A stretch of 64,000 nucleotides of DNA from an uncultured Candidatus Babeliaceae bacterium (lineage in GTDB: Bacteria; Babelota; Babeliae; Babelales; Babelaceae): contig OY969927.1 in the NCBI GenBank assembly GCA_963704655.1, positions 736,001-800,000 on the forward strand. The letters are read 5' to 3'. A program made the translations under genes and the position numbers. Below are positions 1 through 64,000 of this stretch, piece by piece (the stretch's first letter is position 1; each line of letters opens with the position of its first letter). The notes under the pieces are model-generated. The model had not been told where the DNA came from and searched no databases. It saw only the letters and a list, made by a program, of their open reading frames with translations.

Positions 1-406
1 ATAGTTTTGCAAACAAAAATACAGGAACTGCTGAAAGGCCGCCAGTAGAGACTACTTTTTCTGGATGCGTTTTTATATATAAAAAAAGCAATTTTGCAAA
101 AGCAAATGACCACACTGCTGCATGAAACGGGAACAGCCAGAATTTTTTGCGCTGAATATCTGGCAAATATAATGGGCAGTGAGTTAACCGTGCATGGTGA
201 GTGCCGTGCCCTTCGATACATTCACCTATCGGTGAACACTCAGGGTGCACGGTGTATCGAACCATCGCACTATCAATAATTTTTTTATCTAATGGACGGT
301 GCGTAGTGATAAACACCGCAGGTGCACCAGCCTGATGAGCAAGGGTAATTAAAGGCATAATATGGCCAGCAGATTTACCGCCCACATACCAAATACTTTT
401 ATTCAT
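1..406 (-). CDS. murG: MurG-like glycosyltransferase, 5' part (runs off window start), with a 26-codon repeat insertion
   Basis: Not in the ORF track. My translation from ATG 406 gives MNKSIWYVGGKSAGHIMP...HPEKVVSTGGLSAVPVFLFAKL, matching the MurG GGxxGH and PDxVxxxGG motifs. ATGA overlap with the upstream gene stop. Confidence 0.85.
   Translation of the reverse strand, partial: MNKSIWYVGGKSAGHIMPLITLAHQAGAPAVFITTHRPLDKKIIDSAMVRYTVHPECSPIGECIEGHGTHHARLTHCPLYLPDIQRKKFWLFPFHAAVWSFAFAKLLFLYIKTHPEKVVSTGGLSAVPVFLFAKL
188..265. repeat. Family A palindromic repeat, nested (copy within copy), in frame in murG
   Basis: ccgtgcatggtgagtg[ccgtgcccttcgatacattcacctatcggtgaacactcagggtgcacgg]tgtatcgaaccat; 78 bp. 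Confidence 0.9.
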
Positions 407-849
407 AATGTATCTTTACAACGTTGATAATAGGCAAGTAATGAATCTTGCAGCTCTTTATTAGCTAATTTTTGAACGGTTTTTAAAGCCTGTAAACTCG
501 GCTTTCGTGGTGCAGATTGATGCTCTATTTTTTTTTCCTTTGGTGCGCTTTGGCGCACTATTTTCATAACCCAAATACAGCGAATCGCTGTGAGCGTAAA
601 CCCTTCTGGGTAAAGTTTATATAAAGCACTGTTCATGCGCTGCAACATCATGCGGGATAATGCATGCAATTCATGCATCCAATGGCTATCATAGACTCCA
701 ATAATAACGGTCGAGCCATTAATTCGCTCAAGACGAGCACGGGTTGAAAGATCACCCATAATTGTTGACCATTCAGCTCGCAATTTCATTTGCCAGTCGT
801 GCTCAGTGCGTGATAAAATTTGATCAACTAAACTTGTTATTGGTTTCAT
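403..849 (-). CDS. DUF721/DciA-like protein
   Basis: W..IMG.L......L......V.IGV.DS.W..EL pattern; size and position next to holB. Confidence 0.65.
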   Translation of the reverse strand: MKPITSLVDQILSRTEHDWQMKLRAEWSTIMGDLSTRARLERINGSTVIIGVYDSHWMHELHALSRMMLQRMNSALYKLYPEGFTLTAIRCIWVMKIVRQSAPKEKKIEHQSAPRKPSLQALKTVQKLANKELQDSLLAYYQRCKDTL

Positions 850-855
850 AAGATA

Positions 856-1581
856 TTAGTTTAACAAACAAGAAAGATTAAGGTACACATTTCGCCAGAA
901 AATCTTACCACTTCCCGGCATAGGCAACTTTTCTAGACAACTATGCAAATAGTTTACTACCGGAAAATACGCACTATTTTTTAAACTTTCTTGCGTCCAA
1001 AAGGTAATAATATCATCAAGTAAAAGGCGTGATTCATAATCTGAAATTTTGGTGCGATCAAGCTGCTGATGAAACTGAATAATATCAGCGATATTTTTTT
1101 GGGTTAACAGACTAAACATCTCACGATACCCATTATCCTGAGCGTCTGACTTAAACTCAGTAACAACACAGCGGGATTTAACCGTTGGCAGAAATTCCTG
1201 CGGCCGATCGGTCAATAATAGCCAATGCCAACCTGCAGGTGGCTCTTCAAGTAATTTTAATAAACTATTGGCGCATGCATCTGATAGCTTTTCTGCTTGT
1301 GTTATCACACAAAAGAATGGTTCGCCTTGTGCGCGGACAATTGCTATTTTTGAAAAAACAACATCCAAATCCGCACGCGAATAGGTTGATTTAATAGTTG
1401 AAAGAATCATATAAGCATGAAACTGCTGATTTTCAATCTGCTTACAGATAGAACAACTTTTACAACCAAGTGAACGACAATATTCCCTTTGCACCAGCGC
1501 AACAGCCTGCGCTTTTAAAATATTCTGTGAACCGGTCCATAATTGTGCAGGGCTAGTTCTGGTTAATGCGCTATGATTCAT
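856..1581 (-). CDS. holB: DNA polymerase III delta' subunit
   Basis: CxxxGCxxCxxC zinc motif, ANSLLKLLEEPP, LPTVKSRC. Start moved to ATG 1581, just after the tmk stop. Confidence 0.9.
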   Translation of the reverse strand: MNHSALTRTSPAQLWTGSQNILKAQAVALVQREYCRSLGCKSCSICKQIENQQFHAYMILSTIKSTYSRADLDVVFSKIAIVRAQGEPFFCVITQAEKLSDACANSLLKLLEEPPAGWHWLLLTDRPQEFLPTVKSRCVVTEFKSDAQDNGYREMFSLLTQKNIADIIQFHQQLDRTKISDYESRLLLDDIITFWTQESLKNSAYFPVVNYLHSCLEKLPMPGSGKIFWRNVYLNLSCLLN

Positions 1582-1582
1582 A

Positions 1583-2206
1583 CTACTTTTTAAATCGCTT
1601 GTTAAGTTCAGCAAGAACTTGTATTGCCAATTCTGTTGGAGGCAGATGTGCATCAACCGTTAAAACATTATCTTTCGTAGCAAAAATCTTTTCAAAACCA
1701 TCAATAACACGCTCAAAAAAAATAGTTTTTTCACGTTCAAAGACGGTTAAAGCCTCATGCCGTTGCGCGATTCGCTTAAAAGCAGTTACCGCATCAATTT
1801 TACTATAGACAATAAGATCAGGGGTTATTCCCTGCATAACCCACTGGGTAACCCGTTCAATAAGGTTAAGATCGATCTCGCGACCATAGCCCTGGTACGC
1901 TCGCGAAGAATCTGCCATGCGGTCAGACAAGATGATTTTACCATCTTCTAATCCGGGCTTAATCACCTGCGTAATATGCTCTGCGCGGTCTGCCGCAAAA
2001 AGCAAGAACTCTGCTTGGGGAGTGAGCGTATATTCATGAACAATCGCTCTGATTTTCTGCCCAGCAGGAGTGCCTCCCGGCTCTTTAGTTAAAATTACCG
2101 GCACATGCAGCGCCTCTAGAGACCTAAAAACAAGCTTACTAAGCGTGCTTTTGCCACTACCATCTATGCCTTCAAACGCGATAAGAAATCCAGATTTTTT
2201 TTCCAT
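1583..2206 (-). CDS. tmk: Thymidylate kinase
   Basis: FEGIDGSGKST P-loop, TKEPGGT, LLFAADR, SDR, AYQG. Confidence 0.97.
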   Translation of the reverse strand: MEKKSGFLIAFEGIDGSGKSTLSKLVFRSLEALHVPVILTKEPGGTPAGQKIRAIVHEYTLTPQAEFLLFAADRAEHITQVIKPGLEDGKIILSDRMADSSRAYQGYGREIDLNLIERVTQWVMQGITPDLIVYSKIDAVTAFKRIAQRHEALTVFEREKTIFFERVIDGFEKIFATKDNVLTVDAHLPPTELAIQVLAELNKRFKK

Positions 2207-2263
2207 ATACTCAAACTATGTTACTATGATATATAATTAGAGTATCATATTTTAGAGATTTTT

Positions 2264-2449
2264 ATGAAAAAAGTTTGGATTAAACCCGGCTGCATCACCT
2301 GCGGCACCTGTGAATTTATCGCACCAGAAGTTTTTGAAGTAACTGATATCTGTCGAGTAAAAGAGAATGCACCTTTAGAAGAATCAGATGCGGCAATTAA
2401 GCAAGCAATTGCACAGTGTCCGGTGAATGTTATTGAAGGACAAGAATAA
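2264..2449 (+). CDS. Ferredoxin
   Basis: CITCGTC...APEVF...CPVNVI. Confidence 0.9.
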   Translation: MKKVWIKPGCITCGTCEFIAPEVFEVTDICRVKENAPLEESDAAIKQAIAQCPVNVIEGQE

Positions 2450-2463
2450 ACTGCGGCGCTCAA

Positions 2464-2522
2464 ATGGTTCGATTTCACTCACCACGAGCGGCCGCTCGCC
2501 CTGAGCATAGTCGAAGGGTGCG
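2464..2522. repeat. Family A inverted doublet, intergenic
   Basis: atggttcgatttcactcaccacgagcgg + ccgctcgccctgagcatagtcgaaggg. Confidence 0.9.
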
Positions 2523-2532
2523 AAAGAGTATA

Positions 2533-4077
2533 ATGGAAGAACTAACTCATTTTACAAGCTTATATAACGAACTTCTTGCACCAGCAGAACCACTTTATGC
2601 CGGGCAGATGCTCGCGCGTTCTGCGCAAAAATGGCCAGAACGCATAGCGCTTATCTGTAATAACGAGCAGATAACTTTTGACCAACTTTACCAAGAGGCA
2701 AGCGCTGTAAGTTATTTTTTGCAAGAACAGGGTATTAAACCACGTGATAAAGTGATGATTCTGTATGAAAATTCGCTTAATTTTTTTCGTGCTTACCATG
2801 GCGCCTGGCAAATGGGTGCGGTGGTTATTCCCGTTAACACCTTTATGCATGAACGCGAACTTGAACATGTTATGCACGACTGCCAGCCTACGGTTCTTAT
2901 CGTTTCAGAAAAACTGAGTGGTAAAGTTTCTCAACTTTATGGCAATGCACGCCTTATTATTACGCAAGAGCAACTTGCTACAATCTGCGCAGAGCCAAAA
3001 AAATTTACGCCAGTAGCGTTACAGCAAAAAGAACTTTCTGTTTTATTATACACTTCAGGAACAACAGGGATGCCCAAAGGGGTTATGCTCAGTTCATATA
3101 ACTGCATATATAATAGTATTCAAGGTATCGCCAAGTTTTCTTCACTTCCTGATGATAAAGTTTTATGCGCCTTGCCGCTGTTTCATAGCTTTATGCAAAA
3201 TGCCTGCGTCTGGAGCAGCTGCTTATTAGGTGCTGCAGTTATAGTGGTATCAAAGATTGACCGCAAAGCATTATTAGAAGGTATTGCACACAAACCTACC
3301 GTTGTTTTAGGAATTCCACAGCTTTTTGGTCTTTTTTGCTTATTAAAAAAGATAGACTTTTCCAGCGTTCGCTTTTTTATTTGTGGCGGGGACGCGTTAC
3401 CGGATAAAATTCGCAAATTCTTTGAACTTATCTATGGCAGGAAACTCTGTAACGGCTACGGGCTCAGTGAAGCATCACCCTTTATCAGTGTGGATCTTGA
3501 TGACACGCGCAGCGAAACCAACACGATTGGCAAGCCGCTTATTGGCATTTCTGTTCAATTACGCGACGAATCTGGCAAAGATATCTCAAAAACTGATATC
3601 GGCACTCTATGGGTAAAAGGTGACAATAACATGCTTGGTTACTATAACGCACCGGAAGCAACCGAAAAAATTTTACACGATGGCTGGCTCAATACAGGAG
3701 ATCTTGCGCGCATTAACAGTCAGGGCAAACTCGTTATCTGTGGCAGAGAAAAAGATCTCATTATTCATAAAGGGATAAAGATCTATCCGCAAGAAGTTGA
3801 AAATTGCCTTATGCAACATGAAGCCGTTCAAGCAGTGGGCGTTATCGGCGCACCAACAGAGAACGACGGCGAGATCCCTATAGCCTATATTGCTGCACGC
3901 GATTATGTAGATAAGCAAAATATACTTTCTGCAGAACTTCTTGAACTGTGTAGGCAGCATCTTGCTCCCTATAAAATCCCGCGCGCTTTTATTATCATCA
4001 AAGAGCTTCCTACAACAACAACAGGCAAAGTGGATAAAAAAGAATTACGGATATTGCATGCCCAAAAATTGAGTTAA
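2533..4077 (+). CDS. Long-chain fatty acid-CoA ligase / AMP-binding protein
   Basis: YTSGTTGMPKG, GYGLSE, TGD, GR.KDLII, GKVDK. Start placed at ATG 2533, after the repeat. Confidence 0.93.
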   Translation: MEELTHFTSLYNELLAPAEPLYAGQMLARSAQKWPERIALICNNEQITFDQLYQEASAVSYFLQEQGIKPRDKVMILYENSLNFFRAYHGAWQMGAVVIPVNTFMHERELEHVMHDCQPTVLIVSEKLSGKVSQLYGNARLIITQEQLATICAEPKKFTPVALQQKELSVLLYTSGTTGMPKGVMLSSYNCIYNSIQGIAKFSSLPDDKVLCALPLFHSFMQNACVWSSCLLGAAVIVVSKIDRKALLEGIAHKPTVVLGIPQLFGLFCLLKKIDFSSVRFFICGGDALPDKIRKFFELIYGRKLCNGYGLSEASPFISVDLDDTRSETNTIGKPLIGISVQLRDESGKDISKTDIGTLWVKGDNNMLGYYNAPEATEKILHDGWLNTGDLARINSQGKLVICGREKDLIIHKGIKIYPQEVENCLMQHEAVQAVGVIGAPTENDGEIPIAYIAARDYVDKQNILSAELLELCRQHLAPYKIPRAFIIIKELPTTTTGKVDKKELRILHAQKLS

Positions 4078-4090
4078 AAAATTACCCCAA

Positions 4091-4151
4091 CACTTCGACT
4101 TCGCTCAGTGTGAGCGGCCGCTCGTGGTGAGCGTAGTCGAATCCATGGCGG
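4091..4151. repeat. Family A inverted doublet, intergenic
   Basis: cacttcgacttcgctcagtgtgagcgg + ccgctcgtggtgagcgtagtcgaatccatg. Confidence 0.92.
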
Positions 4152-4164
4152 CAGCGAGTACATC

Positions 4165-5199
4165 ATGAAACATATAGTACATATCATAACTGGATTACAG
4201 CGTGGTGGCGCAGAGACAGTTTTGGTGACACTGGCAACTGAACTTGCACAAGAACCCTATAACTATAAACAAACTGTTATCTATTTTCATGACGGGCCAT
4301 TACGCGCGTCTTTAGAAAAATTGGGTATTACATGCTACAAAGCTTCTTATATCAGCGCATTTTGGCATATAAAACAACTCAAACCTGATGTAATTCACAG
4401 TTCTTTGTGGTCAGCTAATATTATCACCCGTTTATATGCAAAACTATTTTCTATCCCTGTTTACTGCGCATTACACACAGTAGCGCAACATAGCGGTAAT
4501 TTTAGAAATTATATCGATGCACTGTTCCCGTTTAAACCAACCAGATATATCGCAGTATCAAAAGACGTTAAAGATTCGTATGCCAAATTTTTACCCGCAC
4601 AAAAAATAACGGTGATTGAAAATGGCATACCTATGCCTGCCAACTTGCAAAAACCTGTTAACAAAAAATCAAACGAGTATACCATCGGTACCGTGGGCCG
4701 CTTTGTTGAAGTAAAAAATTATGACGTACTTATTGAGGCATTTGCTTTAATTCACAAAGAATTCCCTCATATAAGGTTAATGCTTGTTGGTCATGGCCCC
4801 CTAGAAGATCAACTTCTTAAACAAGCAGAAGCACTTAAAATTTCAGACGCCGTAACATTTGTTATTAATAAGCCAGCACAAGAGTTTTATAATAAGTTTG
4901 ATTGTTTTGTACAACCATCAAAACATGAGGGGTTATCAATAGCATTGCTTGAAGCATTACAAGCAACAATTCCTGTTATTGTTACCGGCATTAACCATAA
5001 CCATATCATTATCGAACATGAAAAATATGGGCTTGTTATTGAACCAAATTCTGTTTTCGAATTATATCAAGCATTAAAAAGATATATCTTAAACCCCGAG
5101 CTCGCGGATAAATATGCTCAAGATGGCAACAAATTTGTGCAGCAACACTTTTCTGCATGCGCAATGGCAAAAAAATACCATAAGCTATTTTGCAGCTAA
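4165..5199 (+). CDS. GT4-family glycosyltransferase
   Basis: GGAE, VIENG, VGR..K, EGLSIALLEA (EX7E). Confidence 0.92.
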   Translation: MKHIVHIITGLQRGGAETVLVTLATELAQEPYNYKQTVIYFHDGPLRASLEKLGITCYKASYISAFWHIKQLKPDVIHSSLWSANIITRLYAKLFSIPVYCALHTVAQHSGNFRNYIDALFPFKPTRYIAVSKDVKDSYAKFLPAQKITVIENGIPMPANLQKPVNKKSNEYTIGTVGRFVEVKNYDVLIEAFALIHKEFPHIRLMLVGHGPLEDQLLKQAEALKISDAVTFVINKPAQEFYNKFDCFVQPSKHEGLSIALLEALQATIPVIVTGINHNHIIIEHEKYGLVIEPNSVFELYQALKRYILNPELADKYAQDGNKFVQQHFSACAMAKKYHKLFCS

Positions 5200-5864
5200 C
5201 GGCACTCTTCACAATGAAGCGAAATAAGCTTAACCGCATATTCAATGTCATCTGTAATAATCGGCTCTACCAAATGAGTTTTTGATAAAAAGTTTTGCTC
5301 TTTTGCTTGATCAAAAAAGGCTTTGTACGGCTTCCAAAATTCAGAGCCAATAAGTACAACCGTTCTTCGCTTAATTTTGCCCGTTTGCATAAGGTTCATT
5401 AAATCAGAAAGCTCGTCCATGGTGCCAAGACCGCCCGGAAAGATAATAAAGCCGATAGAATAATCGATTAAAAGCCATTTACGGGCAAAAAAGTCACTCA
5501 CAGTAACCGATTCACCTGGACATGGGTTAGGCATATCTTCTGACTGCAACCCCGTTATAATAACTTTGAGTGTGCGCTGAATCCCATCGGGCGTTGCATG
5601 TGCACCACAATTTGCCGCCTCCATAATGCCCGGGCCACCGCCGGTGATAACAGAAATGTCGCTATGAATTAAAAGATGCGCGGCATGGGACGCCATGTCA
5701 CGGTAATAATCTTCATGATCAAAGTTTCTACTGCCACCAAAAATACTCACACATGGTTGAGGAAGTTTACCAATTTTCCATAACCCTTTAACAATTTGAA
5801 AATTTACACCTAGAAGTTGCAATGCAACTTTAAAACACATCCATAAACGTTTGGAAAGCTTCAT
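5196..5864 (-). CDS. LOG family nucleotide-binding protein
   Basis: ITGGGPGIMEAAN, FFARK, PGGLGTMDE. Confidence 0.93.
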   Translation of the reverse strand: MKLSKRLWMCFKVALQLLGVNFQIVKGLWKIGKLPQPCVSIFGGSRNFDHEDYYRDMASHAAHLLIHSDISVITGGGPGIMEAANCGAHATPDGIQRTLKVIITGLQSEDMPNPCPGESVTVSDFFARKWLLIDYSIGFIIFPGGLGTMDELSDLMNLMQTGKIKRRTVVLIGSEFWKPYKAFFDQAKEQNFLSKTHLVEPIITDDIEYAVKLISLHCEECR

Positions 5865-5922
5865 AATCGTCTTTCGTTTAATGTATACTCATACTACGCA
5901 TGATCAAAGCTAGGAAAATTGT

Positions 5923-7182
5923 ATGGTTACCTTTAAAAAATTCTTACTGTTAGTCATACCATGTTGTCTCATGGCAACACAACATCTTACGCAAGAATCG
6001 CAAGAAGCTCATGATATTTGGATGATCATCTTTGTTCATGGAACTTCTGGTGCACTAAGCAATGTCTCACTTTCAAATATTTATCGTGTCATGCTTGATG
6101 AAGTTGAAAACACCCCGTATGAAAAAGCAGTAGATCTGATCCGCTCAAACCCGTATATGTATCAAAATCAACCGATGCAAGAATATGGGCTGCACCCAGT
6201 TGATCATCTTAATAGAAAACCGGGGCAAGCGGCAGCATTATTTGCCCACATCTATGATTCTGTTTTACAAGAAACGTCACCAGCGCACAAGCACACGATC
6301 TATTACACCTACGGCTGGTCAGGCGTATTAAGTGAATCGATACGCTACAAAAATGCTTCACGCTTTTATCATGAACTTTTACTTGAACATAAAAAACAGT
6401 GTCTTAATCACCCAGGAAAAAATGTTAAAATCTGTATTGTTTCATATAGCCATGGCGGAACAGTTGCATTACAGCTTGCACGCGTCTTTGAAAAAGAGCG
6501 TGCGCACGAACCGCTTACTATCGATCTTTTAATAACGCTTGGAACACCCATACAAAAAGAAACTGACCATCTGGTAACACATCATATGTTTAAAAAGGTC
6601 TATCATATCTATTCGCGTGGTGACAAAGTACAAAAACTAGATTTTTTTTCATTCAGACGCTTTTTTTCTAAACGCCGATTTAATGACACAACGCGCTTTG
6701 TTACACCAGAAAAAGTTGTTCAAATTGAGCTACAGCTTAAACCTTCACGACGTGATTATAAAGAGCATGAAAAACCAAAATTTGTTAACCGCTCACCTGG
6801 ACACATTGAACTCTGGTTTTTTGGATGGACAGAAGGCATGTATCGGAAAAATTTCCCATTACATCCGCTGCCAACAGCATGCTTAGTTCCTGTTATTATT
6901 AAAGCGGCACAGCAAGCCATGCCGCATGAAAATGATCTGGTTATTGAGCTTTATCCACAAACAGAAAAATGTATTGTTAAAAAAAGACGCTACTTTAAAA
7001 AGGTACATGCTAACGGCATTAAGCATGCAACACTTGCAAAAATAAAAAAGACCGCACTTGATGAACGGCCAGAAACATTTTGCAGAAAAGAATATTTAAA
7101 TCATATGCATATGGCCATTAAACAGGCATATGGCACAGTAAGTGAAAAGCATACCAAGAAGATATGCGGATGCGATTCATAA
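5923..7182 (+). CDS. Exported alpha/beta-hydrolase-fold protein
   Basis: Signal peptide, IFVHGT, YGWSG, SYSHGG nucleophile elbow, LITLGTP. Confidence 0.7.
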   Translation: MVTFKKFLLLVIPCCLMATQHLTQESQEAHDIWMIIFVHGTSGALSNVSLSNIYRVMLDEVENTPYEKAVDLIRSNPYMYQNQPMQEYGLHPVDHLNRKPGQAAALFAHIYDSVLQETSPAHKHTIYYTYGWSGVLSESIRYKNASRFYHELLLEHKKQCLNHPGKNVKICIVSYSHGGTVALQLARVFEKERAHEPLTIDLLITLGTPIQKETDHLVTHHMFKKVYHIYSRGDKVQKLDFFSFRRFFSKRRFNDTTRFVTPEKVVQIELQLKPSRRDYKEHEKPKFVNRSPGHIELWFFGWTEGMYRKNFPLHPLPTACLVPVIIKAAQQAMPHENDLVIELYPQTEKCIVKKRRYFKKVHANGIKHATLAKIKKTALDERPETFCRKEYLNHMHMAIKQAYGTVSEKHTKKICGCDS

Positions 7183-7662
7183 TTATCGCTGTTGTCGACG
7201 CGCAGAATTATAAGCAAGTAATCCAGCAATGATAGATAGCCCCTCGCCTGTAGTAAGCACATTTGAACCACCAATAGAAACGCGTTCGGCTACCTTTAAA
7301 GCTGGGAATCCTACCGCAGCAGCAGCAAAACCCCAGGCAAAATATTTTCTAGTATCATCAGTCTCGCGAAGTTCTTGAAAAGCATCTCTTCCAAAAATAA
7401 CAACATTATCTGCAGAAGGGTAATTTAAAGCAAGATCTCCTAGTGCAAAGCACATGGCCCCAAAAGCCGATGCATCTGTAAAAGTAAAGGGATCATGCGA
7501 TATACCATGTACACATATCGAGGATGTCAATACGCCAAAAACAAGACCGCCTTCAAAAGCAGCTCTTCTATAACCATTTACATAATAACGGTCTCTATTA
7601 AAACCTACTTCTGTAGAAAATAGTGGCACAACAAATAAACTTAATAATATAAATTTTTTCAT
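7183..7662 (-). CDS. Hypothetical membrane/exported protein
   Basis: 159-aa ORF with MKK signal peptide and hydrophobic segments. Confidence 0.7.
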   Translation of the reverse strand: MKKFILLSLFVVPLFSTEVGFNRDRYYVNGYRRAAFEGGLVFGVLTSSICVHGISHDPFTFTDASAFGAMCFALGDLALNYPSADNVVIFGRDAFQELRETDDTRKYFAWGFAAAAVGFPALKVAERVSIGGSNVLTTGEGLSIIAGLLAYNSARRQQR

Positions 7663-7666
7663 AATG

Positions 7667-8473
7667 TTACTTTTTTAATAAATTCCAAATTTCAAGAAAA
7701 TCTTGCATGGCAAGTTGCTGTGAACGGAGTTCATGGTATTTTTCTGGGATACGCGCAAGATCAAATGTATATGTGGCCAAGCTGTTGCGCAATGTTCTGC
7801 GTGGTTGACTAAAGCACGCTTTTATAAATTTCCAAAAGCCGACTTCATCTGGAATTTCTGCAACATCTTTTTTAGGTTTAAAATACAAAAGACGTGAATC
7901 TACTTTAGGCGGCGGCACAAAGGCGCCGGGTTTAATGCGCTCCATGAGCTCAAGGTCAAAATAGTACTGGAAAAATAGTGAGACATAGCCGTAACCACGT
8001 CCCGATTTTTTTACGAGTTTCTGTGCGACTTCTTCTTGAATCATGACTACACCCTCTTGCAGTAAGTTTCTATTTTTTTGCAAAATATGCAAAATAGGAA
8101 ACGTGATAGAATACGGCAAGTTAGCAAGTAACACCCACGGTGCATGCGGCGCAAGGCGCGAAAAATCGGTATCCAAAATATTTTCTTGAAATATCGTCAT
8201 GCGTGGACTTGGATACTGACCCTGAACAAACTTTGCCCATTCAGGATCAATTTCAAAAATCCATAACCGTTCAATTGGTTGTTGCAAAATAGATTTTGTT
8301 AAAAATCCATCACCACAACCGATTTCAAAAACACTGGTAGTTTTAGTAAGGGTAACCCGCTCGATCATGCGATCAATAACTTTTTGATCACGCAAAAAGT
8401 GCTGGCCAAACTGTTTTTTAATAGCAATACCGTGTGCGACTGGGCGTATCTTTTTGTCTTTTTTGTTATACAT
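7667..8473 (-). CDS. rsmA: 16S rRNA adenine dimethyltransferase
   Basis: KKQFGQHFL, EIGCGDG, ANLPY, FVPPPKVDS. Confidence 0.97.
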   Translation of the reverse strand: MYNKKDKKIRPVAHGIAIKKQFGQHFLRDQKVIDRMIERVTLTKTTSVFEIGCGDGFLTKSILQQPIERLWIFEIDPEWAKFVQGQYPSPRMTIFQENILDTDFSRLAPHAPWVLLANLPYSITFPILHILQKNRNLLQEGVVMIQEEVAQKLVKKSGRGYGYVSLFFQYYFDLELMERIKPGAFVPPPKVDSRLLYFKPKKDVAEIPDEVGFWKFIKACFSQPRRTLRNSLATYTFDLARIPEKYHELRSQQLAMQDFLEIWNLLKK

Positions 8474-8494
8474 AATAATTTTTACATTCCATGT

Positions 8495-8548
8495 GTCACC
8501 CTGAGCATGTCTCAGGGTCTTTTACAATTACAAAGAGATCCTGAAACA
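8495..8548. repeat. GTCA-headed REP-like palindrome plus truncated inverted partner (family C)
   Basis: gtcaccctgagcatgtctcagggtct ... agatcctgaaaca. Confidence 0.6.
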
Positions 8549-8554
8549 TTTGCA

Positions 8555-9592
8555 TTATCTAATTAATGCTTCGCTGAAGAAATCTATATTTTCAAGTACT
8601 TTACCACCACCGTTAACCACACATAATAATGGATTTTCTGCAATACGCACCGGAAGGCCCGTCTCACGTGAGATAAGTTTATCTAATCCACGCAATAACG
8701 CACCACCACCAGAAAGTACTATACCATTATCAACTAAATCTGATGATAATTCGGGTGGTGTATTTTCTAATGCAACACGAACCGTGTCAATAATAGAAGA
8801 TATTGTTTCAAGTAACGCTTCATTAACTTCAGTGCTGGTAAACCAAATCGTTTTTGGAACGCCAGTAACAAGATCACGGCCTTTAACTTCCATACGTTCA
8901 ATATTACCTTCTAAAAGAACGGTACCGATTTGGATCTTAATCAATTCTGCTGTGCGTTCACCAATAAGTAAATTGTATTTACGTTTGATATATTGGACAA
9001 TCGCGCGGTCCATTTCATCGCCACCAACACGAACAGAACGACAAAAGACTACATTTTTTAAACTGATTACGGCAACTTCAGTAGTACCGCCACCGATATC
9101 TACAATAAAACTACCAACAGGCTCATGTACCGGAAGCCCCGCACCAATAGCAGCAGCCATAGGCTCCATAATGCAATATGCCTCACGAGCACCAGCATTT
9201 TTTGCACATTCTTTAATAGCACGCTGTTCAACTTGTGTAATTCCTGAAGGAACACCTATCACCATACGTGGACTTACGAGCGTACGACGGTTATCTTGAA
9301 CCTCTTTAATAAAGTACCGTAACATACTTTCAGTTAGATCGAAATTTGCGATCACCCCATCACGCATCGGGCGACAGGCAATAATAGTTTCTGGGGTTTT
9401 ACCAAGCATATCTTTTGCTCGACGGCCAGCTGCAAGAACCTGGTTTGTGTTTGCCTTAACAGCAACAACTGAAGGTTCGTTCAAAACAATGCCGCGATCG
9501 GGAACATAAACTACCGTGTTAGCTGTTCCAAGATCAATTGCTAGGTCGTTAGAAAAAAAACGAAATAATCTTGCGGGGAAAAAATTTACCAT
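8555..9592 (-). CDS. mreB: Rod shape-determining protein MreB
   Basis: AIDLGTANT, EPMAAAIGAG, DIGGGTTE, GGGALL. Confidence 0.98.
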   Translation of the reverse strand: MVNFFPARLFRFFSNDLAIDLGTANTVVYVPDRGIVLNEPSVVAVKANTNQVLAAGRRAKDMLGKTPETIIACRPMRDGVIANFDLTESMLRYFIKEVQDNRRTLVSPRMVIGVPSGITQVEQRAIKECAKNAGAREAYCIMEPMAAAIGAGLPVHEPVGSFIVDIGGGTTEVAVISLKNVVFCRSVRVGGDEMDRAIVQYIKRKYNLLIGERTAELIKIQIGTVLLEGNIERMEVKGRDLVTGVPKTIWFTSTEVNEALLETISSIIDTVRVALENTPPELSSDLVDNGIVLSGGGALLRGLDKLISRETGLPVRIAENPLLCVVNGGGKVLENIDFFSEALIR

Positions 9593-10875
9593 AATGTTGA
9601 CTCTACTGTTAATGAGATTCCAAAGGTTTTAGCGACTCTTTTTGTTATTAAAAATTGTACCGGGATATCGACTGCAAAGGTAATAATAGGCTTAAAGTTA
9701 CGCTCTTTGCTATCTTTTGCAAAATCATATAATGCTGCCACATTTACATACTCACTTGCCCATTGCGAACGTTTATTCATAAGTTCTATATTTGCGGGAG
9801 GCATGCCACAATTACGTAAATCACACCAATGATCCTCTTCATGGTAGACCAAAGTATACTGCGCTTGTAAACCAAAACCACTGCGAAGGCGCAATAATTG
9901 TCCATAAGGTGAGAATATCACCGTCACACCAGGATCAACTTTTGATGCACCAAAAAGAACGCCGTAATTATTTGGCTCGTTAAACTGGACCATGCGTCTG
10001 TTTGCGGTGCGTGCAAAGCGTTTGTTTATACGCAATAGCAGGCCAACACCCAAATTTTCTTTAAGTTCAAACTGCCCATCAAGCGATGCGAATATCCCCC
10101 AATGGCCATTGCCACCAAGTGGAATCGACGCAGGATTAAAATAATCAACAGATTGTGCAGTGGGGATAAGCACACCAAAATTAAAACCAAAGTCTAAATG
10201 GCGCAACTTATATTTATAATCATCCACTATACCCAAACGCAAATAGGCCTCAATATCACTAATGCCCACCGTAGTATATTCACGTGCACGTAAGCCCAAT
10301 ATATCTTGGATAAGATTATTTTCATCATACAAGTCAGTAAAATCTCCCGGCGTATAACTATTGAAATCAACTTTATTAGGTTGCAAATTAAGCCCAGTGG
10401 TAAGACGTGCCATGAAAAAATTGAAGCCCCAACTAAAATAACGTGTAATGGGTTGGTAAAAAGTAAAACCAAGACCTTGCCCACGAATAATACCTTCCAT
10501 GGACCATTTTAATGCCGAGCTTGCACCAATAAGATCTGATCTAAAGGTACTTTGGCTTGTGAGCCCTACATATTTTAATGCGTTATCTAAAGTAATCTGA
10601 TTATACACGCCGTTTATATTAAAAAGCGGAATATCACCTTCTGTAGCAAAGCCGCCCGGTTCTTGTTCACCAAACTCTTCAAAAAAAGATTGCTCGCCTA
10701 CCCATACAAATGGTTGAATCATAAGCTGACCATAGGCATCAGGCTTTTTTACCAATAATTTTTGTAGCTCAGGAAGATACTGATTGTCATATACCATCGC
10801 TTGCAACAAGAGGTGCGAAAAGCATACGATGACGGCTAGAACATAGCGAAAAAGTATAAAATATTTTTTTTCCAT
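9586..10875 (-). CDS. Exported protein, distant member of the 53.5/61.5/63.1-kb paralog family (putative outer-membrane beta-barrel)
   Basis: Start reset to MEKKYF (ATG 10875). Motifs GISDIE, GVLIPT, GGNGHWGI; ends in an aromatic residue. Confidence 0.7.
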   Translation of the reverse strand: MEKKYFILFRYVLAVIVCFSHLLLQAMVYDNQYLPELQKLLVKKPDAYGQLMIQPFVWVGEQSFFEEFGEQEPGGFATEGDIPLFNINGVYNQITLDNALKYVGLTSQSTFRSDLIGASSALKWSMEGIIRGQGLGFTFYQPITRYFSWGFNFFMARLTTGLNLQPNKVDFNSYTPGDFTDLYDENNLIQDILGLRAREYTTVGISDIEAYLRLGIVDDYKYKLRHLDFGFNFGVLIPTAQSVDYFNPASIPLGGNGHWGIFASLDGQFELKENLGVGLLLRINKRFARTANRRMVQFNEPNNYGVLFGASKVDPGVTVIFSPYGQLLRLRSGFGLQAQYTLVYHEEDHWCDLRNCGMPPANIELMNKRSQWASEYVNVAALYDFAKDSKERNFKPIITFAVDIPVQFLITKRVAKTFGISLTVESTLW

Positions 10876-10923
10876 TACCCTGTTTTTTCCTAGTAAAGTC
10901 TTGTTATGCCGCAAAATTTTCTT

Positions 10924-11043
10924 CGCTAATCCCTCGATCCAGCTTCCGACTACGCCGAGGCTTCGACGGACAGGCAGGATGCACTGAACTGGCCTGCCAT
11001 CTGTAGCTTGCCAAGCCGGAAGGCCTGGATAAGCGAAAGATGG
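10924..11043. repeat. Repeat cluster 3' of tRNA: family A copy interrupted by family B (10945-10974), plus a second family B copy (10993-11043)
   Basis: Reverse complement gtgcatcctg[cctgtccgtcgaagcctcggcgtagtcgga]agctggatcgagggattagcg; and cctgccatctgtagctt...aagcgaaagatgg. Confidence 0.85.
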
Positions 11044-11132
11044 AGGAGAGAGGGGGATTCGAACCCCCGATTCCTTGTAACAGGAATAACCGCTTTCGAG
11101 ACGGCCGCTTTCAACCACTCAGCCATCTCTCC
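11041..11132 (-). tRNA. tRNA-Ser(CGA)
   Basis: GGAGAGATGGCTGAGTGGTTGAAAGC, anticodon loop CT-CGA-AA, long variable arm, GGTTCGAATCC, encoded CCA. Confidence 0.96.
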
Positions 11133-11251
11133 ATTGCATCAAAACGCTGCATAACGTAATACACTCTAGAATACCCGATGTATTATTTTTTTAAAGTGAC
11201 GCCTGATTTTTTTCATGGTAATATCTAACAACCATAAAAAGGGGAAATCGC

Positions 11252-12769
11252 ATGAAACCCATATCTGTTCAGATGTATATCATAGTTTTTATAGGATTTT
11301 TTGGTATGAAAGAAAGTTTCTCAGCTCAACAAATAAATTTACCCAATACAAGCATACAGGCAGTTGTTCTTGCTGCAGGCAAATCAACCCGTTTTGCCAT
11401 GGGAAGTTCAAAGTTGGCATTCCCATTAAGTGGGCAACCAATGGTACTTTATCCTTTATCAATTCTTGAATCACTTTCAATCCCAACAATTGTCGTAACA
11501 GGCTATCAGCAAGAACTCATTAAACAGATTATTACCGAAAAAACAAAGTTAACTCCTCTTTTTGTTGAACAGACAATTCAAAAAGGTACTGGCCATGCAG
11601 TTGCATGCACTAAAGCGTCATGGCAAGCAGATCATATTCTCATTATCAACGGCGATATGCCCCTTATTACCACTGAACTTATTGCACAGTTGATACATGA
11701 ACACGTTGTTACTCATGCAACTATTTCGTTTGTTATCGCACCATGTAATGAACAGCCAAATGGTTATGGAAAAGTAATTCGTGCAGACAATAGCGTACAA
11801 ATTATCGAAGCACGGGATTTTAAAGGAACTGCACAAGAAGGCCGTTTTATTAATGCAGGCATTTATATAATAAACACAAATTTTTTAAGTGCTGAAATCG
11901 AAAAACTTGCACTTCATGAAAATTCACAAGAATGGTACGTCACCGATATTATAGCAGCAGCAAGTGATACAGGCCATCGTGTACATACCCTTGAAACAGA
12001 TTTTGACACTATTCGCGGCATTAACACCATCAGCGAATTAGCAACGGCAGAAAAAATTATTCGTGAACGTATCATTCATGAATGGATGAAAAAAGGCGTC
12101 TATTTTGAACAACCAGAGACAACCATTATTGAGCAATCGGTAACCATTGGGGTTGGCACGCGCATCGGCGCAGGCGTACATTTATTACAAAATACACGCA
12201 TAGGCGCTCGCTGCACCATTGGCAACTATAGCTCGATATCTAAGAGTATTTTGGCCGATCAAGTGACTGTTTTACCTCACTGTGTTATTACCGATTCAGA
12301 AATTTATGATCATGCAAGCGTTGGCCCATTTGCCCACTTACGTAATGTACACTCGCTTCACCAAAACGCCTGCATTGGCAACTTTGTTGAAGTAAGTAAT
12401 AGCACTATCGGCGCAGGCTCCAAGGCAAAACATCTTTCATATATCGGCAATGCAAACATTGCAGAGCAGGTCAACATCGGCGCTGGAACAATAACCTGCA
12501 ATTATGACGGCTTTCAAAAGCATGTCACTACCATAGAAAAAAATGTAAAAATCGGTAGCAACAATTCACTTGTTGCGCCCGTTACTATCGGTCATGATGC
12601 TATAACCGGCGCAGGCTCTGTGATAACCAGCGATGTACCACCCTTTGCACTTGGCATTGCACGTGCACACCAAGTTAATAAAGAGCATTATGCACAACGC
12701 CTTAACGAATCACGATCATTTCTTGGTGCAATAAAAGCAGATACACCACAGTCGCACAATGAAAAATAA
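11252..12769 (+). CDS. glmU: Bifunctional UDP-GlcNAc pyrophosphorylase / GlcN-1-P acetyltransferase
   Basis: VLAAGKSTR, GTGHAV, GDMP, hexapeptide repeats, HLSYIG, GAGTITCNYDG. Start uncertain. Confidence 0.96.
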   Translation: MKPISVQMYIIVFIGFFGMKESFSAQQINLPNTSIQAVVLAAGKSTRFAMGSSKLAFPLSGQPMVLYPLSILESLSIPTIVVTGYQQELIKQIITEKTKLTPLFVEQTIQKGTGHAVACTKASWQADHILIINGDMPLITTELIAQLIHEHVVTHATISFVIAPCNEQPNGYGKVIRADNSVQIIEARDFKGTAQEGRFINAGIYIINTNFLSAEIEKLALHENSQEWYVTDIIAAASDTGHRVHTLETDFDTIRGINTISELATAEKIIRERIIHEWMKKGVYFEQPETTIIEQSVTIGVGTRIGAGVHLLQNTRIGARCTIGNYSSISKSILADQVTVLPHCVITDSEIYDHASVGPFAHLRNVHSLHQNACIGNFVEVSNSTIGAGSKAKHLSYIGNANIAEQVNIGAGTITCNYDGFQKHVTTIEKNVKIGSNNSLVAPVTIGHDAITGAGSVITSDVPPFALGIARAHQVNKEHYAQRLNESRSFLGAIKADTPQSHNEK

Positions 12770-12794
12770 AATTGTCTTTATACACACAACTTAC

Positions 12795-12830
12795 GGCCGC
12801 TCATCCTGAGCTCGTCGAAGGGTTAAGCGG
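12795..12830 (+). repeat. Family A single copy, intergenic
   Basis: ggccgctcatcctgagctcgtcgaagggttaagcgg. Confidence 0.92.
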
Positions 12831-12834
12831 CATT

Positions 12835-14070
12835 ATGATAAAATTCATTCACACAGCAGATATCCATTTCGGGATGGAAAATTATGGCAAGATCGACCCA
12901 AAAACGGGTATCCATTCACGCCTAATCGATTTTCAAAAAGCATTGCATGAATGCATCGACCGAGCGATAGCTGAAGATGTAGATTTTTTTATGTTTTCTG
13001 GTGATGCCTACAAAACACCAAACCCGTCACCAACGCATCAGAGGCTTTTGAGCGAATGCTTTTTTAGATTATTTAAGCATAATATTCCTATCGTTATGGT
13101 AATAGGCAATCACGACCATCCACTGACATTTGGTAAATCACACGCACTTGAAATATTTGGGCAACTGCCACTTGAAGGGTTTCATGTTATCAGCAAGCCA
13201 GAAAATATTTTACTGCAAACAAAAAATGGGCCCGTTCAGATTACGGGCATTCCGTGGCCGACGCGCGCACAAGTGAGTTTATCACATGAGCACCAAAGCA
13301 GAACAGCAGCACAACTTACTGAACTTATCAGCAATGGCATTGCAGATATTATAAGAAACTGCGCAGAGAAACTTAATCCAGAAATTCCAGCAATTTTAGC
13401 CGGACATTTAACCGTCAGCTCAGGGATATTTTCAGGGTCTGAAAAGCGTGCCGTATATGGCAATGACCCTGTTTTATTACCGTCACAACTTGCGATAGAA
13501 CCCTATGAATATGTTGCATTGGGCCATTTACACCGGTACCAAAATTTAAACCCAAATGCGCATCCGGCAATTGTTTATTCTGGCTCTATAGAGCGCATAG
13601 ATTTTGGTGAACGCAAAGAAGAAAAAGGGTTTTGCTTAGTAACTATTCATGAAAAAAATAATACAACACATGAATTTATCAAAGTCACTACGCGCCCATT
13701 TATACAAATCGAAATCACCCTTAACGATGACTCAAGTCACACAGAACAGATATTGGCTGAGCTGCGTAAACACCCTATTGCCAATACTGTGCTTAAGATC
13801 GTCTACACACTTCCAGCACATATTAAAGACCGTGTTGATGCACATGTCATTCATAATGCCTGTGAATCTGCACATTATATTGTAGGCATATTCCCGATTC
13901 GCCCTATAATAATTAAAGAATCACGCGCTGCACTTAAAGTTGATATGAATCTGCAAGAGCTTATGCAAAGTTACTGTTCAACAAAGCCTGAATATGCGCC
14001 GCTACAAGACGATATGATCAAAAAAGCACTTGAACTTGCCCATGAGCTTGAACAAGAAGAACATAATTAA
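12835..14070 (+). CDS. sbcD: SbcD/Mre11 nuclease subunit
   Basis: IHTADIHFG, SGD, GNHD, ALGHLH, YSGS. Start at ATG 12835, after the repeat. Confidence 0.93.
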   Translation: MIKFIHTADIHFGMENYGKIDPKTGIHSRLIDFQKALHECIDRAIAEDVDFFMFSGDAYKTPNPSPTHQRLLSECFFRLFKHNIPIVMVIGNHDHPLTFGKSHALEIFGQLPLEGFHVISKPENILLQTKNGPVQITGIPWPTRAQVSLSHEHQSRTAAQLTELISNGIADIIRNCAEKLNPEIPAILAGHLTVSSGIFSGSEKRAVYGNDPVLLPSQLAIEPYEYVALGHLHRYQNLNPNAHPAIVYSGSIERIDFGERKEEKGFCLVTIHEKNNTTHEFIKVTTRPFIQIEITLNDDSSHTEQILAELRKHPIANTVLKIVYTLPAHIKDRVDAHVIHNACESAHYIVGIFPIRPIIIKESRAALKVDMNLQELMQSYCSTKPEYAPLQDDMIKKALELAHELEQEEHN

Positions 14071-14094
14071 ATATGTTCATTAAGCCGATTATCT

Positions 14095-14616
14095 TTAAAC
14101 CAAATCAGGAGCGTTTTGTTGACGACCCTCTAGATATTCTTCAAGAGAACCACCCAAAATCTGGAACCCCAAAAGTGCGCCACCCTTCAATAACATCATC
14201 GAAGCCTTGGCCGCATCTTCTGGCGAGGATATTCCGATAATCCCATTTGCCATGTGAGAAGTTAAGATTCCCCATTCAAGCCCTGCTAAAAAATAGATAT
14301 TAAAGAGTTTATCGTTTTTATACTGTAGTCTTGCAGGTGTTCCGAAGCGCTCACGCCAGTACTTATCTTTTATTGAGAAAGCCAAACACACTGCAAGAGG
14401 CGTAATAACTACCGAAGATGCTGGTGATTCGCCCCTTTCAACTCTTGTACAACCAAATGCAGCGCTTCCACATGCAATACCCCATGATAATCCGTACCCT
14501 TTAATCGACTCCATTTTTGAATTGACTCTATCTATTTCTGCGATTTCTGCACAAAAAGCTTGCATTGTGACATGAGCGATAATAATGAGCACTAAAGATT
14601 TTAAACATATTTTCAT
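14095..14616 (-). CDS. Hypothetical exported/membrane protein
   Basis: 173-aa ORF with signal peptide. Confidence 0.65.
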   Translation of the reverse strand: MKICLKSLVLIIIAHVTMQAFCAEIAEIDRVNSKMESIKGYGLSWGIACGSAAFGCTRVERGESPASSVVITPLAVCLAFSIKDKYWRERFGTPARLQYKNDKLFNIYFLAGLEWGILTSHMANGIIGISSPEDAAKASMMLLKGGALLGFQILGGSLEEYLEGRQQNAPDLV

Positions 14617-14713
14617 GCGATAAACCTATAATTTAATATAAAAAAACTTACATTAAATTATATCTTTAATGTACGCCATGGCAAGGTAACAACAAAAACA
14701 TTCTAGATCTAAT

Positions 14714-15481
14714 TTACTCGCAAGCATTAACAGGCAACTGTAATTTTTTATCTTTCAGTGATAAACAAATAGATCGTTTTTTATTAAAATCATCATCATT
14801 TCCGATAAGAAGACTTGGAAGCAATACCATCAAGGTGGGAGCTTTTATCACAAAAGCTGAAAGAAGATCATCGCTATTTACTCGACCGGAAGAAGCAGCC
14901 GTTTTAAGTGCAAAATGTGTTAGAGCCGATAACCCAACACCTACGCAAAATGACGAAGTTAAGAAACTATTTCTTTTAGGCAAATCGTCAAGAACAATAT
15001 TTTGCGCACTAAGTTTTTCTCTTAATGAACGCTCTAGTTGTTGTAATTGTATATACTTATTTTTTTGATCAACCATGCACTTTCGTAACTGCAATGTAAT
15101 AAAAATTGCAGAAGCCAGATCTCTAACCGTATCGGCATCCAAAAGATCAGCCCTGTCTTTTACTGCTACATATTTAAATAAAATCGGCACCCACACCCCA
15201 AAAGTAGCGCCATGAAGAACCATCTTATTCACACCAATTTCACGCCGCTCTAAAGCAATTGTGTGGCATGCACGAATATCACGTTCTTGTTCTTCATTAA
15301 GATCCTGCATCGCGTTTTGTTTTCTTTCAAAAAGAACTTTATTTTCAAAAGCACTATTCACCAGCCTATTATATTCAAGAATCTTACATTCTCTTACAGC
15401 CACTTGGTTATCTTTATTAAGAGCAGATAGAGCTACGGTAAGGCAAAGAGCTAATGATAGTATAAATACTTTACTTTTCAT
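14714..15481 (-). CDS. Hypothetical exported/membrane protein
   Basis: 255-aa ORF with signal peptide, coiled coil and hydrophobic pairs. Confidence 0.65.
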   Translation of the reverse strand: MKSKVFILSLALCLTVALSALNKDNQVAVRECKILEYNRLVNSAFENKVLFERKQNAMQDLNEEQERDIRACHTIALERREIGVNKMVLHGATFGVWVPILFKYVAVKDRADLLDADTVRDLASAIFITLQLRKCMVDQKNKYIQLQQLERSLREKLSAQNIVLDDLPKRNSFLTSSFCVGVGLSALTHFALKTAASSGRVNSDDLLSAFVIKAPTLMVLLPSLLIGNDDDFNKKRSICLSLKDKKLQLPVNACE

Positions 15482-15499
15482 AAGGGTCCCTAATATGTG

Positions 15500-15799
15500 T
15501 TATTTTTGTTTTTTTCGTTGTAAAGATAATCTTCTATTATCAAGATTTTTTTGATAGAGCGCTAAAACCACCCCTGAAATAGCACTCAAACTAAATGATA
15601 TGATTGCAACATCATCAAAACCGATATTATACGTTCGCAGCGCTCCAACAGCAAGCGTTGCAGCTGAAAATGCTAAGCCTACTCTGGCTCTTTTTACTTG
15701 ACGGTCTATATCATGATAGCTTGAATCAAACCCATAGATTGAAACTGAAAAGAGTACTAATAGGTACAGCAGCAATCTATTTTTCACTATAAAACCCAA
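15500..15799 (-). CDS. Small hypothetical membrane protein
   Basis: Signal peptide plus two TM segments and a basic tail; start uncertain. Confidence 0.6.
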   Translation of the reverse strand: MGFIVKNRLLLYLLVLFSVSIYGFDSSYHDIDRQVKRARVGLAFSAATLAVGALRTYNIGFDDVAIISFSLSAISGVVLALYQKNLDNRRLSLQRKKQK

Positions 15800-15860
15800 A
15801 TAATAAAACTTTTTTTACACCATAATAGTATAATTAAGTTTAAGGATTCTTCAAAACAGT

Positions 15861-16739
15861 TCAAATCATTTCATTTGATTCAAGCACTTTTGCATCTTCT
15901 GGATGTGTAAAACGAATAGTAGCCTGCGATAATAAGAGTGAGTAATAGGCTTCAAAGACCTCTTTAAGGCGTTCTTGGCGCATTTTTGTTACTATCTCCA
16001 TATAACAGTCATCAAACGGCATAACTTGCGCAGGTGTTTTTTTGATCAAACGAGTGATCTCAAAACCACCATCAATGGCTTCAGTAAAGACGATATCACG
16101 CTCTTTATGAGTTGTAAGCGCTTTGCGGTCATCTGCAATTTCAGACTCTTTAAGCTCAAATGGCTCATCAAACTGTACATCTTTATCAAGATTAATAGTT
16201 TTAAGATACTCAGAAAGTTTTTTATTACCTAACTGTTCCTGAGAAATAAAAGCGGTAGCAATAGTATACGTAGCTTCAACTTGAGGTGGATTTTCTTTAT
16301 AACGCTCTTCTGCCTGTGCTCGAGAAACGATCATACGCTTGTCTGATTTCACACGAAATTCAACTACTTGCTCAATCATTTGGCGGGCACGTAGATATTC
16401 AAGAGCCTCTGCATAGGTGTAACCGGCTTCTCTAAAAAGATCTTCTACCGCTTTACGTGAGAGCCTGTTCTGTTTTTGAATATTTTCAATATACTTTTCA
16501 GCTTCTTGCTGCGTGACAATAATTTTATGATATAACGCATCAAGCTGCATCAGTTTATTTAAAATCACTTCACGCAATGTTTGCATGTGCCCATCAAGAG
16601 CTGGACGAATATCAGAGGCTAAAATAGCAACGGTTCCCATTTCATGATAAATAATTACCACAATTTCGTTAACCAGTTGCATACGCGCTGGCAGCGAGAA
16701 TGCTATAAAACATGCAAAAAACTTGAGAAATTTATTCAT
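15861..16739 (-). CDS. SurA N-terminal-domain chaperone-like protein
   Basis: Signal peptide; VNEIVVII..., IENIQKQNRLS...L...GYT pattern. Confidence 0.7.
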   Translation of the reverse strand: MNKFLKFFACFIAFSLPARMQLVNEIVVIIYHEMGTVAILASDIRPALDGHMQTLREVILNKLMQLDALYHKIIVTQQEAEKYIENIQKQNRLSRKAVEDLFREAGYTYAEALEYLRARQMIEQVVEFRVKSDKRMIVSRAQAEERYKENPPQVEATYTIATAFISQEQLGNKKLSEYLKTINLDKDVQFDEPFELKESEIADDRKALTTHKERDIVFTEAIDGGFEITRLIKKTPAQVMPFDDCYMEIVTKMRQERLKEVFEAYYSLLLSQATIRFTHPEDAKVLESNEMI

Positions 16740-16761
16740 ACAACTACAGCCCTGAGTATAT

Positions 16762-16798
16762 AAAAAAAAGCGGGAACATATTAATAATATGTTCCCGC
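16762..16798 (-). terminator. Intrinsic terminator
   Basis: gcgggaacatatt-aat-aatatgttcccgc followed by a T-run on the minus strand. Confidence 0.75.
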
Positions 16799-16839
16799 AT
16801 AGTATACGTTACTTAGCGCTTGTTTTCAAGTACGGCCGC

Positions 16840-16921
16840 TCCCTCGATACATTCTACTTCGTAGAACACTCGGGATGCACGGATTATGGCCGCTCATCCT
16901 GAGCATGTCGAAGGGTTAGCG
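16840..16921. repeat. Family A inverted doublet, intergenic
   Basis: tccctcgatacattctacttcgtagaacactcgggatgcacgg + ggccgctcatcctgagcatgtcgaagggttagcg. Confidence 0.92.
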
Positions 16922-16940
16922 AGAACTAATTACCCTTGAA

Positions 16941-17984
16941 CTACGCTTTAAGTTGTTTTGGCGCAACAACTGCTTCTTGCACAGGCATTTCTTGCGCAGG
17001 TGCTGACTGAACGTCACTTTTTACCAGTTGCATAATGTTATCGCGATGAACAACTGCACCGTATTTCTGTTTTAATTCATCCATAGTTTTGGTAACTGCT
17101 TTTCCAAGCTCATTACGAATTAAGAATGATTTAACGGCTTGCTGAACTTCTGGATCACTATATGGTTTGAAGGTATCTTTTTGGATTGCAGTTGCTTTAA
17201 TAACCGCAAACTTACCGTTAGCAAGTTTTACTACTTCAACATGTGGTACCGAAGTATAACCCATTACTTTGCTGCGAATATGTTCGTCAACTTCCATAGA
17301 ACGTGGGCTTACTAAACCTAAATCTTTAACTTTACGTTGACCATCTTTTGCAACTTTTGCAAAATCCTGTTTTTGTGCACTTGCTGCAAGTGATTTTGCT
17401 TCAGATTCTTTTCCAGCTTCGATCATCTGAACAGAAACACCGCCAACTTTATCAATAAACGGTGCACGTTTAAAGATTGCTACACGGTCACGATTTTCTT
17501 CGTAATATTTCTGAGCAACTGCATCGGTAACTTCTTGCTCAATTTTTTTGTATAAATCAGACTGGAAGATACTGTTTTTAAGTTGAGTTTCAACCGCTTC
17601 ATGTGCTTGTTTTGCAGCCATTTTATATTCTTCAGATTCTAAAAGGCCTGCATCTTTAACGTAGTGGCTCACTAATAACTCAGCAAGCATTGCATCAGCA
17701 AACTGGTCATAGAACGCCTGTTGTTGGTCTGCTGGAAGCCCTGAAAGTGCTTGTTGAATATCAGGACGCGCCATACAAAGTTGGCTAAATTTATTTTCAA
17801 AATCACGTTGTGTTAATGCTGGTTTACCATCAAGCGAGATACAACACGGTGAACCATCGGTGCCATGATCGTGCCCACTTGTGCATGTTGTGCATGAGTG
17901 TGAAAACCATGATTTCCAATCACATGCTGGGAGCATCATCAATGCACTTACCAGAAAAACTATACTTAAAAATCTTTTTGTCAT
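16941..17984 (-). CDS. PrsA/PpiC-like foldase lipoprotein
   Basis: Lipobox LPAC, KYYEEN, FAKVAK...DLG pattern; His/Cys-rich N-terminal linker. Confidence 0.7.
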   Translation of the reverse strand: MTKRFLSIVFLVSALMMLPACDWKSWFSHSCTTCTSGHDHGTDGSPCCISLDGKPALTQRDFENKFSQLCMARPDIQQALSGLPADQQQAFYDQFADAMLAELLVSHYVKDAGLLESEEYKMAAKQAHEAVETQLKNSIFQSDLYKKIEQEVTDAVAQKYYEENRDRVAIFKRAPFIDKVGGVSVQMIEAGKESEAKSLAASAQKQDFAKVAKDGQRKVKDLGLVSPRSMEVDEHIRSKVMGYTSVPHVEVVKLANGKFAVIKATAIQKDTFKPYSDPEVQQAVKSFLIRNELGKAVTKTMDELKQKYGAVVHRDNIMQLVKSDVQSAPAQEMPVQEAVVAPKQLKA

Positions 17985-18006
17985 ACTTGTCCTTTAAATT
18001 TTAAGG

Positions 18007-18065
18007 CCTGCCCGCCATAGCCTTTTATATTAACAACTTAAGAATAAATGCGAGGCGACGGCTGG
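18007..18065 (+). repeat. Family B copy with expanded AT-rich loop
   Basis: cctgcccgccatagcct...aggcgacggctgg. Confidence 0.7.
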
Positions 18066-18244
18066 GTTATATTACCAATTGCCACTGTGTAGGTTACCAT
18101 AGGGAATAAATATTTACAAAAAAATGCTCTTTATAAACTCAATCTCATTTTTCTTGAAATTTTCTTATAAATAAGATTATTTTATTAAAAACCTGTATTA
18201 AGAATCTTCAGCATATCTTACGGCAGCGGCCATGAAAGAATTTT

Positions 18245-19201
18245 ATGAAAAAAAACAAATTTATAGTTAAACAGCTATTTTACTCAACTCTCCTTTTTAT
18301 CCCATTTTCTTGCTCATATAGTCTTTTTGAAGGCGCTCTAGAAGATAAAAATGCTCAAGGGTATGTAGCCATCAAATTTGCATCAGCGGAATGGGGCGAT
18401 CCCAAGCAATATGAAAATGCTGTGTGGCAAAATGTAACTATTCCAACAGAAGTACTTAAAGAAGCATACAACGTACCATTAAATGGATATAGTAAAGTAA
18501 AAATTACTTTACCAAAAAGCACATCTAACCCCACTGGAGAATATTCAGTTCAATACATGACAACGCTTGAAAAACCAAAGGCTGCCTATATGAGTCATTC
18601 TGAGGGGTTAACAACCATTGTGCAAAAAGGTTGGATGAGCGATACAAAATTATACTTTTCAACTCTATTTTTTGATACAAAAAAAGATTTCGATGAGTTC
18701 TTTCAAAATTTAATAAACAAAACTAAAAAAGATCCTACAAAATATATCGCAGTAAAACCGGCTGATGCTCAGTGGGGCGACGAAATAAAAAATGAAAATG
18801 AAATATTAAGTATGGAGATACAAAGACAAATATTGGAATCTGCGTACAAAGTAAAATACAGTGGTTTTTCGCATCATAGAGAAGAATCTCCAAGAGGTTG
18901 GTTAGGCCAGCCTTCAAAAAAATCAACAATACTCGTCCTGGAGACCCTCGAAACACCTAAAACTACCAACATATTTGATCCATATGCCGAAATAGAAACA
19001 ACTATTTTCATTAATAATAAAGAACTAAAATACACAACTCGCTTTTTCGATAATTATCAAGATTTACAGCAGTTTTATAAAAACCCTCCAAAAGAAACTC
19101 AAAAGAAAGAAAGTGTAGATATTAAAGCTTTAACAAAGTTGTTCAACGATTTCACAAAAAACATAAGTGTTCTTTATATACAAACACGTTATTTAAAATA
19201 A
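18245..19201 (+). CDS. Hypothetical exported protein with two tandem ~125-aa repeats
   Basis: YVAIKFASAEWGD / YIAVKPADAQWGD and TLEKPK / TLETPK. Confidence 0.75.
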   Translation: MKKNKFIVKQLFYSTLLFIPFSCSYSLFEGALEDKNAQGYVAIKFASAEWGDPKQYENAVWQNVTIPTEVLKEAYNVPLNGYSKVKITLPKSTSNPTGEYSVQYMTTLEKPKAAYMSHSEGLTTIVQKGWMSDTKLYFSTLFFDTKKDFDEFFQNLINKTKKDPTKYIAVKPADAQWGDEIKNENEILSMEIQRQILESAYKVKYSGFSHHREESPRGWLGQPSKKSTILVLETLETPKTTNIFDPYAEIETTIFINNKELKYTTRFFDNYQDLQQFYKNPPKETQKKESVDIKALTKLFNDFTKNISVLYIQTRYLK

Positions 19202-19840
19202 CTAATTGGTAACCTTGCAGACTACTAAAAGTTCAACTGAAGCGGCACCGTTTTTATATAATTCGCGCGCGGCGGCGGCTGCCGTTGCGCCCGTTGTATA
19301 TAAATCGTCAATTAAGAGTATTTTTTTATTATGTAAAGAAAAAGCACACGTAAATGCATCTTGAAGATTCTCTTTTCGCTCGGGCGCAGAGAGTGTTGAT
19401 TGAAAAGCCGTATTTTTGGTTCGTTTTAAAAGTGGCATTACCGGTTTATGCAAAACCCGTGCAATTTTTTGGGCTAATATTTCTGCTTGATTAAATCCAC
19501 GCCAGATTTTCCGTTGCCAATGCAGTGGAATCGGCACAATATAATCACAGGATAATGTTTGATTTTTAACATACTCAGAAAGCAAAAAAGCCATTTGGTC
19601 TATCGGTATCCGCTGGCTATTTAATTTTGCCTGAATTAACTTTTCCATAGGCTTTTGATACGCCGTAAAGGCATGTACGGTTATGTGGCGTGATGCTGTT
19701 ATAGAAATAGTTTGTGAAAATATTTTTGGTAATGCATCTAAACATTCAGTGCACAACACCGTGTGATGTGATAATAATAGTTCACACCCTACGCAATAGG
19801 GCGGGGATAGTATGTTTTTAAAAATGGTGAGTATGCGCAT
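19202..19840 (-). CDS. comF: ComF-family phosphoribosyltransferase
   Basis: CxxC..CxxC, VPIPLH, RGFNQA, LIDDLYTTGAT. Confidence 0.93.
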   Translation of the reverse strand: MRILTIFKNILSPPYCVGCELLLSHHTVLCTECLDALPKIFSQTISITASRHITVHAFTAYQKPMEKLIQAKLNSQRIPIDQMAFLLSEYVKNQTLSCDYIVPIPLHWQRKIWRGFNQAEILAQKIARVLHKPVMPLLKRTKNTAFQSTLSAPERKENLQDAFTCAFSLHNKKILLIDDLYTTGATAAAAARELYKNGAASVELLVVCKVTN

Positions 19841-19851
19841 GTGCCGGTATA

Positions 19852-20313
19852 TTACTCTTGTAATGTGGCAATAATGCATATCACGCCGACAACAATTGCT
19901 GCATCTGCAATATTAAAAACGGGTAACGCGTAATGGTTAACATGAAAAACAATAAAATCTATAACACCATTATACAATGCGCGGTCGATTAAATTGCCCG
20001 TTGCGCCAGCAATAACCAGTAACTCTGGGTAAATCGAAAAACCCTTAATAAAACGAAAGACGGTGTATCCAACAAGTAAAACTATCAGCAGTGAAATGGC
20101 AACAGAAAGCGCAATAAAAAAAGGCTGTGTTGCATGGTGAAAAATGCCCCATGAAATGCCCCGGTTGGTAAGTACTTCAAGAGAAACATACTGATTTAAC
20201 ACAATCTCTTTGGTTGCTGTCTTTAATGCCCACTGCTTACTAAAAAAATCTATAGCAAGGACAAAGGTGAAAAAAGAAAGCGCGCCAAAAACTGAAAAGA
20301 TTTTTTTCATCAT
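19852..20313 (-). CDS. lspA: Signal peptidase II
   Basis: NRGISWG, GNLIDR, GVIDFI, FNIAD. Confidence 0.96.
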   Translation of the reverse strand: MMKKIFSVFGALSFFTFVLAIDFFSKQWALKTATKEIVLNQYVSLEVLTNRGISWGIFHHATQPFFIALSVAISLLIVLLVGYTVFRFIKGFSIYPELLVIAGATGNLIDRALYNGVIDFIVFHVNHYALPVFNIADAAIVVGVICIIATLQE

Positions 20314-22682
20314 CGAACAGTTACTCCTAAGGCATGAACAGCTGCAGTAACCGCAGCGCGTAACTGGTCAATCTCTTGTTTAGAAAAAGTTTTTTCTTCA
20401 TCAACTGCTTTATAACGTAACGTTACTGCACGCTCAGAAACCCATTCCGGTTTTTCAAAGTAATCAACCAACTGCACGTGATATATGCGTGCGTCTACCA
20501 CCGCTATTGCTTGCTCAATTGCATCAACTGAAACGGCAAATGGCACGAGTAAACTGATATCTGTAGTAACAGGCTGGTATGCTGAAAGCGGGGTGAATGT
20601 TACCAACTCTTTATGCGCTTGTAATAATACATCAAGTTCAATTTCAAAAATAAACGCATGGCCCGTAGTAAATGCACGCATGCTGTCTGGCCTTACACAA
20701 CCTGCATAGCCGATAACTTTATCATTAAAAACTAACTCTGCTGTTTGATGCGGATGATAGAACACAGCAAGGTCAGATTCAGGCTTTCTCCAAACTATTG
20801 GCAATGAAAGTAACTTAAAGATTTGAGAAACTTTTTCTTTATATTCATAAAAATTAAGCTCAGTTGCTTGATACCAAATACCTGCAAAAGATGATTGTTC
20901 AACTGGTTTATTATTAATTTTTTTCCAAATATTATTTATCTCAAAAAATGCCATACGGTCATGTTCATAGACATTTTGTTCAATATTTTTAAAAAGATGT
21001 GGAATCAGTGACGAAACTAAGCTTGTCCAATGTTCTGAAACGGGGTTTGCAACAGCATAAGCCGTATCGGATAAAAGTTTACTCAAACCCACTTTTTCTA
21101 AAAATTGATTATCATAAAATGCATAGTTACTTACTTCATGCATGTTAAAACCAAATGCACACAGGCGCTTAAGCGCACGACGCATCATAATATAATCGGT
21201 AGAAAATGGCTTCATAACCCGCGAAGGCAATTGCATTGCAAGATTATTAAAGCCGATAAAACGCGCAATCTCTTCAACAATGTCCTCTGCGATAGTAATG
21301 TCTTTTGTTGCGCGAAAACTTGGCACGCTTATCGTGAACTCTGCACCAGTAGCAGTGTCTTTTTGTTGTACGCCAAAGCCCAACGCACTTAAGATAGTGT
21401 AAATATGATCTGCAGAAACATGAGTTCCAATACGATCAGAAACAAACGTCTGCGTAAAACGTATACTTTTTTCTTGAGGAACTTCACCAAGCGACATAAT
21501 TGCTTGCGCACTTTGATAGACTACATCATGGATATCTAAAAGATGTAAAAAGCGTGTTATAGCTTGCGTGTTATATAAAGGATCGAGTGATTTTTCAAAT
21601 CTTGTGGAAGACTCTGTACGGACCTTATGCTTAATTGATGATTTACGGATAGCTGCTGCAGCATATGATGCCGATTCAATAAAAAGCGCGGCTGTTTTTC
21701 TGGTTACACTAGAACCTTTACCGCCCATAATTCCTGCAAGACCTAAAATCTTTTGGCCATCACTGATAACCATATCAGTATCAACTAAGGTAATAGTTGC
21801 ACCATCAAGAAGTAATAACTTCTCACCCGAGGTTGCTTGCTCGACCTTAAGAACATCGCCTGTAATATATGCAGCATCAAATGCGTGCATTGGTTGGCCG
21901 ATATCATACATAACATAATTTGTAGTATCAACAATGCCATTTATAGGCTTTGCATCAATGGCACATAAGCGAAAGAGCATATCGGGAAATGAGGCAACAT
22001 AGGTGATTTTCGGGATACTTAAGCCTGCTATGCGTTTGCAATTTCGCTCCCCGATCACACTGAGCGAAGTCGAAGCGTTCTCCAAACCGATGGTGTTGCC
22101 TGCAACAGCGGGCGTGCTTTGGGTGAACGAGCGTATCGCTTTTTGAGCAAATATATACTCTTCTGGCAATAATTCTAAGCCATAAAGTGCTCCAACTTCA
22201 CGGGCAAAACCTCTGTGTCCCCATAAATCTGGTCTATGCGTTAATGCTTTGTTATCAAAAGTTAAAATATAGTCCCATGCAGGGATCGCGCTTTTCCAAG
22301 CGCCAGCTTTTTGTGCTTCAGGCACCCAGACAGCAGGAACAAGACCATCTTTTTCAGCATGCAGGTCACGCAGCGAAAGATAGGTAAACATATCGCCCTG
22401 CTTGAGTATCAAACAGCTGTCACCAACAGCCAGGTCTGTACGCGGGGGTAAGGTGATCTCTTTATGTAACTCGACAATTGAAAGCGTACAAGCGGTATCT
22501 TGTTTAATAACAGTACCTAAAAAAATCTTATCTAATGGATAGGTAATTTTTTCAACATGTTCTACTTCAGCAACAGTAGCTCCGATACGTTCAAAAAAGT
22601 TGCCCTTTTCAAACTCAGACTGAAACTCAGAAAATGGGTTTTTCTTAATATGACTAAACAACCAAGAAAGAGATAGCTTCAT
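20310..22682 (-). CDS. pheT: Phenylalanine-tRNA ligase beta subunit
   Basis: HRPDLWGHRGFARE, GQPMHAFD, GIMGG, STRFEK, EEIAR. Confidence 0.96.
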   Translation of the reverse strand: MKLSLSWLFSHIKKNPFSEFQSEFEKGNFFERIGATVAEVEHVEKITYPLDKIFLGTVIKQDTACTLSIVELHKEITLPPRTDLAVGDSCLILKQGDMFTYLSLRDLHAEKDGLVPAVWVPEAQKAGAWKSAIPAWDYILTFDNKALTHRPDLWGHRGFAREVGALYGLELLPEEYIFAQKAIRSFTQSTPAVAGNTIGLENASTSLSVIGERNCKRIAGLSIPKITYVASFPDMLFRLCAIDAKPINGIVDTTNYVMYDIGQPMHAFDAAYITGDVLKVEQATSGEKLLLLDGATITLVDTDMVISDGQKILGLAGIMGGKGSSVTRKTAALFIESASYAAAAIRKSSIKHKVRTESSTRFEKSLDPLYNTQAITRFLHLLDIHDVVYQSAQAIMSLGEVPQEKSIRFTQTFVSDRIGTHVSADHIYTILSALGFGVQQKDTATGAEFTISVPSFRATKDITIAEDIVEEIARFIGFNNLAMQLPSRVMKPFSTDYIMMRRALKRLCAFGFNMHEVSNYAFYDNQFLEKVGLSKLLSDTAYAVANPVSEHWTSLVSSLIPHLFKNIEQNVYEHDRMAFFEINNIWKKINNKPVEQSSFAGIWYQATELNFYEYKEKVSQIFKLLSLPIVWRKPESDLAVFYHPHQTAELVFNDKVIGYAGCVRPDSMRAFTTGHAFIFEIELDVLLQAHKELVTFTPLSAYQPVTTDISLLVPFAVSVDAIEQAIAVVDARIYHVQLVDYFEKPEWVSERAVTLRYKAVDEEKTFSKQEIDQLRAAVTAAVHALGVTVR
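22051..22079 (+). repeat. Family A copy in frame in pheT
   Basis: ccgatcacactgagcgaagtcgaagcgt, near-identical to the reverse complement of 4091-4117. Confidence 0.8.
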
Positions 22683-22720
22683 GTATTTACGACCTAACTT
22701 TAAAGAACTTAATAATCCGC

Positions 22721-22786
22721 CCGCATGGATTCGACTACGCTCACCACGAGCGGACGCTCATCCTGAGCCTGTCGAAGGGTTAGCGG
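22721..22786. repeat. Family A inverted doublet, intergenic
   Basis: ccgcatggattcgactacgctcaccacgagcgg + cgctcatcctgagcctgtcgaagggttagcgg. Confidence 0.93.
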
Positions 22787-22867
22787 GTCAATGAAAGTCT
22801 GCTATATATCTAGTAAAGTTTACGCAAAAATTGTAAAACGATCAATCTATGGTAAAATTATATCATT

Positions 22868-23782
22868 ATGAAAACTATACTACTTTATTACAAATATACC
22901 GATGTCGAATTTCCTGCGCAGCAAGTAAAACTTCAAAAAGAGCTCTGCGCACGCTTAGGTCTCAAGGGACGTATCATTATTGCTACTGAAGGAATTAATG
23001 GCACTGTTGCCGGAACCCAGGAAGCTTGTGATGCTTATATTGAGCACATGAACGCTCACCCACTTTTTTTTGGCATTGATTTTAAAATCAGCCAGTGTGA
23101 AGGCGAGCCGTTCCCCCGCATGCGAATTGTTGAAAAAGAAGAGATCACTCGCATGGGCAAAAGTCCCAAAGAAATCTCTTATAAAGATACTGGGACGCAT
23201 TTAACCCCACAACAAGCACATGACCTTATTGCCAACAATAAAGATCTACTTATCTTAGATGGCAGAAACGCTTACGAGGCTGCTATTGGTAAATTTGTAG
23301 GAGCCATTGTGCCTGATATTGAGACCTTTAGAGAATTTCCTGATTATATAGATAAAAACCAAGATATGTTTAAAGATAAAGAGGTCTTTATGTACTGCAC
23401 CGGCGGCATCCGCTGCGAGCGCGCAACTGCTTACTTAAAAAGTAAAGGTGTTGCAAAAGAAGTATATCACGTAACTGGTGGTATTGACCGTTATGCTCAG
23501 GCGTATCCTGACGGATACTTTAGGGGCAAAAATTATGTCTTTGATGGCCGCATAGCCGTTCCTGTTAATAACGATATTCTGAGTACCTGTGCACTTTGTT
23601 CACAAGCAGCTGACGATTATTACAACTGTGTCTATGCTGGCTGCAACAAACAGCTTATTATTTGCCCACCATGTGTACAAGAACATAATGCAACCTGTAG
23701 CGAAAAGTGTAAACAACTGATTTTAGATAACCCTGCACTTATGCGCATTATCCCGCACAAAACAGCAACATGCGCTCGCTAG
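22868..23782 (+). CDS. trhO: Rhodanese-domain tRNA U34 hydroxylase (TrhO/UPF0176)
   Basis: LLYYKY, EGINGT, MYCTGGIRCE, YVFDGR. Confidence 0.9.
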   Translation: MKTILLYYKYTDVEFPAQQVKLQKELCARLGLKGRIIIATEGINGTVAGTQEACDAYIEHMNAHPLFFGIDFKISQCEGEPFPRMRIVEKEEITRMGKSPKEISYKDTGTHLTPQQAHDLIANNKDLLILDGRNAYEAAIGKFVGAIVPDIETFREFPDYIDKNQDMFKDKEVFMYCTGGIRCERATAYLKSKGVAKEVYHVTGGIDRYAQAYPDGYFRGKNYVFDGRIAVPVNNDILSTCALCSQAADDYYNCVYAGCNKQLIICPPCVQEHNATCSEKCKQLILDNPALMRIIPHKTATCAR

Positions 23783-24807
23783 AAAACCTGATTCAACAGA
23801 ACGCTCCACTGGCAGACAAAAACTGGTTTAAAACAGGCGGGCCTGCAGAGTTTTATGCAGAGCCACAAACACCACAAGAATTTGCTGCAGCTATTATATT
23901 CGCACGCGAACACAGTTTGCCTATTACATTATTAGGCGAAGGCGCTAACGTACTTATCAGCGATGCGGGAATTTCTGGGCTTGTTATTCGCCCCGCTTTA
24001 AAAGAAATTATATTCGAAACATGTTCAAACGCCGTGCACCCTGCCTGTCCGTCGAAGCCTTGGCGAAGTCGGAAGTGTTCACCGCAGGTGAATGTATCGA
24101 AGGGGCAGAATATCTGGGTTACAGCGCAGGCAGGCGTGAGTATGCATGAACTTATCGATGCTTGCTTAGCGCAAGGCGCATTAGGCTTAGAAGAATTTAG
24201 TGGGATACCCGGAACAGTTGGCGGGTCAGTTTTTATCAATATCCATTATTTTGAATTTTTATTAAGCAAGTTTATTACTCAAGCGACAGTTATTAACGCC
24301 ACAACCGGCGAGCTGCTTTCAGTTGACCATGCATGGTTTAATTTTAGTTATAACTATTCAATGTTACATGAAAATAATTACTATCTAGTAGATGCTACGT
24401 TTAAACTTAAACGTGCTGAATCGCCTTTAGATGTTGCGTTTGCGCAAGGGCGCAGAAAAGAGATTATTCGCCACAGAGCAGCTCGATACCCAAATGCGGG
24501 AACTTGTGGCAGTTTTTTTAGAAACTTTTATCCGCAAGAAGTTACGCTTGAAAGCTTAGGAAAAAAACTAATCTATGTTGCTTATTATTTAGATAAAATT
24601 GGTGTTAAAGGCGCACTTTCATGCGGCGGTGCAACGGTGTCTTACCAGCATGCAAATATGCTCGTTAACTCTGGCAATGCCTCCACTGCCGACTTAATAA
24701 CTCTTGCACGCACCATGCAAGAAAAAGTCCGTGATGCTTATGGCATTACGCCACAGCCGGAATGCAGATTATTAGGTTTTGAAAAATACCCATTACTATC
24801 CTATTAA
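23770..24807 (+). CDS. murB: UDP-N-acetylmuramate dehydrogenase with in-frame repeat insertion
   Basis: FKTGGPA, GEGANVL, GIPGTVGG, GSFFRN, HANMLVN. Confidence 0.96.
   Translation: MRSLENLIQQNAPLADKNWFKTGGPAEFYAEPQTPQEFAAAIIFAREHSLPITLLGEGANVLISDAGISGLVIRPALKEIIFETCSNAVHPACPSKPWRSRKCSPQVNVSKGQNIWVTAQAGVSMHELIDACLAQGALGLEEFSGIPGTVGGSVFINIHYFEFLLSKFITQATVINATTGELLSVDHAWFNFSYNYSMLHENNYYLVDATFKLKRAESPLDVAFAQGRRKEIIRHRAARYPNAGTCGSFFRNFYPQEVTLESLGKKLIYVAYYLDKIGVKGALSCGGATVSYQHANMLVNSGNASTADLITLARTMQEKVRDAYGITPQPECRLLGFEKYPLLSY
24031..24105 (+). repeat. Family A copy interrupted by family B (24044-24073), in frame in murB
   Basis: gccgtgcaccctg[cctgtccgtcgaagccttggcgaagtcgga]agtgttcaccgcaggtgaatgtatcgaagggg. 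Confidence 0.92.
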
Positions 24808-26309
24808 GCTTCATTAATTTCCTTAATAACAAACATATTAGCGTTATTAAGTTTTTGAAAAGCTTCATTTGCACTAGCATAATTCTCAGGATTTTTATCA
24901 GGATGAACTTTCAAAGACAATATCCTAAATGCTCTATTAACATCATCTATTGTTGCTTTATGAGAAACGCCCAAAATCTCATAAGGATTTTTAGTATTTA
25001 GGATCCGTGTTATCGCTTGATCTTGAGTTTCATTTTTTAATTCAGAACTCATAGAACTTTCAGCTTCAAATGATTTTTTATAAGCATCTTTTAACACATT
25101 CACGTCCCATATTTTGGCGACCTTGCCAAGAGACAAAGTAATTATTTTTTTATCTGAAGGTGAAAATTTTACAGACAAAACTTTATACTCACCGCCAAAT
25201 GGATTAAAGCTTGTCAGAGTCTTGTGAGTTTGTACATCTTGTATAGTAACCGTTTCATTTTCACCTACCAAGATAACCATATCACCATGATATGAAAATA
25301 TTGTCTTGCTTGAATCATAAGCTTCATGTCCAAGAATTTTATAAAGATTGCCTAAAGCTGTACCTATATTGCCATCCCAAACTCCGATAAAGCCATCAGG
25401 TGTGTAGGTAAGAATTTTAGTTCCATCTGCTGAAAAAGCTATAGTCGGTCTATCTTCTTCGGGATTACTTACTTCTTTTTCTTTAACAAGTGTGGCTATC
25501 TTTTGACCTGCCTCTACTGACCATAATACTATCGGGCCATAATACTTTTGCCCTGAAATGGTCTGCACAGCACTGGTGAGTAGTTTTATGCCATCGGGTG
25601 AAAAGTGCGCTATATTTACGTTTGGAAAGGTATGCAAACTGGTGCCGGTAGCAACATCCCATATTTTTGCAACGCTTTGTTTTTTTGCAACATCTTGTGC
25701 TACGGTAAGGAGCTTACTTGCATCAGAAGAAAATTCTATAACACTAACCGCTTTAGGCGTCGCAATTGCCGCCTGCTTTTTGCCTATAGAAGGCATAGCC
25801 CCTGAAGATGTTTCAGGCGCCTTAAGAGCCTCGTAAGCTTTAAGACTAAGTAAGCTTCCCCCTGTTGCAACATCCCAAATTTTAACTATTCCATCTTCTG
25901 CTCCTGTTGCAAGCTTTAGATCATCGTGAGAAAAACTTACTTTATTAATTTTTTTTGGATGAGCATTAAAAGTACTTATCATGCTACCAGTTCCGGTATC
26001 CCACAAAATAACTGTCCCATTTGAAGATCCAGTAACAATTTTTTTACCATCATGCGAAAATGCCGCAACCACAACAGGACTACTATGATCAAGCTTATAT
26101 ATAAGTTTGCCAGTTTGCGCATCAAAAAGATCTGCGCTGTTTCCCTCACCAGGGGTTAAAATTTGCTTTTCATCTGGGCTAAAAAATGCGAATAATATCA
26201 TAGCATTATTTGAAATTGTTACTACAGGTGAAATATCCTGCATCCCACAAAGCTGTTGAGCCATGCCCAGCAAAACAAGAATAAAAACATTAAGAATATT
26301 TTTTTTCAT
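24804..26309 (-). CDS. Signal peptide + WD40 repeats + C-terminal DnaJ domain
   Basis: Multiple FSxDG...KIWD repeats; NPYEILGV...HPDKN. Confidence 0.9.
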   Translation of the reverse strand: MKKNILNVFILVLLGMAQQLCGMQDISPVVTISNNAMILFAFFSPDEKQILTPGEGNSADLFDAQTGKLIYKLDHSSPVVVAAFSHDGKKIVTGSSNGTVILWDTGTGSMISTFNAHPKKINKVSFSHDDLKLATGAEDGIVKIWDVATGGSLLSLKAYEALKAPETSSGAMPSIGKKQAAIATPKAVSVIEFSSDASKLLTVAQDVAKKQSVAKIWDVATGTSLHTFPNVNIAHFSPDGIKLLTSAVQTISGQKYYGPIVLWSVEAGQKIATLVKEKEVSNPEEDRPTIAFSADGTKILTYTPDGFIGVWDGNIGTALGNLYKILGHEAYDSSKTIFSYHGDMVILVGENETVTIQDVQTHKTLTSFNPFGGEYKVLSVKFSPSDKKIITLSLGKVAKIWDVNVLKDAYKKSFEAESSMSSELKNETQDQAITRILNTKNPYEILGVSHKATIDDVNRAFRILSLKVHPDKNPENYASANEAFQKLNNANMFVIKEINEA

Positions 26310-26334
26310 AGCTATCCTATTATTTTAACAGTTA

Positions 26335-27045
26335 CTAAGTTCTTGCTCTTTTTGATGAGCTTTCTTCTACAGATTCTATTTTTCTTTTATTTTCAAGATT
26401 TGTTAACCCATCTTTTGCTTTTTGCAATAGAGTATCAACGTTAATACCAAAATCTTCTTCAATTGATTTTTTTTCATCTTCGTCAAATTTGTTTTCTTCA
26501 ATAGCATCGATAGTTTTTCGATAGAGTTCTTGAGCATTGGCATCGGATAAGCGTTCATATTTTTCTTGAAGATCAATAGCTTGCTTATAAGGCTGCAAAA
26601 AATAATCAACAGTCCCATCTTCATAATCAGATTCATAATTATCTATAAGCTCAAGCATTAAATGTGTCGGCTCGGGATATAATGTGAAAAAAGAATCATC
26701 AAAGCGTGGAGTGTCTTGCATCAACTCTGCATACAGCAAATCTGCAAGTCTCTTACGCGCCTTGAAAAGCGTTTCATCATCAACATTTTTTGGGGTTTTA
26801 CCGGCTCTTACAATTTTTGTATAAGCTTTTAATATATCAAGTAAAGCCGCATCACGCTCAGGACCAGGAGAAGAATACTCAGCCACATCATAGCTGTCTT
26901 CAACTTCATCATAACGTTGTTTATAAAATTCCTTAGGGTCAAAAATTTCTTGCTCTTCTTGCTCTTCTTGCTCTTGCAAAGCATTTAGCGCTGATGCTGC
27001 GCCTAAAAAGGCTATTGCTAAAAATAAAAAATTCTTTTTCATCAC
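26335..27045 (-). CDS. Acidic hypothetical exported protein
   Basis: Signal peptide, QEE repeats. Confidence 0.75.
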   Translation of the reverse strand: MMKKNFLFLAIAFLGAASALNALQEQEEQEEQEIFDPKEFYKQRYDEVEDSYDVAEYSSPGPERDAALLDILKAYTKIVRAGKTPKNVDDETLFKARKRLADLLYAELMQDTPRFDDSFFTLYPEPTHLMLELIDNYESDYEDGTVDYFLQPYKQAIDLQEKYERLSDANAQELYRKTIDAIEENKFDEDEKKSIEEDFGINVDTLLQKAKDGLTNLENKRKIESVEESSSKRART

Positions 27046-27217
27046 TTTTCCCCTATATTATTAACAGAATTTATATTTCTTAATACCAATATAGCATTAT
27101 TCGTATTGTAAAATAAATGGTTTTAATAAAAAAGCTAAACATTATTATGATATATATAAAAAAATATATCTTTAATGCCGATCTGAACAGCAAAAATATA
27201 AATCTTTTAGGCTTCTC

Positions 27218-27247
27218 TTGACTTTTAAATAATTTCAAATATATAAT
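27218..27247 (+). promoter_or_regulatory. Putative sigma70 promoter
   Basis: TTGACT-18 nt-TATAAT in an AT-rich divergent gap. Confidence 0.5.
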
Positions 27248-27297
27248 TATTATAAGTGCTGGATTATGAATTCAAAAAAGAAATTACAGGGATTATA

Positions 27298-28707
27298 ATG
27301 AAAAAGCCCGCTCTATTTTTAGCAGCGCTTACTGCCACATTCAATATTTTTGGTTATAGCATTATGCTGCCTGAAGGCATCTGTAATGCAACCGAAATTT
27401 CTGCAAAAATGGGCTGCGGCAAGAATAAACTCACCTTTGATTCAAAAAACCCTGTTTTTTTGATACTTATTCATGGAACTTTTTCTGAAGATGAAAAATT
27501 TTTAGATTCTATTGCGCTCAATAAAGACCTTATTCCTCAAGGTTTTTTTGAAAACAAAGAATACAATAACAGCTTACCTATTAAGCTTACCTATAGCTGG
27601 AGCGGAAAAAACTCTGACAGCGCTCGCATCAGCGCAGGAAAAACTTTAGCAAATAAGCTCGATTTTATTAATTTACAATGCAAACAAGAAAAAGTTGAAC
27701 CGAAAATTATCCTCATGGCACACAGTCATGGTGGAAACATATCGGCTGTTGCAAGTAACTTAGTAACCAAGCCTATAGATTGCGCAATTTTCTTAGCTGC
27801 ACCAGTATTACGTTACGATCAAAAAGTTAAATCTAACTCAGAAAACGACCTTTATCTGCCAAAAGCGATTAAAGAACTTTTTCTTTTTTATTCAATGCAA
27901 GATTTTGTTCAAACAGCCGGAGCTCTTACCAGCAATTTCAAAAGACGTTATGGCCCAATAACAGGGATTAATCTCTATAATGTGAGACTCTTACTTAATG
28001 GCCAAGAGCCATTGCACACGGAGCTTTATAACCAAATTATTGAAGATCATATATTAGATCTTTGCTCAGTAATCAAAAAAAATTATAAAAAAAATAAAAA
28101 TCTTATAGCAAACATCGCGCCAAAAAATCCAAACGCTGACAAACTTATAGCTATAAAGAAATATGACCCGACAACAACAAACCCATTTACCGGCAAATCT
28201 ACCGATGGCTTATGGGAAAATTGGGAAGAATTCACTTATGAAACGGGTGAACCTAATGAAGCTGAAATCAGCGATGCTGCACGCTTTACCTTTAACAACT
28301 TCTACCACACAGAATTTTTAGATACCACACCACTTTTAGATAGAACCTTGAAAACTATTCAAAAGGTTACCTGTATAGAAGTTATTGGACAAGCTGGGGC
28401 ATTACTTAAAAAGTTGCCCGCAAGTACCTTAAAAGGCGCTTCGCAAATGTGCTGCCAATTTGACGAATTCAAAAAAAAGCATCCGAATGCAACCCAGGCA
28501 TTAAGTTGTCCAGCAGAGCCAACATCAACAGCGCAAGCACCACTTTCATCTGAAGAAAATAGAGACCTTTGTCTTAATCTTTTTGGTCCACTTGGCAGAA
28601 CTCTTGGTGGTTTGCCCGAATCTGCAAAAAATGATCTTAAGACAAGATGCTGTTTGCCAGACTTTATGGCAAAGCACCCGAATGCATCGAAAACAATTGG
28701 TTGTTAA
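27298..28707 (+). CDS. Exported alpha/beta hydrolase with duplicated Cys-rich C-terminal module
   Basis: LIHGT, YSWSG, AHSHGG. Start at ATG 27298. Confidence 0.75.
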   Translation: MKKPALFLAALTATFNIFGYSIMLPEGICNATEISAKMGCGKNKLTFDSKNPVFLILIHGTFSEDEKFLDSIALNKDLIPQGFFENKEYNNSLPIKLTYSWSGKNSDSARISAGKTLANKLDFINLQCKQEKVEPKIILMAHSHGGNISAVASNLVTKPIDCAIFLAAPVLRYDQKVKSNSENDLYLPKAIKELFLFYSMQDFVQTAGALTSNFKRRYGPITGINLYNVRLLLNGQEPLHTELYNQIIEDHILDLCSVIKKNYKKNKNLIANIAPKNPNADKLIAIKKYDPTTTNPFTGKSTDGLWENWEEFTYETGEPNEAEISDAARFTFNNFYHTEFLDTTPLLDRTLKTIQKVTCIEVIGQAGALLKKLPASTLKGASQMCCQFDEFKKKHPNATQALSCPAEPTSTAQAPLSSEENRDLCLNLFGPLGRTLGGLPESAKNDLKTRCCLPDFMAKHPNASKTIGC

Positions 28708-28709
28708 TT

Positions 28710-31067
28710 TTACCACGTAAAGCGGGCTTCGACTTCACCACCAAAGTCACCACGCTCGTCGCGCATGCCACGAAGCGTTATTTCGTCAGTTGGCTTATAA
28801 GCAACTTCAATAAGTACGTCTTCACTTAAACTAAAGTTTTGTTGAATTAATGCACTTAAATTTTCATTTACTTCTATTGCAAGGGCTGCACGAAGACCGC
28901 CACGGCTTGTCTGGTCACTAAAACGGGGAACAATTTTTACATTTTGCAATGGCCCGAGCCAATTTTTAAATCCGTCAGATTCAGTGAACTCATCTGAAGA
29001 ACCAACGATGAGTTTTTCAACCATCCCCATAGAAGATAACGGCATCACCAACGATAGCGAACTATCTGGCGACCCACCAAATAAAAGGCCTATAATTTGT
29101 TCTTCTTGCAAATTCGGAGTTGACTGAAAGGAAATAACTGGGTTTTGAGCCGTGCCATCAACCGTTAATGTTATTGCATAATTTTTTATTACCGCAGTTG
29201 CACATAGCTCAATTGCCGGGTCGTCACGTTCATTATCAACAAAAAATATTTTTCCATATTGAATCTCAAGCGGCTTATAAGGAAAGTTTAATGTTCCTTG
29301 CAATAACTCAATGTGCCCATAGAGTTGCGGCTGCGCGATAGTACCAAGCACCTGCAATTTAACCTGTGCGCGCGCTTGTAAAAATGGAGTTTTTATTTCA
29401 ACGGGCTCATATGAATGTATCGTTACATCAAGGTCTGCTGTCTGCGCCAGTGGGTGACTTTCAAAAGGGTTAATGGTTGCAGCAACAATATCATTACCTA
29501 CGCCACCAGAAAATGGATTGTTTCGAATGTGACATTTTTTTATCGTACAAATACCTTGTACCTTTGATCTAGATTCTTTTTGGTATTCAAGAACACACGC
29601 ACCAGAAAGCTGTGCAAAAAAATCTTTTGCTCGGTTAATAAAAAAGTCCTGCATCATGATCGGCACATGCGCAGACTGCACGTTATTGTGCGCATCAAAA
29701 CCAAGCGTACTTATGCCACTTATTAATCTGCCACGGTCCGTCTGCAACGTCGTGTCACGTAACAAAAGATACGTTCTATCAGAAGCATATAATGCAGTAG
29801 TATGAAGCGAACGTAAAAAATTATAGGTGTAAGGAATCCGAACATGTAGCCCAGAAAGATCTAGTTCACTCTGCCAATATTTTGTAGTTCGCATGCCCTT
29901 TACAATAAAGGGTGCTTGGTACTGTAACAAATCACCATATGGAGATAGTAACTTGAGATACTCCTGTGGCACTATGTTCTTTTGCAAAAGGGAATAAAAA
30001 AAGTCTGTTGCGCCGCTTACTGTATAGCGACTATCATAATATATCTGTGCTTCTAGTTTATGCTTATTATCATCATGAATAGTTACCTTTACATGGTCAG
30101 GCTGTGAATCATAATCTAAATTAAATAATAACGATTGTAGCGTAATAGATGCTGTGCCCTGAAGATCTGTCGCTACTGATAGCGTGCCGGCAGAAGTTAT
30201 TGCATTAAACTGATACGCATTTTTTGGTGCGATAGTTTTTGAAAGGCTAAGTTCAGTTTTTTGATCATCGTCCTTAAATGAAACTGATACATTATTATCT
30301 TGCACATCAGCACAAATTTTACCCGGGCACCACGAATCTTCTAAAGGATTACGTAACATAATGGTGCCATGTATATCTGTAAACGCCTTTTTTGTGCCCA
30401 TATCAGTAACTCTTTTTATCAATAGCCTTAGGTCCCGAGCAAGAAATTGATTCTTATAAGCGATATGATCTTGGGTAATAGTAAGACCGATATGTTGGTG
30501 ATTATCAATAAGATCTATAGCGCCGCTTACATTACATTCAAGGGCCGTGTCCGCATTAACATGAAGCGTAATTTTAGCATGCGGTATATGCAACTTTTCA
30601 GGAATAATAGGTATCACCATAACCTTTTCACGAATAAATGCCTGAACATGATCCACAATGGCAACCTTACCATCAACAACCTGCGTATCGATTTGCATAT
30701 CACCACAGGTAATAGTAAGAACAACCAGCTTCTCTAAAAAGAGTTTTGCCCAATTAACCGTTACAGTTATACTATCGCTTGTCCAAAACCAATCACGCCC
30801 TTTTTCAGGAAGCACCGTTACGTCAGTTAAAAAGATACTACCATGGAGTATATCTAGACGATCGACTTGCGCATTAAAATCGCAGTCAAAAGCTTTACTT
30901 GTGCCTTGGCAAATAGCTGTTTCAAGATATTCGATTGTTACCGGGTCATGCATAACGATAAACAAAGATGCAAGCACTGTTAAACATATTGCACTTATAA
31001 AAGCAATCAAAAACTGCACAAAAAATATACTATATTGTACCAATAACTTTATTAATAACTTTGCCAT
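28710..31067 (-). CDS. TamB/AsmA-like protein
   Basis: N-terminal anchor, beta-rich body, TamB-like C-terminus (GT..QP.LYG.IEL, STPNL.EEQI..LLFG). Confidence 0.8.
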   Translation of the reverse strand: MAKLLIKLLVQYSIFFVQFLIAFISAICLTVLASLFIVMHDPVTIEYLETAICQGTSKAFDCDFNAQVDRLDILHGSIFLTDVTVLPEKGRDWFWTSDSITVTVNWAKLFLEKLVVLTITCGDMQIDTQVVDGKVAIVDHVQAFIREKVMVIPIIPEKLHIPHAKITLHVNADTALECNVSGAIDLIDNHQHIGLTITQDHIAYKNQFLARDLRLLIKRVTDMGTKKAFTDIHGTIMLRNPLEDSWCPGKICADVQDNNVSVSFKDDDQKTELSLSKTIAPKNAYQFNAITSAGTLSVATDLQGTASITLQSLLFNLDYDSQPDHVKVTIHDDNKHKLEAQIYYDSRYTVSGATDFFYSLLQKNIVPQEYLKLLSPYGDLLQYQAPFIVKGMRTTKYWQSELDLSGLHVRIPYTYNFLRSLHTTALYASDRTYLLLRDTTLQTDRGRLISGISTLGFDAHNNVQSAHVPIMMQDFFINRAKDFFAQLSGACVLEYQKESRSKVQGICTIKKCHIRNNPFSGGVGNDIVAATINPFESHPLAQTADLDVTIHSYEPVEIKTPFLQARAQVKLQVLGTIAQPQLYGHIELLQGTLNFPYKPLEIQYGKIFFVDNERDDPAIELCATAVIKNYAITLTVDGTAQNPVISFQSTPNLQEEQIIGLLFGGSPDSSLSLVMPLSSMGMVEKLIVGSSDEFTESDGFKNWLGPLQNVKIVPRFSDQTSRGGLRAALAIEVNENLSALIQQNFSLSEDVLIEVAYKPTDEITLRGMRDERGDFGGEVEARFTW

Positions 31068-31552
31068 ACACTATTACGATAACGGTAAACACGAATATAA
31101 GAAAATGCTGAAACGGGGGTAGTTAATGCGTACTGTTCATATCCGTCTGTTATATACAGTGTTCCAGACTGTAACGTGCCATCAGGATGCGCACCTATCT
31201 TTTTATCTACAAAAGTAACCATTTGTGTAACAAGCTTTTGTGGTGAAGATGGCGGCCCATATACATCAGGTAATACCCCAAATCTAAAACCATCTTGCAA
31301 AGCATAACGACTGCCGTCATATATTAATGCTGAATTTACTTCATCAATAGTAATTTTTTGCTCTTTTTTTAAGCACGTTGCACGTGTTGCCGCAGTACGC
31401 AGCAACAGGCTCAACACAGCAACATCAGTAGCAAAAGAAGTGCCCTTAACGACATTATAACTTATAAATCCGATTGTAGAACAAACAAGTATTAACGTTA
31501 TTACCAGCATCAACTCAAACAGCATGAACCCTTGTCTGGCCATTCGAGCCAT
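31052..31552 (-). CDS. Type IV pilin / T2SS pseudopilin-like protein
   Basis: MARMARQG|FMLFELMLVI prepilin motif. Its ATG overlaps the upstream stop (TAATG). Confidence 0.85.
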   Translation of the reverse strand: MARMARQGFMLFELMLVITLILVCSTIGFISYNVVKGTSFATDVAVLSLLLRTAATRATCLKKEQKITIDEVNSALIYDGSRYALQDGFRFGVLPDVYGPPSSPQKLVTQMVTFVDKKIGAHPDGTLQSGTLYITDGYEQYALTTPVSAFSYIRVYRYRNSVWQSY

Positions 31553-32044
31553 TATTCGATTCCCTCTTGCGAAACTATGAAATCTGCATCGCAGCCGCTC
31601 GTGGTGAGCGTAGTCGAATCCATGCGGCAAGATTCTTCATTTTTGAATCCACCCCAACCATTACGTATTAATATCTCTTTTTTCTGACGCGTCCAGCGCT
31701 TTATTTTATGCTCTGCCACAAATGCCTCATCGCGTGTTTGAAATAACTCAAAATATTTTAATGTAACGGGTAGTCTATTTAATGTGTAACCCTTATACTT
31801 GCCTTCATTATGTTCGCATACCCTTTGTTCTAAATTATCTGTATGCCCAATATAATAAGAACCATCAGCACATTGAACGATATAAAAATAAAAACCTTCA
31901 TTCATGATTTACCAAATTTTTTTAGGCCGCATGGATTCGACTACGCTCACCACGAGCGGCCTGTTAAAGTGATTTTATTATAGATAAATTACAATTAATA
32001 ATTTTCTGTCTTGGTAGAAAAACATTATTCGATTCCCTCTTGCG
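31550..32044. mobile_element. GIY-YIG cassette with 35-bp inverted repeats (31594-31628, 31926-31960) and 22-bp direct repeats (31550-31571, 32023-32044)
   Basis: IR gccgctcgtggtgagcgtagtcgaatccatgcggc, exact inverse at the other side; DR cattattcgattccctcttgcg twice. Mobility is inferred. Confidence 0.8.
31552..31905 (-). CDS. Small GIY-YIG nuclease (UPF0213/YhbQ-like)
   Basis: YFYIVQCADGSYYIGHT...R..EH...YT..R.P......E......A...E..IK.W.R.KK. Confidence 0.93.
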   Translation of the reverse strand: MNEGFYFYIVQCADGSYYIGHTDNLEQRVCEHNEGKYKGYTLNRLPVTLKYFELFQTRDEAFVAEHKIKRWTRQKKEILIRNGWGGFKNEESCRMDSTTLTTSGCDADFIVSQEGIE

Positions 32045-33734
32045 TAGTAGCAACAGAAAGAACTTCTTCAATAGTAGTAATACCCTTTTTAATTTTCTCG
32101 ATACCATCATGCACCAACAATGTCATACCATCTTTTAAAGCGGCATCTTGTATGAGTGCAGTATCAGCGCGTTCAATAGTTAAACGTGCAATAGCATTAG
32201 TCATAACCATAATTTCAAATAATGGGATTCGGCCACTGTACCCTGTGTTTAAGCATTCATGACAACCGACCGGATTATAGAAAGTTATCTTACCCGCTTC
32301 TTCTGGAGTTATCCCAATACGTTTAAGCACTTGCGGTGTCGGTACATATTTTTGTTTACATGACGGGCACAATTTTCTTACAAGCCGTTGTGCTAAAATA
32401 GCAACAACCGATGACGCGATTAAAAAGGGCTCGATACCCATATCTATAAGTCGGGTTATACTTGCAGCGGAACTATTGGTATGTAACGTTGTTAATACTA
32501 AATGGCCCGTTAATGATGCCTGAATAGCAATTTGCGCCGTCTCTTGGTCACGCGTTTCACCGATCATGACAATGTCAGGATCTTGTCGCAAAATTGAGCG
32601 CAGTGCCGCGGCAAAAGTAAGGCCAATTTTATCCTGCACCTGCACTTGCCCGATGCCTGCCATCTGATATTCAACCGGATCTTCAACGGTTACAATATTA
32701 ACATCAGGACTATTTAATTTATTTAAAACAGCATACAAAGTAGAAGTTTTACCAGAACCGGTAGGCCCTGTTACCAAGATAATACCATTTGGTTGTTCGA
32801 TAGACTGCATTAAAATTCTATAATCTCGGTCGCTTAAGCCAAGTTCATTAAGCTGCTTAAATGTTTTTGCTTTATCCAAAAGACGCATTACAATACGCTC
32901 GCCATACACAGTGGGCAGCACCGAAACACGAATATCAATTGCTCTATCGGCGATTTTAATCTGTATACGGCCATCTTGAGGATGGCGCTTTTCGGCAATA
33001 TTAAGATTTGCCATAATTTTTATACGTGATGCAATTGCGGCTTGCGCACGCTTTGGCGGTGTAATGCTTGGGTATAAAATCCCGTCAATGCGGTAACGAA
33101 CACGCAACTCTTTTTCAAAGGGTTCGATATGAATATCAGAAGCTTCCTGCTTTACGCCTTGGTACAAAATATGGTTCACCAATTTAATAATCGGCGCTTC
33201 ACTTGCCATTCCAAGAATATCTTCTTCATTAATTGCAGCAAAATCTAAAGCTGAAGTAAACTCTTTTTCCTCTTCTAGACCCTCGATAACCTCTTTAGAA
33301 CTTTCATAGGGATAAAATTTATTAATAGCTTCAACAATTATTGCTTGCGGCGCAACAGCAACATCATAGGGAATCTTAAGTAATAAACTGAGTTCATCAA
33401 GTGGTTGAAAATTAAAGGGGTTTGCACACAAAAGCGTAACAGCGTTATCTGTGCCCATTTTGATAGGCATAATAGCCTGCTCACGTAAAAACTTAAGGGG
33501 AATTTGTGAAATAACATCTGGGTCCGTCATCTGCTCGGTTACTTCAGCGACGTAGGGGCACTCAAATTTTTCTGCCAAAGCTTGAGCTAAATGCTGTTCA
33601 CTGACACCAAAATCTCGTGAGCACTTAAAAAAGTTTTGGGATTTTTCATCACAGGCAGCCGAAAGCGCAGCTGATTTTTCTTTATCAAGAAAGTTTTTAT
33701 CTAAAAGAATCTGAACAATACTTTTTTTTATCAT
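32025..33734 (-). CDS. gspE: GspE/PilB secretion or pilus ATPase
   Basis: ASDIHIEP, PQDGR, GPTGSGKT, LRQDPD, CxxC motifs. Confidence 0.93.
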   Translation of the reverse strand: MIKKSIVQILLDKNFLDKEKSAALSAACDEKSQNFFKCSRDFGVSEQHLAQALAEKFECPYVAEVTEQMTDPDVISQIPLKFLREQAIMPIKMGTDNAVTLLCANPFNFQPLDELSLLLKIPYDVAVAPQAIIVEAINKFYPYESSKEVIEGLEEEKEFTSALDFAAINEEDILGMASEAPIIKLVNHILYQGVKQEASDIHIEPFEKELRVRYRIDGILYPSITPPKRAQAAIASRIKIMANLNIAEKRHPQDGRIQIKIADRAIDIRVSVLPTVYGERIVMRLLDKAKTFKQLNELGLSDRDYRILMQSIEQPNGIILVTGPTGSGKTSTLYAVLNKLNSPDVNIVTVEDPVEYQMAGIGQVQVQDKIGLTFAAALRSILRQDPDIVMIGETRDQETAQIAIQASLTGHLVLTTLHTNSSAASITRLIDMGIEPFLIASSVVAILAQRLVRKLCPSCKQKYVPTPQVLKRIGITPEEAGKITFYNPVGCHECLNTGYSGRIPLFEIMVMTNAIARLTIERADTALIQDAALKDGMTLLVHDGIEKIKKGITTIEEVLSVATTQEGIE

Positions 33735-33806
33735 ACAAAATGCCCAAGCTTTAAAAAAAATAATTTTTTTATTAAGCTTAACGCACTTTTTCTCATGACA
33801 CCAGAG

Positions 33807-34607
33807 TTACTTGCAGATCTGAACTAATACCTCTTTTATCCAATAATAATAGTCTTTATCAGCATAATTTTGGTTTTTTATACTATCCCATCGGTCCGTA
33901 GGATCAACAATCTTAACAAATGGCCCTTCAATATCTACTGCCAAAGAAAAAACTTTTTTAATTTCAAACTTAAAATCACTACTTCCAGAAAGTTCTTCAA
34001 TTTTTTGCATGACACGTCTTCTTATTTCATAGTCAGCTTTGACATCTCTATTAATAATATCTCTATGATATATACACGTGCCCAAACAAGACATAACTTG
34101 CTGATACACGCCCATGGGGACAGTGGAACCATCACGCAAAGTAACCATGATGCACTTTCTCACCGGCAGTTCTAGTGAACGCTTTACTGGTTCTACGACA
34201 GGATCATTTTCTGGTAATAGATTTTGCAACTCACTTCTTAATGGGTTAACTAAATGGGCTTGCGGCTTGAGCACTATACTTAACGCTACAATTTCTTGAA
34301 TAGAACAATTAACAAACTTACCATCAGGCTTAATAAGACCTGCTGTTTCAAATATTGTGCCAAATTTAGGAACTAATTTCCAATGTCGATTTGTTGATAA
34401 TCCGGCCAACTGATATAAAGCACAAGGATCTTTACCAATTTCGTCTAAAGAATCCCTAACCATTTCAACCAAAAATTTAGAAACCATTCGATTATTTCTT
34501 AACGTTATCAGAGTATCTTGAGAAAAGATTATGTGAGTAAAAAATAAAGAGCAAAGAACAATACGATAGAGTATGAAATTTTTGTTAAAATCAAATGAAC
34601 CAAACAT
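33807..34607 (-). CDS. Hypothetical protein with internal duplication
   Basis: 266-aa ORF; ITLRNN...LVNP and VTLRDG...IVDP halves. Confidence 0.65.
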   Translation of the reverse strand: MFGSFDFNKNFILYRIVLCSLFFTHIIFSQDTLITLRNNRMVSKFLVEMVRDSLDEIGKDPCALYQLAGLSTNRHWKLVPKFGTIFETAGLIKPDGKFVNCSIQEIVALSIVLKPQAHLVNPLRSELQNLLPENDPVVEPVKRSLELPVRKCIMVTLRDGSTVPMGVYQQVMSCLGTCIYHRDIINRDVKADYEIRRRVMQKIEELSGSSDFKFEIKKVFSLAVDIEGPFVKIVDPTDRWDSIKNQNYADKDYYYWIKEVLVQICK

Positions 34608-34608
34608 A

Positions 34609-35733
34609 TTAAATTTTATCTTCCAAAATGGCGTTTCTATAGCTTTTCATAAGATTTACCATAAATCTTACATTATGTATAGTTGCCAACGTATAGGCTG
34701 TAAGCTCGTGAGCCTTAAATAAATGGTGCAGATATGCGCGTGAATGATGCACACAGGTGTAACAGTCACATGTTTCATCGATAGGAGAAAAATCCTGTTT
34801 ATAGCGCCCTTGCGCAATAGTAAGATTACCAGTAGTAGTATATAAAAGACCATGTCGCGCGCATTTGGTTGGATGGGAACTATCAAAAGTGTCTATTCCC
34901 AGTGGCACAGCTATCTCTAGTGACGGCAAATCTGCAATACCCAAAAGATGGTTCGGTTTATCATAGGGCATATGCGGCATAAGCGCGGTGAGCATCTCAA
35001 GCATTTCATTTCGGTTTTTCCCTAAACTGCCTCCAATAGCAAAACCATCAAAGGGCATCTGGCAAAGTGTATCAACACTATGCTTGCGCATTTCAGGATC
35101 AATGCCACCATGAATAACTGAGTACATAGATTGATAACCTGGATTTTTAAGATGCTCCTCTAGTGAGCGCTTTTCCCAGCGGTGGGTACGCTCAAGTGAT
35201 CTTTTTAAATCTGCTTTCTGCATATGATACGGTGGCAATTCATCAAGCGGAATAATAATATCTGCACCCAATTTTTTTTGTGCCTGCACAGATGTTTCTG
35301 GCGTTAACATGATAAGTTTTCCATCACGGTATGACCGAAACAGAACACCCTCTTCGGTAATTTTTTTTACGCCGCCCTCATTTTTTTTTGTGCCGGCGCT
35401 TTTAAGCTCTTGGGCAACACCGCCATAGGCTAAACTAAATACTTGAAAACCACCTGAATCAGTAATAATAGGCTTTGAGCGTTTCATAAACTGGTGCAGG
35501 CCACCACCGGCAGCAACAATATCTTCACCAGGGTGCAACATTAAATGGTAGGTATTACAAAAGAGTAAATCAATATCAAGAGCATCAATATGGTCGGCAG
35601 TAAGCGCTTTTAATGATGCATTTGTAGCAACAGGAACAAAGTTTGGCGTTTCGATAATGCCATGTTCGGTATGAATTCTGCCAACACGTGCGCGGGATTT
35701 TTTAGATTGATGTACTATCTCAAATTTTAGCAT
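34609..35733 (-). CDS. tgt: tRNA-guanine transglycosylase
   Basis: NTYHL, TDSGGFQVFSL, GIDTFD, CDCYTC...H zinc site. Confidence 0.97.
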   Translation of the reverse strand: MLKFEIVHQSKKSRARVGRIHTEHGIIETPNFVPVATNASLKALTADHIDALDIDLLFCNTYHLMLHPGEDIVAAGGGLHQFMKRSKPIITDSGGFQVFSLAYGGVAQELKSAGTKKNEGGVKKITEEGVLFRSYRDGKLIMLTPETSVQAQKKLGADIIIPLDELPPYHMQKADLKRSLERTHRWEKRSLEEHLKNPGYQSMYSVIHGGIDPEMRKHSVDTLCQMPFDGFAIGGSLGKNRNEMLEMLTALMPHMPYDKPNHLLGIADLPSLEIAVPLGIDTFDSSHPTKCARHGLLYTTTGNLTIAQGRYKQDFSPIDETCDCYTCVHHSRAYLHHLFKAHELTAYTLATIHNVRFMVNLMKSYRNAILEDKI

Positions 35734-36400
35734 AACCGAACCATTCTAAAGCTTTTTTACACATAACTAAAAGCGGTGTCATACAGATAATGGTAACAGC
35801 TTTAATTGCATAACTTACCGTAATAACTTCACTTACATTATCAATAATACCATACAGACCAAGTATCGTAAAAAGTATAGTATCTAATAACTGTGTAACA
35901 AGCACCACGCCATAGTTTCGCACAATAAAATAATGGCCATCAAATTTTCTTTTAAAATAATCATAGAGATAATATTCTATGCTTTCTATAAGCATATACG
36001 TAAATAATGACGCGGCTAAAATGCGTGGCATCTGTCCCAAGATAGCGACAAAGTGCACGTGCTGAACGTCACAAGTTGATGGCACATATGCAAGCTGCAG
36101 CCACGTGATAATCGTGTAAAACAGCACTATCCCAAAACTTAAATAAACAGTTTTACGGGCAATTGCTGCGCCATAATATTCGCGCAAAAGATTTATCCCA
36201 AGCACTGCACCAATGCCAAGAGCATCTGCTGTTGTTGCATTTAGACCACAAAGCATCATCTGCTTTGTCACAAAGAGGTTCATGAGCACTACTTGCAAAC
36301 AGACAAGCGCGGTCAGCGCGGTTGCAGAAAAATAAAGCGCTATAATTGAGCTGAATGCTATAAAAATAATTGAAAGTAAAAAAATTATCTCATTAATCAT
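35720..36400 (-). CDS. Queuosine-precursor transporter (YhhQ/VUT family)
   Basis: About 6 TM segments; NL...K, EYYG...A, PRI..AS, RN......Q..DT; overlaps tgt. Confidence 0.85.
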   Translation of the reverse strand: MINEIIFLLSIIFIAFSSIIALYFSATALTALVCLQVVLMNLFVTKQMMLCGLNATTADALGIGAVLGINLLREYYGAAIARKTVYLSFGIVLFYTIITWLQLAYVPSTCDVQHVHFVAILGQMPRILAASLFTYMLIESIEYYLYDYFKRKFDGHYFIVRNYGVVLVTQLLDTILFTILGLYGIIDNVSEVITVSYAIKAVTIICMTPLLVMCKKALEWFGYAKI

Positions 36401-37706
36401 TCAAAGTAACTTTCTTGATCTGATGATCCTGCACAAGAGTAGCTAAATCTGTAACTGCTTTATTTCTTGGTAAAGCTTCATGGCCAGCATGTGGCGCGGA
36501 AAGTGATGATAGTTTACTATTTCGTTTAAATTGAAGCTTTGATTTACAAAACTCTTCCATTGTTTCTAACTTCAGATTTTCATTGGCAGAGGCTTCAATG
36601 TCGGCAAAGTCAGCCTTGAACGTACCAATCTTACTCTGAAGCATTGATATTTTGTCTTGATAATTATTAAATTGAGCACCTGAAGTAGACAACTCCTGAT
36701 AATCAGCATCAAGCGCTGAAAAAATCAACAACTTTCCATATTCTCTTAACGCATCATATTCTTTAGTAAAATTTTGATACTTTTCAACTTCATCAGACAG
36801 CCCTTGCTGCTCAGAAAATAGCTCTTTAAACCGTTCCAATGGTGAAAGAAACTTATGTACTTCTTTTTCAATTTCACCAGAAGACAAATCCGCAAAAGAC
36901 TCTTCAATCGACTTAAAATCAGTTTCTGCAATCTTAATAGAAACTGGTGCAACCAAGTCTCTTCTTTGTTTACGCACTTTTTCTATAAATTCAGCTGACT
37001 GTGAAACATCAAGTCCCTTTTCTAAAGTCTCTAGACGGGTATTTAATGAATCTACAACCGATGCAAAATCATCTAAAGACCTATCGCGCATGTGGATATC
37101 AAAGTTTTCACAGACATACCCTAAGTAAGGTAAAAGTAATTTTATTGTTTTACATTTATGCCTATTAATATCTTTATCCCAATTTTTTAAAAGCTGCGTT
37201 TTTTGCTTTTTTAATATTGAAAGCTTATCATAGAATCCAGAAAGTTCACTTTCAAGGGCAAATAATGTTTTAACATCGAGCAGTCCTTGAATTTTTTCTT
37301 CTAAAAAACTTGTTTCAGATGTTTTTTCAACTTCAATTTTTCTAGACAGCACGATACTGATTGATTCACGAACGCGGTCACAATCATCTAGTAGACCAAT
37401 AACCCTTTCTTTAATCTTACCATCTTCTGAATCAAAAATTATTTCTAAAGCGCCAGATAGAGTTTCCGTTTCAAAAATTTCTGTATCTTCTCTTTCTTCA
37501 TCAGCAAAAGGGCAACTAGGGGCTGAATGTGTCCGTTTAGTAACTGCGCCCGGTGCAACTTTTTTAGACGCTCCGCCATTCATTAACGCATACTCCATAT
37601 AACTTTTCGCCCTAGGCGCACTGGGCTGAATTTCTTTTTTACTAAAATCTAAAGAAAATGAAAGAGTTGGCACCAAAGCCATCACCAAAAACAGTATATT
37701 TTTCAT
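36393..37706 (-). CDS. Hypothetical exported coiled-coil protein
   Basis: Signal peptide, helical and charged. Confidence 0.75.
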   Translation of the reverse strand: MKNILFLVMALVPTLSFSLDFSKKEIQPSAPRAKSYMEYALMNGGASKKVAPGAVTKRTHSAPSCPFADEEREDTEIFETETLSGALEIIFDSEDGKIKERVIGLLDDCDRVRESISIVLSRKIEVEKTSETSFLEEKIQGLLDVKTLFALESELSGFYDKLSILKKQKTQLLKNWDKDINRHKCKTIKLLLPYLGYVCENFDIHMRDRSLDDFASVVDSLNTRLETLEKGLDVSQSAEFIEKVRKQRRDLVAPVSIKIAETDFKSIEESFADLSSGEIEKEVHKFLSPLERFKELFSEQQGLSDEVEKYQNFTKEYDALREYGKLLIFSALDADYQELSTSGAQFNNYQDKISMLQSKIGTFKADFADIEASANENLKLETMEEFCKSKLQFKRNSKLSSLSAPHAGHEALPRNKAVTDLATLVQDHQIKKVTLND

Positions 37707-37711
37707 AAAAT

Positions 37712-38335
37712 TTATCTCAGAATCGTTATAACCATATCAAAAATTAACGCGACAAACATAAGCCCGTCAATGCGGTCCAGAATGCCGCCATGGCCCGGTA
37801 AAAGAGTTCCCGAATCTTTAAGCCCTGCTAACCTTTTTAAATACGATTCAAAAAGATCACCTAAAAAGGCCAAAAACCCAGTAAAACTAGCTACCAGGTA
37901 GAGAGTTATCATAGCACAAGAACAGCTCTTCAGCAATAAAAAATAACTAAAAGCGCCTATAAATCCAGCAAAAATTACGCCACCAATCAGCCCTTGCCAC
38001 GTTTTTCCGGCACTGATAGTTGGGGCAATTTTTCGGGTACCAAACAAGTTTCCAAAAATATAACCGCCCGTATCATAACTTGCAACAACAATAACAAGCC
38101 AAGCCCAAAGCATAGGGTCCTGCAGATACAAGTGCATAAATGCAAGAAATGGCACTATAGGGTAAAGGGGCGTTAACCACCAAAGTTTAAATCGGGGCCA
38201 TTCCACAACCAAGATATACAATAAAACAAACCCAAGCAGCACCGTAAAAAGCGTAGAAGATAAAAAATAAAATGCGCAACAAGCGCTACTTATCAAGATA
38301 GCAGTAGTAATCGCACGAGGAATTAAATCTTTCAT
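37712..38335 (-). CDS. cdsA: Phosphatidate cytidylyltransferase
   Basis: DTGGY, ISAGKTWQG, GDLFES..KR..G.KDSG..LPGHGG.LDR.D. Confidence 0.96.
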   Translation of the reverse strand: MKDLIPRAITTAILISSACCAFYFLSSTLFTVLLGFVLLYILVVEWPRFKLWWLTPLYPIVPFLAFMHLYLQDPMLWAWLVIVVASYDTGGYIFGNLFGTRKIAPTISAGKTWQGLIGGVIFAGFIGAFSYFLLLKSCSCAMITLYLVASFTGFLAFLGDLFESYLKRLAGLKDSGTLLPGHGGILDRIDGLMFVALIFDMVITILR

Positions 38336-38712
38336 ATAACACTTTCAGACGCAGTAAAGGCATTAGGGATAAAGGTGATATCAAATGTATTGTCTTCCAT
38401 ATTAGGCTCAACAAGGGCAACATCAAATCGTAATACATGTTCAGTGTACTTGTTCTTAGCCGCATAGTGCAACGCAGTGGCGATAATTTTTCTTTGTTTA
38501 GAACGGTCAACCACTAAAGAAAGATTAAAATATCGCTTGCTGCGCATTTTAACTTCAACAAACGAAACCACTTCAGCTTTGCGAGCAATAATATCAATTT
38601 CGCCAGCTCTTATACAATAATTCCGCGCGCAGACAGTGTAACCCTGCTCAATAAGATAATCGACAACCATCTGTTCGGCTTGGTAGCCACGGCCCTGAAT
38701 CTCAGTTTTCAT
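38332..38712 (-). CDS. yraN: YraN-family endonuclease-like protein
   Basis: G..AE, RNY, GEIDIIA, FVEVK, RFDV. Confidence 0.93.
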   Translation of the reverse strand: MKTEIQGRGYQAEQMVVDYLIEQGYTVCARNYCIRAGEIDIIARKAEVVSFVEVKMRSKRYFNLSLVVDRSKQRKIIATALHYAAKNKYTEHVLRFDVALVEPNMEDNTFDITFIPNAFTASESVI

Positions 38713-39544
38713 AATCAGTAGCAAGTAAGGTAATTGCTTTAACTAAAAGTTCATTTTTTTCAGCAACATTTTCTGCATCAAGTTCTTTAAGCTGCAAGCA
38801 CAATTCAATCAAAGCATCTTTTGCCGTTGAACTTATATTTTTTTGATGTTCAAGTAACTTTTCAACCAGATACGTAAAACGCATCTGCGCAGCCGTTAAA
38901 GCTTCTGCCATTTGGTTAATTCGGTACTTTTGCATATAAAAATCCATGCGCAAAAACTCTGCTTCAAATAAAAGCTTGTAACAATAGTCTTGGATAGTTT
39001 CAAGACTTTCTAAATATGTTATTTCATGAGGGAACTCTTTTAAGAAATCTTGAACCAATTTAAGGGTCTTTTCTGTCATCTCTTGGTCATGCTCAGCGTC
39101 AGAGCAGTCCCAATAATGGGCCAATATTTGACGATAAAGTGCCTCTTTTTTAAACTCAACACCTGGATATTCACGAACAAGTTGTTCAAACAGCTCACGT
39201 GCTTTTTCTAGTCTGCCCATGGCCAATTGAATGGTTGCCAACTCATAAAGACAGTCTGCGCGCTCCTGGTAATTGTCACTGAGCTTCATAATGCGCGCAA
39301 GAGCTTTTTCAATAAGCTCAATCTCATCCCGCTGCTCAAAATAAATACGCGCTGCACGAACTTCTTGAAGTGTCATATTTTTAATATTTTTTTTGGTAGC
39401 TTGCGCCGGCTCTACGGACTTGTCATCAAAATGTTCTGCCCGCTCTGTTTTATACGTGGTTCTATAGGCTTGATAGGGCCGCTTGCCACACCCGGTCAAG
39501 AATATAAAAACTAAAGCGAGAAGCGTTAACGATAATTTTTTCAT
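38702..39544 (-). CDS. bamD: BamD-like TPR lipoprotein
   Basis: Lipobox LTGC, TPR, EYP, DQ..T......F...FP. Confidence 0.8.
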   Translation of the reverse strand: MKKLSLTLLALVFIFLTGCGKRPYQAYRTTYKTERAEHFDDKSVEPAQATKKNIKNMTLQEVRAARIYFEQRDEIELIEKALARIMKLSDNYQERADCLYELATIQLAMGRLEKARELFEQLVREYPGVEFKKEALYRQILAHYWDCSDAEHDQEMTEKTLKLVQDFLKEFPHEITYLESLETIQDYCYKLLFEAEFLRMDFYMQKYRINQMAEALTAAQMRFTYLVEKLLEHQKNISSTAKDALIELCLQLKELDAENVAEKNELLVKAITLLATDYEN

Positions 39545-39630
39545 ATGTTTTACAACCTTATTCAACAAATACTAGTACTTTGAGCGTACCATCTTGGCAA
39601 AAAGCTGTAAATCACGGTAGACTAAAAGTT

Positions 39631-40350
39631 ATGGATAAAAAAATAAAAGCATGGGTTAAGTCCCTGCACTCACCAAAAACCCGTAAGCCTACCGGCTGTT
39701 GCATCGTTGAAGGGCTACGCACCTTCACCACTTTTTTACATTCGGTACATGTACTCAAAGATCTCTATGTAACGCAAAAAGCATTAAAAAATTCTGGCAA
39801 AGCGCTGGAAATGCATCATTATACCATTATCTCTGATACTGATATGGAGCAAATAAGTGCCGCAACAACCCCCAGTGGTATTTTAGCCATTTTTGAAATT
39901 AATCCGATAAAGGCACCTCTTGGTGCAGGGATAGTATGCGCTCGCCTTCAAGACCCAGGAAATGCAGGAACCTTAATCCGCACCTGTGCAGCACTTAACA
40001 AAAAGAGCGTTGTCTTTGTTGAAAGCGTTGACCCCTGGAGCCCAAAGGTTATTCAAGCAAGCGCTGGCACTATAGCACAAATGAATATTCATGAACTTTC
40101 GTGGCACGGGTTACAGCAGCAAAAAAATAATGTCCCGCTTTATGCATTGGTAACGCAGTATGGCCAACAACCAACAGTTGCACATGCCGATGGCCTTTTT
40201 GTGGTAGGCAACGAAGCTAATGGCATCCCGCCTGAATGGATTAAAGATTGTGACCAAAAAATCACCCTTTCAATGCCAGGAAATACTGAAAGCCTTAATG
40301 CTGCAGTTGCAGGCTCAATTGCGTTATACGAAACTCTTTTAAATAAGTAA
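39631..40350 (+). CDS. TrmH/SpoU RNA methyltransferase
   Basis: QDPGNAGTLIR, GNEANG, ESLNAAVA. Confidence 0.95.
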   Translation: MDKKIKAWVKSLHSPKTRKPTGCCIVEGLRTFTTFLHSVHVLKDLYVTQKALKNSGKALEMHHYTIISDTDMEQISAATTPSGILAIFEINPIKAPLGAGIVCARLQDPGNAGTLIRTCAALNKKSVVFVESVDPWSPKVIQASAGTIAQMNIHELSWHGLQQQKNNVPLYALVTQYGQQPTVAHADGLFVVGNEANGIPPEWIKDCDQKITLSMPGNTESLNAAVAGSIALYETLLNK

Positions 40351-40354
40351 ACCT

Positions 40355-41647
40355 ATGAACTCAAATAAACTATCTTTACGCTCAGCGATCTTTATCAATC
40401 TTAATATAATTCTTGGTACCGGGATCTTTATTAATAGCGCAAAACTTGCAAACCATATGGGCCCATGGGGCGCATTAAGCTACGCTACTGTTGGCGTACT
40501 TTTACTCCCCCTTATTCTTGCCATGGCACAGTTAGTAAAAATTCACAAGGGCGGCTCATTTTATGATTACGCGGCCGGTATTCACCCTTTTGTCGGTTTT
40601 ATCAGCCAATGGTGTTACTTTGTCGGCAAGCTTGCTGCCTGTACACTCGGAATTCATATTTTTGTTTCGTTAATGCAAACGATATTTGTGCCCTTACAAG
40701 GTTTTTCACCCATACTATTAGATAGTGGCGTAGTAGCGCTTTTTACCATGCTTAATATGCTTAACTTGCGTATTAATAAGTCTATACAAATAGGTTTTTT
40801 TGTTCTTAAAATGATCCCCATCCTGTTTGTTGTTATCACGGGGATTATCTATTTTTCACCAGAATATTTAATTAATATCCCCCTTAATACCGACCAACTT
40901 TTTGTTACAATTCCCTTTGCGCTCTATGCATTTACGGGCTTTGAAGCAACATGTTCATTAATTCACACGCTTGAAAACCCAGAAACTGACGGACCTAAAG
41001 CGATATTATACTCATATGGCCTCAGTGTTTTGATTGCAGTAACATTTCAAACTCTTTTGTATGCTTTAATCGGGCCTGAGTTAGCCCTGGCAGAGAGTTT
41101 TTTAAACACGTTTCCCCTGGTGTTTAAATTTATATTTTCAAACCTTTTGATTAAACAGTATGGCATTATTTTGATACACACGGCCATTGCTTGTTCTGCA
41201 CTAGGCGCTGCCTATGGCGTTATGTTCAGCAACGCCTGGAACTTATTTACTCTTGCAGAAAAAAGACTCTTGGGGAAAAATTCACCAGCATTATGGCTTT
41301 CAAAAAGTAATGTGCCGTATATATGCATTATCACCGAAGCGCTTATTATTTTAAGCTATTTGCAGTATACGCAAGGCGCGCAGGTTCCCTTACAACAAAC
41401 AAACACATTAGCATTAACGATAACATTTACACTCAGCGTGCTCGGGCTTGTTTTGTATAGCTTAAAAAGCGGGTATCAAAAATTACTCTTGGCACTTTTA
41501 GCATCGGCAAGCTGCATACTCTTATTAGGCTTTTTAATTAAAAACTTTATGCATTACCAAACATTGCCAAGTGCACCATTTTTAGTGCTTGTGGTAATGG
41601 GCATCATAGTTTTTTTAACGAACTTTAAGCAGCATCAGCGCGCATAA
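40355..41647 (+). CDS. APC-family amino acid permease
   Basis: GTGIF, GGSFYDY, AFTGFE, about 12 TM segments. Confidence 0.9.
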   Translation: MNSNKLSLRSAIFINLNIILGTGIFINSAKLANHMGPWGALSYATVGVLLLPLILAMAQLVKIHKGGSFYDYAAGIHPFVGFISQWCYFVGKLAACTLGIHIFVSLMQTIFVPLQGFSPILLDSGVVALFTMLNMLNLRINKSIQIGFFVLKMIPILFVVITGIIYFSPEYLINIPLNTDQLFVTIPFALYAFTGFEATCSLIHTLENPETDGPKAILYSYGLSVLIAVTFQTLLYALIGPELALAESFLNTFPLVFKFIFSNLLIKQYGIILIHTAIACSALGAAYGVMFSNAWNLFTLAEKRLLGKNSPALWLSKSNVPYICIITEALIILSYLQYTQGAQVPLQQTNTLALTITFTLSVLGLVLYSLKSGYQKLLLALLASASCILLLGFLIKNFMHYQTLPSAPFLVLVVMGIIVFLTNFKQHQRA

Positions 41648-42676
41648 ACAAACAATCATAGTAATAATGCTGGCCCGAATAGTGATCTTCATTTCTGGCC
41701 AGCCAAGTTTTTCATAATGGTGATGAATCGGCGCAATTTTAAAAACTCTCTTTTTAAAGAGTTTATAACCAGTAACTTGAATAATCACCGATAACGTTTC
41801 ACCCACAAATACAATTCCAGAAAGCGCCAAGAGCAGTTCTTGCTTGGTAAACAGCGCAATAAGCCCCAGTGTTGCGCCCAAAGACAACGCCCCAACATCG
41901 CCCATGAAGATCTGTGCAGGATAGGTGTTGTACCATAAAAATCCTAAACAGGCGCCGATTAAAATGACGGCAATAATGGCTACTTCAGCGGTTCCCACAA
42001 AAGGTATATGTAAGTAATGTGCAAAAACAGTATGTCCTGCACAATAGGCAATTAATGCAAACGTTGCAAAATTCGGTAACAATGCACTCACTGCAAGGCC
42101 ATCAAGACCATCGGTTAAATTAACCGCGTTACAGGTGCCCACAATAATAAAAAGCGCCCAGGCAAAATACCATGGCCCAAGGTCTGGATTTAAATCTTTA
42201 AAGACGGGAACACACAAAGTTGTTGTTGGGTTTAATAAAAAATACCATAACGTTAAAACTATCGTGCCCGCTATAAGCTGCGCTACCCACTTTTTAATCT
42301 CAGAGATCCCTTTTTTATGCCTGATCTTGCTCCAGTCATCCCAAAAGCCAATTGCGGCAAACAGCACCAACGTTGTTAAAATTATATACACATGAGGATC
42401 GCTTAAATTGCACCACAAAAGAATTGTGCTCACAACTACACTCACAATAAAGAGTCCGCCCATTGTTGGCGTGTTATGTTTTGCCTTATGGTTATCCGGA
42501 GTAAACTCACGCACCCCAGAACGGAAAAACTTTTTTGAGTGTTCTATAAACCAGGTACCAAAGATAAAAGAAAGCGCTAATGCGGTTATGAATGCCGCCA
42601 TGGCGCGGAAGCTGATCGATTCAACCACGCGGAAAAAGCGGATATAGTGCGAAAAATACAACAAAAGATGATACAT
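41615..42676 (-). CDS. mraY: Phospho-MurNAc-pentapeptide transferase
   Basis: TPTMGG, NAVNLTDGLDGL, FMGDVG, APIHHH. Confidence 0.98.
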   Translation of the reverse strand: MYHLLLYFSHYIRFFRVVESISFRAMAAFITALALSFIFGTWFIEHSKKFFRSGVREFTPDNHKAKHNTPTMGGLFIVSVVVSTILLWCNLSDPHVYIILTTLVLFAAIGFWDDWSKIRHKKGISEIKKWVAQLIAGTIVLTLWYFLLNPTTTLCVPVFKDLNPDLGPWYFAWALFIIVGTCNAVNLTDGLDGLAVSALLPNFATFALIAYCAGHTVFAHYLHIPFVGTAEVAIIAVILIGACLGFLWYNTYPAQIFMGDVGALSLGATLGLIALFTKQELLLALSGIVFVGETLSVIIQVTGYKLFKKRVFKIAPIHHHYEKLGWPEMKITIRASIITMIVCLCALMLLKVR

Positions 42677-42786
42677 TTATGTGTCCCCTTAATATTTTTT
42701 GGTAGTAAAGAACTTTAATAAGAATTAAGTTACGTGTAAACTATAGTAAAGTTTATATACATACAACATTTTTATAAAGCAAAACC

Positions 42787-43428
42787 ATGAATTCAAAAAG
42801 TATTAAAAAAAGTTTATTTTGGTGCGTTCTTAGTTGCATAAGTATTACTCAAGCTATGGATAGAACGTTACTTGAGCAGCCTGCAATACAAGAATACATA
42901 GAATCCCTTGCAAATGAAGCCTTAGTCAGAAAGAGCGTCTATGTGCTACCACCAGAGCAAGAAGATGCTATTCCAGAAATTGAACAATTCGATATGGCAG
43001 CCTACGTAGAAAAATTTAAAAATGGAATACCAGAAGGTGGCCAAGATTATCTACAAAATTCTGCAGCTGGATTCTTTGACGAAGATTTTAAAAAATATCG
43101 TTGTTTTGTTATTCCTGGGGCACAAGCAGAAGAATTAACTATTCAAGAGTTTCTGCAAAGAACAGAAGTTGCTAACCGCGCAGAATACTTAAGCGACTTA
43201 ATCGATGATTTGAATGCGCTTAAGGCTTTAGATATGGCCTTTTCATTGAAATTTGATGAATGGGCCGCTGCTGACTACCCCTCTGATTTTGGCGATCAGT
43301 TTGAATCCGATGACGATTTTGATGAAAATGATCCAATTCAAACATTACATGATACTTTAACTCTTGTAAAACCTGCGGTTATTCAAGAGATACTTAATCG
43401 GGTAAATACAGAACAAATGGCACTTTAA
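42787..43428 (+). CDS. Acidic hypothetical exported protein
   Basis: Signal peptide ending in AM. Confidence 0.7.
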   Translation: MNSKSIKKSLFWCVLSCISITQAMDRTLLEQPAIQEYIESLANEALVRKSVYVLPPEQEDAIPEIEQFDMAAYVEKFKNGIPEGGQDYLQNSAAGFFDEDFKKYRCFVIPGAQAEELTIQEFLQRTEVANRAEYLSDLIDDLNALKALDMAFSLKFDEWAAADYPSDFGDQFESDDDFDENDPIQTLHDTLTLVKPAVIQEILNRVNTEQMAL

Positions 43429-43467
43429 CATTTGCTGCTTAAAAAAATTCTTAATCAGAAAGCCATT

Positions 43468-43893
43468 ATGAAAAAAAAATTATTTTTATTAATAAGTATA
43501 TTACCTGCCATGTATGCAGCAGAACAGCCAAAAGCGCATAAGCAGACTCACTATGGACTCATAGTTGAAGATTTACCAAACGAAGATGAAGCTGATTACC
43601 CTGCACCTATTTTTTATGTAAAGGCAGCCGAGCTTGAATCGGAAAAAAAAGCTAGACTACAAACGTTTCACAACATGCTGCTTGACCCCTATTTTCAAGC
43701 TGAAGCGCTTCCTGAAGAAGAAATTCGCGATGCCTTAGAGCGAGAAAAAAGACATATTGATTTGACAACCATACCACTTAACCCTAACCAAGCGCCTGAA
43801 AAAGTATCATACCAAGAAATACCAAAAGAATTTCTAAATACATTATTACAAAAAGCTGTAAACAATTCAGGCAATAACCCAAAAGGTCTTTAA
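43468..43893 (+). CDS. Hypothetical exported protein
   Basis: MKKKLFLL signal peptide; start at ATG 43468. Confidence 0.65.
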   Translation: MKKKLFLLISILPAMYAAEQPKAHKQTHYGLIVEDLPNEDEADYPAPIFYVKAAELESEKKARLQTFHNMLLDPYFQAEALPEEEIRDALEREKRHIDLTTIPLNPNQAPEKVSYQEIPKEFLNTLLQKAVNNSGNNPKGL

Positions 43894-43970
43894 TAAGCAT
43901 GTAGTTAGGTGTAAACTAACATAGGTTTACATAAGAAATTCAATTTCAACAAAAAACAAAGTGTTTTTAC

Positions 43971-44000
43971 TTGACTTCCAATAACCCCTTTAGGTAAAAT
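43971..44000 (+). promoter_or_regulatory. Putative sigma70 promoter
   Basis: TTGACT-18 nt-TAAAAT, 40 nt upstream of ATG. Confidence 0.5.
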
Positions 44001-44039
44001 GTATATTAGAAATAAATTAAACAAAAGGATAAAGTTTTA

Positions 44040-45170
44040 ATGAAAAATTCACTCTATGCACTTTTCTTTACCAGCTTAGCTGCTTTCCCTGCATCTCAAT
44101 TGTTCTGCAGCGAAAGCTCAAGGCTCTCGCCAGAACAGCTGAAACTCTTTGCTTCAACTAATACGTATAAGGGACAAGAGATAACCCCGGGAAATATTCG
44201 TCAACTCATGCCACAAAAATCCCCTAAAGTAAGCAATTTTATCAGATCATGGCTAGAACGCCACGAGGACCTTGCCAAGGTTATGTCAGGCGCTGAAGCC
44301 TTTACGGGCGACAACCCTGTTATTACTCAGGATGCCCAGGGCCGTGGGGAATATTTCAAACAGACTCAAGAACGTATTGAACAAGAAGGCTTCAAAAATT
44401 TAAGCTCTTCAAGCAATACCGTTATCGAAATAGACGATTTAGTTGTTAAAGCTGGTAGCATTCCAAACAGACACAAAAATCTGGATGCCGAATTTGGAAA
44501 AGAATATGGAGATCAAATAACAGCTGCAGAATTAGAAGATTTTAACCAAAACCGAGGCGGAAGAACATTCCAGACAATAAGCAGAGCCGCAACCTATTTA
44601 CGCGGCATTGAGGCCAAAGAGCTTTTCAATCTTGACTGCACAACCTTTACAGAAACTGATCTCGTGAATATTCCTGGAAGGCCGGAGGAAGTTGCCGATA
44701 CAAATTATGTAACAGTTGAAAAAAAAGTTAAACCTGTTGCCGATTTACAAAACCATGCCCTTGCGTTAGATGAAGAAATCATGAGACAATCGCTCATTCT
44801 TATCGCATATACAGGTTTATGGAATATGGTCGGCTCTGGTGGCAACATCTTTGTGGTAAAAGATCCAGAAACGGGCAAATTGATAGCGTGTCACCACGAT
44901 TTAGAACAGCCTAATTTCCATCGCAAACCTTCAAAATTCCTAAATAACGATGTTGATAAATATGTTGCAAATATCCAACACGGCTGGGGCACTTATGGGT
45001 CACAGATTATTCAACCCTATGCTGAAAAAGTTGAAAAAAATATCGATTACACTGATATGCCAGAAGACCAAAAAGAATTACTCAAACAACTTCTTCGCGA
45101 TCGCGTTGCAACACTGCTAAAAACAAAGGCCGCAATCGAAGCTGAGCTATCCGAACACCTACCAAAATAA
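44040..45170 (+). CDS. Exported hypothetical protein, possibly kinase-like fold
   Basis: Signal peptide; LVVK, YVTVEKK, GNIFV, HDLEQ spacing. Confidence 0.6.
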   Translation: MKNSLYALFFTSLAAFPASQLFCSESSRLSPEQLKLFASTNTYKGQEITPGNIRQLMPQKSPKVSNFIRSWLERHEDLAKVMSGAEAFTGDNPVITQDAQGRGEYFKQTQERIEQEGFKNLSSSSNTVIEIDDLVVKAGSIPNRHKNLDAEFGKEYGDQITAAELEDFNQNRGGRTFQTISRAATYLRGIEAKELFNLDCTTFTETDLVNIPGRPEEVADTNYVTVEKKVKPVADLQNHALALDEEIMRQSLILIAYTGLWNMVGSGGNIFVVKDPETGKLIACHHDLEQPNFHRKPSKFLNNDVDKYVANIQHGWGTYGSQIIQPYAEKVEKNIDYTDMPEDQKELLKQLLRDRVATLLKTKAAIEAELSEHLPK

Positions 45171-45246
45171 TACAGATAGAATTTATTATTGCTAAAGTTC
45201 TGATGTTCCCCTTATACTTATACCTGAATACTATAAGGGGAATATC

Positions 45247-46038
45247 ATGATTAACTATTTCAGAAAATTTCTAGCTGCAATCTGCGTAACGCTTCTTGCC
45301 TTTCCGCTTGCAAGCTTTAAACTCGATCGGGTCATTTTAGCAACGGATGAAAATCCAACCTATATCCAATTTTGGCCGGTAACTTCAAGCATGTGGCAGC
45401 AAATAGTTCAGACAAGGCCAACGCTTGCGCTGATTGCTCACGATTATAGTAAATTAGACAATGGAACTGGCGATGTTGTCAGATTTGACCCCATTCCTGG
45501 AATACCAACCTGGTTTCAGGCACAAGTAATAAGAATTCTACTCCCAGCATTATTCCCTGAAGATGTTTGTATTATAAGCGATATTGATATGATTCCGTTG
45601 CAAAAAAACTATTTTACCGATTCTGTTGCACATCTGCCTTTAGACCATTTTGCTGTGTACAGAGACAAAGCCTATGGGCACCATGCCCCAAAGTACCCCA
45701 TGTGTTATGTAGCAGCTCAAGGGAAAGTCTTTGCCGAAATATTTAATGTTTATACCAAAGAAGATATTATTCTTAAAATCAAAGAATGGTATGCGCATGG
45801 CCATGGCTGGGTAACTGATGAAAAGATGCTTCACAGGCACCTTACTCAGTGGCACAAATTTTCAACTCACTGTAGCCTGCTTGGCCATGATGGTGGGCCA
45901 CGCATCGACCGCAGCAACTGGCAATACGATCCCGCGAAACTAAAAAATGGGCACTATATCGATTCCCATATGGTGCGGCCGTATCATAACCATAAAGACA
46001 AAATCGACACGCTTATCGCCGACTGCCTTGCTAAATAG
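45247..46038 (+). CDS. Exported protein, possible GT-A glycosyltransferase-like
   Basis: IISDIDMIP DxD motif, W.TDE, DSH. Confidence 0.55.
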   Translation: MINYFRKFLAAICVTLLAFPLASFKLDRVILATDENPTYIQFWPVTSSMWQQIVQTRPTLALIAHDYSKLDNGTGDVVRFDPIPGIPTWFQAQVIRILLPALFPEDVCIISDIDMIPLQKNYFTDSVAHLPLDHFAVYRDKAYGHHAPKYPMCYVAAQGKVFAEIFNVYTKEDIILKIKEWYAHGHGWVTDEKMLHRHLTQWHKFSTHCSLLGHDGGPRIDRSNWQYDPAKLKNGHYIDSHMVRPYHNHKDKIDTLIADCLAK

Positions 46039-46135
46039 TAGTAACTAACTGGGAAAAATCTTTAATAAGAGTAAAATTATAAGTAAACTAAGTTAGTTTA
46101 TAAAAATTTAATCTTTAAGAAGATATTGGGCCCAT

Positions 46136-48697
46136 ATGGAAAAAAAGTACGATCATCAGATTAATGAACCTAGAATAAAAGCCTTTTGGCACGAAGATGC
46201 CACCTACACCCTAGCACCTGAACAACTAGATGATCGACCTCTTTTTAGTATAGACACTCCCCCGCCTACCGTTTCAGGCTCACTACATATTGGCCATATA
46301 TTTTCCTATACGCATACCGATCTAATCGCGCGCTATAAGCGCATGAGCGGATACGCCGTATTCTATCCATTTGGCTTTGATGATAACGGGTTGCCCACAG
46401 AGCGCTTTGTTGAAAAAAAGAAAAGTATTACGGCTTTTAGCGTGGGCCGTTCAGAATTTATTAAACTCTGTCTTGCAGAAACGGTTGAAGTTGAAAAAAA
46501 ATTCCAAGATTTGTGGCAGACTATCGGCCTTTCAATCGATTGGAACCATTGGTATTCAACCATCGACGCACGAACACGCAAAATCTCACAAGAATCGTTT
46601 ATCGATTTATATAGTAAAAAATATGTCTATCGCAAGCAAGAACCGGCACTTTATTGCACCACTTGTTACACTTCTGTAGCTCAAGCAGAACTTGATGATG
46701 CAGAAAAAGAAACATTCATGACCACTATCGCCTTTACCGGCGCCGATGGTTCGGTGTTGCCTATAGCAACAACACGTCCAGAATTTTTAGGCGCATGCCT
46801 GGCAGTTTTATATAACCCAGAAGATGGCCGTTATAAGCATTTAAAAGGCACCGTTGCAAGCGTGCCACTTTATGGAACTACCGTTCCGTTATTGCCCGAA
46901 GAAACGGTTAAAATAGATAAAGGCACTGGGCTTGTTATGTGTTGCTCTTTTGGAGACACTACGGATATTGAATGGATCAAAAAACTTAATCTCACCATTA
47001 AGCCAATTTTGCAAAAAGATGGCCGCTTTCAGGCTGATTTAGAGTATATTGGTGGCCTAAAAGTTAAACCTGCCCGTGAAAAAATTCTTGCTGAACTTGC
47101 AACACAAAATTTGATTATTGAACAAAAGAAGCTTGTTCATAATGTCAATATTCATGAACGCTGCAAAAATGAAATAGAGTTTTTAAGTTTACCGCAGTGG
47201 TTTATCGATATTAAATCACATAAAGAAGATTTTCTTGCTATGGGCCGCCAAGTTATGTGGCACCCAGAATATATGAAATCACGATATGACAACTGGGTAG
47301 AGCATATCAATTGGGACTGGTGCATTTCGCGTCAGCGCTTTTTTGGAATTCCGTTTCCTTGCTGGCACTGCACAACCTGCGGTACCGTTATTTTTGCAGA
47401 AGAATCACAATTACCGATAGATCCACAAGAAACACCTTACCATAAACCATGCCCGCAATGTGGCAGCACAGAAATTGTACCTGATATGGATGTTATGGAC
47501 ACGTGGAACACGTCGTCATTAACGCCACAGATTGCTGCAGAGATGTTTAAAAAGGCGTACCCAAAAACCCATAAAACGTTATTGCCGATGAGCATGCGCC
47601 CGCAGGCACATGATATTATCCGCACGTGGGCATTTGATACCATTGTTAAATCGTGGATGCGCGACAAACATATTCCATGGCACGATATTGTTATCTCTGG
47701 CCATGTGCAAACAAATGATAAACAAAAGATCTCTAAATCGCAGGGCAATTCACCACTTGAACCAGAAAACTTGCTTAAAACGTACCCTGCCGATGTAATT
47801 CGTTACTGGACCGCCGGTGCTCAGTTAGGAACAGACACCGCGTTTTCTGAAAACCAGTTTAAAATTGGCCAACGATTAATTGTTAAACTCTGGAACGCCT
47901 GTTTATTTATTAAAGAACATGGTACCCCGCTAACCCTTCGACAAGCTCAGGATGAGCGGGTCTTTAGTGCTGAGCATTCGTCGAAGCATCAGGATGAGCG
48001 AGGGGAGGCCGCTCGTGGTGAGCGAAGTCGAATCCATTTGAGCGGACTTGTAATCCCGCAGGACACCATTAATAAATGGATCTTGCACCAAGCGACAGAA
48101 ACATTTGGTGCCTATAAAAATGCATTTGATGATTACCATTTTCATAAAGCGCTTGAAAGTGTCGAAAAGTTCTTTTGGAACGATTTTTGTGATAACTATC
48201 TTGAACTGGTTAAAGATCAATTTTTCAACCCGGCAAACTATAGCCCAGAACTTATAGCAGAAACACAGGCCGTTTTATATAAAGTCGGTTTTGAATTGAT
48301 ACAATGGTATGCGCCGTTCTTGCCGTATATCACCGAAACCATTTATCAAGAATTATATAAAGAAAACTACAAAGTAACATCGCTGCACCAAACAACGTAT
48401 AGTTCAGAACATGACCATTATGATTATGTTCATGAAGTTAAAGTTGTTGAGCTCTTACTGCTGGCAGTACAGCACGTACGTAAAATTAAAACTGATGCTG
48501 CCGTATCGCTTAAAACAGATATCAAGCTTTTAACTATCCACTGCACCGCGGAGCAGGAAAAACAGCTTGCAACGGTTGAAAAAATATTAGCCGGTGTTGC
48601 ACGCGCACAAGAGATACGTTATACAACAGTAAAACTTGAACAAGAAGTTTCACTTATTGATAATCAGGGCATTTACTCAATGGTAATTGATTTATGA
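46136..48697 (+). CDS. valS: Valine-tRNA ligase (short, archaeal-like type) with in-frame repeat insertion
   Basis: DTPPPTVSGSLHIGH, DWCISRQR, PQAHDIIRTW, KISKS. Confidence 0.97.
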   Translation: MEKKYDHQINEPRIKAFWHEDATYTLAPEQLDDRPLFSIDTPPPTVSGSLHIGHIFSYTHTDLIARYKRMSGYAVFYPFGFDDNGLPTERFVEKKKSITAFSVGRSEFIKLCLAETVEVEKKFQDLWQTIGLSIDWNHWYSTIDARTRKISQESFIDLYSKKYVYRKQEPALYCTTCYTSVAQAELDDAEKETFMTTIAFTGADGSVLPIATTRPEFLGACLAVLYNPEDGRYKHLKGTVASVPLYGTTVPLLPEETVKIDKGTGLVMCCSFGDTTDIEWIKKLNLTIKPILQKDGRFQADLEYIGGLKVKPAREKILAELATQNLIIEQKKLVHNVNIHERCKNEIEFLSLPQWFIDIKSHKEDFLAMGRQVMWHPEYMKSRYDNWVEHINWDWCISRQRFFGIPFPCWHCTTCGTVIFAEESQLPIDPQETPYHKPCPQCGSTEIVPDMDVMDTWNTSSLTPQIAAEMFKKAYPKTHKTLLPMSMRPQAHDIIRTWAFDTIVKSWMRDKHIPWHDIVISGHVQTNDKQKISKSQGNSPLEPENLLKTYPADVIRYWTAGAQLGTDTAFSENQFKIGQRLIVKLWNACLFIKEHGTPLTLRQAQDERVFSAEHSSKHQDERGEAARGERSRIHLSGLVIPQDTINKWILHQATETFGAYKNAFDDYHFHKALESVEKFFWNDFCDNYLELVKDQFFNPANYSPELIAETQAVLYKVGFELIQWYAPFLPYITETIYQELYKENYKVTSLHQTTYSSEHDHYDYVHEVKVVELLLLAVQHVRKIKTDAAVSLKTDIKLLTIHCTAEQEKQLATVEKILAGVARAQEIRYTTVKLEQEVSLIDNQGIYSMVIDL
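47927..48045. repeat. Family A composite (three units) in frame in valS
   Basis: ccgctaacccttcgacaagctcaggatgagcgg..tgctgagcattcgtcgaagcatcaggatgagcg..gccgctcgtggtgagcgaagtcgaatccat. Confidence 0.93.
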
Positions 48698-49149
48698 TTC
48701 ATATAAAAAACAGCCAACGAAAAATAGCCATTAGCGCAGATCAGCTCAAAACTGATCTGCAGATTATTTTAAACGCGCTTAATTATGCTGATTTTGATAT
48801 CTCGGTTTTAATTACCACCAATAAAACTATTCGTGAATATAATCGCGACTATCGCCATAAAGACAAAGCCACAGATATTCTGTCGTTTCCTTACCACCCA
48901 GAACTCAAGGCGGGCAAACGGATAAAAGTTAAAGAGGAAGAAGATAAAAATCTAGGCGATCTTATAATTTCAGCTGAATATGTCACCAAAGACGCCAAAG
49001 AACTTAACGTAACCTTTGAAACACGCATAAAAAAATTGCTTGTACACGGCGTGTGCCACTTGCTTGGTTATGACCATATAATCGATGCAGACTGGCGCCG
49101 CATGCGGGCAAAAGAAGGCTTTTTATTAAAGAAAATATTAAACCAATAA
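48694..49149 (+). CDS. ybeY: rRNA maturation endoribonuclease YbeY
   Basis: TDILSF, LGDLII, HGVCHLLGYDH. Confidence 0.97.
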   Translation: MIHIKNSQRKIAISADQLKTDLQIILNALNYADFDISVLITTNKTIREYNRDYRHKDKATDILSFPYHPELKAGKRIKVKEEEDKNLGDLIISAEYVTKDAKELNVTFETRIKKLLVHGVCHLLGYDHIIDADWRRMRAKEGFLLKKILNQ

Positions 49150-49160
49150 CTTTATAAACT

Positions 49161-50084
49161 ATGAACACGATAAAAAATTTATCATTTCTTATGTTCTTTA
49201 TTACTTGTTCTACCGGACATGCTATGGAACAAATAAACATGAATATCACCACGATTTCTCGGAAAGAAGCATTAAAGAAAATCCCACCCCAGGATCGCTT
49301 TCCATTTATAGAAAGCACATTCAAACGAAATTCTTCTGAAATTACTTATCAATGTGAAGAGCCACATTTTACTATCACACTCCCAACCGGAAAATTATTC
49401 AAAAATGTAGTAGCGCTTCACCCAGTCACCGCGCAGTTTGCCGCAGAAGGGGATCCGATAGACTACAAAAGATCTTTAATTATAGGCAGTTTATTTGATG
49501 GTCGCATAAGCAAAACAGTCCCCTATCAACCTAATGTTGCGTTTGAAGAATTAAAATTCAGCCCAGATGCGCAAAAAGTTATTGGCATAAGCAATAACAT
49601 TATAATAATAATTTACTTCAATAGTTCTGCTCAAACCTTCCTATATCTTATGCGCCCCGCGCCCATAGTGACTTTTTGCACTAACCCCAGAAATGAAGAA
49701 TTGTCTTTCAGCCTTACAAACAACACTATTGAAAAATATTTACTAGATGAAGCCTTGGATAAAGCCCCGTTAGGTTATACAAAATTTAGTGGTAAATCTT
49801 GTATAACTAATCACCCAGCCAAACAGATCTGTTTTGGCCCTGATTCAGAAATTATAGGGATAAATTCATCGGGAGTTATACGCCATCTTTTTGATGATCC
49901 TGAAAAAGGTATAAACATTGAACATCACACATTCACATTCCCAGAAGAAACTCCTGGATTTGAGCATATAAAACAACTATACAATACAGGCAAAGATGAC
50001 TTTGTTTTTGTAACTCAAGATGAAGAATCCGAAACTCAATTTTTCTCATTAAAAATTACCAAAAAACATGAACCCGAAGATTAG
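49161..50084 (+). CDS. Exported beta-propeller-like hypothetical protein
   Basis: Signal peptide, FSPD motif; paralog of the next gene. Confidence 0.65.
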   Translation: MNTIKNLSFLMFFITCSTGHAMEQINMNITTISRKEALKKIPPQDRFPFIESTFKRNSSEITYQCEEPHFTITLPTGKLFKNVVALHPVTAQFAAEGDPIDYKRSLIIGSLFDGRISKTVPYQPNVAFEELKFSPDAQKVIGISNNIIIIIYFNSSAQTFLYLMRPAPIVTFCTNPRNEELSFSLTNNTIEKYLLDEALDKAPLGYTKFSGKSCITNHPAKQICFGPDSEIIGINSSGVIRHLFDDPEKGINIEHHTFTFPEETPGFEHIKQLYNTGKDDFVFVTQDEESETQFFSLKITKKHEPED

Positions 50085-50104
50085 GGGTTCAAGGCTTGAG
50101 CCCT
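50084..50104. terminator. Hairpin after stop codon
   Basis: ggggttcaa-ggc-ttgagccct; no clear U-tract. Confidence 0.4.
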
Positions 50105-50196
50105 GAATAAAAAAATTACTTGTGCACAGCGCTGGTGATTTGCTAAACTATTAACAATATTATCGATAAGGAATGAACAAAGCATAAAGGATATTT

Positions 50197-50838
50197 GTGA
50201 ATTACGTTAAAGCAGTACTCATACTTTTATCCACCGGTTCATGCTTTATAACAAACACAATGATCCCAGATGATCTTCAAATGGTTACCATTCCTGATGG
50301 CGAGGGCACTTTAAAAAAAACTTCACAGCTAGTCGCTTATCTTGCCAGCAAATCGACATCAAAACCACATATTGCCAAAAAATTTATCGGCATTGAAAAA
50401 AATACGGTATCGCTGTATTATCCAGATAAAGTGCTTGAGTTTAATTTCTCCTGTAAAATATCTTCCTGTTGCATAAGCCCGGATAATAAACGTGTTGCTT
50501 TAAGCCTTGAAGACAAAACGATTCATTCATTTCCTATGCCAGAAAATAATGCTACCGCAATTAAAACAGACATTATTAAAAGTGCAGAGCATCCGACACA
50601 CCATATCTGTTTTGGGCAAAATTCAACCCTTGTGACCATTAATCACCATGAAATTATATGCGCCACCTTTGATTCCCCAAATCCTCAACATGCTCGATTT
50701 GGATTAGAAGATTTTGACAAATTCGGACCCATCATCACCATTTGCCCGACCGATTCTCCTGATGAATTTATTGTTAGTACAAAAAAAGAAAACGAAAAAA
50801 CTCAGTATCACTCTCTGAAACTACTGCGCAAAAAATAA
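50197..50838 (+). CDS. Exported beta-propeller-like hypothetical protein
   Basis: HPTHHICFG matches HPAKQICFG of the previous gene; GTG start. Confidence 0.65.
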   Translation: MNYVKAVLILLSTGSCFITNTMIPDDLQMVTIPDGEGTLKKTSQLVAYLASKSTSKPHIAKKFIGIEKNTVSLYYPDKVLEFNFSCKISSCCISPDNKRVALSLEDKTIHSFPMPENNATAIKTDIIKSAEHPTHHICFGQNSTLVTINHHEIICATFDSPNPQHARFGLEDFDKFGPIITICPTDSPDEFIVSTKKENEKTQYHSLKLLRKK

Positions 50839-50839
50839 T

Positions 50840-51283
50840 TTATAACGGGCACGTCTTAAAATGCTGCTCGAAATCTTTTTTTATTTCTGGCGAAGTATCC
50901 CGACATAAAAATTTAATCCAAGAGCCAAAAAACGAACATGTTGATTGGGCATCACGCTCATGTTCATCTATCTGCAGCCGTCGAGAACGTTTTATAGCAA
51001 CTTGTGGAGCAAAAGTTTCTTCATGTGCCTGTTCCAAATTATTAATTTTTCTCTGTTGCGCTGCAATAACAATATCTTTTGCCGCATTTTCAGCTTTTAA
51101 CCCATCAGTTTTTCTGGCATGTTCCTGAGAAAAATAGATCCCCGTGCCAACACAGCCAACCAGAGCACCAAGAGTAAAGAGCGCAATGTGCTCAATAGCA
51201 CGCTCATCGATTTCAGCATGCACCGGCAGACACGCAAAAAAGGCAACGGTAATAAGGGACAATTTTTTATAACATTTTTCCAT
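50840..51283 (-). CDS. Signal + TM + coiled-coil hypothetical protein
   Basis: PVHA signal end, Gly-rich TM segment, heptads. Confidence 0.7.
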   Translation of the reverse strand: MEKCYKKLSLITVAFFACLPVHAEIDERAIEHIALFTLGALVGCVGTGIYFSQEHARKTDGLKAENAAKDIVIAAQQRKINNLEQAHEETFAPQVAIKRSRRLQIDEHERDAQSTCSFFGSWIKFLCRDTSPEIKKDFEQHFKTCPL

Positions 51284-51358
51284 AGAAACCTCCTCATTTC
51301 TTTATAAATACCATGAATATATATTCCAAAACAATAATGTACCCTAATTATTATAAAT

Positions 51359-51391
51359 AAAAAGGGCCAGTTATAAAACTGGCCCCTTTTT
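51359..51391. terminator. Intrinsic terminator, potentially bidirectional
   Basis: aaaaagggccagtt-ataa-aactggccccttttt. Confidence 0.8.
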
Positions 51392-51417
51392 AAAATTCAA
51401 AAGAATGTTATAGACAA

Positions 51418-51954
51418 TTAATAGTTATTGCCTTCATTGTCATCACCAAACAGTTTGACAAGTCTTTCATAGGTTTCATGAGCTTTTGATTCCATTTTAT
51501 CAAAAAGATCATTTAAAGTATGAGCTTGAACAACATCATGTGCATTATGTTTTTTAAAATCATTAAATTTGTTGCGCAAATCAGTGATATCTTTCTTGGT
51601 CGTGGCAAAAGCCTTTTTTACTTCTTCCCTGTTTGAACCATTACATGAATTTAAAGATGCATTACACGCGTTAAGTTTACTCTCTAATTCAGTCACTTTT
51701 TTTAAAAGAGCCTTATTTTCTTGACGAGGCTCTGCAAGCTTAGTTTCTAATGCAGTTATTTCTTGAGTTAACGAATCAACCTGTTGCTGGTGTCGTGATC
51801 GCAGATAAAGATTCACAGTTGCACCACCTACAACGAGACAACCAAAGCCTACAACAGCATTAACAATTAAGTCTTCTTGTGCACTTGCATGAACAGGGCT
51901 GACCACCAAACCACCTGTTAATAACAGCAATGATAATTTTTTAGATATTTGCAT
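51418..51954 (-). CDS. Signal + TM + coiled-coil hypothetical protein
   Basis: Start at ATG 51954 after RBS gagagga; PVHA signal end. Confidence 0.7.
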   Translation of the reverse strand: MQISKKLSLLLLTGGLVVSPVHASAQEDLIVNAVVGFGCLVVGGATVNLYLRSRHQQQVDSLTQEITALETKLAEPRQENKALLKKVTELESKLNACNASLNSCNGSNREEVKKAFATTKKDITDLRNKFNDFKKHNAHDVVQAHTLNDLFDKMESKAHETYERLVKLFGDDNEGNNY

Positions 51955-52036
51955 ATCGAATCCTCTCTCTTGTTGAAAATAATTAAACAATTAACAAATC
52001 ATTAAAGATTACATCGCCTGCAAATAAATAACAATA

Positions 52037-53344
52037 TCAAATATGCTGGATAATATCGCGCTGAGGGACTTTAACCTCAATACCTGTGGTCATATTTTTA
52101 ATAGTTGCCATGCCAGAGGCCTGTTCATCGGCCCCAATAAGAATAGCCCATTTTGCGCCCATTTTATCAGCAGCTTTAAACATACTTTTAATAGATGATT
52201 TATCTAAAATAATATCGGCACAGATATGTTCGGCATGAAGCATTTGCACAATCTGCAACCCTAAATTTCTTTGTTCAGCTGTTAAGGGAATAATAACTGT
52301 AAGCGCCGGTTGAGTATCATGACCAACTAAACTTTTTTGCGATTCAAGCAACAACTGTAACCGTTCAAGGCCAACAGCGGCACCGATAGACGGGTAGTCA
52401 TGTTTAGCCCCAATTTGCGTTGCAAGCGAATCATAACGGCCACCGCCACAGAAGGTGTTTTGCGCGCCCAAGCCATCAGAAGAAACAGAAACAAACTCAA
52501 AGACCGTTTTATTGTAATAGTCTAATCCGCGAACCAACGTCGGCTTAACAGAATAGGTTATAGAAAGTTCTTCAAGAATATTTTTTAGCTGTTGCCATTC
52601 AAGTGCAGATTCTTGTGCCATGGTATCAATAATAGTAGGCGCTGTTGCAAAGAGTTTGTGGCAGCTTTCCTGCTTGCAATCAAAAACACGCATAATATTA
52701 GTGTTCATGCGATGCTTACACAAATCACATAATTCTGTAATATGCTTTTCAAGAAACTTTTTAAGAACTTTTTGATATGCTGCACGGTCTTCACGCGTGC
52801 CAAGGTAATTGATTAAAAGAGCATAACCTTCAATTTTTAAAACATTCATAAAAAGGGCATCGAGCATCGCGATAAAAAGGGCATCCTGCAAAATTGAATC
52901 AGAGCCGATTATCTCCATGCTCATTTGATGAAACTGGCGATAGCGCCCTTTTTGTGGGCGTTCATGCCTAAATGCGGGCCCAACAGAAAAAACTTTCCAT
53001 GGCGTATCTTGAATGCCGGCATTAATAAATGCGCGCATAATACTTGCAGTAAGTTCGGGGCGAAGACACATTTTATCTGAATCGGCGCTAGCTGAATCGC
53101 CCCCCCGCTCATCCTGAGCTTGTCGAAGGGTTAGCGCAACGTCTGAAAGTACCCGATACATCTCCTTGCTGACAACGTCAGTTTCAAGGCCCAATGACCG
53201 CTTAAAAAGTTCAAGTGGCTCGATTAAGGGAGTGGATATTTCATGAAAATTATAATCCAAAAGATGTTTTTTTGCCTTTTGGATTATCCAATTATATAAA
53301 GAAAGATCAAGAAAATCTTGTGTACCCTTAATACGCGTAATCAT
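52037..53344 (-). CDS. hisS: Histidine-tRNA ligase with in-frame repeat insertion
   Basis: KGTQD, KEMY, LRPE.TA, FRHERPQKGRYRQF, RGLDYY, GGGRYD. Confidence 0.98.
   Translation of the reverse strand: MITRIKGTQDFLDLSLYNWIIQKAKKHLLDYNFHEISTPLIEPLELFKRSLGLETDVVSKEMYRVLSDVALTLRQAQDERGGDSASADSDKMCLRPELTASIMRAFINAGIQDTPWKVFSVGPAFRHERPQKGRYRQFHQMSMEIIGSDSILQDALFIAMLDALFMNVLKIEGYALLINYLGTREDRAAYQKVLKKFLEKHITELCDLCKHRMNTNIMRVFDCKQESCHKLFATAPTIIDTMAQESALEWQQLKNILEELSITYSVKPTLVRGLDYYNKTVFEFVSVSSDGLGAQNTFCGGGRYDSLATQIGAKHDYPSIGAAVGLERLQLLLESQKSLVGHDTQPALTVIIPLTAEQRNLGLQIVQMLHAEHICADIILDKSSIKSMFKAADKMGAKWAILIGADEQASGMATIKNMTTGIEVKVPQRDIIQHI
53105..53136 (+). repeat. Family A copy in frame in hisS
   Basis: ccgctcatcctgagcttgtcgaagggttagcg, exact reverse complement of valS 47928-47959. 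Confidence 0.95.
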
Positions 53345-53495
53345 GAACGGCCCTTGGTAAAAAATAATTTTTTAATAATTCTAGTATAGCATACTTAAGT
53401 AGTGCGCAAAAACGCACCAACTATTCTTGACTTTATCCAGGTAGACATAGTAGAACTGTTACCATACCCTATTAACCCATTCAAAAAGGAGAAGT

Positions 53496-55088
53496 ATGAA
53501 TTTCAAACAGTTAGGTTCTATAAGCCTACTTGCACTGACGGCGACCAGCAATATTTCAAGCTGGTATCAAGCAGTTTCAAGTAAAACTTATTATAGTAAT
53601 ATTCAATTGTGGGAAATTGGTAAACCAACCAAAGAAATATTCTTTAATACCGAACGCATGCAAGAACGTGAAGACGGCTGGTGCGGTGGATTTGAAATCG
53701 CAGGATATGGCGGTCAATCAACCAACTCAAGCAAACTTAATTCATACTTCATGCCTTATGGTAAATGTTCTTTAAATGTCATTGAAGGTATTCCATTAGG
53801 AACATCTCCTTGGGTTAACCCAGCAGATGGCACCACCAACCGCGATATCGAAGCACGTAACTTTAACATCGAAACAGTTAACGGCGCAAATGGGGAAGAT
53901 GGACAACAGTACATGGGTACCATCACCTTTAACCCTAAACAAACCATTGCCGGTGTCGGCTTCTGCTTTAGACAATCATTCTGGAAGGACCACCGCGGCG
54001 TACCAACAATCTGGGGCGAAATTTCATTCCCGGTTCAGTATGTAAAAAACGAAATGAACCTGTGTGAAAATGTCACCCAAACAGGCGGCGGCGCATCAGA
54101 CACTGTCGGTCTTGATAACTCACTTCACGTGGGCACCATGCAGGCTGCATTTGCACAAACAAACTGGCTCTATGGCAAAGTCGACAATAGCAAAGATCTC
54201 AGCACATGGGGCGTTGCAGATGTTGAATTACGCGTAGGCTATAACTCTATCAACACAGACTGCTGCGATTTGAATGCCTATCTTGGTGTGGTAATTCCAA
54301 GCGGAACAAAAATCGACCAATGCAATGCTGCATATATGTTTAACTCGGTAATTGGTAATAACCACCACGTTGGTATCTTATACGGTACACACTTTGGTTA
54401 TGAACTGTATGGCAAAGGCGATCATATGCTCCGCATGGAACTTGATATGTCAAGCAAATACCTTTTCTCTAACCACCAATGGCGTTCATTTGATTTAGTT
54501 GGTCAAGAATGGAGCCGTTACCTTGAAGTGTACACAGATGTAAACCAAGCAACTGCTGCTGATTCTGCAGTTCCACCACTTACTGTTAATAGTGGTACAT
54601 CTGGTATCAACGTCTTTACTCGCCGCTTACGTGTTTCACCACGTTTTGCAACCAATATCAATACCGCACTTAACTATTCATACAGATCAGTCGATTTTGA
54701 ATTTGGTTACAACTTATTCACCCGTCAAGCAGAAAAAGTTGAGTTCCCACGCAACTGTTGTGTCGATTTCCCACTTACTGTAGCGGTAAAAGATATTAAT
54801 GGTACTGGTGGCACAAATATTGCACGTACTATTAAAAATGATTTTGGCGGATCAGTTACAACTCTTGCAAACTATGCACAAAACGTTATTCAATTACCTG
54901 AATTGAATCTTGATTCTGCTGCGCACCCTGCATTAATCACCAACACTATTTATGGTGGCGTTGATTACAATACAGAATGCTGGACGGTCCCAATGTTCTT
55001 TGGTGTTGCTGGCATGTACGAATTTTGTAGCATGAACAGCTCGATTGACCGTTGGAACGTGTTAGGCAAATTCGGCATTACTTATTAA
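53496..55088 (+). CDS. Exported paralog-family protein (putative outer-membrane beta-barrel)
   Basis: Signal peptide, EARNFNI, NWLYGKVD, GNNHH, ends GKFGITY. Confidence 0.8.
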   Translation: MNFKQLGSISLLALTATSNISSWYQAVSSKTYYSNIQLWEIGKPTKEIFFNTERMQEREDGWCGGFEIAGYGGQSTNSSKLNSYFMPYGKCSLNVIEGIPLGTSPWVNPADGTTNRDIEARNFNIETVNGANGEDGQQYMGTITFNPKQTIAGVGFCFRQSFWKDHRGVPTIWGEISFPVQYVKNEMNLCENVTQTGGGASDTVGLDNSLHVGTMQAAFAQTNWLYGKVDNSKDLSTWGVADVELRVGYNSINTDCCDLNAYLGVVIPSGTKIDQCNAAYMFNSVIGNNHHVGILYGTHFGYELYGKGDHMLRMELDMSSKYLFSNHQWRSFDLVGQEWSRYLEVYTDVNQATAADSAVPPLTVNSGTSGINVFTRRLRVSPRFATNINTALNYSYRSVDFEFGYNLFTRQAEKVEFPRNCCVDFPLTVAVKDINGTGGTNIARTIKNDFGGSVTTLANYAQNVIQLPELNLDSAAHPALITNTIYGGVDYNTECWTVPMFFGVAGMYEFCSMNSSIDRWNVLGKFGITY

Positions 55089-55120
55089 TGAGTATTTTTA
55101 AAATACAAAGGAATTAATTT

Positions 55121-56974
55121 ATGAAATCGATAAAAAGTTTATTAACCTTGTGGTGCTGCTTAATTGCAGCACCATTTGCACTCGATGCAAAGGTTCTGAC
55201 TACAGCGCAAGCTCAGGCAAACCTTGATACCGCAATTGCGGCATTTAAAAAAGATCAAACAAACCCAGCGCTTGCACAACAAGTACTTAACAGTTACGCA
55301 CCTATTCAAGGCGCTCAAATAAAAGCTAATGCTGATGCAAAACTTAAAAAAGAGCTGGGCAAAACTATTAAACAAGTAGAGCAAATAGTCACAGGAGCAA
55401 AAGCTGCTGAGATTAAAAAATCTACACCTGGAATAAGCACCTCTGATGCCGCAGCTGAAGCTGAGGTACAAGAAATTATGGTACTAGCAAAAAACCTTCT
55501 TGATAACTATGATGATCAAGGAATAAATTCTGCAACTTTAAATGATATTAATGAATATTATGCTGCATTAACCGAACTCAGCAAACGAATTGATGGCTCT
55601 CCTTACAAAGCTAAGCTTGCAGAAACTCAAAATAAACTTAATGCACAACTTTCTAAGGTAACAATAAGAATAGCAACACTTTCAGTGCCTGCGCCTACAG
55701 CAGCGCCTGCAATACCTGCAGGAGCGCCAGTAGCACCTCCAGCAGCACCTGCAGCAATACCCGCAGCACCTCCTGCACCTCCAGTACCAGCAGCAGCAGC
55801 TCCAGGAAAAGGCAAGTCTGATTATCAAATTGAACTTGCAAGAATAAAACCATTAGTTAAGGCTGCATATGATAAAGCTCTAGATGTAATCAAAAAATAT
55901 GAAACGGCTAACGCCTCCAACTTTAATCAAGGCTTAGGCTCAGTTTCAACTACACGATGGGCAACTCAGCTTGAAAAAGAAAATGCATTACAACTTATTG
56001 CTGAAGTCAAAAAACTTATCTCAGAAATAACTGCATTAGTTAATAAAGTTGACACGAAGTTCAACGGAAACTTATACGATATGATGCATACTAGCGATAT
56101 TTACATTGACTGCATCGTAAAAGCTGATAGAGACAAAGAAGCTGAGCAATGGAAAGAACAAAAAGCTGATTTACTCAGCTTTATTGCTAGGTACAATTCA
56201 GATGTTGCTGGAGTTGAAAAACTGGAAACCGCAATAAATGCATATACACCAAAAGGTACCATTCAGCGTCCTGAGATAATTAGCAAATACACCGAGCCAG
56301 CTCTTAAAAAAGTAGAAGATATAAACTCGTTATACAACCAAGTTTCCAAACTTAATTTTGTTACAAAATACTCAGTTACCGCATATGCTTCAAAAGACCA
56401 AACAGAAGAGGCTCTGAAAAAAATAGCGCAGATACGTAAGCTCAATGATGAAATACCTGTAATATTAGAACCTCTAGACAAAGCTAATGCTCATAAACCA
56501 TTTAATCAATTCTTAACAGGTGATTACTTCCGTAGTCTTATCACGGCAGATGAAAATCTACGTCCTGATGAATATAAACAACAAGAAAAAGAGCTCCAAG
56601 ATAAACTAAACACCTACGAAAAAGCAATGAAAGCACTTGATGGTTTAGAGAAAGATGCTAACCAACGCTTGCAAAATATTGCTGCTGATGAAGCTGCCAA
56701 AAAAGGCGCTCCAGTAGCACCCCCAGCACCTCCAGTAGCAACAGCACCAGCAGCGGGCAAAGTTACCGTTAAAGGCATTGAGGTCAGTGATGAAATGTTC
56801 AAAAGCGATGATGCTGCAGAAGTTTCACGTAAATTAGGTGAGCTAGCTGATGAAGATATAAAAGCGCATAAAGGACAAATTATAAAAGCACTAACCGATA
56901 AAATTAGCGCAACAAGTGACCAAGTTCAAAAAGAACTCATTCAGAAAGAATTAGCTGAAATTGAAAAAATATAG
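55121..56974 (+). CDS. Exported helical protein with Pro/Ala-rich linkers
   Basis: Signal peptide; two GAPVAPP-containing tracts. Confidence 0.8.
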   Translation: MKSIKSLLTLWCCLIAAPFALDAKVLTTAQAQANLDTAIAAFKKDQTNPALAQQVLNSYAPIQGAQIKANADAKLKKELGKTIKQVEQIVTGAKAAEIKKSTPGISTSDAAAEAEVQEIMVLAKNLLDNYDDQGINSATLNDINEYYAALTELSKRIDGSPYKAKLAETQNKLNAQLSKVTIRIATLSVPAPTAAPAIPAGAPVAPPAAPAAIPAAPPAPPVPAAAAPGKGKSDYQIELARIKPLVKAAYDKALDVIKKYETANASNFNQGLGSVSTTRWATQLEKENALQLIAEVKKLISEITALVNKVDTKFNGNLYDMMHTSDIYIDCIVKADRDKEAEQWKEQKADLLSFIARYNSDVAGVEKLETAINAYTPKGTIQRPEIISKYTEPALKKVEDINSLYNQVSKLNFVTKYSVTAYASKDQTEEALKKIAQIRKLNDEIPVILEPLDKANAHKPFNQFLTGDYFRSLITADENLRPDEYKQQEKELQDKLNTYEKAMKALDGLEKDANQRLQNIAADEAAKKGAPVAPPAPPVATAPAAGKVTVKGIEVSDEMFKSDDAAEVSRKLGELADEDIKAHKGQIIKALTDKISATSDQVQKELIQKELAEIEKI

Positions 56975-56999
56975 ATTCCAGTGACTTAAGGAAAAAAAA

Positions 57000-57443
57000 A
57001 TGAACTATAAATTATTTTTTTTATGCTTCCTCTTTTTCAGAGCATACTCAGATTATACCGCTCTTCAGCTTTTCTTGCTTGCAACAAATCCTAATGATGC
57101 TGCTGCAATTTATGCAAATATTAAACCTGAAGAGCTCAGCAAAAGTCGCCCTGGGAAATCGAAAGCGGCTACTCCCGAAGTTCAGGCAGCTATTCAAAAA
57201 AAACCTGCTGGCGGCGGCGCTGCTCCGGCTGATTGCTTAACAAAAGAAGATCTTAAAGCCATTGAAGCAAAATATGGCACGCTGCCTACTAATGTTAACA
57301 CTCCTGCTTTAGCAAAAGCTGCATTAGTTGAAATCGCCAAACCAGGAAATACGCTTGGCCAATTATTAGGAGAAATCTGCCAAAATTCAAAAGACGCAGA
57401 TGATGTTAGAGAGGCAATAGGTAAAATTACACCCAAGGCGTAA
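57000..57443 (+). CDS. Hypothetical exported protein
   Basis: 147-aa ORF with RBS and hydrophobic N-terminus. Confidence 0.7.
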   Translation: MNYKLFFLCFLFFRAYSDYTALQLFLLATNPNDAAAIYANIKPEELSKSRPGKSKAATPEVQAAIQKKPAGGGAAPADCLTKEDLKAIEAKYGTLPTNVNTPALAKAALVEIAKPGNTLGQLLGEICQNSKDADDVREAIGKITPKA

Positions 57444-57458
57444 ACAACAATTTTAACC

Positions 57459-57493
57459 GGCGAGGGCTCAGGCAACTGGGCTCTCGCCTTTTT
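57459..57493 (+). terminator. Intrinsic terminator
   Basis: ggcgagggctcag-gcaa-ctgggctctcgcc-ttttt. Confidence 0.85.
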
Positions 57494-57524
57494 GTAGAAA
57501 AATTTATACATAAGGGGAAAAGAG

Positions 57525-58382
57525 ATGTTAAAAGAGTTTATGGCGCTGAGTCTTTTTACTCATGGGATATTAGAACAGTTAAGATTAGAAAAGTTAAAGA
57601 CACCTGCAGCGGTTCCTACAACAACAGCATCAGCAGTTGTTTCTGTAGAGTCCATCAAGCAAAAAATTAATGCGGGGCAAATCTTAAATAGTGATGAAAT
57701 TTATGATTTATTAGATTTCATTGATGAAGCGGGAAAATCACGACAAGAATTGGTAGAAAATCTTAGCATATTGGAAAAGCTTGAAGCACTTCTTCTTAAA
57801 AACAAGATTGACACCTATAATAAATCAATAACTGGAATTAAAAATGGTATACGTGCTGATATGCAAATTCTTGAAAGAAAAGAAGGCCTACAAGGCTTAG
57901 CCAAAAAGCCCGTTAGCGAGCCTCTGACAAAAGAGGAAATAGAAAAAGAGCTGAGCTCGATGAAGCCAGAAGAGCGTGCTGCATTATTAAAAGAACTTGG
58001 TATATCAGAAGAAGAAGCTAGTGCAACAAAAGTTCAACCTGCACCTGGACTAGAAGAACTTTTAAAACCTGCGCAAGCCACACCAGGCGTTGTAACTCGC
58101 ACACAGCCACAACAAAAAATCGATCTATCAACTAAAACCGATGCTGATTTACGTAAAATCCAAAATGATCTGTTAGATGGCCTTAAAGGGCAAGACAAAG
58201 ACGCATTTATTGAAAATAATCGTGAAATGGCAATAGCTTTGCGTAAAGTATATTCAGAAAAGGCAAAAAAAGTTAAAGAGGCGTTAAAAACTTCTGAGGG
58301 AGAAAAGCAAATAAAGCTTACAGTTCAGAAAAATAAATTGGAAGAAACAATACGCGATATAAGTCAAGGCTTCAAATTATAA
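57525..58382 (+). CDS. Hypothetical Lys/Glu-rich helical protein
   Basis: 285-aa ORF, RBS aagggg. Confidence 0.75.
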   Translation: MLKEFMALSLFTHGILEQLRLEKLKTPAAVPTTTASAVVSVESIKQKINAGQILNSDEIYDLLDFIDEAGKSRQELVENLSILEKLEALLLKNKIDTYNKSITGIKNGIRADMQILERKEGLQGLAKKPVSEPLTKEEIEKELSSMKPEERAALLKELGISEEEASATKVQPAPGLEELLKPAQATPGVVTRTQPQQKIDLSTKTDADLRKIQNDLLDGLKGQDKDAFIENNREMAIALRKVYSEKAKKVKEALKTSEGEKQIKLTVQKNKLEETIRDISQGFKL

Positions 58383-58406
58383 TATAACGTGCCTTTAATT
58401 ACTCAA

Positions 58407-58595
58407 TCCTTCGATACATTTTGCTTGCGCAAAACACTCAGGATGCACGGATTAAAGGCCCGCTCACCCAGAGTACTTCGATGCAGTTCATCCTGAGTAA
58501 AATAGTGCGTAAACGCACCAATCGAAGGGCTCAGTATAAACTTCGTCGAGTCGCCTGTCAGCCGCCGCTCATCCTGAGCCTGTCGAAGGGTTGCG
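58407..58595. repeat. Largest family A cluster (about four units, partly nested), intergenic
   Basis: tccttcgatac..actcaggatgcacgg; ccgctcacccagag..[ttcatcctgag..tcgaaggg]..gtcgag; gccgctcatcctgagcctgtcgaaggg. Confidence 0.88.
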
Positions 58596-58727
58596 CAGGC
58601 TGGAAAGGGTTGGGGATATATTGGTATTATAAGTATAAATTAGGGAGTTTTGACTAGAGGGCCATTCAGTTTCTTTAAAAGCTAGTAAAAAGTGTAACCA
58701 TATGTTCTAAAAAAAAAGGAAGAATTT

Positions 58728-60230
58728 ATGAAAAATTCAATAAAATTTATGCTGATTTTCTCATCTTTAACCGCGGCATCAGCACTTGTTGCATTGCAGC
58801 CAGCGGATGTTTTGAGCCAAGCAAGAGCATTTACAAAAGAGTACACCAAGGTGCAAAAAACCAGCGAAGTAGATCTAATTAATAAATTCACAAATGAAAA
58901 CAGGGCTCGGGCAAAAGAGCATTTCGACAAGCTGTTTTCGCTTAATCCAAACCAACTAGATCAACAACAAGCCGAACTTAAAGAGAACCTGATACAATTT
59001 TTTATTCAAAATTTCAGTTTTACTAATCCAAGGAATATAGTAGAAGGATTCATAAAAGAAGGTAAAGATTTTAATGAAAAAAACTTTGAAAAGCAAACAA
59101 ATTTGACTGCCCCAGAACTACTTCCAAAAGAAGCTCAAATCCGCAAAGAGCGGTTAGAAGAAGCTTCTGACTATTTTTCTAAGTTTGATCGCGCAACTCA
59201 ACAAACGTTGCTGAATGATTTTCAGCTAGCAACAGCAAATATGAAGAGATCCATAGATATTATCAATCAAAAAATTGGCGGGCAATCAAAACCAGCAGCT
59301 TCTGCTACGCAAACAATTTCGAACCTGCCACCATTGTCAGAATTCCCAACATCTGAACAATTGACTGAAGCCAGTTACGCATTAACCGACCTTAGGAATT
59401 TCTATGCAGGTATTGGACATGGGGACGCTCTTGATTTCTATAACCGAATAGAACGGCTTAATCCGCAGGTCATGAATAATGATAAAAAAACAAGAATACT
59501 CCAGTATATTAATTTTGATTATAATTTACAGAAGGCCATAGGGGCACCGCAACAGCAAGATTATGCCTCGTATTCACCAGAAGATAAGAAGCTTTTACTG
59601 AAATTTGAAAGCATTGATAATGCATTTAACCACAATAGATATAATCAGGAAAAAGCCATACCTACATTACTAACAGGAAAAGATCTATCAACTTTAGATT
59701 CTTACATCAATGGAAATAACGACCTTATCAAAAGAGCGAAAGAATCAAAAGCAAAAATAAAAAATAGCAAGATAACCCTGCCAGACAATATCTCTAAAGA
59801 TGGATATTTTGATGCTGTTATAAATTATTACACTGAGAATAATAAGAAATTAGAACAGAAAAAAGCCCAATTAACTTCTTTACCGGCTTCTTGGCAAGCC
59901 CCAAAAGGTGTTGTTACCCGTGCACAGATACCAACTACCCCAGGTAGCAAAGCAGACTTAGAAATCGCTGTTCAGGAATATTCAAAGAATGCAAAAGAAT
60001 TAGCGACAAAGGCTAAAAACGCAAGTAACTTAGATGTGAACACCCTTCAGCAACTTATACAAGAAGGTAATGCTCAAGTAAAAAATGGTGTTGATTTATA
60101 CAAAAAAGCAAGAGATTCTGCAAAAGCAGAACTTAAAAATACCGTTATGACAGCCAGCAGTAGTTTAAGCAACTCAGTAAATTCACTTAAAACTTCTCTT
60201 AAAATTGTGCAATTACCGAAATTTGATTAA
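58728..60230 (+). CDS. Hypothetical exported helical protein
   Basis: 500-aa ORF with signal peptide. Confidence 0.8.
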   Translation: MKNSIKFMLIFSSLTAASALVALQPADVLSQARAFTKEYTKVQKTSEVDLINKFTNENRARAKEHFDKLFSLNPNQLDQQQAELKENLIQFFIQNFSFTNPRNIVEGFIKEGKDFNEKNFEKQTNLTAPELLPKEAQIRKERLEEASDYFSKFDRATQQTLLNDFQLATANMKRSIDIINQKIGGQSKPAASATQTISNLPPLSEFPTSEQLTEASYALTDLRNFYAGIGHGDALDFYNRIERLNPQVMNNDKKTRILQYINFDYNLQKAIGAPQQQDYASYSPEDKKLLLKFESIDNAFNHNRYNQEKAIPTLLTGKDLSTLDSYINGNNDLIKRAKESKAKIKNSKITLPDNISKDGYFDAVINYYTENNKKLEQKKAQLTSLPASWQAPKGVVTRAQIPTTPGSKADLEIAVQEYSKNAKELATKAKNASNLDVNTLQQLIQEGNAQVKNGVDLYKKARDSAKAELKNTVMTASSSLSNSVNSLKTSLKIVQLPKFD

Positions 60231-60258
60231 AAAATCATACCCACAATTTAAAACCAAT

Positions 60259-60287
60259 GGGCTCGAGGATAACTCGGGCCCTTTTTT
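60259..60287 (+). terminator. Intrinsic terminator
   Basis: gggctcgag-gataa-ctcgggccc-tttttt. Confidence 0.85.
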
Positions 60288-60367
60288 AATACTTATTTTT
60301 AACGTACCCACACCCGATTCTCAGTAAGCACTTGTTTTTTATGTAAAGTCATTCTAAACTTCCGCTT

Positions 60368-61399
60368 ATGAAGCACACTATACTCGTTACCGGTGGCGCA
60401 GGGTACATCGGCTCACACACTGTCCAAGAGCTTATTGATCATAACTACCACGTAGTTGTAATTGATAGAACATGCTCTTTTGAAATTAATCACCCGAATA
60501 TCACCTATTTTCAATGCGATATAGCCGATACTCAAGCGGTAAAAACAATTTTAAATCATTACACCATTGATGCGGTTGTCCACTGTGCTGCATCAATAGA
60601 AGTCGGCGCCTCAGTAGTAAACCCTGCAGAATATTATGAGAATAATGTTATAAAAACTTTGATGCTACTCGATACGTTGCGTAAACAAGATATAAACAAA
60701 ATTGTCTTTTCTTCAAGCGCTGCGGTATATGGCATTCCACAACAGCTGCCTCTTAAAGAAACACACTCCTGCAACCCCATAAACCCCTATGGCAGAACAA
60801 AATATATTATTGAGCAGATATTAAGCGATTATCAAAAAGCGTACAATTTAGAATACGTAGCGTTGCGTTATTTTAATGCGGCCGGCGCTTGGCCAGAATA
60901 TAATCTGGGTGAACGGCATGAACCAGAAACACATCTTATCCCGCGCATTTTACAAGCAGTTTTAGATAATAAAAAATTCACACTTTTTGGCAATGACTAC
61001 GAAACTCCTGATGGCACGTGTGTACGTGATTATGTGCATGTACGCGATATTGCACAAGCACATAGACTCGCGTTGGAATTTTTATTTAATAAACATAAAA
61101 GCGCAATTATCAATTTAGGAACAGCTCGTGGATTTTCAATTCAAGAAATTATCACCAGTGTCGAACAGGTTACTAAAAAAAAGATCGCCATAAAACATAT
61201 GCCACGCAGAGCGGGTGACCCTGCTTATCTTATTGCCGACAATGGCTTGGCGCATGAACTTTTAGATTGGCGACCATTACATAGTGATATCACCAGCATT
61301 ATTGCCAGCGCATATGAATTTTATATACAAAAATCTCATAAAATAGTTAATATACGGCCGTACAATGCGTCCGCTAACCCTTGCGTAGGCTCAGGATGA
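60368..61399 (+). CDS. galE: UDP-glucose 4-epimerase
   Basis: GGAGYIGSH, FSSSAAVYG, YGRTK, LRYFN, DGTCVRDYVH. Confidence 0.97.
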   Translation: MKHTILVTGGAGYIGSHTVQELIDHNYHVVVIDRTCSFEINHPNITYFQCDIADTQAVKTILNHYTIDAVVHCAASIEVGASVVNPAEYYENNVIKTLMLLDTLRKQDINKIVFSSSAAVYGIPQQLPLKETHSCNPINPYGRTKYIIEQILSDYQKAYNLEYVALRYFNAAGAWPEYNLGERHEPETHLIPRILQAVLDNKKFTLFGNDYETPDGTCVRDYVHVRDIAQAHRLALEFLFNKHKSAIINLGTARGFSIQEIITSVEQVTKKKIAIKHMPRRAGDPAYLIADNGLAHELLDWRPLHSDITSIIASAYEFYIQKSHKIVNIRPYNASANPCVGSG

Positions 61400-61439
61400 G
61401 CGAGCGTTTACTGCTGAGTCGAAGCATCAGGGTGCACGG
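61371..61439. repeat. Family A composite overlapping the galE stop
   Basis: ccgctaacccttgcgtaggctcaggaTGAgcg..tgctgagtcgaagcatcagggtgcacgg. Confidence 0.88.
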
Positions 61440-61473
61440 GTGTATAACCAGCATCAAATCAATTTAGGGTAAC

Positions 61474-63006
61474 ATGAAAAAAAAAATAATTAAGTTAGTT
61501 CTTATAGTGATAGCGCCAGCTATTAAAGCAGATGATTTTGCATGTCATTCATTTTTTACGGTGCACCCGCAATTTAGACTTGTATCGCCAGAAAAAGAGG
61601 CGCTCTTTCGTAACGACAGAATGCTCTTGCGTGAAGGTGGCATAGAAGGAACCATACAGACAGTATTCTATGGCGGACAATCTAACAACGATCTTGAATT
61701 AAATAAATATTTCTTACCATCAAATAAAACAGCATTAAATGCACAAGAATATAAATCGCCTAACTTTACCCAAGATGGCATTTTCGTCAAGGACCTTGAG
61801 GCACGTAACTTTAATATCGCCACAAACCCAAATTCAGGCACCACATTTAAAAGTACCATTCTTTTCAGACCGCAACAAACAAGCTTTGGTATAGGGTTTT
61901 CGTGGATTCAAAACCTCTGGCATGACAGCCAGGATGTTCCACGTATCTGGGCAGAAGTTTCGTTCCCGGTGCAGTATATAAAAAATGAAATGAAATTAAA
62001 CGAATTTGTTGTTAATGACGGCGGCGGCCCAAATGGTCAAATAGGCTTAGACGGCGCGCCACATGTTGCAAATATGAGAGAGGCATTTAAGCAACCAAAC
62101 TGGCTCTATGGCAAAGTTGATAACTGTGCCGACCTTTCTACATGGGGCGTTTCTGATATTGAACTTACTGTTGGTTATAATGCATTCACCTGCCAAACAT
62201 GTGATTTTAATGCTTATGCTGGGCTTGTTATACCCACAGGAACAAAAATTAACCAAAAAAATGCTGCTTATATGTGGCGCCCCGTTGTGGGAAATAATCA
62301 CCACTGGGGCATTCTTTTTGGCGCACACGCAGGCTTTATTGTGTTTGAACATAAACTCCATAAAATCGATTTAGAGTTTGATGCAGAGGGCCAGTATCTT
62401 TTTAAAAATACACAGTGGCGCTCATTTGATTTAGTACAACAGGAGCAATGGAGCAGATACCTTGAAGTGTATCAAAATCTTGCACAAGCAACTGAAGCTG
62501 CTGGATACCCGGCACCATTAAACATGAATGCTGGCACATCGGGGATAAATGTATTTACCACATGTGCACAAGTGCATCCAAAGTTCACGCTTAATACCAA
62601 TAGCGGCTTTATTTACACCTGGAAGGGACTGCAAGCAGAGTTTGGTTTTAATTTTTTTACGCGTGAAGCAGAAGAAATTACTAAATGTTCATGGAATACT
62701 GACGTAGCAATTAAAAATATAGATGGTGAAGGTGAAACAACTATTGCACGCACCATAAAAAATAATTTTACTGGCTCTGCAATTACGCTTGCAAACTATA
62801 CCACACTTACCTTGGCAGATTTAGATCTGAATTCCGCGGCACACCCAACAACACTTACACACACAGTATACACAGCACTTGGTTGGAACTGGGATGATAT
62901 CGCCATTCCTGTCTTTATTGGCGCCGGTGCTTCATACGAATTTACAACGGTAACCTGCGCACTTGATCGCTGGTTGATATTTGGTAAAGTTGGTATTTCA
63001 TTTTAA
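61474..63006 (+). CDS. Exported paralog-family protein (putative outer-membrane beta-barrel)
   Basis: Collinear with the 53496 gene; ends GKVGISF. Confidence 0.8.
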   Translation: MKKKIIKLVLIVIAPAIKADDFACHSFFTVHPQFRLVSPEKEALFRNDRMLLREGGIEGTIQTVFYGGQSNNDLELNKYFLPSNKTALNAQEYKSPNFTQDGIFVKDLEARNFNIATNPNSGTTFKSTILFRPQQTSFGIGFSWIQNLWHDSQDVPRIWAEVSFPVQYIKNEMKLNEFVVNDGGGPNGQIGLDGAPHVANMREAFKQPNWLYGKVDNCADLSTWGVSDIELTVGYNAFTCQTCDFNAYAGLVIPTGTKINQKNAAYMWRPVVGNNHHWGILFGAHAGFIVFEHKLHKIDLEFDAEGQYLFKNTQWRSFDLVQQEQWSRYLEVYQNLAQATEAAGYPAPLNMNAGTSGINVFTTCAQVHPKFTLNTNSGFIYTWKGLQAEFGFNFFTREAEEITKCSWNTDVAIKNIDGEGETTIARTIKNNFTGSAITLANYTTLTLADLDLNSAAHPTTLTHTVYTALGWNWDDIAIPVFIGAGASYEFTTVTCALDRWLIFGKVGISF

Positions 63007-63075
63007 TTGTTGACATAGTGAGCAAAATTTCAGTAAAACAAACTCATAGTCTTACCATTTTTTTCAAGGAGAAGT

Positions 63076-64000
63076 ATGAAGAGAAAATTAGTCGCGTTAG
63101 CACTGTTAGTTGCTGCGCCCGCAGTTCATGCGGATGATTTTGCTGGCCATTCATTTTTTACGGTTCGGCCACAATTTAGGTTAGTGTCACCAGAAAAAGA
63201 AGCGCTCTTTAGAAACGACCGCATGCAATTGAAAGACGGTGGCATTGAAGGAACCTGCCAAGTTGTTGTTTACGGCGGCCAATCAAATAACGGTTGTGCC
63301 ATAAACCAATATTTCTTGCCGTCCAATAAAACCTCATTAAATGTCCAAGAATATAAAACACCATTCTTTACACAAGACGGACAACCATCTAAAGATCTAG
63401 AGGCACGTAACTTTAATATCGTTACCAGCTCAGTAACTGAAACATTCAGAAGTAACATCGCATTTAATCCACAACAAACATCATTTGGTATCGGCTATAG
63501 CTGGATCCAAAACATTTGGCATGACTGCGACGGAGTTCCACGTGTTTGGGGCGAAATCTCATTCCCTGTACAATATATAAAAAATGAGATGAACTTACGT
63601 GAAAACGTTCTCAATGACGGCGGCGGCGCAGACGGCAATGTCGGCTTAGATGGCGCACAGCATGTTGGAAACATGACAGAAGCATTTGCACAATCAAACT
63701 GGCTCTATGGCAAAGTTAACAACTGTGCGGACCTTTCTGTATGGGGTGTTTCTGATGTAGAAATTACCTTTGGTTACAATGCGCTCTTTTCTGAAACCTG
63801 TGACTTTAATGCCTATGTCGGCTTTGTTGCACCTACAGGAACAAAGATCGATCAAAAAAATGCGGCATACATTTGGCGCCCTGTTATCGGGAACAACCAC
63901 CACTGGGGCGTGCTTTTCGGCGCACATGCATGTTTTTACTTGTATGAATGCGGACTACACAACCTTCGTTTAGAATTTGATGCTGAAGGCCAATATCTTT
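63076..64000 (+). CDS. Third close paralog, truncated by the window end
   Basis: Not in the ORF track. ATG 63076 after aaggag; MKRKLVALALLVAAPAVHADDFAGHSFFTVRPQFRLVSPEKEALFRNDRM. Confidence 0.88.
   Translation, partial: MKRKLVALALLVAAPAVHADDFAGHSFFTVRPQFRLVSPEKEALFRNDRMQLKDGGIEGTCQVVVYGGQSNNGCAINQYFLPSNKTSLNVQEYKTPFFTQDGQPSKDLEARNFNIVTSSVTETFRSNIAFNPQQTSFGIGYSWIQNIWHDCDGVPRVWGEISFPVQYIKNEMNLRENVLNDGGGADGNVGLDGAQHVGNMTEAFAQSNWLYGKVNNCADLSVWGVSDVEITFGYNALFSETCDFNAYVGFVAPTGTKIDQKNAAYIWRPVIGNNHHWGVLFGAHACFYLYECGLHNLRLEFDAEGQYL

Follow-up and report, generated by a model that had tools for sequence, protein, structure and literature searches.

Why should two unrelated aminoacyl-tRNA synthetases, one of class I and one of class II, contain the same peptide encoded by the same DNA? 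The question was raised by the valS and hisS genes of an uncultured Candidatus Babeliaceae bacterium, both located in a stretch of 64,000 nucleotides of contig OY969927.1 (positions 736,001 to 800,000), referred to here as the window. The valS gene (46136..48697, + strand) encodes a valine–tRNA ligase of 853 aa, identified by its ORF, its translation and orthologs named valyl-tRNA synthetase; the best solved relative of the protein was T. thermophilus ValRS (1gax, E 3.8e-68). The hisS gene (52037..53344, - strand) encodes a histidine–tRNA ligase of 435 aa, assigned from its ORF and its match to E. coli HisRS (1htt, E 6.3e-73). A repeat comparison of the window showed that 33 nt of valS (47928-47960, +) were identical to 33 nt of hisS (53104-53136, -), the two positions being 100% complementary. 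The identity reported in the initial annotation, 32 bases read in the same frame, was thus real and one base longer. The ORF translations confirmed that the stretch was read as LTLRQAQDER in both enzymes, at aa 599–608 of ValS and aa 71–80 of HisS.

The shared stretch, module A, was found both by repeat comparison and by pattern search. The 32-nt pattern, with up to 3 mismatches allowed, had 4 matches in the window and none in 100 dinucleotide-preserving shuffles. In either orientation, module A was open in only one of the three frames; for the whole 120-nt element of valS it was one of six. Because each orientation has a single open frame, the frame common to valS and hisS reflects selection and is no independent coincidence. 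An AA spacer was common only to the valS and hisS copies, and the other copies of module A matched them at 30–31 of 33 positions.

In valS, module A was the first part of a longer in-frame insert, a composite palindromic element (aa 598–638, PLTLRQAQDERVFSAEHSSKHQDERGEAARGERSRIHLSGL; 47927..48049, +) composed of module A, an inner module and a reverse module B. The module B core (TTCGAC-TTC-GCTCACCACGAGCGG; 48009..48032, -), located by sequence comparison, was the same as the core of the copies that flank a GIY-YIG nuclease gene in the window, except for the 3-nt spacer. The element folded end to end (-45.7 kcal/mol, z -1.6). When compared with the related locus L001, the insert represented a net gain of about 37 aa. 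It was absent at the DNA level from five related loci (L001–L005), including all four complete orthologous loci (L001, L002, L003 and L005), and from 25 of the 26 other aligned ValS orthologs, these 25 being more distant. The 94% identical ValS ortholog P0142 had the insert with a rearranged or different interior. No target-site duplication was visible at the insert relative to the empty sites of L001 and L004, and a cut-and-paste mechanism of the MITE type is therefore unsupported. In the predicted ValS structure, pLDDT fell below 50 over one long segment only, residues 601–636, located between confident helices.

In hisS, the insert occupied the loop between the KEMY and LRPE motifs (aa 64–93, 30 aa; 53066..53155, -), defined by alignments and homolog loop lengths. 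The loop contained a half-element, consisting of module A as a single module (53104..53136, -), and a 15-nt tandem duplication (GDSAS/ADSDK). This module A formed no hairpin on its own (-15 kcal/mol, z -0.8). The segment had been described as normally short, which was borne out: it had 11 aa in E. coli HisRS against 30 aa here (19 gapped positions in the alignment), and 9–13 aa, the mode, in 78 of the 117 measurable homologs among 120 examined. Related proteins carried different contents at the same loop. In the ~81% identical ortholog of L001 (P0007), the copy kept the frame but had drifted in sequence; the loop of P0005 still read MRQAQDER. L002 had a different module in another frame, and P0004 had module B, read as MDSTTLTTSG. 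The predicted HisS structure was poor around the loop, with pLDDT below 50 at residues 45–67 and 81–92, conserved flanks included.

Among 239 homologs of HisS and ValS, the strong repeat motif was found in 4, and all 4 had it at these same two sites: P0004, P0039 (ALRQAQGER), P0112 (VLRQAQDES) and the ValS homolog P0159 (GFDKLTTSG..VRPEPVEG). Since distant Dependentiae carry repeat peptides at both sites, the two sites have been hit repeatedly.

The synthetase inserts belong to a GC-rich, modular, palindromic and dispersed family in a host genome of ~39% GC (Babeliaceae, Dependentiae). In the window, the family was found at about 11 loci, mainly between genes. A regular expression for the core gave 15 matches at 11 loci of the 64-kb window versus 1 in 75.6 kb of relatives' loci; the single match was the hisS loop of L002, and the L001 and L004 loci (21 kb each) had none. 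Modules of ~30 nt were combined into composites of 70–120 nt that folded as end-to-end hairpins. As shuffles of GC-rich sequence fold too, the z-scores of these hairpins were modest (-1.6 to -2.5). A complete element with inverted ends CCCGC...GCGGG, composed of module B and reverse module A, was located between genes upstream of pheT (22716..22790, +; -30.9 kcal/mol, z -2.5). An intergenic palindrome of a B-like module and reverse B had the centre GAGCGGCCGCTC (4086..4156, +; -30.4 kcal/mol, z -2.4), and an element of B and reverse A-like modules immediately preceded the probable true start of a gene for an AMP-binding enzyme (2466..2524, +). These three were inverted doublets. Module A was also found in the spacer upstream of a metallophosphoesterase gene (12795..12830, -), and with a type-2 module in an intergenic composite (16860..16921, -; 31/33 versus the valS copy). 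An intergenic cluster contained type-2 modules and one copy of module A (58428..58597, -), and a variant module A (27/33) with an inner module extended over the 3' end of an epimerase gene and into the following spacer (61371..61434, +). A non-coding type-2 module was located downstream of tRNA-Ser (10943..10984, +; the tRNA at 11041-11132, -).

Two further genes contained copies. In murB, a type-2 module was inserted in frame (aa 81–112; 24010..24105, +) and split the FAD-binding domain, so that Pfam FAD_binding_4 matched in two stretches on either side of it. Residues 81–112 corresponded to residues 110–112 of the Listeria MurB chain (3tx1), which represents an insert of about 29 aa, and the module was 93% complementary to the copy at 10943-10984. 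In pheT, a 29-nt module was read as NASTSLSVIG (aa 202–211; 22050..22079, -) and was 93% complementary to 4089-4117, with no clear length difference relative to PheT 2rhs_B. All intragenic copies kept the frame open and added a multiple of three bases.

The activity of the repeat had initially been regarded as recent. This is borne out only in part: the valS insert, although lineage-specific, is already present in P0142, at 94% identity, and the hisS insert is older, being shared with L001 (~81%) and P0005. Because inserts also occur in orthologs, the 33/33 identity is better read as a sign of gene conversion or re-insertion in recent times than of one recent event per gene. It would reflect recent copying within an active, homogenised family, and the events that first opened the two sites would be older. 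One reading, to which we give nearly an even chance, is that the identity arose by gene conversion, between old inserts or from other copies in the genome, and not by new insertion. The hisS insert is older than the divergence from orthologs with 81–84% identity, yet shows the perfect consensus here, while the L001 copy has drifted to about 27 of 37 matching positions, as read off the alignment. The lack of core matches in L001 and L004 (21 kb each) and the AA spacer confined to the valS and hisS copies, with 30–31/33 in the others, point the same way. Against it, homologous recombination needs a minimum length not far below 33 nt, and the different modules and frames in the relatives' loop would fit fresh insertion equally well.

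A candidate for the enzyme involved was encoded in the window. A gene of the UPF0213/Slx1-like GIY-YIG nuclease family (P0122, 117 aa; 31552..31905, -; Pfam GIY-YIG 6.1e-17) matched the PDB entries 1ywl (1.1e-14) and 1zg2 (3.5e-14) as a stand-alone minimal GIY-YIG domain. The UPF0213 or prokaryotic Slx1-like family is described in PMC1564403, which also places Firmicutes members next to a methyltransferase. The gene was flanked by inverted arms of module B, one on its 3' side (31594..31628) and one on its 5' side (31926..31960), which were 35 nt long and 100% complementary. The C-terminal tail of the protein was a read-through of the repeat module (MDSTTLTTSG). The cassette was located between a gspE gene and a prepilin gene, with a 22-nt direct repeat at its bounds. 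The first copy (31550..31571) contained the GIY-YIG stop codon together with the ATG at which the prepilin-like gene starts, and the second (32023..32044) the final codons of the gspE/pilB-like gene, stop codon included. The dispersed doublets had the centre GAGCGG|CCGCTC, and in the arms flanking the GIY-YIG gene the same ends pointed outward. Owing to this opposite polarity, the short elements are not simple internal-deletion derivatives of the cassette.

Adjacency to the GIY-YIG gene is in itself weak evidence, because the repeats adjoin many genes of the window. The linkage was also found in other bacteria. Strong repeat peptides occurred at the ends of 28 of 150 GIY-YIG representatives versus 4 of 239 controls (Fisher p 3.5e-9), the controls being long housekeeping proteins and not matched small ORFs. 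Their polarity was consistent: the C-terminal extensions carried 26 forward and 10 reverse motifs, and the N-terminal ones 8 reverse and 2 forward (p 0.008). Of 167 GIY-YIG proteins, 36 had the motif, again in this polarity; the other 131 had none, which speaks against the linkage. In Sphingomonas parapaucimobilis, the GIY-YIG gene was located between inverted TTCGACTTCGCTCAG...GAACG copies, and the hairpin doublet occurred at no fewer than 171 places (at least) in 9 replicon records. Plasmid p1 of Novosphingobium contained module A at 26/26 identity in an intergenic hairpin doublet. Against the linkage, L008 (S. paeninsulae) had only a weak inverted repeat. In no fewer than two bacterial phyla, the repeat family lies beside a gene for a small GIY-YIG nuclease.

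On these grounds we tentatively suggest that the UPF0213 (Slx1-like) nuclease may be the enzyme that moves the family or keeps it homogenised. It is also plausible, although somewhat short of an even chance, that an IS transposase or a RAYT encoded elsewhere in the genome moves the repeats, which would then form an ordinary REP- or MITE-like family, with the GIY-YIG gene being a resident of repeat-rich spacers or a mobile cassette that prefers hairpins. The arm polarity opposite to that of the dispersed doublets favours this reading, and the 22-nt duplication fits an insertion of the GIY-YIG gene itself. Furthermore, the window covers 64 kb of a contig of ~1.3 Mb, and IS elements are given as the usual source of prokaryotic MITEs in PMC10969869. 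On the other side, a Pfam scan of 55 window ORFs showed no transposase or RAYT domain, and the linkage recurred with the same polarity in the 36 of 167 proteins and in Sphingomonas DNA.

Selection of the inserted peptides for a function of their own, such as binding of a host or partner protein or regulation of the synthetases, is improbable. Such a function could explain why distant Dependentiae have inserts at these two sites as well and why the hisS copy is perfectly kept, but the same DNA is mostly found in spacers, the peptide at each site varies by module and frame among close relatives, the inserts have low pLDDT, and the frame filter by itself accounts for the shared peptide. Removal of the inserts before or after translation, as an intervening or intein-like sequence that leaves mature enzymes without them, is less likely still: nothing in the sequence favoured it, the open frame and multiple of three in all intragenic copies would be needless, Rfam matched no intron family in the window (only a tRNA), and we know of no intron or intein as short as these inserts (33–123 nt).

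The family was compared with known dispersed repeats. Rickettsia palindromic elements (RPEs) are described in PMC10969869 as dispersed palindromes of ~150 bp with a conserved peptide, found in frame in unrelated conserved genes at fold-compatible positions. The likeness, judged from this description and not from RPE sequences, lies in an intracellular bacterium with a palindromic dispersed repeat that is in frame in valS, hisS and murB and encodes a shared peptide. The RPE analogy drawn initially therefore holds as one of behaviour, namely a dispersed palindromic repeat found in frame in apparently permissive, poorly ordered segments of conserved genes. As had also been surmised, the lineage is different: because the host belongs to the Dependentiae (Babeliaceae) and not to the Alphaproteobacteria, the family is not an RPE member by lineage. 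In addition, the elements depart from RPEs in being shorter and modular (~30-nt modules, 70–120-nt composites), in lying mostly between genes, in having struck the same two protein sites more than once in separate lineages, and in their link to a GIY-YIG gene.

In REP/REPIN-RAYT systems, as outlined in PMC3116915 and PMC3337134, a nuclease gene is flanked by inverted repeat copies. The repeat-bracketed GIY-YIG gene resembles this arrangement with a different nuclease. The short palindromes, the inverted doublets (also in Novosphingobium and Sphingomonas) and the many copies per genome are common to both. However, where RAYT systems have an IS200/IS605-type tyrosine transposase, the flanked gene here is of the UPF0213/Slx1-like GIY-YIG type, UPF0213 proteins are not known to have transposition activity, and the repeats are not strictly extragenic, with Dependentiae copies inside valS, hisS and murB. 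BIMEs of enterobacteria are likewise mosaics of several module types in varying order and orientation, but differ in sequence, in host and in the in-frame copies within genes found here. MITEs such as Correia, QMITE1/2 and ERIC are presented in PMC10969869 as small, non-autonomous elements with inverted ends, stable predicted hairpins and occasional intragenic copies. The present elements share the small size, inverted ends (CCCGC...GCGGG), predicted hairpins and some intragenic copies. In contrast to MITEs, which are described as typically AT-rich, they are GC-rich in an AT-rich genome, show no visible target-site duplication at valS relative to empty sites, and have no parent IS among the 55 scanned ORFs of the 64-kb window.

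The shared 33 nt are thus very probably module A of a dispersed family of GC-rich, modular palindromes, which resembles REP/REPIN or BIME elements in its short, hairpin-forming and mainly intergenic units and RPEs in being tolerated in frame within conserved genes. A coding copy would survive only if it has the single open frame, a length in multiples of three bases and a permissive, flexible segment to receive it, and these three conditions would explain how synthetases of two classes, I and II, came to share one peptide and one reading frame. In ValS, a whole hairpin element would have entered the linker from the catalytic body to the anticodon-binding helices; HisS has a half-element in a loop that has probably been expanded and re-filled repeatedly in the clade. 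The surviving in-frame copies would be translated as additional loop residues.

The valS gene (46136–48697, + strand, 853 aa) and the hisS gene (52037–53344, − strand, 435 aa) contained an identical stretch of 33 nt (valS 47928–47960 and hisS 53104–53136; inverted repeat pair I9). It was translated in both proteins as LTLRQAQDER (ValS residues 599–608 and HisS residues 71–80), which confirmed the identical peptide reported by the initial annotation. Since the two copies lay on opposite strands, as do the two genes, each was oriented alike with respect to its own gene. The stretch is one module, module A, of a dispersed repeat family. A chance match was ruled out, since a 32-nt pattern with up to three mismatches matched the window four times and gave no match in any of 100 shuffles; a shared reading frame as an independent coincidence was also ruled out, because module A is open in one frame only. 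The segment between KEMY and LRPE of HisS, described earlier as normally short, was indeed 11 aa in E. coli HisRS and 9–13 aa in 78 of 117 measurable homologs (120 examined), compared with 30 aa in the window HisS. The named HisS and ValS homologs were all from Candidatus Babeliaceae, Babeliales, or Dependentiae, and a scan of genome contigs found valS adjoining hisS in all five MAG loci (L001–L005) of this group. The window's own protein is recorded on a contig of 1,307,222 bases, and the five loci do not include that genome. The distance between the two genes was ~3.3 kb in the window (48697–52037; ybeY and four ORFs that matched no family) and ~0.9 kb in L001 (11290–12201).

A second unit, module B, had a 24-nt core that was identical at four places (4118, 22730, 31595, and 31936), and the core at 48009, within valS, differed in its 3-nt spacer only. 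Modules A and B shared a common build of TTCGAC, 2 to 3 nt, GCTCA, 3 to 4 nt, and GAGCGG. A regular expression for this core matched 15 times at 11 loci of the window. The modules were joined as inverted doublets that were predicted to fold end to end, as at 22716–22790 (−30.9 kcal/mol, z −2.5) and 4086–4156 (−30.4 kcal/mol, z −2.4). A type-2 module, with ends resembling CCCTCGAT...GGATGCAC, was found at 10943, 16860, 24034, and 58428 and was often joined to module A. The repeats formed GC-rich islands in a genome of ~39% GC, and most copies in the window were located in spacers. Apparent N-terminal coding copies in ORFs 2464–4077 and 12772–14070 were assigned to upstream spacers, since the Pfam domains start, and typical start motifs occur, only downstream of these copies. 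A coding insert in ORF 9586–11118 was also rejected; the copy lies downstream of tRNA-Ser (11041–11132), and the start of the long ORF overlaps the tRNA. Rfam at the gathering threshold gave only tRNA in the window, and no parent transposase was found within it.

In hisS the repeat was represented by module A alone, a half-element that had no special predicted fold; downstream of it were a G-run and a 15-nt tandem duplication. This copy was a perfect consensus and matched the valS copy at every position; the AA spacer was shared by these two copies only, and the other copies of the window matched at 30–31 of 33 positions. In the HisS alignment (A1), the loops of the eight closest orthologs (77–92% identity) were all long (23–27 aa) and differed in content. 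The closest ortholog, P0003 (92%), had VALAQAADSASVDSD and P0005 had ALNMRQAQDERAGD, while the loop of P0007, the HisS of L001, was ALNVRQAHDQRAD, a copy that keeps the frame but has drifted (~27 of 37 nt matching as read by eye from the alignment). In P0004 the loop read MDSTTLTTSG, a translation of module B in another frame, and the L002 protein had DPSTSLRESG, read from CCTTCGACTTCGCTCAGGGAGAGCGGG in another frame again. The loops of orthologs at ≤79% identity were mostly short. This distribution of long and short loops indicates that the HisS loop was opened in the ancestor of the 77–92%-identity clade and has since been re-filled or converted. Neither L001 nor L004 (21 kb each) matched the core expression at all, a pattern consistent with copies that drift in genomes with an inactive family and are renewed in genomes with an active one. 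Mean pLDDT of the HisS model was 78.7, with poor regions at residues 45–67 and 81–92 around the loop, and the insert was modelled as a low-confidence helix (residues 68–80).

The valS element was a composite hairpin of 120 nt, composed of module A, an inner module, and a reverse module B, with a predicted fold of −45.7 kcal/mol (z −1.6), and was open in one of six frames. The alignment with T. thermophilus ValRS stopped at residue 592 of the window ValS and resumed at residue 669. The segment PLTLRQ...HLSGL (residues 598–638) was absent in four complete orthologous loci (66–80% identity), and the net difference from L001 was ~37 extra residues. A DNA alignment with L001–L005 gave an empty site in these loci and no clear target duplication. 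Among the 26 other orthologs of the ValS alignment (A3), only P0142 (94% identity) contained an insert at this site. Its presence in P0142 and absence in the other orthologs indicate an origin more recent than the divergence from orthologs of ≤86% identity but older than the divergence from P0142. The interior of the P0142 insert was without a 14-aa stretch that lies between two CAGGATGAGCG direct repeats in the window, and had eight other residues in its place; the insert has thus been remodelled since its origin. In the AlphaFold2 model of ValS (built on A3; mean pLDDT 84.8, pTM 0.81), residues 601–636 were the only long segment below a pLDDT of 50, and were flanked by helices 572–595 and 644–665 with 10-residue block means of 86–97. 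In the L004 region 9900–15700, hisS was interrupted by a stop or frameshift close to its beginning, and the valS match was broken into three parts and contained a stop codon; the cause is either misassembly or gene decay.

A motif scan of 119 HisS and 120 ValS homologs, with signatures derived from six-frame translation of the modules, gave four matches, and all four were located at the same HisS and ValS sites. These were a strong-motif match in HisS P0004, ALRQAQGER in HisS P0039 (54% identity), VLRQAQDES in HisS P0112 (53% identity), and a hairpin doublet, GFDKLTTSG...VRPEPVEG, in the same linker of ValS P0159 (49% identity). Because the segments are short in most homologs of comparable identity, the matches are best read as independent events. 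The recurrence may reflect either target preference or only tolerance of the two sites.

Repeat modules were also located in other genes of the window. The pheT gene, the third aminoacyl-tRNA synthetase gene with a module, contained a 29-nt copy (22050–22079) that was 93% complementary to 4089–4117 and read NASTSLSVIG, with no clear length difference from solved PheT. The murB gene (23770–24807) contained an in-frame insert (24010–24105) of ~29 added residues, by which the FAD-binding domain match was split in two; a 32-aa stretch (residues 81–112) corresponded to 3 residues in Listeria MurB (3tx1). The insert DNA was a type-2 module, 93% complementary to 10943–10984 (inverted pair I5). No orthologs of pheT, murB, or the GIY-YIG gene described below were found in L001–L005. 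An ORF at 24804–26309 encoded WD40 β-propeller repeats and a C-terminal DnaJ domain, a domain architecture of eukaryotic type in a bacterial parasite of protists. Three paralogous ORFs of ~510–530 aa without a Pfam match (53496–55088, 61474–63006, and 63076–63999) were 63–76% identical over several hundred nt (direct pairs D1–D3) and may represent a lineage-specific surface or secreted protein family. ORF 55121–56974 (617 aa, no family match) had Ala/Pro-rich coding repeats in 9–12-nt steps at 55687–55811 and 56704–56762.

A perfect 35-nt inverted pair of module B (31594–31628 and 31926–31960; I7) bracketed a GIY-YIG gene (31552–31905, − strand, 117 aa; Pfam 6.1e-17), and the tail of the ORF read through one arm. 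The protein was of the UPF0213 type (1ywl, 1.1e-14; 1zg2, 3.5e-14). In PMC1564403 (Dunin-Horkawicz et al.), this type is grouped with stand-alone prokaryotic Slx1-like nucleases, eukaryotic Slx1 is a structure-specific endonuclease, and Firmicutes UPF0213 genes are located beside a methyltransferase, as was also found in the Firmicutes record H5. The cassette (~470 nt; 31550–32044) had a gspE/pilB-type ATPase gene (TIGR02533, 4.7e-196) on one side and a prepilin-like gene on the other, and was bounded by an exact 22-nt direct repeat (31550–31571 and 32023–32044) containing the stop codon of the former and the ATG of the latter. The arrangement resembles an insertion at a gene junction that had formerly been compact.

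Five to six of 19 near homologs of the GIY-YIG protein ended in repeat-type peptides. Strong motifs were found in 28 of the best 150 of 8851 GIY-YIG representatives and in 4 of 239 controls (Fisher p = 3.5e-9), the controls being HisS and ValS homologs and not matched small ORFs. Motifs were present in 36 of 167 GIY-YIG proteins and absent from 131, detection requiring an ORF that reads through the repeat. C-terminal extensions had 26 forward and 10 reverse motifs, and N-terminal extensions had 8 reverse and 2 forward (p = 0.008), a polarity that matches the inverted arrangement in the window.

Ten plasmid-collection records encoded a GIY-YIG relative. In Sphingomonas parapaucimobilis (NZ_CP155752.1), inverted TTCGACTTCGCTCAG...GAACG copies flanked the GIY-YIG gene, where a perfect 29-nt hairpin partner was also located; the doublet occurred at at least 171 places in nine replicon records of the strain, and no annotated feature lay under the best doublet match in any of the nine. 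In Methylobacterium bullatum, the gene was flanked by an inverted repeat of 29 nt whose core was CCTCAGGATGAGG, and the gene of S. paeninsulae had a weak inverted repeat only. Plasmid p1 of Novosphingobium sp. ES2-1 carried an intergenic hairpin doublet with one arm 100% identical to 26 nt of module A. These results indicate that the repeat family reaches far beyond Dependentiae, and its physical linkage to UPF0213 genes, seen in two phyla or more, is well supported. The p1 doublet (901–980 of locus L009) had a parA-like gene on one side and parB on the other. The dispersed doublets had GAGCGG|CCGCTC at the centre, and the same ends pointed outward in the arms around the GIY-YIG gene. Because these polarities are opposite, the short elements are not simple deletion derivatives of the cassette. 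Many genes in the window adjoined repeats.

The initial annotation had considered the inserts as recent activity like that of Rickettsia palindromic elements (RPEs). The likeness held for behaviour, since palindromic repeats are translated in frame in conserved genes of an intracellular bacterium, as RPEs are described in the review PMC10969869; the word recent needs qualifying, since relatives carry inserts at both sites. The window repeats are not RPE members by lineage and are likened to RPEs by behaviour. In build and genome-wide spread, they resembled REP/REPIN and mosaic BIME elements. However, they are not restricted to extragenic DNA as REPs are, and no RAYT was found in the window. 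At valS, the one site with an available empty allele, no clear target-site duplication of the MITE kind was visible. The literature covered, with most subscription-journal papers outside its scope, gave no description of the repeat peptides, of such repeats in Dependentiae, or of a GIY-YIG–REP link. By title and abstract, papers on GIY-YIG and miniature inverted repeats concerned eukaryotic or viral elements only, those on COG2827/YhbQ/UPF0213 contained nothing on repeats, and no abstract among the GIY-YIG/REPIN/RAYT matches listed joined the nuclease to REPs. What is added here is that the same synthetase loops were colonised recurrently and that the repeats are linked to a UPF0213 GIY-YIG gene across phyla, which offers a testable mechanism.

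The TTCGAC..GCTCAGG..GAGCGG hairpins and the UPF0213 GIY-YIG nuclease might form a partnership like that of REPIN and RAYT, with a different nuclease fold and extending from Alphaproteobacteria to Dependentiae; this proposal, drawn by analogy, is tentative. A structure-specific UPF0213 nuclease would cut extruded repeat hairpins, and their repair would then yield new or homogenised copies. In a gene-dense Dependentiae genome, this process would cause the same loops of essential enzymes to be colonised in frame again and again. The causal role of the nuclease is putative and more doubtful than probable. If true, the partnership would be the first function for the UPF0213 family. The linkage, seen in the same polarity in metagenomic proteins and Sphingomonas DNA, provides a testable candidate for the propagation of a widespread short-repeat family and a candidate function for this uncharacterised nuclease family. 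The inserts extend selfish DNA in protein-coding genes, so far known mainly from Rickettsia, to an unrelated intracellular phylum. The HisRS and ValRS loops, each colonised more than once in different lineages, provide a natural map of insertion-tolerant sites in two essential enzymes and a test case for telling target preference from selection.
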